64,000 nt of DNA from Schmidtea polychroa. Taxonomy: Eukaryota. The stretch's first letter is position 1. Each line of letters starts with the position of its first letter. The notes beneath the pieces are model-generated. The model made no database searches. It was not told the DNA's origin and saw only the letters and a program-made list of their open reading frames with translations. Location: NCBI GenBank assembly GCA_044892525.1, contig CM097888.1, forward strand, positions 34,534,001 to 34,598,000, written 5' to 3'. Both the position numbers and the translations under genes were made by a program. This document shows positions 1 through 64,000 of this stretch, piece after piece.

Positions 1-23
1 TCAAAAAGCACGAGGAGTCAGAG

Positions 24-3000
24 CAGGGGCGCTCCAATCGGGCGTGCAACGCGTGCGTGGCACGCAGGCGGCCGTTTGAAAGGCGGCAAATTAAAAAAAT
101 GCATTTGCAAAAACAAGAATTTCATTTTGTAAAATTCATTTTTTCATTTTGTAAAATAAAAAAAAAGTTTCGACTATTTTGTTACTGAACGCACACAGTT
201 TGTGTAGTATCATTGAACGCACTCCATTAATTTTTATATATCTGTCTTGGCTTGTCATTGACAAATACTATTACACTAAATAACTTTGACAAGTTGTCAA
301 GGTCATTTAGTGTTTTAATTTTGGATTCAAAACAACATTAATATTTCCAGTTTTTAAATTTATAAAAATCAATAAGATTTTTATTTTAAAAAAAAATAGA
401 GATATATAATATTAGATTAGAAAGCAGGATTGTATTATAGAATTTGGTAAGTATAATGCAACTTTTTCTATATTTTTGTTAAACATAAGTGTTATGATGT
501 ACGTTAGATATTTATTATTTGTATTATTTGCACCATTAGATATGACCGGAAGAAAAACAAAACGTTTATCTGGCTCACAATACAAAAAGCAGCGTTTAAA
601 TAAACTGAAATCAATGCAGAGTTTGAAGAATTCGCTTTCAAAATATTTTGAAAATACACCAACAGCGTCGTCAAGCACACCTATAGAAATAGAAAATAAT
701 GTTACCATATCTGTTGACAATAATAAAAGTTCTAGCGATAGCGATGAGAATGAATATGAAATTTTTACAGAAATTCGGTCTGAAAATTCATCTGTTGGAA
801 ATTCATCTGACGAAATTTGTGAAGCAAATATAATATTGGACGATCCAGGTATGTGGGCAAATAATATATCAAGTATTACCGCACGTAACCTTGTTGAAAG
901 AGGACCGATTCAAATAAAAAATTTCGAATTTCCATTGTCAAGTGGGCGTAAATTTTCAAAAAAGTATTATTTAAGACAATTGTCGAACGGAGAAGAAACA
1001 CAACGCGAATGGCTTGTGTATTCAATTACTAAAAATTCTGTGTATTGTTTTTGCTGTAGGATATTTGATTTCAGTGATAAAAGCAGTCTATCCGATTCAT
1101 CTGGTTTTTCTGATTGGCAACATTTATCGTTAACTTTGTCTCGACATGAAAAAAGTCAGTTTCATAATGAAAATATAAAAAAATGGATATTGTTAAATAA
1201 ATCATTAAAAAATAATATTACAAGCCGAACGAAAGTATTGGTATGAAGTAATTCAACGAATAATATCTATTATTCAATATCTTTCTAGGCAATGCCTTGC
1301 CATAAGAGGAAAGTCAAATCAATTATATGCAAATAACAATGGAAACTTTTTGAAAGCAGTAGAAATGGTTGCCAGATTTGACCCTATTATGCAAGAGCAT
1401 GTACAACGGATTGAAAAGTCTCGAAACAATTTGAAATATATGCCTCATTATTTGGGGATAAAATACAAAACGAAATTATCAATATTATTAGCACAAGTAT
1501 TAAAAACGCTATATTAGATTTAATTAGAAAAGCAAAATATTTTTCAATTATATTAGATTGCACACCAGATGTTAGTCATACTGAGCAATTAACTATTGTA
1601 ATAAGAATTGTGAATTTGGAATCAAAAAAAATTGAAATACGTGAACATTTTTTGGGTTTCTATCAAATAACAAATACTACCGGCGAGGGGTTAACCGAAT
1701 TTGTTTCAAAAGAACTTTCAAATCTAAATTTAAATATTCATAATATGCATGGACAGGGATATGACAATGGTGCCAATATGCGAGGAAAGCATAATGGCTT
1801 ACAAAAAAGAATTTTAAATATCAACCCGCGAGCATTTTTTGTACCATGTTCTGCTCATAGCTTAAATTTAGTTGTTAATGATGCGGCACATATTTCACAT
1901 GAAACAGTAACATTTTTTGATTTAGTACAAGAAATATATGTAGTTTTTTCGGCGTCAACTAAAAGATGGGCGATAATAGTAAAATATTTACCGAATTTAA
2001 AATTTAAACCCCTGAGCGATACAAGGTGGTCAAGTAGAATTGATGCCATACAACCACTAAGGTATCATACTGAACAAATTTATAAATCTCTTCTTGAAAT
2101 ATCAAATGATCAATTGATTGACTTTAAAACCAGACATGTGGCAAATTCTCTTTCACTAAAAATATCAAGTTATCGTTATTTATGTTCCATTGTTATTTGG
2201 CATGAAATTTTGATGAAAATTAATGTTGTTAGTCAAATATTACAGAACCCAAACACCGATATCAATAGAAGCGTTACCGCGTTAGATGATTTAATAGAGT
2301 TTTTTAAAAATTGTCGTAATGATAATGGATTTGAAAAAATGCTTACATCAGCTAGTGAATTAGCCGAAAAATTACACGTAGAACCTAAATTTCCAGAAGT
2401 TTCAAGTTTAAGAATAAGAAGAAAAACAACAAATTTTGATTATGAAGGCAAGGATGAACCAATATTAGATCCAAAAACAAATTTTAAAATTAACTTTTAT
2501 TTCTGCATTATCGACCAAGCATTAGTATCAATTACAACAAGATTCGAAGCGTTAAAATCGTATAATGATATATTTGATTTATGTATAATATTAAAGATAT
2601 AACAGAAGAAATACTTTTGAAAAGCTGCAAAGATTTACATTTGAAATTAACTGACGAACAAAGAAATGAGTCCGATATTAATGGAATTGATTTATTCGAA
2701 GAGATAAGAACTATAAAGGTATTTTTAAAAGAAGAAGATATTAAACCTCAATCTATATTATTATATATTTTACAAAATGATCTTCAGGCAACATTCCCAA
2801 ATATATTTATTGTGACCAGAATTCTATTAACATTACCAATCTCAGTTGCAACAGGTGAAAGATCGTTTTCAAAATTGAAGATAATTAAAAATTATTTACG
2901 ATCAACTATGCTCCAGGAACGTTTAAGTAATATATCAATAATTTCAATAGAACAAGAAATCCTAGATAATTTAGATATGCATGACTTAATTTCACAATTT

Positions 3001-3302
3001 GCTTTGAACAAGGCAAGAAAAGTCTCTTTTGTATGAGTAGTAAACTATTAATTTCATAAACTTTCTATTGTTTGTGTGTACTAAACTATAACTTTCCTAA
3101 ACTTATCTGTTTTGTGATTAATAAACTATAATTTTCATAAACTATTGCATGTGATATGTGTGTTCTTCCGTAGTTAGTTTAATTTTTACTTTAATTAAAT
3201 GTTATTTTTATTGTGGATTATAGAAACTTTTTTGCAGCAAGGATGAAGAGCGGCGGGAAATTATTTTGCACTCAAGCGGCCTAACAGCTCGGCGCGCCCC
3301 TG
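24..3302 (+). mobile_element. hAT-superfamily DNA transposon (ZMYM1/TTF-zinc-finger type), full length, 3279 bp
   Basis: TIRs CAGGGGCGC[T/G]CC at 24-35 and 3291-3302; perfect 8-bp TSD AGTCAGAG at 16-23 and 3303-3310; internal transposase. Confidence 0.95.
542..3036 (+). pseudogene. hAT transposase, frameshifted (~3 shifts near 1225, 1455, 2590)
   Basis: REWLVYS..VYCFCC..WQHL..HE (TTF-type Zn finger); FSIILDCTPD (first catalytic Asp); GQGYDNGANM; PCSAHSLNL; SDTRWS; C-terminal dimerisation motif ATGERSFSKLKIIKNYLRSTMLQERL. Confidence 0.9.
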
Positions 3303-5619
3303 AGTCAGAGTCCCAATCCATACTAAAGTGTGCGTGTACTTGCGTTTGTACGCATTCATGCATGACTGTTGAAAATTTTTCCATTCGAAATTTTTGTAAA
3401 AATAATCCCCGAATAAAATAATACCTCTCAAAAACTTTTAATAATTAGTTGTAAATTTTCAAAAAAAAATTTGATAAGTTATAAATTAATTTATTATTAA
3501 TTACCAACTCACTACAAAGAAAAATCCACAAACATTTTGCAATTTCTAGACAATTTCAAATATTTTTAAAAGATTGTCATATAAAAAAGTTTGTTTTAAT
3601 TAATTTATCCTTTTCTGGAAGTTTAAGACTGTCTTAGAGATTTCTAGGGGAAAACTTATTAAGATAAATAAACTAAACTATTAAAACAACAATAATTATT
3701 TTTAAATTTAATTTTCAATTAATTTAAGTACAAACCTGAGCAAATAAACATTAGAAATTATGTTACTAGTTTAAACAAATAAACTAATTTCATGAAAACC
3801 AAATGATAATGGATTAGAAGTCACTTTACTTAGCTTTGCTTCAGTGCAATCATTTTAATGCTATCCAGCAGGCAAATTTAAACCTATATTTTTGATNNNN
3901 NNNNNNNNNNNNNNNNNNNNNNNNNNNNNNNNNNNNNNNNNNNNNNNNNNNNNNNNNNNNNNNNNNNNNNNNNNNNNNNNNNNNNNNNNNNNNNNNNNNN
4001 NNNNNNNNNNNNNNNNNNNNNNNNNNNNNNNNNNNNNNNNNNNNNNNNNNNNNNNNNNNNNNNNNNNNNNNNNNNNNNNNNNNNNNNNNNNNNNNNNNNN
4101 NNNNNNNNNTGTTTTCCTTTGCTTTTTGTTGATATCTGTTATTTAAAATTAAAAATATTCAAACAAATTGAAGTAAAAAATGAAACAATTCTGTTTTTAT
4201 AACATTTAAGAAAATTTTAATTTTTAAAAATTATCTACCTTCTCTATATATAAGAAATTAGAATTATTTGGTTGATAATTCGTAATTATTAAACAAATAC
4301 TTATCGTATGTTATAAATGTTTTTTGTAGGAAGAAGCATAATAAAATGTAAAACAATTGCAGAAATTTCAAATTGACTTTCTCCACTTTGACCCCTTTCC
4401 CGTTTCAGAATTCAATAATTTCAATGAGTAACTTAACTTTTCCATATGCGTAATGTGACCTGAGTTTGACTAATTAGCGTATTAACATTTCAATAAGTCA
4501 ACACCTCCTCCTACAAAACAGCAAAATTTCATCATTCAAGAGCTTGTATGAATATTTTGTAAATGTTTTCTATTTCTCTCAGTTAAACAACATATTCGCA
4601 GTCTATCAACATTANNNNNNNNNNNNNNNNNNNNNNNNNNNNNNNNNNNNNNNNNNNNNNNNNNNNNNNNNNNNNNNNNNNNNNNNNNNNNNNNNNNNNN
4701 NNNNNNNNNNNNNNNNNNNNNNNNNNNNNNNNNNNNNNNNNNNNNNNNNNNNNNNNNNNNNNNNNNNNNNAATATATTATTCTTTAATTTAACATTGTCG
4801 TCGCCCAATTTTTATTACAGCTATTTTAAACAATCAGTAACAGTTATAGACTGATGATTTTTTACTTAATTCGAGTAATTGAACCGGGCCCCTCTCACAG
4901 GATGAACCCAGTGAATAAAAGTGATATCACTCGAGGGAAATTATTTCTAAATTGAGCAGAAGATTGCTTAGAAAATTAATGTAATACAGATATTGTCTTG
5001 GTGCAATACTCTCAGCACGGATTGAAAAAGGAAATGTAATTTAATTATCTACATTTCTCTGTTGTTTGTCGGAGATGCGTCAGGAACATCTGAAGAAATG
5101 GACCCAAGTGCGGATGTCACATAGCTGATTGAATAAAACAATTTCATCAATAACTGGTGGTGAAGATTGTTTTTGGGGCGGTAAATTATTAGTCTAGTTG
5201 GTGCTTATCACAATGAATTATTATGACGATTCTAGAGGTGTTATGTTTGTAGGTCTTTTTTTGCATTTCTTTCCTGTGTCACCTGAGAGATGCGTTTTCC
5301 CTTTTTTATAATTATCGCCAACATTGGAATGTCCAACGTCTTGTCACTGATAGAGGCATGTTCAATTTTTATCAGTGGAATTTTAAATTTAATAAAACAA
5401 ATTATTATTTATCTAGGATTAAAAAATTGAAATATGAAAACGTTTTAACGGTTTGACCTCACTCTGTACATTCAGTACCAAAAGTTTAGGAGAATCATTC
5501 TGTAGGACGCCTGTTAATTTGAGGTAACCTAATACCTTTGTTGTTGGGTTTTGAAAGTCAGTTTGAAGATGGACATATATATTTTATTTATAAGAAACAG
5601 TTTGACAATAAAAAATTAA

Positions 5620-6250
5620 ACCACAGTTGAGCAAAAGGTTTCCCGATTCTTGGCTAATCATGAAAAATGATTTCGTTGATTTCATAAATAATGAACAAAA
5701 AAACCTTTCAATTCAAAATAAAAATTAAATTAAAATGGATAAGGTTCTGATGTCCTTTGATATTCCTGCCAACAGAATCGTCCATGTTTGTAGCAAAAAC
5801 AGTTAAAATTAGAAATATTTAAAAGATTTACTGTGCCGCGCGAAAACTTTCCAAACGATGTCATTGTTGTGTAGAATAAGAATGAAAGGATGGATGAATG
5901 AATCTGTGTTGAAAAATGCTTAATAACTCGTCCGGGAGCATTTTTTTGCTAAAAGATCATTATTAATTATGGACTCAATGTCTACTAATCGTCTTTCATC
6001 TAGTAAAGTATTATTTAAAGGTTTTGAAATTATTCCAGGTATATATCCGTGAATCATTCATTTAATTATTTTATTAGAAGAAAATTGGACGAGTGGATGA
6101 TAACCAGAAAGTATAATTTACAAAATCTGGAAGGGAAAATAAAGTATCTTTTTCTGAAGTGTTCAAGTGGATTGTTTCAGCCTGAAAAGAAGTTAAGATC
6201 AGTAATAATTATTAATGGATTTGTTAAATCTAATCTTATTGAGAAAAAAA
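5620..6250 (+). mobile_element. Decayed pogo/Tigger-type (Tc1/mariner superfamily) DDE transposase fragment
   Basis: Broken motifs TTVEQK, RENFPNDV, GWMNE, LLIMDSMST, IIPG, VNHSF; three GTAGGTCAAAT subterminal-like repeats at ~6359, 6479, 6521. Confidence 0.55.
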
Positions 6251-6959
6251 CACCAGTAGATGGATTGGCCACCAGAGGATCAGATACCCTATATCATGGG
6301 GTAAGAAAATTTTTTCTAAAATTCCTAGTATTTTTATTTAGATCACCAAAACTTTTATGTAGGTCAAATAAATTTTTTAATTTTTCATAATATTCAATAT
6401 TTTTTCATAAATTTTTCTAAGTTTTTATTATTTTTCGCGATTTTTAAGCTATTTTCACGAAATTTTTTCAGAGCTTTATGTAGGTCAAATCGACTTTAAA
6501 AACAGGCCACGCTGGATCAAGTAGGTCAAATAAAAAATAAGTGACGAGAATGAAGAGGAATTTGTGGGAAAACACTTTTTGTTGTCAGATATAGTCTGAT
6601 GTTGCAGGATTTTCATCTGAAATTAAATAAAGGTTTTATCTAAATATTTTTTCATTAACTAATTATATTATAGACAATAAAATGCATCAAATTTTTAGAA
6701 AAAAATGTAAAAATATTCGAGTATGTTAGGCACCCGTTCTTTATTGACTTTATATCTCGATGTAGAAGTAAAATACACTCTTCGGCTTCTTCATTTCGTG
6801 ATTTTTCATACTTATACGCTCTGAGCTGCCATTCTCCAATATTAGATAATTAGTAAACTGTATAATATTTTCATTTTGTTTTTATATATCCGAAATTTGT
6901 GAAATGCCCATTCTTTAGACAAAACCCCTCAATGCATCTCTTTTTAAGGCATCGATAAT

Positions 6960-8900
6960 ATTGAACTTGTCTTTTAATGATAGAAAAATACGTTTTCTTT
7001 GAGGCCAAGGATATCACAGAGAAAGTGTTTTCAATTAAATTGGCACCATTGTCAGAACATATTCTCAGATTAAACTCAATTTTACTATTACCCTCCTAAC
7101 AATTCGAACTCCTGGTCTTTCACCATTGCTGACACAAGGAGACCCATCTTTGGAGCAGACTTTCTCAATCACTATAAACTACTTGTTGACTGCGTTCACA
7201 GGAAATTATTGACTTCTCCTGAAACAAATCAGACTACAACAATGAAATCGACAAATATACCATTAATAATAACCCCATCATTCCTAAACGAGAACTTTCC
7301 ATCTCTTCTGTGCCATAGACTGTGATTGCACTACGGAGTTTTCTCGGAACCGTCAACTTCTGTAGAAAGTTTATTCCTAACTTCTCGTCTTTAATTGTTT
7401 CTTTAACTTCATTATTTCAGGGATCAAAAAGTTCAAAAATCATTTGGACAGAAAATAGTGAAAATAGTGAAAATGCATTTCAATCAGTGAAAGCGCTTTG
7501 CAAAGCATTGTTTTACTGAACTTTCCAGACACAAAATTACCACTCAAATTCACCACTCATAGCCATATGTGATGTTCTTACTCAACTGAAAAACAATACA
7601 CCCCAGGCTTTAGAGTTCTTTTCGCATAAAATAAGTACAGTTCAAACTCGATATTCGACCTTTAACAAAGAAATTTTTGGATTACACCTTTCAGTCAAAC
7701 ATTTTGAATATTTGTTAATTGGCAGGAAATTTAGATTAAAAAACTTAGATCAATTAGACACCTTTCCGAATTAGATCTAAGTATAGAGTTTGTTTTTTTT
7801 CGCGAATCGAAATTTACAAAATTTCTTTTGAACCACTTTTTGACATAGAGACACTAAGACATGGCCAAACTGACCAAGATGAATTGAAACTTTTCAAGAA
7901 TCCCTCAATTATTTGCAAAGATGTTTTCTTTGATTTAACGTTTCCATGTTGCTCACGTCTTGTTCTTCGTAAAGCTATTAGACGGTCAACGTTTAAGCCA
8001 ATTCACGATACCATTCACTGTGGAATTCAAGCAACCTATGAATTATTACGTATCAAAGTCACTTAGACCTGTAAGTTCAAAGATGTGAAATTATGGTACA
8101 TATCGTGTTTTAGTTCTCAACTAAATAAAATATCACCCCATACCGCCCCTCCACTTATATATTATCCTACATGCCGTCGTTTTGACACAGTCCATCTTGA
8201 CACTGTAGGCGATTGACCATGATATTTCGTAATACTAGATGGTCAGAATCCTTCTCAATTTATTCCACCACTACTAAAAAGATTGTCAAAATATTTGTCA
8301 ATAACTAGTTTGTAAGATTCGTTATTCCAAAATATATAATAACTGATCAGGGAAAATAATTTGAATATCATATATTTGCTTCACTTACAAAGTCTATGGG
8401 ATCGCAACGACTTCAGACGACCACTTTCCATCCTCAGACTTACTACTTAGTGGAAAGATTCCACTACGTACTATCTTAATAAGCCACGACTGGTAACACG
8501 CTCTCCCACTCATACTATTGGGGTGGAATAACATTCCCAATAATCGATATGGGGCATACCCTGCTCAACTTCTGGATTTAATATTTCATAGTAAATTACC
8601 TATTTTATCCAGAAGCACCAACATTTGATACGCAGCTAAAAACGGCCATGGAATATTTCCGAAACTTTAACACAACACCAAACTCCCCCAGCCACCTAAA
8701 AATCTACATCTCAATTAACTTATCAGATTCAAAGTATTTCTGGCTTTCGCGAGAATCACCAGCATAGCTGCAATCTTGCTATTACGGGTCTTTCAAAGTA
8801 GTAAAGATACATCCCGAAAACAATAATATAATAATAATTGTTGTTGACCGTCACAACAAGTAAACTTTTGCAAAACCAAACCCTCTTTTCAACAAGATGA
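6960..8900 (+). mobile_element. Decayed Gypsy-type LTR retrotransposon pol (protease, RT C-end/RNase H, integrase)
   Basis: FTIADTRRPIFGADFLNHYKLLVD (protease end); LRSFLGTVNFCRKFIPNFS; RYSTFNKEI..VKHFEYLLIGRKF (RNase H); HDTIHCG (HHCC); IITDQG..FHPQ..VERFH (integrase); many stops and frameshifts. Confidence 0.85.
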
Positions 8901-8974
8901 CTAAGCTGATGCTAAGCAACAGAGATCGCCATTTTTGTAGTGTCAGTCCACTTTTTTTAATGGGGGTTGAGAGC

Positions 8975-9126
8975 TGTATACTGTTAAAAATTTTAATTAA
9001 ATCAATCATTTTGGTGTCACATAAATATTGAATTGAAAATAAACTTTTTTAATAAATGTATTTTACGTGTTTCGTTATTTCTTATTCAATTTATTTCTTA
9101 TTTCACCATTTTTTATCATGGCTACA
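8975..9126 (+). repeat. Candidate short 3' LTR of the Gypsy relic
   Basis: Follows a purine-rich tract (AATGGGGGTTGAGAGC), starts TGT, ends ACA, contains AATAAA; no matching 5' LTR seen. Confidence 0.35.
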
Positions 9127-9559
9127 AACCAGCAACGAGTGACACCGCTTGAGTCATTATATTAGCCGTTTATTTTGACGGTGAAGCAAGTCCATTTTTT
9201 GTTATAATGAAATATTTAAAAATTTGCTTTCCAGTAAATTTAAGATATTGATAATTACTAACATCCAACTTTTGTGTGCTTTTTAGTTATAGATAATGTA
9301 AATTTATTATCCAATAATTATTATTAAAGATGTCTGAAAAAAATAACAAGTTTGTTATACCACTTTCAAATAAACGGCTCATATGAATTATTAATAAAGC
9401 TTACTTATTTTTGCTTCTTAAATTTTCATTCTACTGGGCTTTTTCTAAATAAAAATAGTGACACAAAATTATATTGAATTTTTAAATGGTCTTTATACAA
9501 AATTATAATATTATAAGAATTTTTTTTTCCAATTTCACCACTAATTATTTTTTCCATTG

Positions 9560-9749
9560 AATTTATTAAAAAGAGAGTTTGAAGACTATAAATCAGTAAT
9601 ATATCGATGTTTTTTGATACTCACGAATTTTCAGCACTGCCTTTTTCAAGTAAATTCACTTGAAAAAGGCAGTGCGGAAAATTCGTGAGTATCAAAAAAC
9701 ATCGATATATTACTGATTTATAGTCTTCAAGCTCTCTTTTTAATAAATT
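9560..9749. repeat. Near-perfect palindrome/foldback element: 92-bp arms, 6-nt loop (MITE-like)
   Basis: 9560-9651 is the reverse complement of 9658-9749 with 2 mismatches; loop AAATTC; TTAA near both outer ends. Confidence 0.95.
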
Positions 9750-10767
9750 AAAATTATAATTCCTTTACGTCGTGTTTGTTTGGAACTTATGTACAGCCCA
9801 AATCGAGGTTTAGGGGTATTGAATAAATCTTTCTAAGTAAGCATCATCTCAAACATCCTATACCTCAAAATATGGAAAAGACATGTTTGAAATTGTCTGA
9901 ATATTTAAAAAAAAATAACAAAAATAATTAACGAATTTAATATCTCAGGTTGAATTTTTAATCTATTTCAAAAAGAAAAGCTCGAGGCGGAGAAGAAAGT
10001 AAATACTGGAAATTACTATTTAATAACAATCCGCACTGAAATAATCCAATCAGATGATGAAACTGGGAAATTTCTCCTCAACTGTTGTTGAGGCTGTTTT
10101 TAAAAAGAAAATTAGGCGTCGAATAAGAGTTGATATCGTTAAAAACAATTGAGTAAATATTTCGAACAGTAAGAAAACTATTTTCTGTCAGGCAACAGTC
10201 TTTTTATTGGTTTTCTGAATTCTACGGGGGTATGAGAAATGCTCGAAGCGATTTTATTCGAGATTCAAGCACAATTTTTGCTTTAAGATATATTTTAAAC
10301 GAAAAATGCCTATGGAACAAACTGATCGAGTATTGTTGTAAATTTGTGGGGAAAAAATCAATTTTTGGAAAATGTCTTTTATACCTTTTGAATCTCCCAA
10401 CTCCTGGCAAGTGAGTGTAAATTATTATTTTCAAATTTCTATGGATTTCTTTGCTGTTTTTTTTATTTTTTTTAATAATTAGATTTGGCATTGAGATATT
10501 ATTTAAAACAGTTTTCACGCTTTTAACAAATGACGTTTTGTTTGAAGTGTTTCAAACCGATAGAAGTGCTTCATTAACGGGCTTTTGTTTTATTTTTGGC
10601 GTGAATTAGATTTTTCTTTAAAATAGACAATTTATTCTGCGCAATATTCTGACTGAATTTTACTCGTATTTTGGTAAATATTTTCCAATTTTCATTTTTT
10701 AAGAATATGAATTTTTTTTGTGAATACAGTCAAGTTCATTTGAATTAATCTTTTATAATAAAAAATT

Positions 10768-10769
<2 letters not shown>

Positions 10770-10818
<49 letters not shown>
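10770..10818. repeat. (AAT)n microsatellite
   Basis: About 16 uninterrupted AAT units. Confidence 0.95.
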
Positions 10819-11641
10819 CCATAGGAATTTTTCATTTGCTTTCTTCATTTCCCTTTTCTANNNNNNNNNNNNNNNNNNNNNNNNNNNNNNNNNNNNNNNN
10901 NNNNNNNNNNNNNNNNNNNNNNNNNNNNNNNNNNNNNNNNNNNNNNNNNNNNNNNNNNNNNNNNNNNNNNNNNNNNNNNNNNNNNNNNNNNNNNNNNNNN
11001 NNNNNNNNNNNNNNNNNNNNNNNNNNNNNNNNNNNNGCTGATCGAATTAAGACTTTATGGTCTTTTGGCCTATAAAAGTGATAAATATTATTTTCTGTCA
11101 TGTTAAGAAAAAGGCAAAGTGAAAGAAAAGCTGAAAAGGAAGCACACATATCTAGTAAATTAATAGCGAGTTTTTTGAAAAATTCCAAGACGAATAATGC
11201 TGAATGTGTACAGTCTTTATATAATGAATCAGAAGACAACGGATGCCAGCTACTATTTTAAAATAAAGGAAAGAGAAAAATTGGATTTTTTCGCGGGGCC
11301 CGTTAAATTTTAAATAAAAAAATTAATTAACAGTTAGAATTTATATATTGAATTATAGATTTTAAATATTTATTTAAAACAAAATCCAATTATAAAAATC
11401 AAAATCATGATGCGCAAGGTAGACAAATTTCTATGTTAAAATATCTGTATCAAATATAAAAGTAACTGCATTTTAATGATAAGTTTTAATATTTCTTGAT
11501 TTTTAAATGAATATTAATACATAAAGATTTACCATGAAAAATCTTCTACGTAATATGTTCATAAATGAATATAACTTGTCTACAGTAACTATATATGCTA
11601 AAATGTTATTTAAATGCAATTGACTCTGATTCCAACTACAG

Positions 11642-11868
11642 CAGTGGTTCTTAACCTGGGGTCCATGGACCCCTAATGGGTCCGCGGAACTATTTACAAA
11701 AATCTTTTATTATTTTTGTTTGAAGCTGAATAAACAGATTTATAAATAATTATTGAAAAATGTATGTGTTTTACTATCAATTTATTAATTTTTTAACATT
11801 TCAGGGGTCCGTCGGTACCAATTATATATTTATGGGGTCCATAAGTTTGAAAAGGTTAAGAACCCCTG
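11642..11868. mobile_element. hAT (Charlie-like) MITE, 227 bp
   Basis: TIR CAG[T/G]GGTTCTTAACCT (16 bp, 1 mismatch); perfect 8-bp TSD AACTACAG at 11634-41 and 11869-76; GGGGTCC subterminal repeats. Confidence 0.92.
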
Positions 11869-12002
11869 AACTACAGTATTGTTTTAAGTAGGTACTGCTA
11901 AAATTTTGTTGTTATATTCTTAATAATAATATACCTAGATATTTATTTTTGTAACATGTACCATTTTTAAATATTTAATGTTTAACAACTTAACAGTTTT
12001 GC

Positions 12003-12111
12003 ACTAGCGTGACTCGGGCATTGATTTTGTTGACATAGTGTCATGCCCGAGCCTCGTTCGGACAAATTCTGTTATGACTTGTAGAGAGTGATTTTCACAA
12101 ACCGTGCTAGT
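12003..12111. mobile_element. Small Helitron-like non-autonomous element (tentative)
   Basis: ACTAGC...GCTAGT ends; internal inverted repeat CTCGGGCAT / ATGCCCGAG. Confidence 0.3.
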
Positions 12112-12606
12112 TCATGGGTTTTAATTAATTGTATAGGTAAATAGATTCAAATAAAATAAAAAATTGACAATTTTTGGACATCTTTTCGAAAAAAAATTAT
12201 ACTGTTAAGTGGTTTGTGTGCGGAGCCCGATTGGGTGCAATCGCTACAGTAGCCTCATTCCCGGCCCTGGATAAGATAAGGCTTTTTTGAAAAATATATA
12301 TTAACTGAAAGACTTTTCGCAAGAAAAAGAATTTTCTAATAATTAAAATTATTTTTATTTACTTATTTAACATTTAATTGATACTGCTACCATCATTGCA
12401 TACTTATAATTATTTTTGTTTGGTTAAAATAATTTATTAAATTAAATCAAGTGGTAAAAATTATTTAAAATTTTTTATAAGAAATAAAATATTTACTTGA
12501 AAATAAATGAAATAAAACTACATACAGTAGAGTAGCTAGTGAGTGTCAAAAGAGGCAGTCTACTCCGAGCGGCAATTTTATAAATTAAGAATTACTTAAG
12601 ATTTAC

Positions 12607-13129
12607 AATGAGTTCCTTCCAGTAATAAATCTTGCCATACTGTTTATATGACACGGTCTCACATTCAAAAGTGACTTCACCAATGTCTTGCCAGTTTCGT
12701 GATGAGAAATTCAAGCTAAATATCACTCTAAAATGTTGAAATAAAATTTTTCCCTTTAGAAATAATAGTGTTTAATTTTTTCTCTATATGCTGTTTTGAC
12801 TTTCTTTCTAAGAAGGCGTGGTATTCGTATTAAAATGAACTGGGCAACTACCTAATGTGCAAACCATAAAGGGGGAAATTCCAAATAGAAGTAGATAAGA
12901 TCTGGTATTTTCGCTTTTTATATTGAAATTGCAGTATGATCTCTATTTGTGTTACACTTTATAAAACGGCAACAAGTTCATAGCTTCTTCAACTAATTTG
13001 AAAAGAAATACCAATAAACTTGGTATAGGAATCAAAATAAATTAGCACTTATACCGAGTCTGAATATATGTTGTGTATTGAGAGTCCCAGCAAATTCTAA
13101 ATCACCACTGGATACATTTAAAAAAATGA
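12607..13129 (-). CDS. Three phase-compatible exons of an unidentified spliced gene, possibly cadherin-like beta-sandwich
   Basis: Exons 13129-13055, 12942-12852, 12715-12607 with GT..AG introns join into an open frame: IFLNVSSGDLEFAGTLNTQHIFRLEIILQFQYKKRKYQILSTSIWNFPLYGLHISLNFSSRNWQDIGEVTFECETVSYKQYGKIYYWKELI. Confidence 0.4.
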
Positions 13130-13507
13130 CTTTAAAATATAACCAGAAGTTCCAGTCAAATAGTGTATGTCAATTAAACATTCCCAACAAAAACGAAATT
13201 GAACAAAACCGGTGTAATCGATAGCGTGGTGGGCCCTCGTGCAGAGCTTCGGTGATGGGCCTCTTGTAGCCTTAATTGACTCGCTCCAATTACAAACAAA
13301 CAAGTCAAGAACGTATGCAAAATTACAAAAACTTATATTCTTGAAAAATATATAATTGTAAAAATTGTGCATACGACACAGTTGGATTGTTTAATCAAAA
13401 TAGCGACAATTAACGTCCTCCTTCAGACTTTAGGGGTGCCACTGGGTGTGACAAAAAATTTGTTTTAGTAAAATTTTCTATGTCTCCTTGATAATTCAAG
13501 CAAGCTG

Positions 13508-15386
13508 AAGCTTGGTGTTTTTGTCCAAAAATCGAGTACTCGAGCCCGACCTTTAAAGCTCGACGAGCTTCGAGCCTAAAGTAACGGTTTTTTTGAATTT
13601 AAAGTCCAATGCATTTTCAAAAATTTACATAACAAAATGTTTTAGTATGTGTGTTTACATATTAATTTTTCCAATTTTCTGCTGACTACAAAAGACTAAA
13701 ATTTAAAAGAAACTTAGTGAATTATCAGGTAATTTTAATAAAAATCACAAATGTTAAGTAAATAACTTAATTTCTAATTATTTTTGCATCAATTTTAATA
13801 AAATTTCAAATATTTAACCACCATAATGTCTTCAACAAACGAGAAGGGATCTTGGGTCTGGAAGTATTACATTAAGCAAGTCGTCCACAAAAAAGCAGTC
13901 GGAACAAGATGCACAATTTGTAAAAATGCAAAAGAATGAGTTCCAAACACATCTAAGATGACTCGTCATTTTTCAACAATTCATAGCATTAATATCAAAT
14001 CATCACATCCAGAAAGTGGAATTAAGACTGCCAGTAAAGCTCAACCGTCTTTATGGCCATTTATGAAGCGAAAATCCTTGGAATGTCTCGTCGCTGAACT
14101 TGCAGCTGTTGATGGATTTTCAATCCGAGGAATAACGAACTCGAAGTTCATTCTCGAAGCTTTCATTGCGAAAGGTTATCACTTAACAAAATGTGAAACC
14201 CAGGTTATGGGTCTGGTCCACAAGTTCTACAATCAAGTAAAATCAGCTGCGATAGATCTGATCTCTTCTCATAAAGAAAATGGTTTTAAATTTTCTTTTA
14301 CTCTTGACGAATTGGTCGATGCCACGACTCGGAAATTTCTCAATATCACGCTGATTTGGCTAGGCAGAGGTGTTTTGAATTTGGGATTAGTGCGAATTAT
14401 TGGCAGTTGTACAGTAGAAATATTGTATGAATCTGTTGAAAACCATTTGTTGGCTTTTGGTATCAATCCCACGCACGATATTGTGGCTGCAACGGGTGAT
14501 GGAGCGTCTATTATGTTGAAATTTAGCACATTAAATCCTTCCATCTATCAAGTATGTTTAAATCATGCTTTTCATCTGGGATTCACTTTCTACAAGAAAA
14601 AGGAAAAATTGCGCAACACCAATGAAGCCATTGAAAATCAAACTGAAGTATTTGACGACAACTTTGATGACGATTTTGATTGGGATGATGGGCCGATGAA
14701 GAAATTTTTCTCAACGAAAATATTGATGCGATTCTTGCCTCTGTGCGTAGAATTGTAATTTTGTTTCGGTGTTCGTCACTCAAAACTGATCTGTTGCATA
14801 ATAAAATGCAAGAGATAAATGCTGCCTTTGGCCTTATTGATGTCGATGCAAGAGAAGAAGAATAAACTCAACAAAAGCTACTTAATGAAAAAGTGAAGCT
14901 ACAACTTGATGTCAAAACCAGGTGGAATACCTTCGTTCATATGATCACAATTTTCATCCGATACCTTGACCCTATTAAAGCAGCATTAGGCGATCTTGGT
15001 GATGAAGAAATCTGAACAAACATTTTAAGTACCAGGAATTTTTCTTTCAAATTTGCGGTGCAAATTATCCCATAAGTCATTGGGTGCTTTAGTGTCCCTT
15101 AAATATTATTTCAAAAATCTATTTTTGTAACCTTATCGACCATTTGGTGAAATTAAAAATGATTGAATAAAAAATAATCTCTAATTTGTAGTTTAAAAAA
15201 CTTAAATAATAATATTTTACAATTTATTGCAATTATAACGTGAAAATATAAAATTTAATGTTAAAAATTTTTGGTCAAAAAATTATAAAATTATCATACA
15301 AAGTCAGGCTTGAAAGCTTGACAAAAAGGACCAAGCTCGAGCCGAGCCGAGCCTAAGCCTCAAACACCAAGCTTTCCGAAACTCTA
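13508..15386 (+). mobile_element. hAT element with BED zinc finger, internally deleted, left end damaged
   Basis: Inner inverted repeat AAGCTTGGTGTTT at 13508-20 and 15362-74; right end TTCCGAAACTCTA; (C)GAGC(C) subterminal repeats at both ends. Confidence 0.75.
13826..15015 (+). pseudogene. BED-finger hAT transposase pseudogene
   Basis: ATG 13826 gives WVWKYY..CTICK..(TGA)..TSKMTRHFSTIH (BED finger); FSFTLDE; AATGDGASIM; CLNHAFHL; LQLDVKTRWNT; the dimerisation domain is missing. Confidence 0.85.
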
Positions 15387-16920
15387 TTAATCAGTTATTA
15401 AATTATTTAATGTTATTTGTTAATTATTTGGAAATATTATACAATTTTACCATTTAATTTTAATATTTTTTGTCTTTAAACAATCATAATGTCTTGCAAA
15501 GATACTCGTTTTAACACCATATTCTAAAATTTCATTGAAAAATGTTAACTTCCATAAATGTTTACATGGCCCATTAAAAGGTTATTCACCTCTGAAAGAT
15601 TAATTCACCTCTTCGTAATTTTATTTGTTAACGCGTTGAGGGATAAAGCGGCTATATCAGTTGAACTAACATGAATTTCTATATATTGTGTCTCATTACG
15701 AAAGCGCCCGGGAGCAAGATTTATATTTTGCTTCCCCCAATTTAACTGAAAACAAGAAAGTAGTCAATACTAAAAAATGCATATTATTATGAATCTTAAA
15801 AAGGCAATTTTAAGTTAAATAAATTTTAACTGCTTCAAACACAATACCAACCGCATTTTGCAAAATGACACCTTACAAAATTTGTTAATGGTTAAATCAA
15901 AGTCTATTTTATCAAGTGTTTCCTTCTTTACACTGAAAAGTGCAAGATAATAAAGGCGATTTCGACAGTCTTCAAAATTAATTGTTTAAGTTTACTCCTT
16001 TACTGAAAACGATGACATATACTTCCTTGGTCAACTCCACAGTTCTTTAAAGTTTTGCTTTACATAATCAAAAGTAGAACGACAAAATCTTGGGAAAGTG
16101 TTTCACATTATCGTATTCACCTCCTATATTTGATAACCGTGTATGTATCAGAATTTTTTCCAAACATCGCTAATCATTTTTTTGCTCTACAATTGTTCCT
16201 AAACCAAAAATAAAATGAATCCAAAGCAAACTTCATTATAGATAATTTCGATTAAAGTATAGTGTATCTAAATTTTACAGTACAACTGAATTTATTAATT
16301 ATTGAAAACGTATTCAAATTATTTTTCTGTTCTTCCGCGTCGCTCTCCCCTGGGGTATATTTATAAAAAAATATTTAGGGTTTATTGTTTTACCAAACAA
16401 TATTATAGATTTCATATGTATAATATATCAAGCACAATAGTACGAAAGACCTAACATTTATATAACTTTAATTATACCGACATCATAAATATCAAAGAAA
16501 GTTTTGAAGAAATAATATTTGAGAAATAGTAATAAATACTGAATTTTGAGTTTTCCTTTTCTTCTTCTAAAATTCCAAAAATACGCCACCTTCGACTGTT
16601 CAACTGTTCTTTTCTTTCATACGCATCGACAACATTAGCAAAAATTTTCTNNNNNNNNNNNNNNNNNNNNNNNNNNNNNNNNNNNNNNNNNNNNNNNNNN
16701 NNNNNNNNNNNNNNNNNNNNNNNNNNNNNNNNNNNNNNNNNNNNNNNNNNNNNNNNNNNNNNNNNNNNNNNNNNNNNNNNNNNNNNNNNNTTGTGTTTTG
16801 AGTGTTTTTAAATAATTTTTTTGTATATTGTATGTATTGATTGTTTATTAAATAAAATTTTTTTTTATATATAATTAATAAATTTGTTTAAAATCCTTAA
16901 TTTGTATAGTTATTATATCC

Positions 16921-16959
16921 CACCTGATGATGACAGGAAAACTGTCGAAATATATCGTG
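16921..16959 (+). ncRNA. Minimal type I hammerhead ribozyme (Penelope-like element type, dimer-acting)
   Basis: Stem I CAC/GTG; core CTGATGA (16924-30) plus extra T; stem II GACAG/CTGTC with GAAAA loop; GAAA (16947-50); palindromic ATATAT stem III; AUC cleavage triplet (16954-56). Confidence 0.7.
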
Positions 16960-17716
16960 AAAAGAATGTTTGATTAACGTTATCTTATAATTAAATCAAT
17001 GCCATGTNNNNNNNNNNNNNNNNNNNNNNNNNNNNNNNNNNNNNNNNNNNNNNNNNNNNNNNNNNNNNNNNNNNNNNNNNNNNNNNNNNNNNNNNNNNNN
17101 NNNNNNNNNNNNNNNNNNNNNNNNNNNNNNNNNNNNNNNNNNNNNNNNNNNNNNNNNNNNNNNNNNNNNNNNNNNNNNNNNNNNNNNNNNNNNNNNNNNN
17201 NNNNNNNNNNATTTTAATAATCAATAATTCTTTAAAAAAGATGTACAAATAAATTTCATTTAATTCCATTTTACAACAAAAATAAAGTTAATGATGCATA
17301 AAATTTGAAAAATACAAATTTTCAAATGAAATCGACAAGGAAATATATTCGTTGTTTTAACGAAAAACAACATGTTTTGTGCGTTACCTACAATCGACAT
17401 CGAATTTTTCTCAATTGTAATTTTTATAATTGCATGAAATTTATTTAAAAGATTAATAAATTTGAATCGTTAAAATTTGTTGATTATTTTAATACGTTTA
17501 ATGTCATCGATTAAATTTTCATCACCAGAAAATTTTTACAGACTCCGGTTCATGTTGAAATCGCCTCCAGCACAAATGGATATTGAAATAACTGCTCTGT
17601 TAAAGAAATGTTATTAGCCCTAGGTCATTATGTTAAGTAGTTCAATAAAATCTTCAGACCTGTTATTCAATTGCTAAATAGAACATTTCTTGTTTTAATT
17701 AAATAATAATAATTAA

Positions 17717-17772
<56 letters not shown>
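17717..17772. repeat. (ATT)n microsatellite
   Basis: About 18 ATT units. Confidence 0.95.
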
Positions 17773-17773
<1 letters not shown>

Positions 17774-18195
17774 ATGACATGCTGTAAATTTTAAATTTTA
17801 TTAAATGCTAATTTTTGATTCTAAAATAAGTATTTTTAACCTGCTCTAAAAAATAACTTTTATGTTTAAATTTCATGTCGTACAAATATCCAAGCCTAGT
17901 AAGTTTACTCAATTGTCATTTTTCGTTATACATTGTAAATCAATGTATAACAATACAAAGTAAAGGTTGGTTCACACAGGACTATAAATAGTTCAAAACC
18001 GTAGTTACCTAGATTATTCCTTTTGGTTGATTAATTAAAACCAAAACTGAAAAGTATTTGCTAAAAATAATTTTAAATTTAATATTAGTAATAATAAATT
18101 GCTTAGGATTAAATTAGTATCAAATTTATTATATTTAATTATTGTAAATTAAAGTAACTTTTATTTTCAAATTAATTTTATTTAAAATTAGACCA

Positions 18196-21100
18196 ATGGC
18201 TACTTTTCTCAATATTATACGAGCAGCAGTTCTCCAATATCAAAGGTGAGAATTGGAAGGTTTAATAAAATTTAATAAATTTTTTTAATAAAATTTAGTA
18301 AATAAACAAACAAAATTTCATAGAGTAAAAATAGTAAAATTAAAAAATAATTATGGAAAAAAAATTTTAAATAATTTTCAACTATAATTTGATTCGTCGC
18401 GCTTGTTTATTGGACAGCTATTATTGGCTACATAATTCCGATTTATTTTATTACTGCAGGCCAATTTCTAAGCTACGTTTAACACACACCAACAGCCAAT
18501 CATATTGCTGTTATAGGTCGCCTTTTCCAATTAGTGGTGTGTTTAACGAAGAAACATAAACACACACGCATTTTCCAGTAGCAAATAGCATGTTATTTTG
18601 GGTTGAACAGTTTTTTTTATTTTGACTTAAAAGGCACTTCGGGCATTTTTCTTCATTATCTTCAACATCTCAGAAAATTTAGCCTGGAGCAACAATACAA
18701 CATGGGAGATAGAATAAATTCCATAATTGCACCACAAGAAATCAGTCGACAACTGTATTCCCATCCAGATGATTACCATCATCAATCCAACTATCATTCT
18801 GAATTAAATATTGAAAATGATTCAAGACTTGATGAAGGTTTTTTTGGATCCCGAATTTCCAATAATACCGGCAGTGAAGCTGAAACGAATTGTAAAAGTG
18901 AAGCGACAAATAATTCCAATGATGATCATTCTTTGATCAATGAAAATTCATTACCTGGGAATAAACTTGAAAAATTAGATCAGTTTTCCAGCTATCGAAC
19001 ATCAATTGTTAATAATTTTATATCATCTCTCGGACAATCTGAATTCGGGAGACCATGTCATCTCTTATATGATGTAAGAAACTTTTCCTAAACAAATAAG
19101 AATTTTATTAAATTAAAATCAATAATTTTTATTTATTTAATAATTAATATATATTTATAACTAATTTTGATCGTTTTATTCAGGATCGAAAATTAAATGC
19201 ATTAGGAATGAACAATTCAACTTCGAGTTCGTTTGTATCCAACCCAACTGGATTGATCGGGGCCATGTCGAATTCACCAACAGTTAATCGTTTCAGTCTC
19301 AGTCAACCACATCCAATTTCAAATAATGAGCCCCCTTTTTATCCTCCTCCACACAACATTCAATCATCAATCAACAGTGTAGATTTCGGTAGTCATGCAG
19401 CTGCTGCTTACGCAGTTCACTATCCAAATCCCATTTTTCAACAAGCTTTCGCGTCGACACATCCATCCCATTATTCCGGCTTCCATATGATGACTAGCAG
19501 ACATCATAACGATGCTTTGATGAATTCTGGTCATTATGATTTGCGAGCTGCGGTTGGAATGGGTGATCCTTATTCAACAGGAATGCGAGCTGGAGATTTG
19601 TTGGGCAATTGTGGAGGGCCTGTTGGACTTATGGATACAAATCACATCGACACTACAAATAATGCCGTTGATTTTCAAAATGTAATTGGTATTCATAATT
19701 CTACACAATTAGGAATGTTGACAGACGATGGACATGTTAGTATAATTTTTATTTATATGAATATATAATTATTTTTCCAATTTATAAGTTATATAATAAA
19801 TGAGCGGAGGCAACATTTATAGAGAGAAAATCATTAGTATCTTGTATCAAAATATTTCACCTAATATAAAAATTTTTCTTGATATATTTCGTTTTTTAAA
19901 TTATTATTTTTTCATTTTCTTAATGCTAAATTATGCATAAATTTAGAATTTACCACCTTTTATACTTACGTATTTCTGAAGGTATATTTGAGACACTAAA
20001 TATGCTATTCGATAATTTCTAATTGTTCTCATTTAGGAAAAGTTGTCTACAAATGTGTAAATATTTCAAATTTATTAAGTTATAAAATGAATATTTTTAT
20101 ATTTTTAAATTTCATTTAATTCTCCAAATTGAGTTTCTAGACAATTACGATTTAGGGAAATTTTAAAATTATCCTATTAAATCCAATTAAATCATATTTT
20201 TTAGTAATTAAACCCCTTAAAAATAAAATTAAAAGCAATTTATATTTATAATAAATTTTAATTCATTGACACATGATTTCAAAATAAAAAATATATATGC
20301 ACAAATAAATTTTTAAAAAGCCGATTACTACAAAAGCTATTTGTCACATCTGCGTTAAATCTTTTTTTCTTCGAACGGAATATGTCGAAAATTCTTGTTT
20401 ATTTGTACAGAGGTGAATTTAATTTTTAACAAAAAAGAAACGGTTAACTCGACACTCATGATCGCAAATTGAGAGTGTGAAACTCGTGAGATAGTTGCTG
20501 AAACAAATACCCAATAAACAACATAAACAATTTTGCCAAACAACAAAATTTTAAACTAGCCATTGGTCATGGCTCGAGGCTACTACATGATACACATAAA
20601 AAACATATGTGAGTACTGACCGTTATTTAATTCATTTATACGTAAATATTCGGTTTTAATTATAGTTGAAATTTATATTCAATTTGTGCCCTGTGACAAA
20701 TCTGGAGTTGTTAATTTTGTTTATTTTTTCGTTTAGAACGCCATGGACGATTCGGGATTCATGGGCTCCGATAATCAGATTGTTTATAGAAAAGGTAAAT
20801 TGATAAATTATATTTATAAAAACTAATTTTAATTATGATATGATTAATAATAACTAAAAAAACTTGTGAAAATTTCACAGAATTGTAAAACAGCTGGCAA
20901 AATGCAGGTGGTTTCATATTGATAATGAAATATAATTTTAGGATTCATTTCGAGCATAGGACATANNNNNNNNNNNNNNNNNNNNNNNNNNNNNNNNNNN
21001 NNNNNNNNNNNNNNNNNNNNNNNNNNNNNNNNNNNNNNNNNNNNNNNNNNNNNNNNNNNNNNNNNNNNNNNNNNNNNNNNNNNNNNNNNNNNNNNNNNNN

Positions 21101-23279
21101 NNNNNNNNNNNNNNNNNNNNNNNNNNNNNNNNNNNNNNNNNNNNNNNNNNNNNNNNNNNNNNNNNNNNNNNNNNNNNNNNNNNNNNNNNNNNNNNNNNNN
21201 NNNNNNNNNNNNNNNNNNNNNNNNNNNNNNNNNNNNNNNNNAAAATAGTTAGAAAAATTGTTAAAATTTTAAAACCATCATAGAGACCATTCGGTTATAC
21301 ACAATATTTTTAATGATACAAGTCTCATTAACGAATAAATTTAACAAATAAATGCACCTCTAAGCAACAAAATGTTAGGACTAAAAAGTTTTAAAGTATC
21401 CAATTACCGACTATATCTCTTTATTGAAAGCGGTCATTTAGTCAATTCCTAACCGGTTATAAAGACAACCCACTGAGCTCATGGAAACTGTCGAAACTTT
21501 AATTTTTCATCAAGATAGTAAAAATAAACTTTGAAATTTAATCTGAGTCTGATGTGAAATTTCTCATTTGTGCATGATTTTGAAATGGGAATAAATAATT
21601 AGTCAAAGTTTTTCATCATTAATTATCCAAAATTTGAAATTATGAACGTGATACTACTGATTAATTTATCAGCTAAATTTATACAATTAAAAATTTTACG
21701 GAATTTTCATTTTTTTCGTTTCAGGCATCAAACTAAAATGTGAGAATAAATCTTACAATGGAATAATGAATATGAATGGAGTTCATAAATATTCTGATAT
21801 GTTTTGTTCGGTGCCCGGTCGGTTGTCGTTGTTGAGTTCAACATCAAAATATAAAGTTTCAATTGGAGAAATTCAAAGACGTTTATCGCCTCCAGAATGC
21901 TTAAATGCATCCCTATTAGGAGGAATTTTGCGAAGGTATTGATAGAAAAAGAGAATATTATTTTTTAAATTTATTTGTTTTTAATAGAGCAAAATCAAAA
22001 AATGGTGGAAGATCTTTAAGAGATAAATTAGACAAAATTGGACTTAATCTACCAGCTGGTCGACGAAAAGCGACTGCTGTTACATTGCTCACATCTTTAG
22101 TCGAAGGTGAAGCTGTGAGATTGGCTCGTGACTTCACATATCTATGTGAAAATGAATTTCCCCATCGAGCGTGTGCTGAATATCTTTCGAGAAATATCCA
22201 AGACATTCCCCATGAAACCAAATCCAGGAGACAACAAATTCTATGTACAAAGTAAATTTTCTGTTTAAAAAAATGAAATTTAATTAAATAAGCCAACTCT
22301 ACTACTAGTAAATTAATAAGTAGCGTATCAATTCGATAGTAGTAGTGAACGTAAATTAAATTATGAAAATACGAATCAGGAGATAAATTATCAATCAAAT
22401 ATCATTGAAACGATGCTAGCCATATCAAAGAAACTCTTTAAAAATCTATGATAATTCTTCCAATGTAATTATGCTAGAATCCATTTCTTCCCATTGATTT
22501 GTTTGATTCTAAATTGTTCTGGCTTTCATCTTGAAATATTTGAGTTGGAGAAAATCAAATTATATTCATCTGAACCCAAGGAAAAAATTTCCTCGGTTGT
22601 TTTCTTATTCAAAATTAAATGAATATTAATTAAAAATATGTAGACCGAAAAAAAATAATTATTTATATTATTTACATGTCACTAAAAAATTTTATTATTT
22701 CCAATATTATTTTTTATTTAAAAAATAATATCCAACAACAAAAAACTAAAAGAAAACACGAATTACGGTTTCTATGCATCAGAACCAAATGTTGATTACG
22801 TAATTTGAATATTGTTTGTTTAAAACGTGCTCATAAAAAAATCCCAAAAAATATCACCAACTGGTAATTACGCAATCAATTTAAATGAATGTTTACAAGT
22901 TTTTTTTGTAAACTTTTCCTTTTGATGGTTTAATTTAATTTAACTGGTGGTTTAATTTAGACAACTGCTTGCTGAAATCACAGATTTACTCAACAAGGAT
23001 CGAGCACCGTTATGCAATACGAGACCGCCGATTATACTTGAATCGTCAATGCAAAGACATTTAACAAATTTCAGTCTCATCACTCATGGTTTCGGTTCAC
23101 CGACAGTTGTTGCAGCGGTAAATACCATTCAAGGCATTCTCAACGAAATGATCAAGGTATTCGAAAAAGACAACAATACGATTTCACCGCAGAATAAAAT
23201 TCAAAACAAATCTCAAAATTTAAACAATAACAACAACAGTAATAATAATAATAACAACAATAATAAAGACTCGAAATGA
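18196..23279 (+). CDS. TFAP2: Transcription factor AP-2 (TFAP2 family), spliced
   Basis: Exons (18196-18245 tentative), 18683 or ATG 18702-19073, 19184-19735, 20737-20794, 21725-21935, 21988-22251, 22961-23279; GT-AG introns, phases compatible. Hallmarks: [72 protein letters not shown]; DLLNKDRAP; [12 protein letters not shown]; PY-like PPFYPPPH; poly-Asn C-tail. Confidence 0.96.
18405..18535 (+). promoter_or_regulatory. Cluster of five CCAAT/ATTGG boxes, candidate (internal) AP-2 promoter
   Basis: ATTGG 18409 and 18423; CCAAT 18461, 18496, 18527; locally GC-richer island ~170 bp upstream of ATG 18702. Confidence 0.45.
21725..22251 (+). CDS. TFAP2: AP-2 basic/helix-span-helix exons (52-nt intron 21936-21987)
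   Basis: Manual translation of frames not listed in the ORF track gives the conserved AP-2 DNA-binding domain. Confidence 0.97.
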
Positions 23280-23648
23280 TTTACTTTATTTGCAGAATTA
23301 TAATTCTTGTAATTTATCGATTGTATTATTAATAATAAAGATTCATTTTTGACATTTTTTTTAAAGTTAAAAATTGTGCAAAATCATTCAAGACGTTTTT
23401 AACCAATCAGATTAAGAAAAAATGACAAAAATTAAAAATTTTCAAAATAAATTTGGTCGTATTTTTTAGATTTAAATTAATTTGAATTTAAAAACATAAA
23501 AAAATATCGAAATTGTTCGAAAAATTTTTTTTTATTAATACTGTTTCTTTTTTATTGTTCTATATTTGAGGTTATTTAAGGTTTAAGGAAGTTGTTTAGA
23601 AATATATTGTAATGGTATAAAGTAAAATTTGCAATTATGTAATAATTA

Positions 23649-23710
23649 CAGTCTGAACTCGATTTATAGAACTTACTAGCATTTCGCAAAAGGTTCTATA
23701 AATCAAGGAT
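23649..23710 (+). mobile_element. Solo pogo/Tc2-like terminal repeat
   Basis: TA|CAGTCTGAACTCGATTTATAGAAC...GTTCTATAAATC; partner end not found. Confidence 0.4.
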
Positions 23711-23959
23711 ATTTTTCGAGAGTCGAAAATTTTTTAAAAATACTTATTTTTTTCCAACCTCGTCAATTTTCTGTTGCATTATGAATAAGTAAAAAAAAAT
23801 TTCACAACAACTCACATTGTAAAGCTAATTTTCAAATTTTAAATTGTGTAAATCTTAGAGTTTGTTAAATAATTTCTGAATGTTTCTATTGGCCTCTTGG
23901 AGCACTCAACCGAGTTAACTTGGGTACAAGAAACTGAATTTTATCCATGATCTTCGATT

Positions 23960-25950
23960 TTATTAAAACAACCGAATATATTCACTAGACGGTTTTGCAC
24001 AAATTTTCTTTCAGCAGAGAAAAGTTGTCACAAGTTATTTTGTTTATAAATAAAATAAAGAATAAAAAAGTTAGCGGAAAAACGATCTCTATATATGGCT
24101 TAATTTTTACCGGAATGATGTTATATCACATTTCTTCGTAGCAAACATTTTTTTTAAATATCAATAGGCACTGCGTCTCATTTTCAAAAATCTAACACAA
24201 AGTGTTTTCCAGTTATTTTCATTACGACAATAGATCAAATTTGTGTTACATTGGAAAAAAATTTTAACTATAGAAATAATGAAAATAAAGGTTAAAAAAT
24301 ACAAAAATTGTTTAAAGACGAACAAAGAAAGGATTTTATTGAAAGAGTTTATTTGTTTGGTAAAAAGTGACCAAAATGTCTCAAAAAAACAATTTTGAAT
24401 ATTTTGTCGGTAACAGGGAAAGATGTAGAAGTCATCTCTTACAAACTCATTTTCTAAAAGTTGAAGTTTACTTTTGAAGGTTTTAATTTTGGTACTTATT
24501 AATAATAAATGTGTATATTTTCTTATATACTCAAATTAAGGTTATTAAGTTGCTCGAATGAAATGATGAGTAAAGATGAAAGTAAATGATTTCTCAGAGA
24601 TTCAATTTTTGAACTCAATGATTCGTTTTGATAATATAATAAAAACAGATAAAAAAATAATTGGTTTTTGTTTCATTTCAGGAGTCTATGGGTTTCTTTA
24701 TAATAAAAACTCTTCTTAAACATTTTGGTAAAATTAGATTACTAAGGAAAAATTTGTGTAGTCAAGGGTATAAAAATGAGGATACAAAAATAACGTATAT
24801 AAGAACGTCATATATATAAACTCGAATATCATTTTTGTGTTCTATAGTGCACAAACATTAAAAGTGGTGGCCAATGATGCTGGTAAGTTATATCTGAAAG
24901 AAACTAGTTTCGTTGACTTCTCTTCAGTGACAAATCCACGCCGGGAACATAAGTATAACGGTTAAGTTATCGAATAAAATAAAAGGGGTGAGCCAGATTG
25001 ATAGAGGTCCTTTGCTAACGCGATTGCAAAATTACAAACTTATTAATTAATTAATTAAAATTTTCCAAACGATATCAATCATCTCACTACGAAAACTAAA
25101 TTCTCAATTTTGATAAACGAAATAGTGGCCTGTAAATAGGTGTAAAATATTTAAAGTTTGTTGTGTTTATTCAGATGAAATAATGGAAAACTAATTGATG
25201 CAATCTCAAATGGATGATGTCAATATCGCCGCAACCCTATATAAATGGAGGCAAATTTGACTAAATTTGACAAAAGTGGTAGAAAAATAAATTTAGAAAA
25301 TAAAATTTAAAGAGAACGTCGGGTGATTCAATTCAATCAGAGTTATAAGTGTTTTATATTGAAATATATATTTTGTGGCGATGGTCCAAAGCAATACCTA
25401 TTAATAGAAACAAACTATAAATGTTTTATACAGTGAACAAATTATATTGTTGGTTGTTGAATTGGAAAAGTTATTTTATTGAAAATAAAACTTAATTGTA
25501 TTGCTGTTTTGAATAGGAGATTATATGGGGTAAAATTGTGATTAAGTTCCAGACAAAATTGTTATAAACTTAGCACTTTGACAAAGGGTTTTAGTAATAC
25601 AATTGTATTATATTCCTTTGGAGATACTTTCCAAATTCAAATTAGTAAGTTCGATTTTGTCGTATCCCTTGCTATATGGTACCATAATCTTTTTAAGACA
25701 ATATTAAAAACATGTTACAACTGGAAGTTTTATTGAAGGTTTTCTATACTTTTTGATAGACTTCATTTGGATTGCAAAGAAACTGGGGATACTGTCCAAC
25801 TTTGAGACAAAAGATCAAGTTAAAAAAGTGAGAAAGAAAAAAGAATTTATTTAAATTCATAAAGGAAAAATAGACCAGAGGTGAACAAAAAGAAAAATGA
25901 TTTTATTAATTTAAGAAGTGTTAATATAGATGTCGTATACTATATTTATA
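23960..25950 (+). mobile_element. Highly decayed hAT transposase related to the 24-3302 element
   Basis: Collinear remnants: SQGYKNE (GQGYDNG), IFVFYSAQTLKVVANDAG (FFVPCSAHSLNLVVNDAA), ISKFDFVVSLAIWY (ISSYRYLCSIVIWH), IAKKLGILSNF..KKVRKKK. Confidence 0.6.
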
Positions 25951-26171
25951 TTACTGATTTAATTAATAAATTATTTTATTCTTATCAAAATTTTTAATTA
26001 TATAAAAATTATATAAATCAAAATGATATAATAGTTTCATTTAAATTTCTTTATCTTCATTTAAACAAATAAAATATTAATCAAAATTCTGAAATTTGGA
26101 TAAAAGAAAGTGAAAATAATAATAATTGATGAATGGAGAAGAAAAGGAGATTTTAATATTCAGTTTTTATA

Positions 26172-26879
26172 TTAATCAAAAAATATTTTTCCAGGTACAC
26201 TAAAAGGTCGAGAGCCATCGAAATTTCTTTGGTTCAAAATATGGGCAATCTTTATCATTTCCATAGTTGCAGGCATTTCATCGGTTTCCAATACATTGTT
26301 AAATTGTATAAATCCACAGACAATTATCATATTTTTTGTTGGAATTGGAATGATTTCCAAATTCCGAACGTTCCTGGTATGTTCAAGCATATTAATAGAA
26401 ATTTTGCTCTTAAAGTGTCTGTAAAAAATGGAAAGTTTTTTCATTTCCTCTTTTGAAACCACACAAGGACTTTTGAAATTTGAATAAAAAACGTATGAAC
26501 AATATTCGGAGTTTATAATGTGAAAATGCAGAATCACCGGAACACTGACGCAATAAAATCCTAATAGAAATGTGTATCCTTGTTTTTGGTTATTTGCGTA
26601 GCGTATGTGGCCGATTTTGAAAATATCGTAATAGTTTTTCATTGTAATCTGAAACTGAAGGTTTCCGGTGGTGATTAGGTTCGCTTGAATTTGTCTTTTC
26701 TTGCATGTATAGCATTTGAAATTGGTATTTAAATTTTTGGAGATCAAACAAAAATAATGAAACCGATGGCCGCAAGACAGTTGTAGAACTTCTGAGTTAT
26801 GCAATTCTCTGAAACAAATCGTGCATTCAGAAACGTCGTTGGAAATTTGTAGTAATTTGCTTTGTGATTTATTTATCAT
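26172..26879 (-). CDS. Intronless RING-H2 (C3H2C3) finger protein, ~235 aa, putative E3 ligase with unknown C-terminal domain
   Basis: CTIC-x13-CGHRFHYFC-x11-CYTC; open frame with ATG at 26879 in a very AT-rich context. Confidence 0.75.
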   Translation of the reverse strand: MINKSQSKLLQISNDVSECTICFRELHNSEVLQLSCGHRFHYFCLISKNLNTNFKCYTCKKRQIQANLITTGNLQFQITMKNYYDIFKIGHIRYANNQKQGYTFLLGFYCVSVPVILHFHIINSEYCSYVFYSNFKSPCVVSKEEMKKLSIFYRHFKSKISINMLEHTRNVRNLEIIPIPTKNMIIVCGFIQFNNVLETDEMPATMEMIKIAHILNQRNFDGSRPFSVPGKIFFD

Positions 26880-27003
26880 ATAATATATTATAATAAGATA
26901 ATTGTATTTATAATATAATGTTATGTAATTGTTCAATATATTGTGTAATAATTTATACAAGAAAAATTAAATAAAAATTAGAAATGATTTTTATTAATTT
27001 TAA

Positions 27004-27243
27004 CCTCTTAATTGGCTATGACGGATATATATGTCATCAACATATGCATTACAAAACGCATAAGACGAATAAAAATATATCATAAATATTACTTTTGTTA
27101 ACATATTATCTTAATAAATATCATCCAATAAGATATTATTTTATTTTTTGTAACACTATGTCAAAGACGTATATACTCTAGCGGATAACAAAACTCGCCA
27201 CTGAGGAGCGCATTTCGTTTGACGAAATAAACCACTTAAGAGG
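27004..27243. mobile_element. piggyBac-type MITE family A, copy 1 (240 bp)
   Basis: TTAA TSD on both sides; TIR CCTCTTAA[G/T]TGG; second copy at 56793-57274. Confidence 0.9.
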
Positions 27244-27389
27244 TTAAATATATTCCAATAAACAATTCGAAAAAATAATATTTTTTTTATTGATGTTTTC
27301 AGATTAAATTATAAAATTAAATAATATTATTTAGTGACCAGGAAGCACTTTTGAGTTGGAGAGGTTGGGGTTCATATCGGCAAGTGTGA

Positions 27390-27960
27390 AAATAAAATGA
27401 CAATTTGAGGAAATACCGCAGTTTTGATTGTGTAAGATGTATTTATAAATAAAAGGAAACGGCATTTTCAACAAAAAATGAATAATATTGCTTCAATTGG
27501 ATGCCGTTGGAATTACTGCAGCTTCCGCTACTTTGAATGAATAAAGTGTTAGGGCCACTCTATTGGAAAGAAGCTATGGTTTAACTCGGTGACGTTTTAA
27601 TATTTTCAACATTTATAGAAAAACATGTACAAAGAGTTAAAAGAATCAAAGATTCTGGATTAAAGTTGCTCAGAGAAAATGCAATTTTCTTAAAAGAGAA
27701 AAAAATGTTTTTGTCATATTATAAATAAATTGGTGCAATTAAACCATTCAAAAGATCAAAATGTTTAAAAAGGATGATTAAATTTTAAGGCTTATAAATT
27801 ATTACCGATAATTTATTGAAAATTAGACAAAATTTTCAAAAGAGTTTTTGAATCAATCAGACAAAATTAGTGTGGACAAATGAACGTGAAATCATATTTC
27901 AAGGTATGAAAGAACGGTTGATAAAGGTAACGATACGGGATTTACTTGAAACTTTAAAAG
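27390..27960 (+). mobile_element. Decayed Gypsy-type reverse transcriptase C-terminal fragment
   Basis: Remnants of EKCNFLKRE, AIKPF.R.K..K.MIKF.GL.NYYR.FI and WTNEREIIFQGMKERL. Confidence 0.5.
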
Positions 27961-27989
27961 TGTTTAGTTCGTTGATGTAGTTATGATAA

Positions 27990-28448
27990 CTATTAAAACC
28001 AATAAACTAAAGAGGTGAGAGGCAAAGAAAATCTGAGAAAATATGTTCCTGTTATTAACTTTCAAACTCTTACTAAAACTCCTGGAAGATTTACCTATTC
28101 TACCAAGACGTTTACAATACACCCATCTCTCTCTTAACACGAAAAATAACACGGAAATTCTGTTAAATAACCGTGTTAAACGATACCATGTAAAGCCGGA
28201 CTAATGAAGAAAGAGATAGATTCTTTTTTCTTCCAAAGGAGATTCGTTTCATCAGCATTAAAAACTTTTTCAGTCAAATAAGACTCTTCTTCCGTGTTAG
28301 CACGAGGGGTGGGTGTAATCATTTTTTCTGTTATCGTTCTTTTGGGACTTTCTATTTTTTCTTCAACTTCAATTGATTCTAGCATCGGTTTATCCGAATT
28401 TCGCACACTTCTGTGTATTCTTTGACAATTCTCTTTTACATTTGTCAT
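27990..28448 (-). mobile_element. Tigger/pogo (CENP-B-like) transposase fragment, decayed and deleted
   Basis: VFNADETNLLWKK motif followed by PGF..ISVLF..RLGRIGKSSRSF. Confidence 0.65.
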
Positions 28449-28769
28449 TTTCTATTGTCCATCATATTCTAAATGAATTTTAAAATTTTTATTCCAACTA
28501 TTAAATAATTATTAATTTTTTGTTATTACGAATTTTGGTGTTTCCAATAATCACTCCTTCAATTTCTCATATACTATTTCATTCCTTGATTTTAGTACGA
28601 TTCCTGCGCGCTTTTGCGCATCTTAATTCCACCTCATTTTATAAAATCATATTTTAGCAATTCAAGTTTTGGGCCCCTGGAAAGTTTTCACAGGCACCCC
28701 AGGTTAGAGTTGGTCTTAATAATTTCTATTAATGATATTGAGAAAGTTTATGTTAAATATGGTCTATAG

Positions 28770-29249
28770 CAGGGATATTCAACTGGTGGCCCGCGGGCCT
28801 GATCAGGCCAACCGAAATTTGAAAAAGGCCCTTTCAAGATCTTTTATAAAAATATTTGGTGATATCTGCATAAAAACGCACAGGTATTGAAAATGTGTTT
28901 GTAAGTTTGAATAGGAAACGGGGTTTACTTAATATTTAATAAAATTAATATGTGTTTAAGTGGCTGTGATCATTTAAATTTCTTGGAAAATGCGTCTAAC
29001 ACCAGAAAAATTAAAAGAAAAAATGGCAATAAAGTTATTAATTTAAAATGCGCCAGAAAGATATATAATAATATAAAAATAAATGGTAAACATTATAATA
29101 CTTGGTAATAGAATAACAATTACTAAAACCAGTTTATTTTTGTTACTTTGTAATCCGCTACAAAACTAACTACTTTTTAATTGATACGGCCCTCGATTGC
29201 CGTTATAAGATAAATTTGGCCCTTCATAATATTTAGTTGAATACCCATG
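28770..29249. mobile_element. hAT (Charlie-like) MITE, 480 bp
   Basis: TIR CAGGGATATTCAACT / CATGGGTATTCAACT; perfect TSD GTCTATAG at 28762-69 and 29250-57; GGCCC subterminal motifs. Confidence 0.92.
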
Positions 29250-30095
29250 GTCTATAGTTAAAATGAAAAACTTCATTTACAATATATTTAAGTGACAAAA
29301 TAATCAATTTTTCATTTATTTTGGGTCAGTAAAAATAGACAAACCTATATGAACAAGTTTAATATTAATTTTTTCTAACACATTCCTACTACAACATAAT
29401 TTTTTATTATACAGAAAATAAGTAAATTATTAGGATTTTTTGTCACATCATTAATCTATTTCATAGGTTCTATGAACTGCTCCCTTCATGATAATAAATT
29501 ATTATATTATCATTTTACGGAGACATTTATTTTCAATTTTATAAAAAACGATTGATATATACGTACGAATCACAATTATTATTTCTATATTTTTCTAAAA
29601 ATTATAAGTGAATAAATTATCTAAAAATGGTGTCTAAAATTCTAAAATTGAATTTGAATGCATGCATGCAATCATGCTTATTTGAATGTGAATTGAGGCA
29701 TGCATTTGCATTGTATGTGTGTAGCATGCATGTAAATGCAGAAAATAGTGAACTCAAATTATACCTCTTTTTTCAGCTACAATTTTTTGATTTGTTAAAA
29801 ATAAAACAATTTATTTTTCTGTAATTTCCAATATATTTCCAAAAATATTTTATATTAGAATCTTGACTAAATTAAATTTGTTACTGAAAAAATAAATTTC
29901 GAACTATAGAGGAAATTTCCATAAGTAATGCGTAATCATTTACAAAATGAGACTCAAATTGATGTTTTTTATGTACGATATCATTTCACATTTATTTCAA
30001 AAATTTTAAGGAAAAACTATTGTGAATATTATGACATAATATGGAATATAAAAACTCAAAACTAAACGATTATTTTCTATAAAAGTTTTTGGAGC

Positions 30096-30887
30096 ATGCT
30101 ATTTGAAGACAAATATTCTGTAGTGAAATTATTATCAGAAAGCGTCAAAAGTAGTGTATGCGTTGCGGAAAATCATGCCACTACTGAAACGGTTATTGTT
30201 AAAGCATTTAATAAACATCACAAATCTTCTTTCGTTAAAACTCAATTAACTGGAGCAGTTATTCCAAAGGAAATGTTTATTATTCAATTTATTAAAGATT
30301 CAAGCATTCGACCGGATATCATTGAATGCTTTGATGAAAGCGATGAATTTGTTATTGTTATGAAACATCTGTGTGGAAAATGGATTGATCTTTTCGACTA
30401 TACACTTGAAAGAAAAAGGGAGTACATTTTAAAAAGAATTTTCAAAAATATTCTACATGTATTAATGAAATTGAGTTCTAAAGGTGTGTATTACATGGAC
30501 ATAAAACCGGAAAATATCATGGTTAACACTGAAACTTTAAAAGTCAAACTAATAGACTTTGAGGATGCTGTGTTTTCTCCAGATGAAAAGTCTCCTAAAT
30601 CCAATAAAATAATCGGCACAATTGGATATTGCTCACCGGAAATGGTGCAAAAACAAACTTACGATATTCGTGCAAATCAAGTTTACAGTTTTGGAAGCTC
30701 TTTGTTTTTTTGTATTGAAGAGAAAACTCTTTTCAAAGATTTCGAAAGTACTCTTCAGAAAAACTTTTCGGAGTTTAAATTTTGTTCAAAATCTGCCGAA
30801 GATTTAATTCGAAAATGCATATTAGAAGATCCGACATTGAGAATTGCAATTGAAGATATAGAAAATCATGAATGGTTTTGTGTGTGA
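30096..30887 (+). CDS. Intronless PIM-like (CAMK-group) Ser/Thr kinase, atypical, 263 aa
   Basis: VIVK, PKEMF, WIDLFDY, YYMDIKPEN, KLIDFED, GTIGYCSPE, LIRKCILEDPTLRI..IENHEW; the Gly-rich loop is absent. Confidence 0.88.
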   Translation: MLFEDKYSVVKLLSESVKSSVCVAENHATTETVIVKAFNKHHKSSFVKTQLTGAVIPKEMFIIQFIKDSSIRPDIIECFDESDEFVIVMKHLCGKWIDLFDYTLERKREYILKRIFKNILHVLMKLSSKGVYYMDIKPENIMVNTETLKVKLIDFEDAVFSPDEKSPKSNKIIGTIGYCSPEMVQKQTYDIRANQVYSFGSSLFFCIEEKTLFKDFESTLQKNFSEFKFCSKSAEDLIRKCILEDPTLRIAIEDIENHEWFCV

Positions 30888-32370
30888 GATAAAATTAAAT
30901 TTTAAATTCTCTTCAAACATTTTCTATTTTTGAATGAAATTCAGTTTTTTTAGATTATGAGACTAAAATATTTTTAAAATTTTAATATTAAAATCAAATA
31001 AAACACGAGAAAAAGATTTCATATTGACATAGAGTCCCGCCTTCACAATGCAGACTGTTACATGTTTTGGATTTAATAAGTCTTTTCAAAGTAATAAAGA
31101 TAAAAAAAGATTATAAAAATATAGTTGTAATTATTGGAACGCAGAATATAAGAGTAAAACTATTAAAATTTTTAGTTATTTTATAGTAGGTTTTATAGTA
31201 TTTTTCAAGATCAGGAAAATTTAATGTAAGCGGTTCTATTTTATCTTAATTTTTACTCTATATTAACTTCATTGATGTATGTGTCACGCAAATTTTGTGA
31301 GGCCAAATTAACATACTTTTCGTGATCGGATTGAGCTGATATTTGGCAAGTAGATTCGTTGTTGAAAAAACTGCATGCTATCAAAATTTCAGATCGATTC
31401 GATTACTGACAGTGGATTAAATAAAGAATATTGATATGTCAAATCTAGTGTTATTTCCTTATTTCAATATAAATTCTTATCTATTCATTAACTTCGGATT
31501 AAAGAGATAACGTAATTATATCTAAAAATATGTTGAAATTAAGAGAGTGAAATTTAGAGTTTCAAAAATCATGTTTTTTATGGTTGGTTTTTTTTTTTAT
31601 TATATTAGATAAATGTTTAAACATGCAATGAGTTTTTACAAGGGATAAACTTTTCGAAAATGAAATCTCCTTCTTTCTCTCTGGATGTTTATAGGAAATA
31701 AATAATGAGTTAAAATTGATATTATTATAAATGCATTTCTTTCTGTGAAGAAGAAAATAAGTGATCCCAGATTCAACGATGAAGATCACAGCAAATTTAT
31801 TAATGCGTTTGAAGATTTGCAGACAATAATAATTGTCAAATGCATTTACTTGACCCGATCGATCAAAATTTTCAACTATATTAAGCGTCATAACTACAAA
31901 GGGCCGTGAATTGGAAATATATTTTACAATATAACTTCACAAACTATAAACCTATAGGGAGAAATAGAAAAATATGAAGTCAATATCACCTCACACCACC
32001 TAGTGCACAAAAGAAAAATAACGTATCGCTAATTAACTGATAAATAAAAATTACATCTTTAAAAGGTAGATTGCAAATTAAAGTTTCAGATAATTTAACA
32101 ATCTGAAACTTTATCCTTTTACAAAAATGATCAATTACTGTTTCTTTGGATTTTTTTTGAATTTTACTTTCATTCATTAAGGACATTTTATTTAATTACT
32201 AACATTTTTGGTTTGGTTAATTTAAAAATATTTTTTATTTAATTCGATACTATTGGTTTTCAAATTGTTTTTGAGTTTGACCGAGAAAACTTCCTTATTA
32301 ACAGTCTTTTTATAAGTAGCGTTCTTTGTTAAATTTACTGGGGATATTAAATCCATGATATATATATATA

Positions 32371-32617
32371 CAGTGGCGTACCAAGGATTTCTGGGGCCCT
32401 TGTGCAGAGATTTTGGGACGCACAAAATATTTGTCGAACGAAGTGACCGAGGAACCAAACCATAGGCAGGCTTGGGGGAAGGTGATTAGCAACTCTCTGA
32501 GTAAATTTGCGCATTTTAAAACAGAAATAGTAGCGTTTCGGGTTGGGTTGAAAGGATATTTTACTAATTTTTCCTCCTGGGCCCTTGTGCCGTGCACAAC
32601 CTATTGCTACGCCACTG
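32371..32617. mobile_element. hAT MITE (CAGTGGCGTA type), 247 bp, inserted in a (TA)n tract
   Basis: 10-bp perfect TIR CAGTGGCGTA; TSD TATATATA/TATATATG; GGGCCCTTGTGC repeated near both ends. Confidence 0.88.
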
Positions 32618-32957
32618 TATATATGTATATATATATATGTAAAATACGAAGTTATGATTCCACTGGCAGAAAATATAATAAGCACTGGTAACTGTTCATA
32701 ATGCTCCCATCCTATTGGATGTTCGGATATATTGTTCAAAAGTCTCCATATCAACTCGGAAAGCTCAATTTCTGGATTATTTTAGAAAAACTTTTAGTCG
32801 GTTCATTGATGATGATACAACCTGACATTTTCCCATTGGCTCCCCAAAGTTTCCAAGTGACCCAATGCTCCCTTCAGGAACCCCTTAAAAACGAGGAAAT
32901 ATTTCCAAAAAATAAACACACCAACAAAGATTTATTCATTACAACAATAATTATTAC

Positions 32958-33293
32958 GATAGAAAATTAAGAGCACTTTCATCGATTTTTCGTTTCCTAA
33001 TTAAAAATAATCATTAAAATTTTTCATTGGAATTTTACTTCTTCTTTTGCATAAATTGTTTCTCCTCCTTCTGAAATAGATTTAATCAATTCAAAAACCA
33101 GACTAAATCCAACTTGTATTTTAGAATTAATTTCTTGTTTCATTTTCTTCCTTTTCTTTTTGGAAATACCCACATCGAAATCGGGAACTAAATTCTCGAC
33201 TACATCCTCGACTATTGTTGGTACAGTTTCAGTGGTAGCTGAAACTTTCAATTTCCGCTTCCGTTTCCTTGACAAAGGCACTGCAGAATTTAT
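32958..33293 (-). CDS. Exons of an unidentified Lys-rich (NLS/nucleolar-like) protein
   Basis: Exons 33293-33114, 33070-33039, 32996-32958 join in phase across 43- and 42-nt GT-AG introns: ..SRKRKRKLK..SKKKRKKMKQEINSKIQKEEKQFMQKKKKRKIDESALNFLS; 5' and 3' ends unresolved. Confidence 0.45.
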
Positions 33294-33529
33294 CTACAAT
33301 AATCAATAAAATATAATAATAAATTTATGAAAATTTTCTAAAAAAAATTTTGTCGGTTTCTACAATAATTTTAAGGCCCACAGACTAAGTTTAATTTAAG
33401 ATCCCGCTGGCAGCTGAACATTTTAAACGAATGAAATGATTTGTAAAAGTTATTAAATCAAGAAAATATTAAATTTAATATTTATAACAAAAATAATATA
33501 TTAGTGGTAAAAAAAACAAACGAACGATA

Positions 33530-33615
33530 GATATTCGTGCAAATCAAGTTTTCAGTTTTGGAAGCTCTTTGTTTTTTTTGTATTGAAGAGAAAAATCTTT
33601 TCAAAGATTTCGAAA
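33530..33615 (+). repeat. Duplicated 86-bp fragment of the kinase CDS (copy of 30663-30747)
   Basis: Direct alignment by eye shows 2 substitutions and 1 extra T. Confidence 0.95.
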
Positions 33616-33872
33616 AATTGCAATACGACTGAAGCAAACGAAAGAAAACAACATCCTGGAGAAAGGGAGAAAAAAGGTTATTATTACAAGCCGTACTATT
33701 ATAATGTCTTGAGAAAATTTTTATCGAGCAAAAAATACTTTTAACAAAACTGTTTGTGTAAATTTTTGCTGTCAAATCAAAATGTAATTTCTACAGATTA
33801 TGTACTCAAATACATATATTATAATTTAATTAAAATGATGTATTTTTTCTTAAATATTTAACTTACCTCATC

Positions 33873-34025
33873 TGTCTCATCTGGTGCATTTTTGGTATCA
33901 CTTACTTACTAAATAAAAAGGGGTTTTAAATTGCTAGCTTTAATCATCTATATAAAAAGCGAAATATTTATCATTTACTTTTATTTAGTAAGTAGTGGCT
34001 ACCAAAAAGTCCACCAGATAAGACA
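33873..34025. repeat. Imperfect inverted repeat (~48-bp arms, ~58-bp spacer)
   Basis: 33873-33920 vs 33979-34025: TTTTATTTAGTAAGTA..TACCAAAAA..CACCAGAT.AGACA shared. Confidence 0.7.
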
Positions 34026-34849
34026 CAGTTATTTACTTACATTTTAAAGTTTCTATCATTTTCAGATCTGTCAAAAATAATCAATATAATTCATTTATCT
34101 AGAAATCTCACTATAATTTCCTATTGCTAAAAGGATTAAACCAATTAGTTGTGATTGTTCAATTGAATTTCTTTTATGATTTTCCTTTATCGTTTTGAAT
34201 TTTTTAATCTGTCACGCAATTTGTACTTTTATCAAGTGATATAACGATTATTTTTATCAGTTTAATTGTGTTTATAACATTTGATTATTATATAAAAATA
34301 ATTCTATATGGGAATGAGAAGCATTGCTTGATTTGGCTATTCATTGTTACGCCATTCTAAAAAGCTGGATAATTGATTTTTCTCGTTTAAAATAAATTTC
34401 AAATATCTTATTTAAATGTTCTGGTTACACTTTGATAAACATGAAAAAAGCATATTTGACATTATTATCGAATAAGGGTTTAATTTGTATCTCATAAGTA
34501 CTCAATTCCAATCACAGTGCAAATTTGACTAGTCATCCAATAGCATGCATGTTTAGTATTTCATTATAATTTTATTGATTCAAAATTGTATATTAATTAT
34601 TTGAATATCGACAAAATGTTTGGAAATGATTTATACGATCTGTCTTTTAGTATCGCATAACATTTCCCAATAACAGTAATTTAAACTATTTCTAATATTC
34701 ATTTAGAAAAATTGCTAAAACCAAGAAATAAAATAATATTAATAAAAGTACATAATTTTTACAATATTCTTAGCAATACGACTTTAACTTAACCTAAGGG
34801 AAAATGACTTTTAAAATGGAGAAAAATCATCTAAAATAATGGTTCGTGT

Positions 34850-35350
34850 AAAGATAGATCAAAATCTGACTCCGTTTCAGTATTGAGGATTTAAAGCTTT
34901 CATTAATTTCCCATGGTTGTTTCTTGAACTCATATGTAATTTATCGAATTTTGTGGAATTTTAAGAATCTATGTGGGAATTCGTAATGATTTGGTCCAAC
35001 TATCGGAAAGAAGTAATGTTGGGGCTGTTTCCGACAAGGAATGCAGAAAAATAGTGCCGCCATCGTAGCCTTGACCTTACAATGACCATGCAACTAAAGG
35101 TCAAGTCTGGCACAATTTTTTAGGTCTCTTGTAGTCTGTTTTGCATGTTTTTTGTTAATTTTTGTAAGGGATTTTTTATAAGGGAAGAAATCAGCCTGAC
35201 CAAAATATTAAAAATATTCAATGGTCAACATATTCAATGTACATTCAATGAACTATAAAAGAATTATAATCCTCATTATAAACAGACAGCAACCCTAAAG
35301 AAGAAATCAATGAAATCATCAATTGACCTTGAGAATAACTGATAATATAT
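34850..35350 (-). mobile_element. Very decayed hAT transposase relic
   Basis: GQGYDGG motif at 35076-35056; flanks only weakly recognisable. Confidence 0.35.
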
Positions 35351-35808
35351 AAAAAATATAAAAATTATAAAAAAAGTAATAATTAAAATAATATAGAAAT
35401 TTTAGAAAATACGCTTTCAAAAGATAGGAATAAAAAATCAAAATTGGCACATTTATTAAAATATTTAAATCGCGATTATATAATTAGTTATTGGAAGCTT
35501 TATTTTATAAATATTTAATAATATATTTTATATAAGAAGGCTTCTAGGGGCTAATTAAAGATGCTTTTAAAATTTGAAAATTTTGGTTGGTGTTTCATTT
35601 TGAATTTTAAAGGATATTTAATTTTAATTTTAAATAAAATTTCTTAAAGAATTCTGAAAAAGAAAGTAAATCATTATATTATATTTTAACCAATGAGAAG
35701 TAAGAAAAAGGAAATAGAAGAAAGATCGAGATGTATGTGCGGGAAGAAGATTGCTAAATTCCAGGAGGACTATCTTATAGTCGAAAATTATATACATAAT
35801 TAACCTTT

Positions 35809-36048
35809 ACTTTTGATCTGATTACATTCATAATTTCCTTTATAATTTTCATTATTCGACTATAGATCAATGTTTTATATTAAACACAGAGTTCAGGACT
35901 GCGCCCATTAAAAGTTTAAGAAAGTAATACAGAAAATTTTGTTATAATATAAAACATTGATTTATAGTCGAAAAAATGAAGATAGAGGAAATCGTAATTC
36001 ATTTATGTGATTAAAAGCAATTTTTAATAATTTAGTTAATAATTTCAA
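35809..36048 (+). repeat. Dispersed ~230-bp repeat, copy 1 (copy 2 at 47174-47398)
   Basis: Long near-identical blocks; copy 1 carries an extra ~30 bp before GACTGCGCC. Confidence 0.9.
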
Positions 36049-37279
36049 AATTAAATACCTAATTATATACATGCAGTATGGCACTTTAGCCAATAAACGT
36101 TGACCTAGCCCTCTACACGTACGCTGTTGAATAAGCGATGCATGCATATATACACTTTCATTACTGGTTATTTTTCTTGCCATAGGGCAGTGTTTCCCAA
36201 ACTTTTTTGACTGTGGCCCGGGATTAGGGAGTATTATAAACATTTAAGAATGTGACAAAATTTTTTACCAAGATGAATGGAAAGGGTTAAATCACTATTA
36301 AATCGTTCTTATTTTCCTATTTCTTATTCCTATTCCATTATGCTAAATAAACCCATTTCTATCAATATCATTTCCAAATACTTGTATCTTATTGGCGTAT
36401 ATTTATATTAAACTTTAAACAGTTTTATTAACATTTTTAAAAGCTTGTGAAAGCTTAAAAAGAAACGCGTAGGATTAAAGAGGCAATTAGACGAGTGGTT
36501 AATAAGGGATAAATTAGTAAATATAAATATAAATTAGTAAATATTACACTTTCTATTGTTTGAATTGGATTCGATTGAGATTCTTTATTTACCTATAAAA
36601 CATTTATTATTAAATATTATACAATTTATGTCAAGTCTAGTGTTACAATTACAATATCAGATTCAGTTGTGATTGGAATACTCTGAAAGCTTTTCAAATA
36701 CCATTAATCGTTTACACTTTTCCATTAAAATGTACTTCTCAATTTCTAATCGTTCTTTATAAAGTATGCTCAGACTATTAATAACTGTAGGCAAAGAATT
36801 TTCAGCTGACAACTACAATAATGGAAAACTTTGAGCAAATTTCTTTAATTATTGACATTTACCCATGATAGTTTGGATTTAGGTAAACTTTCTCTGATCT
36901 CATAAATTTTTCCATAATTATTTTCGAAAAATTCCAAAACTGTTTTGCAAAATGTTCTAAAATTTATTTTTAAAATTTATAGTGGCTCCTCAAATTTTAA
37001 AGAAAGCAAATTTGAAAATCGACAAAAATATCTCAAAGCTATCTCGAGTATATCAAATTAGTTATATCATATTCTTATTAATCAATACAATTGATAGGAA
37101 AATATTGAATAAAGTGAGAAAACACAATGTTTTTCCAAATTTCCATTTTTTAGAAATTTTTTCTTAACCCTTAATTGCATTATGTAACAAATTTGCAACA
37201 TACCAGAATAAATAAGAACTAACCGTTTTATAGTGTTGTTTGTGAGCTACAGAGCTGTTTAACGGATTTAGTTCATAGT

Positions 37280-37670
37280 GACCGCTAGATGTGCCACAAG
37301 TTTCAATAATATATTCAGTCAAAGGAACGTTATTTATTTTTTTATCTTCACACTTGTGAAAATCAATCTGTAATTTGACCGTAATTAAAGCCCCATTTTT
37401 ATATGATCCGTCTCAGTTATATTTTAGATGTAAAATAGACTAGTTCCGTCCACATCTACAATTTGACACAGCGCTGAGATTTTCATTTGTGAGTCAGCAC
37501 TGTTAAAGTGAGAAGTGTTTGCACTACATGTGAGGATCAGTAAAATGTGGTGAGCGAAGAAGAAAAATCAAAGGTTGCGAGGGTACAAAGAATACAAGGT
37601 ATGAGTGCGAGAAGTGTCAAGAGTACATTTATAAATTCGCTGAAAAATTCATCAAATACTTGTGGTGTTG
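37280..37670 (+). mobile_element. piggyBac-like transposase C-terminal Cys-rich relic
   Basis: ..VRSVCTTCED..KCGE..IKGCEGTKNTRYECEKCQEY.. resembles the piggyBac cysteine-rich domain; stops and frameshifts. Confidence 0.4.
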
Positions 37671-38719
37671 TCAGATAAGAAAAGAAGATCGAAACCCATT
37701 TATGGAGATCATCAAGGCTCTTAAAAAGACATATCCTATCAACTGAATAATTTTAAATGTTGCTTGGTGTTTTTGAAAATAAGATATGGAAAAGATATAG
37801 CAAAAAATCGATGACATCGAACAATGGAACGTGACAAGGTCGTTTTTATTAAGTGCAAATGAAAATGAGAAAAACAAAAACAATTTGGAAATGGAAATCC
37901 CATATCTTAAGAGATTATACGAAATAGAACAGTCGGAAAAATAAAAAGGCAAAGCGAAATAAAATGATATATTTTGACAGATGTTAAAGATAATGCTGTA
38001 AAACAAGATAATTATTTGCAAATGTTATTGGAGAAGCAGAATTAGAGGAGATTATAGGAGACGGAATATTGAGAATTTGAAGAGAGAAGACGTGAAATTG
38101 AAAATGTATTTAATAAAGAATAAAACGAAACAGCCAAGAAAGCAACCGGATCAATTGTACAAGGTGTCAGCAACTAGCAGCAATTAAGTGGTCGTATAAT
38201 TAAAGTGTTCCCAAAATGCTATTCCTCCCTAAAGGTTGTAATAATCACGTTTGAGTTACATTGAGTAACTGATGTCATTGTAATCGTTATAACCATTTGT
38301 GGTATTCAATAAGTTATATTGTTCGGAATTCGTTATTGTTGAATAAAACACGCCCGGAGTCAGATAGTAACTATTGATTGGATAAACCACCTACATGTCA
38401 CCAATGAAAACATTTCATATTAAATTTATTTATAGAATACTTCTTAAATAAGTCAATCCAATTTTTTCAATTGGCTATTGTGGAATTTCAAGAATTATAA
38501 CACATTAATATACTTGGAGGATAATATAGAGAATAAAGTCTCTCTTCCTGAAAAGTATAGAATAAAAATATCAATGATGTTGTCTACATTGTAAGCTACG
38601 TCATTCGATTCACTTCAATGCTTTTTTACTTTTACAATCATTTTTCTTCAGACCAATGAATATGTATTATGTTTATGTGGAGCTATAGTTATTTGTGTTA
38701 CTAATCGATGCCAAAACTC

Positions 38720-39110
38720 TGGTTAACTCAGGGGAATTAACATAAAAAACCATTCTTTAAAAGAAGTGGAAATAGATTAGTTTGTTTTAGGATAACACAA
38801 ATATCATCATAATGAGAGTTCCTACGAAATGGATGTTTATACAACGTGGTAATCAAAGGTCTTTTATGGAAATTGTACCTGACAGAACACCAGCAACAGT
38901 TCTACCATTAATAAAGATTACCGTCATAAACCCGCCCTCTCGGTCTCATACGCGACAGTCAGCGACCTGGGTCGACACAAACGACGTAAATGAGAAATAA
39001 CACAATTTTAATGATACAAACTTCTTTTATATATTTTATTTTGTAGTAAATTGCAATATATAATAGAGGTCAATCGCTGTGATCCAGATCCTTACGTCAT
39101 CCATCAAAAA
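38720..39110 (+). mobile_element. Merlin (IS1595/ISXO2-like) transposase relic
   Basis: EVEID*..KYH.. followed by KWMF(GG)IQRGNQRSFMEIVPDRTPATVLPLIK. Confidence 0.7.
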
Positions 39111-40172
39111 TCTGCCATTTATCGATTTTATTCAAAGTTCTATCAAAAATAACGTTTGTCACATGGAATCAAAAATTCAACTGATTTAGTATCATAATAA
39201 TCAGGATGATAGGAAAAGGGTAACATAAGGATCAAAATCATTTAAATAACTGGTAACATTTTTATTGATTATATACATTGTATTGAGATATTATTAATGC
39301 TCATTGGAAAACGGCAAACAACATTTCTAAACGTTTGTATTTTGGTCCCATTAATTTTATAGGAAACCCATTTAATTTATAAAATTTCATTAAGTTTATT
39401 TCAAAATTTAATAAATTTCGTATCTAATATAATAACAACTTACCCGATAATTGATGTAAAAGTAATACCTAATGCACAACGAGCTCTAATGTGACCAATC
39501 TTCATTGTTGCAGTGAGTAATCTAAAATTTGAAACAAATCTAGAAAACCAACAAAAAGAAAAATACTCGAATAATGAAATACAGAGTGAATATATTTCAT
39601 AATAAATTTGGTGTAAATTTAACATGCATAACAAAAGGCAATCCCAATAATTATTCGTAGGTACTTGAGAGGAGTCTAAATGTTTTGAAAATCTATAAAT
39701 GTCATATAAAAATACAAATCGAAAGATATTACTTTTCAGAAAAAAATGTTTGAACAAAGTCTATTTGATCACCTCTGATATTGCGAATTTGCCGAATTAA
39801 CTATACAAGCTATTAATAAATTTTAATTAAATGGAATCATATACATTGCATAGTTTTTTAAACCAGACGTAATGACGATCTCTTGTTCGATATTTTTTAA
39901 TAAATAATTCAAATATGTTTAGATCCAAATATAAATTGATATTTACTCCTTTTAAAAATTCTACACTTCCTGAAAAATAAAAATATAAAATATGTTATAA
40001 ATAATTTCCAACTTATATCTCGAATATGACCATATAAAAGAGAAGGATAAGAATCAAATTTTTTCATGTTAAATTTGTAAATTATGAGTATTATTAAAAC
40101 AAATTTAAAATTGGGGAATCTTTCTAATCACATTTTTAAATATATTTCTGAAGTACTGAATAGTTTCATATA

Positions 40173-41810
40173 CAGTAAAACCTCAATAATTCGAAATTTT
40201 TGCAAAAACTCTGGGGCAGTAATAATAATTTATTTATAATAACCTGATAAATCGAATTTCAATAATTCGAATATTCCCATTTTTATAGTTCAACTGTTTC
40301 ACCCTAATGAAAAACAAGTCACTTGACATCAAGACAAAAATAAAAATCATTCAAGAGGTGGAGAAGGGTTTCACGAATAAGAAGACTATTGCCGAAAAAT
40401 ACGGAATCCATGAGGGCACACTTTCAACCGTACTTAAGAATAAAGTGTCAATAAAAGAAAAGGATTCGAATATTAGCATCAATATCAATAGAAAGAGACA
40501 CAAGGGAACAAAATATGAAGCACTCAAAGAAAAGCTTGTAAAATGGATACAGTTAACATGGAATGTAAAGATTCCAATGTCAGACAATGTTTTGAAGCAG
40601 AAAGCCCTAAATTTGGGAATATTTATGGAAATAATGGATTTTAATGCCACCAACGGATGGTTTAGGAATTTTTCAAACCCGAAACCAAATTGCATATAAA
40701 GCGATTAATGGAGAATCGAAAGAATCGATGATAGCTTATGTGATAATTGGATGAAGGAAGTATTCTATAAAATCAAGGAAGAATTTGACGAAAAAAACAT
40801 AATCAATGCAGATGAAACGGGCCTATTCTACAAGACTGTTCCCAGTTAGACGTTTGCATTTAAGAAGAAAGTATGCTTGGGCGGTAAAAAAATTAAGGAA
40901 AGGGTAACTGTTTTACTAAGCGCAAATTTGATGGGATTGAAAAATAAGTGCCATTGGTTATAGGGAAATTTCCTAATCTCCGATGTTTTAAAGGTATAAG
41001 AACATTACAAGTGAACTATAGGAACAATTTGAAATCATGGATGATATCAAAACATTTTGAAAAGTGGCTGCTTGTAAACGATAGGAAATTTAGAAGAGGA
41101 AAGGGTAGTTTGTTTACTTATTCCCATTTTTCCTTTTTTTTCTCATGTTTCTTCTCATCCCAAACTGTTAATGACAGAACTCACTAATATAAAAATTGAA
41201 TTTCTCCCCCTCCCAAATACAGCATCCAAAACTCAACCACTGGATCAGGGAATCATTGAAAATTTTAAATAATTCCATTGTCAGAGAACAGTCAGAACCT
41301 AGATGTTGACATAAAGAATGACATTAATCTTTTAGAATGTATGATTGAGATTAAAAATGCGTGGGATAATGTCACACCAACAAACTATTAGGAATTGCTT
41401 CATATAAAGGACTATAGGACAAAACAGGATGAACTATTCACGAATAATACAAATAATATTGAACCATTTATAAAAATGTATGGCTAGAATTTCAACTTCG
41501 GGTGGATTCAAACATGCCATTTGATGGGTATATTGGTGTGGATGATGATATTCATGAAAATCAAGATGATCTAATCATTGAAGAAAGTGCTGATCAGAAT
41601 TTGGAAAATGATGATAATTTTGCTTTTGAAGATAATGTTACTATTACGGAGGCAAAAGAGATTTCATGTAAATTACATTTATTTTTATTAAGGAGAGATG
41701 ATGTTCGGGAAGAATTGATGAAGGCAATGAATTTAGTTGAAGAATTTTGTCTAAAGATAAAAACTACTAAAATTCAAAAAATGATTTCTGAATATTTTGT
41801 CGTTGATTAA
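40173..41810 (+). mobile_element. Tigger/pogo (TIGD4/6-like) transposon, pseudogenised, right TIR missing
   Basis: TA|CAGTAAAACCTCAATAATTCGA left TIR; HTH-psq and CENP-B HTH (40307-40699); INADETGLFYK; ERVTVLL; PLVIGK; SWM; PNT.SKTQPLDQGII; stops and frameshifts. Confidence 0.88.
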
Positions 41811-42210
41811 ATGATTCCCAGGACCTGTCGAGACCCGTCACTATAGTCAGAAAAATCCTTGGCTTTCTAGTGTAGACTGATATTTGTATTGAAAATCCCA
41901 GGACCAGTCGAGAACAAAAATTATGTAACGTTGCTTAGTTACCGCAAAAAACAGTGAACAGCAATATCTTTTCCAGGGGAGGGTGGGGGTACACCGGATG
42001 GTCGTGCTGTTGCTGGCTAATAACTACTTATTTGCATTTTTCTATAATTTTCTTTCTTCATCATACTTTCTGGTATGTTTATGCGAAGATAAAAGAAATT
42101 TTATTTATAAAAAGAAATATCTATTGAAATTAAAAGTTATAAATGTAAATGATATAATAATTTATTTCCAAAATAAAAAAAATTCATGAATAAACGAATG
42201 AATACCGAAT

Positions 42211-42641
42211 TCAATTTAAATAAAATCCGATTTGGTTACATGCTTCCAATAGTTTGGATTTCATCTCCAACTTAGTCTCGTACTCGGGCAGTTTCAAGTA
42301 ATGCATGCAAGTGTTGACGCTCGGATAGGGACCGTCTTTTACATTCTTCTTAACGATTGTCAAACGGGGTTTCAGATTTTTTAAACCGCCCGGTGGTAAA
42401 CTCGAACAACCTGAAATGAATTGCACAAACATTTTTCTTTCAATTTGATTCATTTCCAATAGAACTTCTAGAAAATATTGATAGCATTTTGATGTCGCTA
42501 TGTAGCCTTGAGTAGGTTCAGTGTAATTTTGAAGTTCATTCAATGACCATTGGATGTGTTGTTCACCGCATAACAGTTGTTTTAATTCACTGGACGAAAA
42601 CATTGAAAGACTTTTTATTGGAAAGACTTCATTAAAGCCAT
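42211..42641 (-). CDS. HECTD1: HECT C-lobe terminal exon with catalytic Cys (PSVNTC)
   Basis: GFNEVFP..SVNTCMHYLKLPEY..GFYLN stop. Confidence 0.97.
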
Positions 42642-45600
42642 CTATAAGATATTAATTAGATATCTTAAAGTCATTATACACCTATAATTTGTGCAAATTG
42701 TTTTTTTATCCCCTTATTCATTGCAAAATTTAAAGTTCTTTGAAGGTAATTTTCAGCATTATTTTCGGTAACTGGTTCGTGAATAGAATCATTTTCATAT
42801 CCCATATTGCAAATATCATCATGAGAATCACTATCTTCTTCCCACCAATAATGATCATATAATGGAAATGGATAAGTTCCATATATCTAATAATTAATAA
42901 TTCTAATAATAAATGTAACAATACTAATAATATTAAACAAGTAAATAATAATAAGTCTTTTGCTGCAAAGTATATATTGAATAAAATGAATTAATTTTNN
43001 NNNNNNNNNNNNNNNNNNNNNNNNNNNNNNNNNNNNNNNNNNNNNNNNNNNNNNNNNNNNNNNNNNNNNNNNNNNNNNNNNNNNNNNNNNNNNNNNNNNN
43101 NNNNNNNNNNNNNNNNNNNNNNNNNNNNNNNNNNNNNNNNNNNNNNNNNNCTTTTGAGGTGGGAAGAAATTCCATGTCTAAGCATAATCCATCAAAAGTC
43201 GTTCCAAAAATTTCAATTGCGAGAGTTTTTAATTGATCATGAACGTTCCATAAAGTTCGATTTCCAGCTTCATTAATAGTTTTTAAAAGTTTTTGCTTTT
43301 CTTCACAAAAGAATTCTATGGACATGAGAAATAATCCTCTTTCGGGATAAATTAGCATAAATCTTTTTAAATATTCCTTTTTATTATAATCAGAAAAATC
43401 TTTGCAAAGAATTTCTAGAAATAGCTCAGAAAATGGAAGATCCATGATTCGATTGTCCTATTTGTAGAAAACATTATTTCATATGTTCTCAAATTAAACA
43501 TAAATCATAAAAAAATCAAATATTAATTGCCATGATACATGTTTAAATTTTTAAGTTGAATTGCAATAACATAAAATACATCTTTTTATGACAATACTTA
43601 AGTAAAATCTTTCATTTTTAACCATTTTACAATTCTTGTCTTTTGGAGTAATTGTCTATTATTTTACGGATACTGATTCCTCAACGGAAGATAGCATTTA
43701 ATAAGAAATTGCAAGGTCCTATTATCGACTTATTGATAACTAAACAAACTGAAATATGAAATCAGAATTCCACAAATGATTCCTAAGAAATTTTAAGTGA
43801 TTCCAGTCAATTGTAGATATAAAAAAAACATTTATGAAATGTTACTTTTGAAGACAGTAATGACAATAAATATAATGATTTAATTTTATTTCCCTAAAAC
43901 ATTTAAGCATTATATTCAATCAAGTATAAGCTCAATTTTATATTTTTATAATTGATCAAATTTTTACGAGTATAAGTCTAAGTTTATGAACAAAAGTTTT
44001 TGAAAATAGTTTTTATTGAAAAAGATTATTATTGAACATGTAACTCATTTTTAATTAGTATAAGTTTACTTTAATTATCAAAGCAGAAACTCATCGTAAA
44101 TAGCACTGCTAACATCTTCATAGTATTAATAATTAATAATTAGGTAAAATTCAATGAGAAAAATATGTTAGTTTCCTGGTTAAAGCAGTGCAGTTTTTAG
44201 TTTCAAGTAACTTCTTAACTTCCTCACAAGCTTTATGCTTAAATAGTGCAAATAATTATTATATCAGGAATGTAAATTATCTAACAAAAAATTATCATAG
44301 GGGTCGCTTAATAATTATTAGAAAACGGTAATTTCGAAATTGTGTTGCCAAGTTTACAATTGTAGGCATGTAAAATTATAATAATACATGATTTTACAAT
44401 TTGAGGACAGAATTAAGAATATATTAAAATTATTTTCAGCAAATGAAAAAAACAGCACAAACACTAAATTCTATATTTAGGCAACACATCTTGCAATATA
44501 GATTATTGCTAGAAACCAGTAAGCACTTCAAAAATCATTTTTAGATATGTAGTTAATAAGAGTAACCAGTTCTCCTGAATAGGTTAAAAAGATCTTACCA
44601 TTTGGAATTGAAACCCGACAGATTAGTATCCATTTTTTTAGTATATTAGATGTCTTTAACGAACAAATTGTGAATAGCAAATATATTTTAAACTTTATCA
44701 AAATGATGATAAAAATAAATAAAAGCTACTTGTAAACATTTAGCCATAAATATTCCAAGTAATCTAAATTTTTCAAGAAGTTCTTCTGTTAATTTGTCTA
44801 TAGGCCAAGGGTAAGGAAACAATCCACTTTTAGAAAAAACAAATTCATTCTCTTCTTCCAAAAATGAATCAGTATGCACCCACATTAAAAGGCTCGGTCT
44901 CATAAATTCTTTGCTTAGAATATTAATAAATTCTAATGTCGGTCCAAGACCTGTTCCTTCTTCTTGGTCGAATTGTATTTCTAGTTCTTCTTTGGATTTT
45001 GCGTGGAATACAAGCAAGTCTTTCACTGCAGACCAAAATATTGATCTTGATTCGGCTTCAGTTAAAATCGTGTTTCCGAAATAATATGGTCGAGGAATTT
45101 GAGCTATATGTTTTTTAAGTCTTCCTAGAAAATGAAATGGGGCCACAAGGTCTTCCCTAAATGACGGCCGAATATAATCACTATTTGGTTTAGCTCGTTG
45201 TTGAAGCCAGATTATAGATCTAATGAAAATGAAATTTTATTTTTTTGCAAACTGTTTTTAAAGTTTTATTTAAATATTAATAAAAATCATTATTGCTGTT
45301 CAGAAATTAAATTTTATATAAATTATACGCTACTTAAATGAGGTGGAAACTAAATTATAGTTTGAAAAAATACTACTCTATAATTGAACTAGATGAAATA
45401 CCCAGCGTTGCACGGAAATTCAAAAAAATAAAATCACCAATTATATACATAGTGATTGTAGAGATAAATTGATTAAGTTACTTCATAATAATGGATATTC
45501 TAAGTCTTTTTTACAACGAATGGTGTGTGAAACTGTTGATAAGTTGAATGAGATTGATGACATAATTTTACCTGATATTGATCCGTTTAATTCCACTGAA

Positions 45601-48600
45601 AATGTCCTTTTGATTTATACCGAAATAAATGTAATAGATATGATTGATGTTGCTTGATTGAATAGAATTGATAGCAATAATGCTAAATCTGATAAAATAA
45701 GTGAACATGATTTGTCTGCTAATGCTGGTTCTATTTTAGTTTTACTGTTATCTGAGGGTTTTAAAAATTTTTAGAAAGTTAAATTAAAAAATATTGAAAA
45801 TGTCAGTGTTAAAATTATTTCAAAAACTTGTAGAGTTCATGATATGTTCAACAATGAATCTGTGACACTTTTTGGTCTATGTTAAGGTCTTATACATCGT
45901 TTTACTTGTAACGGGTGTAGTACCACATAAATCATCTCTGTACACAAGTTCGAGAGCATATCCAATTGAGTGGAAATAGTAATATCATTGAGCATAATAA
46001 GATATGCAAGTTAAAAATAGACATTTCCAAATTATTGGGAACGTATTACTTTACCCTTACTATATTTCACATTCACTGATATAGTAATCTTTCTACCAGC
46101 GATGTTAATGAGTTCTTCTGGCTCCCACTTACTCAATATAAAGTCGTCAATTACAATACCATCATATTCATGGTGATTGGGACCGGGTTTATCAAAATCC
46201 TGTCTATATGCATGAATAAAAATGCCAATTAATAATAAAATATAAATAATTGCAATATGAAGAGGGTCTTTAAAATAGGAAAGGATAAATTTTATTGTAC
46301 CAATAACCATGTCCCTATATCTAGGCAAAATTAATGGAACTTTTCTTTTAATTCATTGAAAACGAAAAAGTGCAAGTTCAATAAAATCTTAACTGGTACT
46401 TGGTAAATATATAAAAAACCCTGTCCTGATCTCCAAAGCAATTTTTTAAGAGAATTTCATCCGTGTTCTGTCTTATTGAGACTCGAGTGAATAGAAAATA
46501 GTTTTTATTATCGGTAAATAGTAAGTTCTCTATTTAATTCTTTGTCAGGTTATAAATTAATATTTTTCAAACAAACCTCGAAACTCCAAACCAAAAGGCT
46601 CTCAATATATCAATTTTAACATCATAGAAGAAAACGAATGGATATTTTTGAGGCCATTCAACAATCCATGAAGGTAGTGTATCTCGAGAAATCAAACTCC
46701 AAACATCTTCAAGTTGAGATAAAACCTTCTTACACATATGTTGCGAAATGAAATATAAATCTAGCCAATACACATCTAAAGTTTTCAATTTCATTACTTC
46801 ATTTTTCGTTTTTTCTATGAATCTTAATTGCAAACATTTTAAATGATGTAAAATTGAAAATATTTTATCAATCTCGTTAGCTGGCTTTTTGTTTTTATCA
46901 TTAGACCCGTTGGATGTTTTGATCTAAATTTTAATTACCAAAGTTTCATAACAAGCTTTAACATACTTTTTGATAAAAACAATTTTGACACGATGTTCCG
47001 GATCCCTTTTTGTCACAAAATCCGTAAAATAATGTAAATTGACTATGCCAAATTTCTGATACATTGTCAATAGGATAGATGTTTAAAATAGGATCCGGAG
47101 ATGGTAACATTTTCTGTTTATTAAAATTTTATTAGACTAAATCAATTATGAGAAAAAATCATTTAATCTTTTCACTTTTGATCTGATTACATTCATAATT
47201 TCCTTTATAATTTTCACTATTCGACTATATTCGACTGCGCCCATCAAAAGTTTAAGGAAGTAATACAGAAAATTTGGTTATAATATAAAACATTTATTTA
47301 TAGTCGAAAAAAATGAAGATAGAGGAAATCGTAATTCATTTATGTGACAATTTTTTATGTGACAAAGCAATTTTTAATAATTTAGTTAATAATTTCAAGT
47401 TATTTAAAATGTGTTAGATGATTAGAAATAATGATAAAGGACAAAAATTATTGAAGATGTGAAGAATTTTGCTCTGAAATAAAATAAATTTATGCATTAT
47501 AATGGGTTTAAAATTTATATAAAAGTTTTGATGAAAACAAATTGATTTTATTAGTAACACTAATAACGTTTTTAAAATTAAGTATTCATTAAAATAATAA
47601 AAATTGATATATCATTTCACAATTTAATCTACTATAAGCAAAGAAATTGCATGACATTTTTCGTGGTTTGATAATAAAATCATTGGTGGCGTGAATAAAA
47701 CCTGGTGTATTTGCCCCATGGTTTTGACTGAATGCCACTAATAAGTATTTGTATATGCAATGGGAAGTGTACACATTTGTCTGCTTATAAGAGATTGAAT
47801 TTGGAAATGGTATATGACAGATGAGCAAAAAATTCATCTTTGTCACTTAGTTTTTGACGTGTGGCAGGTAGTTTAAGAATGTCACACAGAAACATTATCA
47901 TTTCTACTGTGCGATCTCAGGCACATTTTTAATTGTTTATCAAAACAGTCCAATTGGTTAAAATATTACTCTGAATTGATAGTATATTTTTGTCGTGTGA
48001 GCTCATAATGAGTTCATAAGAACTTTCCATGTTCCATTAAATCCAAAATATTTTTCCTAGTGTTTAATGTACATTTATTGATATGTTAATATTTACCGAT
48101 TGTATATATGATGAAAAATAAGCTCGTGCTTAATAAAGAAAGACTAAAATATTTTAAGAGAGTAAATTATAATGTACATGTGTAAGTTTTATTTTAGTTT
48201 TCATTATATCATTGATTTTTTGCACTCTGTAATTAAAGTATTGGAAAGTGTGTAATATCGTAATGTCCTTTGAATGATCGTTTTGAAAGAAAAAATAGAG
48301 ATTCAATTTGAATAACAATGTTTATGATGAAAAATGTTTATCTGTGCCTACTATAAATGAATTTAAAAGCGACAGAACATCCAGAGCCGGATTTACTCTT
48401 GAGGGGGCCCAAGGCTAAAAATCTTACGAGGCCCTTTTCTAATATTTTTAACAAAAATATTAATTTGTTTCCGGCTGTTATATAGTTAAAATAATAGATT
48501 AATTTCGAAAATAATATTACATTTATTCATATATAAAAGATATAAACATGAAGTACAATTCATAAATAAAAAACATTAATTTAGAAACATTCTTCTAGAT

Positions 48601-51600
48601 TTTTTCTCTGCAAAATCTTCAACAGCAACTTTAGGAAAATGTTATATTAAATATAATATGTAATATAAATAAATACTTCTTTACTACTTTATATTACACA
48701 AATATATTATAATCTGCAAATAATTAAAAGATGTAATAAGTTTTTATAATAATAATACAAATTTGGGGCCCCGCCAGCCTTGTCAACTTAAGGGTAAATC
48801 CGGGCCTGCAAACATCTGTGACGGATCAGAAAAACGCTGAAATATCTCAAAATATCAGTGAAAATATTATGAAAATGGTGCAATAAATCATTCAAAATGA
48901 AAGGATTACAACCAGGAAGCTCATGATATTGTTATATCATCAAAAGAACTCTAGAGATATTATTTTATGCAAGTCGCTCAGGAAATTTTGTTTTATTTTT
49001 TATCATTTATTTTTGTTGTCGAAATACAACCGATCCTATTAAATTGTTGTAGTGATTTCTGAAATTTCGAAGCATATTGTAAACCGTTCACTGAAGATTA
49101 TTATAATGATAGTGTTATAGTGTCATAATTTTGCATTAGGTTGATTATCTATTTTTTTGGATTCGTAAAATAAATCTAAATTAATCATAATATTTATTTG
49201 TATAATTATAATTAAAATATATGATTGCTGTTTCTACAAAATGAAAATTTAAATAGTAATGGAAACATTTTTTAGTATTTTTAACTAGTATTTTTAAAAC
49301 TAACTTCCACCAAAATTTTGATTTTAGTATTTTCTTTAATTTTCGAAATTTTGCATTCAAGTGTGTATAGTGTGTAAAGTGTAAAGTGTGATTCTTATTA
49401 AGTCATTATTACCGGAACTGCAAACCTTTAATTTTAAATAAATTAGGTATCAATTTTTTAATTTTTCAATTAATTTGCTTTTTTGTAAAATGAAAAATAA
49501 TTTCAGTTTAGGGCTCGAAAAAATATAATTTAAATAAAATAATATTTAAAAGTATTTACTAAAACATAATTTGCAATTGGAAAAGTGGAATCAGATTTCA
49601 AAATAAATTCATAAACAGTTTTCTTATTCGTTTCATGATTTTCCGATTGGATGTCAGCATTTATCCAATCGAAATTGGAGGCTTTAAATTCATTGAATTT
49701 TTGGTAATAAAGTGATCCATTCGCCGGAAGAAGTTTCTGAATTTGAAATTTTAAGCGGAATTGATCTGAGTCGTATCCAAATTTTTTAATTTTAGTTGTT
49801 TCATCCGGTTTTGAAAATTCTATTATATTCAATTATATTTCAGAAAATAACCTTTGAGAAAATTTATAATCATAAATTAGAGNNNNNNNNNNNNNNNNNN
49901 NNNNNNNNNNNNNNNNNNNNNNNNNNNNNNNNNNNNNNNNNNNNNNNNNNNNNNNNNNNNNNNNNNNNNNNNNNNNNNNNNNNNNNNNNNNNNNNNNNNN
50001 NNNNNNNNNNNNNNNNNNNNNNNNNNNNNNNNNNNNNNNNNNNNNNNNNNNNNNNNNNNNNNNNNNNNNNNNNNNNNNNNNNNNNNNNNNNNNNNNNNNN
50101 NNNNNNNNNNNNNNNNNNNNNNNNNNNNNNNNNNNNNNNNNACAAATTTAAATCATCTCAGCAATAGTTATTAAATATATGATGGTTCAAATAGCATCTT
50201 TTTGTTTATATTGTTTAAAATAACTATAGGAAAATGTACTTATTGTTTTAAATAAATCTAAAATGAATTAATGACACAATCATTCAAAAAGCTACTTTTA
50301 ATCGGTCTGTAATTCAGATTTTCAACATTTGAACGAATTTGATTGAGGGCTGATGTTGATCTATGATCTATTGCTTGAACAAGACCAGGAAATGGCTGCT
50401 CGATTGTAATTGGTTTAAATTTCATATTTGTTTCATTTCTGCTATTAATAGTTTGTTTAAATTTGTTATTCTTCCCAAATGGACTGTAAGGCTTTCTTTT
50501 GGCACTTGACTTATTTTGTGTGATGTCACTATTTTCCAAATAATTTTTTTTCCGTTTCAAGAAATTTTCAGGGCATTGCAAAACCTGAATTTTAAATTAA
50601 CTTAACATTTCATGCAATTTCAATATAAAATATTTGAGTAATATTTCCAGTTATAAAATAAAAAACTTCCTATATAAAGGTTTTAAGATAAGACCTATTA
50701 AGATTTAAATTGATTTGGCAACTATTAAATTAAATTTCTTTTGCAAAAATAGTTGTTTCATTAAATCAATCAAAAATTGTGCAATACACAAAATCAATTA
50801 AATATGATTGTTAAAATTAAACAACTATTTCTAATTTTATAATAGAAAACATTTGAACAGAATACATCATCTAATACAGGGATGGGGAACCCGCGGCCTT
50901 TTGAAATATTATTAGCGGCCTTATAATAAGTAAACCCCTATATAAAATTATTATGGTTAAATGATAGAAGTGAGATCAGTTAGTAGAAATAATTATCTCT
51001 GTTAAATTTTTATATTTAAATTCTATATTAAATTATATCATATTATATTAAATTATATTAAATTAAATCAATTAAATGTATGACCAGTAATTACATTAAT
51101 ATTAAGAATTATCACGCCTCGGTGTTTAAATACGCTAGTAAAAGACACAATTTGAAGTTGTTATAAAAAATAAATGCTTGAAGAAGATTTGAATTTAATT
51201 GCGTCTAACATCACATATTTTGTATTTTATACAAATTTCAAATAAAAAAGTTTCGTTTGAATATTTTTTTGGAAATATTTTTTCGTTTTTTTTGAAAATA
51301 TTTTGTCTAGTTGTGTATATAGTAGGCTTTTTTTCGGGTAAAGAAATTGCGAAGCAACAGTAACTCAATAAGCTTGAGCAACAGAGAACAAATTATTTAG
51401 TTTAATTTAGTTCAAAATTGTGTTTTAACCGTATATTCAACCATCAAGTAAGTATATTTATTTATTGTGCGATATTTATATCTAATTAAAACTCTTTTTA
51501 TTAACCACATATATATGTGTAGATAAAAATTTTATTTAAGTTATCAACATTTGATGAGAGTCTTAAATTTTCCGGTTATTTTAATTACAGATATTTTAAT

Positions 51601-54600
51601 TTTAGATTATCCATTATGTCAAAAAAACTTAAAAGAAGACTTAATGGGGAAAACAGAGCTTTTAATGAAGAATGGCAGCTGCAATATTAACTTATTTCTG
51701 TGAAAGATAAAATGGTTTGTTTGTAAAGTAATTATATACTGACAACTTTAAAAAAGTATAATGCGAACCAGCATTATATATCTCACAAAGATCACAAATA
51801 TGTTAAACTCGAAGGCCAAGCTCGTAAATCTGCACTTCAGAAAATGAAAAAAGAAAGACAGGATCAAACACTATCTTTCAGTGCTTTTACTAAGCAAGGA
51901 TCCGCTTCAACTGATGCTACATTCAAAATAGCGTATATACTTGGAGAAAGAGGTAAGCCATTTAGTTATGTGGAAATGATAAAGGAATGCATTGTTGAAG
52001 CAGTTGGATGCTTAGATCCTGAAAAAATTGAAAAATATAAACAACTACCTCTTTCACGAAGGACCATTACTGATAGATAACACGAATTAGCTTACAATGT
52101 AACAGAACAGCTTCGCAAAATTATTCAAAAAAAGGATGTATATTTTTCAATAGCATTAGACGAATCTACTGATAAAACTGACTCAGCTCAGGTATTATGT
52201 TTTATTCGTGCCATAACTGAAGATTTTCAATCTTATGAGGAACTACTCTGTTTGGGCGCGCCCACTGGAAGAACTCATGGAATAGATATCCACGATAAAT
52301 TTAAAAAAATATGTCGTGAAGCAGGACTAAAACTTGATAATCTGATTAGTGTGTGCACTGACGGTGCACCTTCCATGAAACGCAAAAAAGAGTAATTTGT
52401 TTCATTGTTAAAAAAACAATTTAAATTTACAAACATTAATTTCATTTCATTGTATATTGCACCAACAAAATCTTTGTGCTAAATCTACTACATTAAGCAA
52501 TACTATAGAGAAAATTATTGTACTTGTTAATTTTATCCGAGCAAATGCAACACGACATCGCCAATTTCGAAACTTGCTTATATCAGATGCTGAGACATAT
52601 AGTGTAGATTTACCGTATCATTGTAAAGTGCGCTGGCTATCAAGAGGCCAGGTTTTAGTCAAAGTTTTATCATTGCGAGAACAAATCGTGAAATGTTATG
52701 AGGAACAAAACCAGCATTGCGATTTACTAGATGACGAATTTTGCAGAAATAGTGCATTTTTGTGTGATATTATGGTAAAGCAGAACGATTTAAATATTTC
52801 TTTGCAAGGTAAAACAAAACATATTTATGATATGTGGCAAAAAATCCAGGCATTTCGAAAAAAATTATTATTTTTCAAAACTATTTTATATCGATCGGAA
52901 ATTTCTGGAGAACATTTTCCGCAATTAGCAAAAATATTAAATGAACAAGAACCTAGAAGTTTCATATCTCAAGATTACATAACTGTTTTGGACTCACTAA
53001 CTGAAGAATATACGGAACGATTTTCTGATTTTGAAGAACATACTTTGATAATGAAATTAGCATTTGAACCACATCTAGTTGATATCTCAAAAGCACCTAG
53101 CGAACTACAGATGGAATTGTTTGAGTTATGTGAAGATAATATTATAAAGTCTCCTTTTGACGCAAAGAAATATCCGATTGAAATATGGAAGAATGCAATT
53201 GAATACCCATGTTTACGCGAACATGCTCGTAGACTTCTTTCTTGCTTTGGAAATACTTACTGCTGCGAATCAACTTTTTCATATTTAACACAAATTAAGA
53301 CCAACTTAAGGACTGAGATAACTGATATTCACTTAGAAGATCAACTTAAGTTACGTGTTACTAAGCTGGAACCTGATATCAAATTTCTTTCCAATAAAAA
53401 GCAGGCACAAAAGTCCTATTAAATTGGTTATGTGGACCTGCATATTTTTTACATCTTTTTATTTTTTTTAATGGACTATGCATGTGTTTTATATCGAACT
53501 AATAAAAAAAAATTGGATTTGAGGAATTATCATTTTTTGTCTTAATTTTTATTTTTTGTGCTTCCAGAAAAATAGTAATATATTAAAGTTATATGCGGCC
53601 TGCTTACGATCTACAAAATTATAATTGGCCTTTAATGGTAAAAAAAGGTTCCCTATCCCTGATCTAATGCATCATCGAATACATCATCATAGAAATACAT
53701 CATCTGAATACATGAAAAGACATGAATGTCGGTCGAAAAAAAAATGTTTTAAGTAGGGATGGTTGAAATAAAATTTATTTAGGAGTTTCCCAGAGGTAAA
53801 TAAATTCTTTTTGTCTTGGAAGTATATGTAAATATTTATATATTAATAGATTTATAATTTTTATAATTTATAATAGATTCATAAATTTGAATTACTAATT
53901 TTATTGCTTCTGTACATACATTTATTTTACTTTCTCCATCCTAATCATGAGTGTTCCAAAGAAAAGTAAACTCTACCATTATCACGATGAATGGCAACAT
54001 GATTATTTTTTTTTATGTCTAATAGTAAATGTTGTTGTTAAATATGGTCCTCATCTGTAGCAATTCTAAAGAAAAGAAATGCGGAGACATTTTTAAACAA
54101 TGCATGCAAAATATGATGCAGAATATCCAAAGATACTGAAATATACAAGGTAAAAATACAAGATTTGAAAAAAACATATTTCTTTGCAGCAGAATATGTT
54201 TGTGAAAGCTACGAAGAAACCAGTTTTCAATAACCATAGCGACTTGGAGTGTGTCATTTATTAGTCAAAAAGTAAAATGCATTTCATAAATGGCAATTTT
54301 ATTGAAGAATCGGGTTTGACAGCGATAGAAGCTCTTACAGCTTCAAATATATAACAGACATTATTGATTTAATTAAGGATTTACAGTCTTTGAGAATGAT
54401 TGTAACAAGAAGAATAGAAGATTTAAGTGCAGATATTACTAATCAGTTACAACAAGAATAATTAAATGTGTTGCATTTTCATTGGCATTTGACGAGTCAA
54501 CAGACGTAATTGAAATTGCAAAAATAATAGTATTTAAAGACTGTAGAACTAAAGAACTTAAAATAATACACTGCATGGAAGGACAAGAGGGCAGAATATA

Positions 54601-57600
54601 TTTAATGCTTTTGATAATTTTGTTAAAGAAACTGCACTTCCTATTTCGAAATTATTTGATGGGGTCCCTTCATTGGCCAGTCACAAGAACTTCTATATAT
54701 GTATATGTTCAGTGGCTTAGTAGAAGGAAATTTTTAATGAGGTTTGTGGATGTATTGAATGAAATTAGAAACTTCCTAGCTGAAAAAAAAGAATTTCACT
54801 CAAAATTAACAAACAAAGTGTGGTTGTTTAATTTGTTTTTTGGTAGCTTTCTCTGCAAAACTTAGTGACTTGAGCTAAAAGGTAAAAATAGAAATTTAGC
54901 AGATATTATAAGTTCGACAAGACAAATAATCCCGATTTTGAAAAAATTTCTAAGTCAAACCTATGACAAAGATCACATTAATATGTACTTGCTTTCTTAT
55001 ATATTTTTGATATTAATAATTTATTTATTATTTTTTATTTTTTTGAATTTTTTGCTATTTCTATTTTATTTTTGTATTTATTTTTTTAATTTTAAAATGA
55101 AGTGAAATAAAGTGAAGTTATACTAATTAAAGATCTAAATTCTTTGTAAATGGATAGATTTCAAGGTAGTTGAATTAAAATAAGTCGATCTTTAGTATAA
55201 AAAAGTTGGGCAGGCCTGATCTATTCAGTAAATTTCAAGAATATTTATATATTATTAACAATTGGATGTGAACATATTTTTGTTATCAATTTGTTAGTTA
55301 AAATTTCTGTTGCATAGAAGTAATTTTTGATCTTTAATTAGAATGAAAATAAATGACACATCAAAAAAGGAAACAGATCAAAGGTGACTAAACAAATAAA
55401 AGATTTTACTTGTATATTCGTTCTTTGGAATTATTTATACAAACTATTGTTGTAATCTACTCAAATAGACTTGATGTATGTGTATTTGTTGGAATTTGGT
55501 GTAAAATATTATGAGTTGTTACGCCTTATAACACTTTATTTTAATGATTGTATTTTTTAATAATATTCTTTATCATTGAATGTTTTTGCAATAGAAATTG
55601 TTAGTTACTGAAAATATTTTTAATAAAATTATAAATCAATTAATGCTTTATTTATAAAATTGTTAATCATTAAATACTTTAATAAATTTCTTTTTCATTG
55701 ATTATATTTGTAATTAAATTGATATTTTAAAAATACCGTAACTCAAATTAGTGAATTTGAAGGGTCACTACTGACAACCTGCCCCTCCTTTACTGGAGAA
55801 AAGATTAAGCTAAATATTATTTTTGACTAGTATTTATATGTGAGTCAACTAGTAAAAAAAAATCTAGATTAATATTTTTCCCTCGATGGAGAGGAGTTGA
55901 GTTAGTGGTGACCCTTTCTACTATTCAAGGCAACTTAAGTTACTTAGGTGTGAAGAAAAATGAATTTATTTCCGTAGCAATGATTGAAAAATGGGTTTCA
56001 AAAAACTATGTGGTACGTATTACTGGTGGGACTTCGTTGATAAAATCATTTAATCCAAAAATTAACATATAAAATGCATTAATAAATTTTATTGGATTCC
56101 CTACATATAATTATAAATTACTAATAAACCTGTAAGTATAATAGTTTTTATTGAAGGTATTTCATGCCTCATGATAACAGTTGAGTTGTCGAAATATATT
56201 GAAAAAACGTTTTAAAATTGGTGTTCTATTTATTTTAATAAGTCACTAATCCTTTTTATAAAATATAACTGACCCGTGTACAAAGAAACGATAGTAATTA
56301 TACATGTTAATATTTTTATCTGAAAATTAAAATATGTATAATTAATATATAGGGAATTATAGAAATTATATTAGATTACTTCATATTCTTCACTTTGATC
56401 ACTCATTTCAATATCTTCCGTTAAAGTGTTGAATTTGATAATATCTTTTTTTAAAATTTCATTTTTACTATCAGTCAACATGTTTACAATGTGGTGGGAT
56501 TTCCGTTTAGTTTGCTTATTCATACTGAAACTCTAAATAATTTAATCAAAATAAGAATAATTGAGTTTTTATTGAAATTCTCTATATGAACATATAAATA
56601 ATACAAAAACTATATAAATAATCATATTGTCTAAATAAGAAGTGTTACAAAGAAGTCTAGATATTTTTAAATGTATAGAAACTGATTTAGCAAAATACTT
56701 GAATGAAACACACCTATTTGTCGGATATATTTCAGAAATTTAATGAACTAAATTTTACTTACAATTCACTTTAAAATTAGAAGATTTATTAACCTCTTAA
56801 GTGGCTATGACGGATATATACGTCATCAACTAAATTGACCTAAATTAACAAAATATGTTAAAATTATATCATAAATATTACTTTTGTCAATATATTATGT
56901 TAACCCTTTCCTATCTTGTGTCTATAAAAATATGACAAAAAAAAATTAACAATTCTATTCTTTGTCTGTAAAAAAATGATATTACCAATGGTGAGAATGA
57001 CCTTGAAAATGATATACAAGATGCACAGTTGAGCACTGGCGATGATGACGATAATTCTTTTTAATTTTTTAAATTTTTTAAAATTTAATTAGGATTGGAA
57101 CGGGCGGGAAGAACATAAAATAAAGAAGATAGGAAAGGGTTAATAAATATCATCCAATAAGATATTATTTTATTTTTTGTAACACTATGCCCAAGATGTA
57201 TATATACACTAGCGGATGACAAAATTCGTTGCTGAGGAGCGCATTTCGTTTAACGAAATAAACCACTTAAGAGGTTATAAAGCATGCTTTGTGGAGAATG
57301 AATCAGCAATAAAAGTATTCAAATCTTGTATGAATTAATTAAATTAAAATCAATATATGAGGGAAAGTATCTTTAATAAAACAAATTTGAGACGGAAAGA
57401 AAATAAATAACAATCAAATTCAAATTTTTTTGTAAGTTATAATTGAAATTATTAAATTTAAAACTAAAATTTTTTAAGCATTCAGAAATTGATTAAAAAG
57501 ATTGACCAAAGTCAAAGAACGTGGAGAAAATTACTACAATCACATAAAAGAAATTTCCCAAAATCATTACTAAAACAAAACATTTTAGAATACCTTAAAA

Positions 57601-58190
57601 ATATGCATTGTAAGTAAAAATATTAACTTTTTGAAAATAAATCATAAATGACCTAAATTCATAATAAATACGCCAGTTTCATTTTATTAAATATATTAAC
57701 ATTAAAAAATTAAAAATTATTTAATAAAAACTTTAAACAATGTAAACTTAATGAAAAATATAAATTAAATGAGAAGCTGCCAAAAATATATATTTTTATT
57801 GCATATAACGAATGACAATTGGTGAACTCGGTTCAAATTTTGTGTACGAGCACGTTATAAAAATAATCTTACTCTGTGGGTGAGATGCAATTCGCCCGAT
57901 TGCTCACATTTATCCTTTGCCATTGGAAATGAATTTACAATTTTCGTAAATATTGTTAAATTAATTTGATTAACAAAATTATTAAATGATTATTATTTAT
58001 CAAATAAATAACTAATACTTTTTTAAAGTCATCAATTGATTTGGAAAATTGTTGATTTTTCAAATGATTTATATCATTATTTTTTAATGCGATTGTATCT
58101 TTCATTTGAAATAATGATTTACTGTTTCCTATGTTATCCCGATCATCTGTAGAAAATTTTAAGCTTTACAACAACAACAACAACAACAAC

Positions 58191-58236
<46 letters not shown>

Positions 58237-58588
58237 TTAACTACCTTTCTTAATTGAATCAGCTTTCTTACTGTTAATATCAACATTGGTCAGTTCAAAT
58301 TCACTATTTTCATATTGAAGATCAAAATCATCAGTTTCAGATTGCACCATTATGTGATTATCTCGGTTATCATCAAGTGATTCTTGAAAATTATTAAAAT
58401 CGCGACTAATTTCTTTATCCATCCAGTTATCTTTGTTGGAAATAGATGGGAATCGAGAATTTCTTTGACTTGACAAACTAGAGGTCCTTAAAGGCATCGA
58501 AATATTCGGATCAATTATCCATGAAATTGAATCTTGAAATGAATGTCTAAGATTTTCATGTGAAACTTGATGGAATTCGTTTGACGAT
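42211..58588 (-). CDS. HECTD1: HECTD1-like HECT E3 ubiquitin ligase (C-terminal ~1,030 aa; 5' part not found in window)
   Basis: Exons 58588-58245, 58146-58019, 56532-56380, 50584-50296, 49819-49560, 47113-46967, 46923-46577, 45219-44730, 43457-43152, 42886-42682, 42641-42211; phases compatible, but two junctions adjoin N-gaps. HECTD1-type motifs: QPFPGLVQAIDHR, IWHSQFTLFY, FGVSR/SIIWLQQR, GRLKK, EEGTGLGPTLEF, YTEP..GY, GCSSLPPGGL.NL.PRLT, YPSVNTCMHYLKLPEY, GFYLN*. Confidence 0.9.
44730..45219 (-). CDS. HECTD1: HECT N-lobe exon
   Basis: IIWLQQR..LEIQFDQEEGTGLGPTLEF..GLFPYP..FRLLGIFMAKCLQ; AG/GT boundaries. Confidence 0.95.
45388..45415 (+). mobile_element. Helitron-like 5' terminus inside a HECTD1 intron
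   Basis: ACTAGATGAAATACCCAGCGTTGCACGG resembles the ACTAG..TACCCGGCGTTGCCCGG start of invertebrate non-autonomous Helitrons. Confidence 0.45.
45440..45660 (+). mobile_element. Possible Penelope-like RT C-terminal fragment
   Basis: KLIKLLHNNGYSKSFLQRMV resembles the PLE L..NGYP..FI motif. Confidence 0.3.
46032..46319 (-). other. Intronic ORF with one hydrophobic (TM/signal-like) segment, nested in a HECTD1 intron
   Basis: ..LHIAIIYILLLIGIFIHAYRQDFDKPGPNHHEYDG..; the flanking HECTD1 exons join seamlessly without it. Confidence 0.3.
47174..47398 (+). repeat. Dispersed ~230-bp repeat, copy 2
   Basis: Matches 35809-36048. Confidence 0.9.
47600..48060 (-). mobile_element. mariner (D,D34D-type) transposase relic in a HECTD1 intron
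   Basis: HYEL..QKYTINSE*YFNQLD..; ..HTS/PATRQKL..; matches the YELL..TINS..YC.QL..HTS..TRQKL mariner C-half. Confidence 0.6.
48382..48808. mobile_element. hAT MITE (CAG.GCCGGATTTAC type), 427 bp
   Basis: 15-bp TIR with 2 mismatches; degenerate TSD AGAACATC/CAAACATC; GGGCCC subterminal motifs. Confidence 0.82.
50877..53661 (+). mobile_element. hAT (Charlie/SPIN, GTF2IRD2-like) transposon, full length 2785 bp, antisense in a HECTD1 intron
   Basis: TIR CAGGGAT[G/A]GGGAACC; TSD ATCTAATA (50869-76) / ATCTAATG (53662-69). Confidence 0.93.
51616..53422 (+). pseudogene. GTF2IRD2/ZBED-like hAT transposase pseudogene
   Basis: ENRAFNEEW; GKPFS; LPLSRRTI; FSIALDESTD; SVCTDGAPSM; HC.LHQQNL; HCKVRWLSRG; FGNTYCCESTFS; several stops and frameshifts. 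Confidence 0.9.
53947..55218 (+). mobile_element. Second, older GTF2IRD2-like hAT relic with right TIR
   Basis: MSVPKKSKLYHYHDEWQHDYFF; SLAFDESTD; VQWLSR..LMRF..LNEIRNFL; right end AAAGTTGGGCAGGCCTG. Confidence 0.7.
55759..55919. repeat. Degenerate foldback element (AAGGGTCAC...GTGACCCTT)
   Basis: ~50-bp arms, only roughly 70% complementary by eye. Confidence 0.5.
56167..56201 (+). ncRNA. Degenerate (probably inactive) copy of the minimal hammerhead motif
   Basis: CTCATGA-T-AACAG/TTGTC-GAAA-TATATT; same layout and ATATAT palindrome, G5>C core change. Confidence 0.45.
56793..57274. mobile_element. piggyBac-type MITE family A, copy 2, carrying a nested insertion
   Basis: TIR CCTCTTAAGTGG at both ends; TTAA on the left, TTAT on the right; collinear with 27004-27243. 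Confidence 0.92.
56904..57139. mobile_element. piggyBac-type MITE family B (236 bp) nested in family A
   Basis: 14-bp perfect TIR CCCTTTCCTATCTT; TTAA TSD on both sides; empty TTAA site visible in copy 1. Confidence 0.95.
58168..58233. repeat. Compound (AAC)n(AAT)n microsatellite filling a HECTD1 intron
   Basis: About 7 AAC plus 14 AAT units inside the 58147-58244 intron. Confidence 0.95.
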
Positions 58589-59209
58589 CTAAACTCATAG
58601 CACAAAATTATGAATGTTTATTTGCTTAATGAAAAATTATTTATAATTTATAATTTGCTTGAAGAAAATGAAGAATAAAAATAAGAATTCTGCATTTATT
58701 ATTAGTGATATTCAATGTGACCGGGTGATGGAGTAATCTGATTCCAAAGCTTATTTGCAAAGTTACTGAGTTTAATCATGCTGAAATCAAGATTTTTATA
58801 GTGCACTTTTTCATTTTAAGTATCACAATAAACCTGTATGACAATATGTACATGTCATACAATTTAAATATCAATTAAAATTAAATATAAATTTATAATA
58901 AAATATAACTATTATTTATAACTATATTTAATTTTAATATTAAATTTAAATATAATAATATCTATCAGAACCACTCCATCAAATTTTCATTTTGACAAAA
59001 ATTAAGATAATAATAAAGATCAAAAAATTAATACACAACATAAATTTTCGGCTTTGGCTTCATCAAGTGTTATTTAATTTATTAACCAATCGTTTGAAAA
59101 CAATTATGCAAAATTTAACATTGTTAATCTTCTTAAGAGTCGTCAATCACATCCATCACATTTAAAAGGACGGCTATTTTTAATAATTAAATAAAAGTGT
59201 TATTATAAT

Positions 59210-59600
59210 CAGTGGCGTAACAGACGCCATGGACACTATACCTTTTGGGTGCCTCGCGAAAAACATACAGTAATATAATATATAGAATATAATACAAATA
59301 ATAATAGAATACAGTACCTACCTTAAAATACTGTACAATATATTACAAATATTCACTACCTAACTACGCTTCTACAATATACTATACTGTTTTTCGGGAT
59401 AAATAGAGATACAGGCTCAGGTTGAGCTTTAAATTTTACTGCATTTAGTCTGGATTCGTTCTGATATATTTGGAATCCACGAATAATCATTTTAATATTA
59501 TTTGAAGATTATTACTGAATTTTAAATAAGCAACAACTTTGAATTCCAAAACGTCCGGAATTACAAAGAGTGTTTCTGTTACATTTTCTGTACTTTTCGT
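59210..59600 (-). mobile_element. hAT relic: terminal CAGTGGCGTAAC plus decayed dimerisation-domain tail
   Basis: TIR-like end at 59210; minus-strand remnants resembling ..YLRSTM.Q.RLNA.. Confidence 0.45.
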
Positions 59601-59970
59601 TTGTAAAAATAAAAATATATCACTATCTTAGAAAAATAAAGTGTTCAGAAAAAAAGAAGAAAGAACGTTTTGTATACGGAGATATTTGGTTGATTTACTG
59701 TAAACATTATTTATAGAATATTTTATCAATCAAATCAAGAAAGGAAATAATTAAATTATATTACAATAATTATTAATTTCAAATATATTTCCAAGAAAAA
59801 TTCCGGAAATTCTTGTTTGTCTTGGGGACCATTTGACACCCTTCTTTGAGTGGCACTCGTTGCATGATAGACCCCATTGCTCCTCCTCGCTACGTCACTG
59901 ATTATAATATGTTTCATTAGATGAAAGTATTTTATTTTAGATATATGTAATTTTAAATATATGTTGGCGT

Positions 59971-60399
59971 ATGTGGGGAAAGAGAAAATTATGCACACGT
60001 GATTATCGTACGTACCAAGTACCCTTTCCCGCTCAGACACTTCCCATACATACTCCAAATGATCAAATACATATTCCCTCGTATGAGCCCGTGGTGATGT
60101 TCCACGTTGGTGCTGCTCACACGGGTCGGAAAAGGTTAGCAGGTGAGCCCTGCATTAGGACTACTCCTAACCCTTTCGCGGTTCGGGTTCTATGGTGCCT
60201 TAGAAGGACTTACCCGTTTCTTCACACGAAATCCAGTCCGACCCTGGTCCAAAGGGCGACATTTAAGCTCGTACTATGTCTTCAGGAGCACCTTTTACTC
60301 AAATCAACCACAGCAAATCATACATACTATGGACAAGATCAAAGAATTCGAACAATTGTATTAAAGCGAAAACACAAAGATACATTCACCATTAAATAA
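59971..60399 (+). other. 142-codon open frame convergent with the orphan ORF, ending at AATAAA
   Basis: Open frame in the GC-richer block; stop overlaps an AATAAA; no recognisable domain. Confidence 0.3.
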
Positions 60400-60494
60400 A
60401 TAATAACAAAACATCAAAGGTCATGTACAAGATAACGTCAACTTCTTCGAGTTCCTTCATACTGCACGAAAAATTGAGGCCAATGAAAAATTCG

Positions 60495-61447
60495 TTACGA
60501 AAACACTTCCCCTTCTGCGATCATTTCGTCAATGTCGACGGGCAACCGGCGATCTTCTAGGAATTTGATGCTGTCGGCCGGAACTACCCGAAATACTTCT
60601 TTCGTAGGGATAGAATGGGTGATTGTAATTTCCTTGATAGTCGATTTGGCTGCAGATAACGATGCTTCGAGCGCGGCCATGGCGTTTCTGCGCTTCTGAT
60701 TTTTCTCTGAGTGCGTCGGTCTCTTACGCTTTCGATGTGGACATGCGGCTTCTGCTGGAGGCTGAATGAGTGGCGACACGAGAACTGGGGCCAAGATAGG
60801 GTCCGATGGACCACCAGCCATAGGCCGATAACCAGAAAGGACTGGGGCGGGAATTGGTGGCAATTGTAGGCCGTGCCCCTTGCAACTGGTGGTTGATGAG
60901 GCTCCAGCTGACTGATGGTGTACTGGGAACACGTTAGTCCCATCTTGTATCGGGTATTCGCGAACCCGCTTCGCTATCTCGGATTCCGAATATACTTTGT
61001 GTAGTGCCTCTGATTGGGCTTTTATGGTTAGCCTCTGGCATCTACTCTCCTCCAGGAGACTGTCACGGCAGTGCTCCAAACGTAGAATTTTACTCTTCTC
61101 TTCCTTCATTTGTGGTGGGGAGAACCACGTTCCTTCGTATAGGTCAATTCTCTTCTTTAATTCCCCGATATATAAGTGGAGCTGTGCGATATCTGCATTT
61201 TTGTCGGCACAGGAAAAACAAGGTCGAAGAGTACTTCCGGGCTTAGTTGGAGTGGTCATCTAAAAGGTAAGACAGTTATACTCGCACCACAGGCATTATG
61301 ATATTGCCAGTGACACTCTTACGACATGAAGTTTATTCCATCAATCTCGTATTAAAGTCAAAAAACATAAAAGCCAATCTCACGCATACGTACCAGTGAT
61401 CGTGATGCGGTCCATTCGACCCCAAATATTCGAACTAGTTCATTCAT
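60495..61447 (-). CDS. Orphan protein (254-aa exon 61259-60495; possible upstream exon 61447-61394, giving ~272 aa): CxxC, coiled coil, Pro-rich linker, basic NLS-like tract
   Basis: Intact ORF; TTACCTTTTAG acceptor directly precedes the ATG; GTACGT donor at 61393 in phase 0; CFSC, LHLYIGELKKRIDL, RKRKRP..KRR. Confidence 0.6.
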
Positions 61448-62169
61448 ACAGCAGTTTTTCGGGGAAAAGAAAACGGAACATTTTACATTATCATATTCGC
61501 AAGTAAAAAATGTTAAATTTATCCTCGGGGTGAGCAATTTTTCCTTTAATCATGTCGTCACTAATTTGTATTATTATGCCCTCGAAAATATTTTAGCTAT
61601 TCGTTATATATATATAGAACAGAATTATATCTGATACATTAAATTTTTCCCCCTGTTACAATCCATCATATCAGGCTACACCTCTTGTTCGATTTTTCAA
61701 GGTTTAGGTTAGTCAAAAATCGGATGTAACCTAAGTCTCCCGGCGTTACTCTAAATCAAATTATCTGGAACGAAGAGGATTTGTAGACGATTCAATTACA
61801 ACGATGAATTTTAACATCTCAGATTTCTAATTCTAAATTTTTATCGATATTTATCTCATTTCGTCACTCTTTATCATATTCCCTTAGCAATTCATTTATA
61901 GCTTTAACTTTTTAAACCTAGCCTTAACCCATCAGTTTAATTAATCCCACTGCTACCTTCAGTATCGTGCATATTAATTGGGCGATATTATTTCACATTC
62001 AACGCTAATATTCGAAAATATATTATAGAAAAGTGTAATCCAAATTCAAATAAAATGATTTTTAAAATATGCACGGGAAATCGTCGTCATAACGACGCCT
62101 ATCTGTGGGTATTATTGTATCATTATTCATCCCTACTAGGTGAGTTTGTGTGTCTAAATCTGTGATTGT

Positions 62170-63560
62170 TATGAATAACTATTCACCTATCCGAGTCTAG
62201 CAGAATCAATGTCATACTGCTCCACGATGACGCGGTCCATTATTCTACTCTTACGCACAGTTCGACGTCTCCGGTGACATTCCCTATTCTTACGCAATCC
62301 TGATGATATCACACACATTTCTGTTCGAATTTTACGTCACTCTACGGGAAGAAATCTCATCGTGGCGTGTACAGTTACGCGCATGTTCACAACAGAGTCA
62401 CTCAGAATTTCCCTACTATAGTGTCTATGGCAATTTTCGTAGATGGAAAATGATAGATGTAGAAGATTACCAGTGGGCTGGATTTGTCAATTCGTCTGTT
62501 ATCGTGTTGCGGGCTCGGGTACTCCTATCGTTACGCCCACTAACAAATCAATTCAACAATTTTCACCTTATCTCTCATAGTGGATTTTTGTTGGTCGTCT
62601 CATTCGATTACTCAAAAACTGACTGGACTTCGTTCAACATTGAGTTGATAACTCTGACAGCAGTGTCCTTCATATCGGCCGTAAGTACTCTGATAATTCC
62701 TCGGGAGTTGTTTACTTTATTTTCAGAAAATTAAAGCTTATCAGCAGTGCAAGAGTTGATAATCCCGTCTAAAAGTGCATCATAGATGGTTTTCATCGCC
62801 AATATCCTAGCGATTCACACATTAGAAGACTATAGCTTCACCAATCTTCCGTGAAATTTTATCAATGACATCGCGCGAATACAGATCTCTGTCGGTTGGA
62901 TATTTCGACACTATTCGTGGACAAGTTTAAATCATGGCTCATTTTCAAGCAAGAGACGGAAAAAGGAAAATTTGATATAATGTCTACATTTTATGAATCC
63001 GCCAATTTTATGCAATTTCTTTATAGATTGTTTCTCCACCTCAGCTTTAATGGCCGTAACTCGTTATACTGGAAATATGTTCGATGATTTCAAAAGTGGA
63101 TCGCACTCGACGAAAAAATCGGTTCCTACAACCATATTCTGCCATTTACCAGATACCCTCACCCCTCCTGGCCCACCCAAGAACAGCATGCATCGCTGCC
63201 GCCATTCTTGGACCGTCAGGAAGGACGATTCTATCTCATCAAATTTCTATCATCTTCATCGAAAATAATCATCAAAAATAAATAGTATAATTCATCAGAC
63301 AACTCAATATTATTGGAATATTACTATCATATAAAATAATTATTTACCCGGCGACCACGCCGTCTGGATTTCGAACATGATACGACGTCGGGATACTCAT
63401 CGTACATTTCATTTTCCATTCCCAGTGAGATCTAATTCATTCAAATTCTCGATTCGATATCTTTATTTTCATCGCTCGTCTTCGAGTATCTCCTAGAAAA
63501 TTTATTCGCGTCTCCGCATCATGTCCGATTCCCAGACGACATCGTCGCCAGCCGCATGGA
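62170..63560 (-). pseudogene. Long decayed reading frame of unknown family
   Basis: One minus frame reads protein-like for >300 codons with scattered stops (..FLGGPGGVRVSGKWQNMVVGTDFFVECDP..LAMKTIYDALLDGIINSC..); GTAAAT donor near 63345. Confidence 0.35.
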
Positions 63561-63820
63561 GAGAGAGAACATCTTTGTAATCATAAATTTTTATTAAAAA
63601 TAAAGTATTTTATTCCATCATGTTTATATAGATCAATCATAAATCAAAATATTCATTCTACTTACGATAAGTGTCCTTCGAGAGTATTGAAACTTTAGGT
63701 CTAGATTTACTTTTCCAAGTTAAATGTATTAATATTCTGCAGAAATCTCGATCGTTGTATGAATAATTTTCCTTAAGTATAGTCCCTGTGAATCTGTTTG
63801 TTGAAGTTTGCTAAGTGGTT

Positions 63821-63893
63821 CCTGTAGAGCAGTTTGGTTAAATGGTAACTTCAATAAAAAATTTTACCTGTAGAGCAGTTTGGTTAAATGGTA
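63821..63893 (+). repeat. 27-bp direct repeat, period 46 bp
   Basis: CCTGTAGAGCAGTTTGGTTAAATGGTA at 63821-47 and 63867-93. Confidence 0.9.
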
Positions 63894-64000
63894 CTCTACA
63901 GATATTTTCCATTTCTTTTATATTATTTTCCGTCCAATCAGGACGCGACTTGCGTGTAATATTATTATTTATTATTATTTTTATGTTTTTTAATGTAATA

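What the first reader, a model, noticed from the sequence alone, without database searches (positions are those of the whole stretch)
16921..16959. Minimal dimer-type hammerhead ribozyme
Seen: full core (CUGAUGA, GAAA, AUC), 5-bp stem II, 3-bp stem I, an extra U after A9, and a stem III too short to close but self-complementary (AUAUAU). Established: Penelope-like retroelements carry minimal type I hammerheads with palindromic stem III that cleave as dimers. Inference: this marks a PLE/retrozyme terminus next to two assembly gaps, ~1.2 kb upstream of AP-2, with predicted cleavage after C16956.
Basis: partly seen in the sequence, partly recalled or inferred. Interest (0 to 1): 0.7.

Follow-up and report, generated by a model that had tools for sequence, protein, structure and literature searches.

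The report
Penelope retrotransposon stub with minimal hammerhead
This is the short leftover end of a very abundant jumping gene, which carries a tiny RNA motif predicted to cut itself only in pairs; the type is already published, and this lone copy is likely inactive and likely unrelated to the neighbouring AP-2 gene.

Summary
The motif is real and described correctly. It lies in a ~250-bp, 5'-truncated end of a Penelope-like retroelement (PLE): the last codons of the ORF, a 3' UTR, the hammerhead and a 66-nt tail, inserted in an (AAT)n microsatellite. The flanking Ns are not assembly gaps.

The exact 39-mer occurs 493 times in the genome. A sister form with the palindrome AUUAAU in place of AUAUAU occurs 795 times. 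Sister copies show hammerhead, RT+GIY-YIG ORF, hammerhead, with a 2,771-bp period. Related families in the genome covary in stems I and II.

The anatomy matches published PLE minimal hammerheads and the anole Poseidon element: ORF start inside the ribozyme, two end positions about 31 nt apart, ATT-type targets. It is not a retrozyme. The AP-2 start codon is ~1.7 kb away, not 1.2 kb, and no link was found. Cleavage was not tested.

The one unpublished-looking point is the palindrome swap. It keeps self-pairing but is predicted to block pairing with the older forms. It is a single event and may be neutral. This scan noted other PLE hammerheads elsewhere in this genome before.

The parts
16771..17025 (+). 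5'-truncated insertion of a Penelope-like retroelement (3' pLTR end), about 250 bp, with an internal deletion in the AT-rich 3' UTR
   Evidence: Limits of similarity to other copies; maps to unit positions 2496-2611 and 2663-2848 of full-length copy L032
16771..16815 (+). Last codons of the PLE ORF (end of the GIY-YIG domain), stop codon at 16813-16815
   Evidence: the same 24-mer ends the long ORFs in most of L031-L050; protein P0001
16816..16920 (+). AT-rich 3' UTR, shorter than in full-length copies
16921..16959 (+). Minimal type I hammerhead motif: 3-bp stem I, core, extra U, 5-bp stem II, palindromic AUAUAU in place of stem III; predicted cut after 16956
   Evidence: covariation across families
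16957..17022 (+). 66-nt extension past the predicted cut (long-tail end), homologous to the start of the next unit's ORF; here it carries a premature stop
16668..16769 (.). (AAT)n microsatellite, left flank (likely the insertion target)
   Evidence: Genome copy L001
17026..17190 (.). (AAT)n microsatellite, right flank, same orientation as the left
   Evidence: Genome copy L001
18682..19073 (+). First covered exon of the neighbouring AP-2 gene (ATG 18703); not part of the element
   Evidence: Spliced contig with GT..AG joints; PF03299 in a later exon

Best explanation
The motif is the minimal hammerhead in the end repeat (pLTR) of a Penelope-like retrotransposon, left here in a 250-bp truncated copy inside an (AAT)n microsatellite, and this lone copy is likely a passive relic. 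SHOWN: in full-length sister copies one hammerhead lies on each side of an RT+GIY-YIG ORF, 2,771 bp apart, and the ORF's first ATGs lie inside the upstream hammerhead core. Copies end about 35 or 66 nt past the predicted cut. INFERRED: in a tandem transcript the two motifs would pair through their 6-nt palindromes, likely helped by the element's protein, and cut after C17 to release a unit-length RNA. The endonuclease would nick ATT/AAT-rich DNA. The RT would start inside the RNA at one of two sites past the hammerhead and copy backwards through it, so the template was uncut or re-ligated at that site. Here it stopped after about 250 nt. This copy has no partner hammerhead in the window and no ORF.
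For: Copy number: exact 39-mer 493 copies, sister form 795, reversed-pattern controls 0; 1,597 with the two central palindrome bases free. Tandem layout: hammerhead-ORF-hammerhead in 4 of 20 loci chosen for long open frames (L031-L033 at 2,771 bp, L040 at 2,701 bp with one stop). Protein: RVT_1 E 1.8e-9, GIY-YIG E 0.02; GIY..YIG with the two internal cysteines and downstream histidines, DKG present, no CX2-5CxxC. Truncation: 39 of 39 analysed sampled copies are 5'-truncated; 20 long-tail, 19 short; 6 end in (AAT/ATT)n. Tails: in 18 of 20 inverted pairs not selected for tail, one arm is long and one short, 0 long/long (p 0.0004 against 0.5). Covariation: 6 of 11 pairs change on both sides in 18 hand-picked rows; score 0.304 against 0.178 shuffled and <=0.094 slid. 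Palindrome: 98 of the first 100 listed family copies and 28 of 30 loci from the loop-variant search, mostly other families. Neutral decay: the triplet holding catalytic G12 is changed in 12 of the first 100 listed copies. Literature: PMC4209133, PMC11167929 and PMC8557442 describe the same anatomy.
Against: No cleavage data. Unconstrained co-folding of two monomers does not give the active dimer, and the palindrome duplex is only about -2 kcal/mol. Stem I has pair probability about 0.39 in context, and its third pair is unpaired in 9 of 18 rows. The Pfam GIY-YIG hit is below its cut-off (15.6 against 22.6 bits). Rfam gives no hammerhead match. The covariation rows were hand-picked, related, and found with patterns that fix the core. 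In PMC11167929 hammerhead mutants did not affect insertion in vitro and no RNA-seq ends were found at the cut, so the motif's role in vivo is open.
Confidence: 0.85

Rival explanations
1. The hammerhead fold is kept in the element for a non-catalytic reason (a binding or folding signal for the RT protein, or translation control of the overlapping ORF start), and cleavage is rare or irrelevant in vivo.
For: Every copy with an intact end runs past the cut site. The ORF start overlaps the core. PMC11167929: cleavage is not needed for insertion in vitro, and no reads end at the cut. No mutational scar at the cut (21 of 100 against 12 of 100 in a control triplet, p 0.13).
Against: All catalytic-core features and the palindrome are kept across families whose RT/EN pieces are only about 45-75% identical to P0001, though the search pattern fixed the core. 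PMC11167929 shows real protein-assisted cleavage that depends on C3 and G8.
Confidence: 0.25
2. This particular copy has been co-opted as a regulator of AP-2, for example by cutting upstream read-through RNA or acting as a promoter.
For: Same strand as AP-2, 1.7 kb upstream of the ATG. The 39-mer is intact. pLTRs can hold promoters (passage in PMC6765202).
Against: An intact 39-mer is common (493 exact copies). The copy has a UTR deletion and a stop in its tail. No partner hammerhead lies in the 64-kb window. With over 3,000 such motifs in 781 Mb, some will fall near genes.
Confidence: 0.04
3. It is a non-autonomous retrozyme monomer.
For: Type I hammerhead in a short repeat; a different 4-bp-stem hammerhead with an ACTAGT palindrome does occur in this genome.
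Against: The copy carries the ORF's last codons, has the variable 5' end of a truncated PLE, and its unit is a 2.8-kb coding element. Retrozymes are non-coding tandem units (preprint 10.64898/2026.07.22.740005, part 1).
Confidence: 0.01

Closest known systems
[quoted passage not shown]
   Same: [quoted passage not shown]
   Different: Stem II is 5 bp and stem I 3 bp, against 7-8 and 4-5 bp in Schistosoma. With 2-bp helix III plus a 2-nt palindromic loop it is nearer the Drosophila/rotifer variants. It has the ordinary C3-G8 core.
Poseidon element PAc of Anolis carolinensis (Frangieh et al. 2024, PMC11167929)
   Same: ORF begins within the hammerhead, partial tandems, two 3'-end positions bounding an optional 30-40-nt tail, ATT-type targets, C-terminal GIY-YIG.
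   Different: Ends lie about 35 and 66 nt past the cut, in AU-rich sequence rather than an AC-rich stem-loop about 111-118 nt into the ORF. No sequence comparison with PAc was made.
Penelope/Poseidon clade of EN+ PLEs (features from Craig et al. 2021, PMC8557442)
   Same: C-terminal GIY-YIG with CCHH, DKG motif, no CX2-5CxxC linker, inverted 5'-truncated copies, tail at one end only.
   Different: Clade placement was not tested with a tree against reference PLEs.
Dimer-cleaving small PLE hammerheads (Lunse, Weinberg, Breaker; PMC5785218)
   Same: Same class by its title and by the summary in review PMC6765202.
   Different: The paper is not held, so it is unknown whether this family or the palindrome variants are in it.

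Membership tests
Type I hammerhead ribozyme | Core CUGANGA / GAA / A15.1-U16.1 / H17 joined to stems I and II | tested here: met
Type I hammerhead ribozyme | Self-cleavage after H17 | not testable with these tools
   Needs an in vitro assay
Type I hammerhead ribozyme | Match to an Rfam hammerhead model | tested here: not met
   No hammerhead family at E<=1 in the window or at E<=10 in 16800-17007; a 39-nt form without loop 1 context may be beyond those models (inference)
PLE minimal hammerhead (PMC4209133) | Extra nucleotide between 9 and 10.1, and G10.1-C11.1 pair | tested here: met
   T16931; G16932-C16946
PLE minimal hammerhead (PMC4209133) | Palindromic 15.2-16.2 / loop 3 | tested here: met
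   ATATAT 16950-16955; 98 of 100 listed copies palindromic; 28 of 30
PLE minimal hammerhead (PMC4209133) | Families with compensatory changes within one genome | tested here: met
   6 of 11 pairs in 18 hand-picked rows
PLE minimal hammerhead (PMC4209133) | Located in the pLTRs flanking the ORF | tested here: met
   4 of 20 loci show hammerhead-ORF-hammerhead
PLE minimal hammerhead (PMC4209133) | Cleaves as dimer, not as monomer | not testable with these tools
   Energy estimates only: a monomer stem III costs about 5 kcal/mol, the dimer duplex gives about -2
EN+ Penelope-like element | Single ORF with RT then GIY-YIG bearing CCHH | tested here: met
   In sister copies: (GIY-YIG below Pfam cut-off); the window copy keeps only the last codons
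EN+ Penelope-like element | 5' truncation, partial tandems, inverted copy, 30-40-bp tail at one end | tested here: met
Penelope/Poseidon clade | No CX2-5CxxC linker; DKG motif | tested here: met
   features from PMC8557442
Penelope/Poseidon clade | RT groups with Penelope/Poseidon in a tree | not tested
   No reference PLE proteins were fetched
Non-LTR retrozyme | Non-coding short unit in tandem, each with a hammerhead | tested here: not met
   The unit is 2,771 bp and coding; the window copy is solitary

The most novel reading that the evidence does not exclude
The hammerhead palindrome is a partner code. The youngest subfamily changed AUAUAU to AUUAAU, which keeps self-pairing but breaks pairing with the AUAUAU used by its older subfamily and by the other sampled PLE families of this genome. 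That would insulate active elements from cross-dimerising with RNA of thousands of dead copies, as the dimer-initiation palindromes of retroviruses do (analogy recalled). This genome would give a natural pair of sequences for testing whether PLE hammerheads dimerise in trans in vivo.
Probability: 0.12. Interest if true: 0.6.

Novelty: new member of a known kind. Interest (0 to 1): 0.22.

Why it matters
As a locus it is ordinary: one of at least 1,597 copies. The family offers young, open-frame tandem copies and two natural palindrome variants. These could test two open questions, whether PLE hammerheads cut in vivo and whether dimers form in cis or in trans. It gives no sign of relevance to AP-2 regulation.

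Tried and rejected
Rfam: no hammerhead hit.

Cut-site scar (lead from earlier finding e1-8146457): in the ATATAT subfamily the triplet at the cut differs from the common form in 21 of the first 100 listed copies, against 12 of 100 for a control CpG triplet (totals 870 and 794; Fisher p 0.13). The changes are mostly transitions, not random bases. In 33 ATTAAT copies, mostly chosen for long open frames, there was 1 change at -1 and none at +1 or +2. Not supported here.

Expression: no RNA holder listed. Only contigs were available, which cannot show ends or strand. No end pile-ups were reported. No listed contig bridges this copy to AP-2 or to unique flank, and table 8 was cut. This is no evidence either way.

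Co-folding did not produce the active dimer. The tree of 41 ORF ends clusters the palindrome types (3-4 changes against about 13 shuffled), but only 2 of 38 branches are well supported and it has no outgroup, so a single origin is not shown.

The window's second PLE relic (45463-46034) has no hammerhead by my descriptor. Lunse et al. could not be read. L118 was lost from the 40-copy sample through my strand slip. The sequence look-up of earlier findings returned nothing.

Full report
1. Observation. The sequence at 16921-16959 is as described: 3-bp stem I, CTGATGA, an extra T, 5-bp stem II, GAA, the palindrome ATATAT and C16956. It is the only descriptor hit in the window. 0 of 150 Markov simulations gave a strict hit and 28 of 150 a loose one. 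On its own the 39-mer folds only modestly (z -2.0). Rfam finds no hammerhead. The flanking Ns are not assembly gaps: the genome copy L001 reads through them and shows (AAT)n runs at 16668-16769 and 17026-17190. AP-2 is real, but its spliced contig starts at 18682 with an ATG at 18703, about 1.7 kb away.

2. What it belongs to. The 217 bp between the masks is a dispersed repeat (1,554 candidates, 40 scored). The exact 39-mer occurs 493 times and a form with ATTAAT 795 times, with reversed controls at 0. With the two central bases free there are 1,597 matches; of the first 100 listed, 43 are ATATAT, 55 ATTAAT and 2 ATAAAT (counted by eye). Upstream of other copies lie GIY-YIG and RT fragments. 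I fetched 20 of 150 RT hits, chosen for long open frames. Four show hammerhead-ORF-hammerhead: L031-L033 with a 2,771-bp period and an 873-codon open frame, and L040 with 2,701 bp and one stop. The protein has RVT_1 (E 1.8e-9) and a weak GIY-YIG match (E 0.02, below cut-off). It has the GIY..YIG motif with two internal cysteines and downstream histidines, has DKG, and lacks CX2-5CxxC. Atlas neighbours are eukaryotic RT/HTH/GIY-YIG clusters at 0.98. These are the features of a Penelope/Poseidon-type PLE given in PMC8557442; no tree against references was made. The window copy spans about 16771-17025: last ORF codons with the stop at 16813-16815, a UTR with an internal deletion, the hammerhead, and a tail with a premature stop. 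The genome (781 Mb, a few large contigs, AT-rich) suggests a planarian; this is my recall and no call named it.

3. Family anatomy. Of 40 copies picked at even steps from the two exact-match lists, 39 were analysed and 1 was lost by my slip. All 39 are 5'-truncated; 20 have the long end and 19 the short; 6 end in an AAT/ATT run, 2 with such a run on both sides. Ends cluster at about +35 and +66 from the predicted cut (77 copies). In inverted pairs from loci not selected for the tail (L031-L050, L111-L150; outermost hammerheads used for L031, L032, L040), 18 of 20 have one long and one short arm, 2 have two short arms and none has two long. The ORF's first ATGs lie within the upstream hammerhead core. 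All of this matches the anole element PAc (PMC11167929: ORF start in the hammerhead, two RT start sites bounding the tail, ATT cleavage) and the layout in PMC8557442.

4. Is the structure under selection? A pattern excluding this family's loop finds 1,765 further motifs, control 0; some are mutant copies of this family. Of 30 fetched, 28 have a palindrome and 20 lie near RT/EN sequence similar to P0001. In 18 hand-picked rows, 6 of 11 pairs change on both sides (for example C-G to U-A and A-U to U-G in stem II, A-U to G-C in stem I). The covariation score is 0.304 against 0.178 shuffled and at most 0.094 slid. The rows are related and the core was fixed by the search, so this is support, not a probability. 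The third stem I pair fails in 9 of 18 rows. Individual copies decay: the triplet holding G12 is altered in 12 of 100 listed copies. Selection therefore likely acts on source elements, not on stubs such as this one.

5. Mechanism. Shown: the anatomy above. From the literature: monomers of PLE min-hammerheads are inactive and dimers weakly active (PMC4209133); PAc cleavage needs the element's protein and is not needed for insertion in vitro (PMC11167929). Computed: closing stem III in a monomer costs about 5 kcal/mol; the homo-duplex gives -2.2 (AUAUAU) or -1.6 (AUUAAU) and the hetero-duplex +1.4; free co-folding does not give the active dimer; stem II is certain and stem I has probability about 0.39. 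Inferred: two motifs in a tandem transcript pair through the palindrome, probably with protein help, and cut out a 2,771-nt unit. Because copies run past the cut, the RT template was uncut or re-ligated there. This copy arose by priming at the +66 site in an (AAT)n target and early termination. It has no partner in the window and is most likely inert.

6. The palindrome swap. Nineteen of the 20 long-frame loci carry ATTAAT and one carries ATCAAT, although the query RT came from an ATATAT locus; I chose them by frame length. The other families use ATATAT, so ATTAAT is likely derived. Palindrome type tracks the ORF lineage, and most ATTAAT copies have shorter end branches (weakly supported). Within-group identity of the last 300 ORF bases reaches 99.3% for 12 ATTAAT copies and 96.3% for 6 ATATAT copies, with close means of 93.3 and 92.5%. 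The swap is a both-sided change that keeps self-pairing. It is one event and could be a neutral two-base inversion. One search for this idea listed no relevant paper, but Lunse et al. could not be read and may cover it.

7. Papers seen. PMC4209133: parts 1-2 of 4 (results, discussion, bioinformatic methods). PMC11167929: parts 1-2 of 4 (main text). PMC8557442: found passages and section 6. PMC6765202: found passages. 10.64898/2026.07.22.740005: part 1 of 5. PMC5785218: title in a reference list only. Searches for planarian PLE hammerheads listed no dedicated paper; Repbase-type libraries and all supplements were not seen and may already list this family.

8. Verdict. A real, correctly read PLE minimal hammerhead in a truncated copy: a new member of a known kind, with low interest as a locus. 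Earlier notes of this scan reached the same class for other hammerheads in this genome.

Noticed in passing
window 9592-9717: Near-perfect inverted repeat of about 126 bp; sub-threshold Rfam MIR7504 hit (73 against 83 bits), likely a foldback/MITE-like element.
   Followed up: no
window 45463-46034 and 56004-56065: Relics of other PLE copies: 36-47% protein identity to P0001 at the first, a 62-bp DNA match at the second; no hammerhead by my descriptor.
   Followed up: partly
window 416-3033, 13940-14755, 52412-53419: Open frames that look like hAT-type DNA transposase pieces (by eye; 13943-14755 had no Pfam hit).
   Followed up: partly
window 26175-26966 (-): Open frame with a RING-finger-like cysteine/histidine pattern (by eye).
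   Followed up: no
window 30066-30884 (+): 273-codon open frame that looks like a small protein kinase (by eye).
   Followed up: no
window 59941-62731: GC-richer stretch (37-42%) with several open frames, possibly another mobile element.
   Followed up: no
L066:1501-1530 (-): A different, more canonical hammerhead: 4-bp stem II, no extra nucleotide, ACTAGT palindrome, 6-bp stem I, no PLE protein hit nearby; retrozyme-like.
   Followed up: no
L031, L032, L033: Three partial-tandem PLE copies with an uninterrupted 873-codon frame and identical hammerheads, suggesting recent activity.
   Followed up: partly
L081-L110: At least three further PLE hammerhead families share the ATATAT palindrome but differ in stem II, loop 2 and residue 17 (A or U).
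   Followed up: partly
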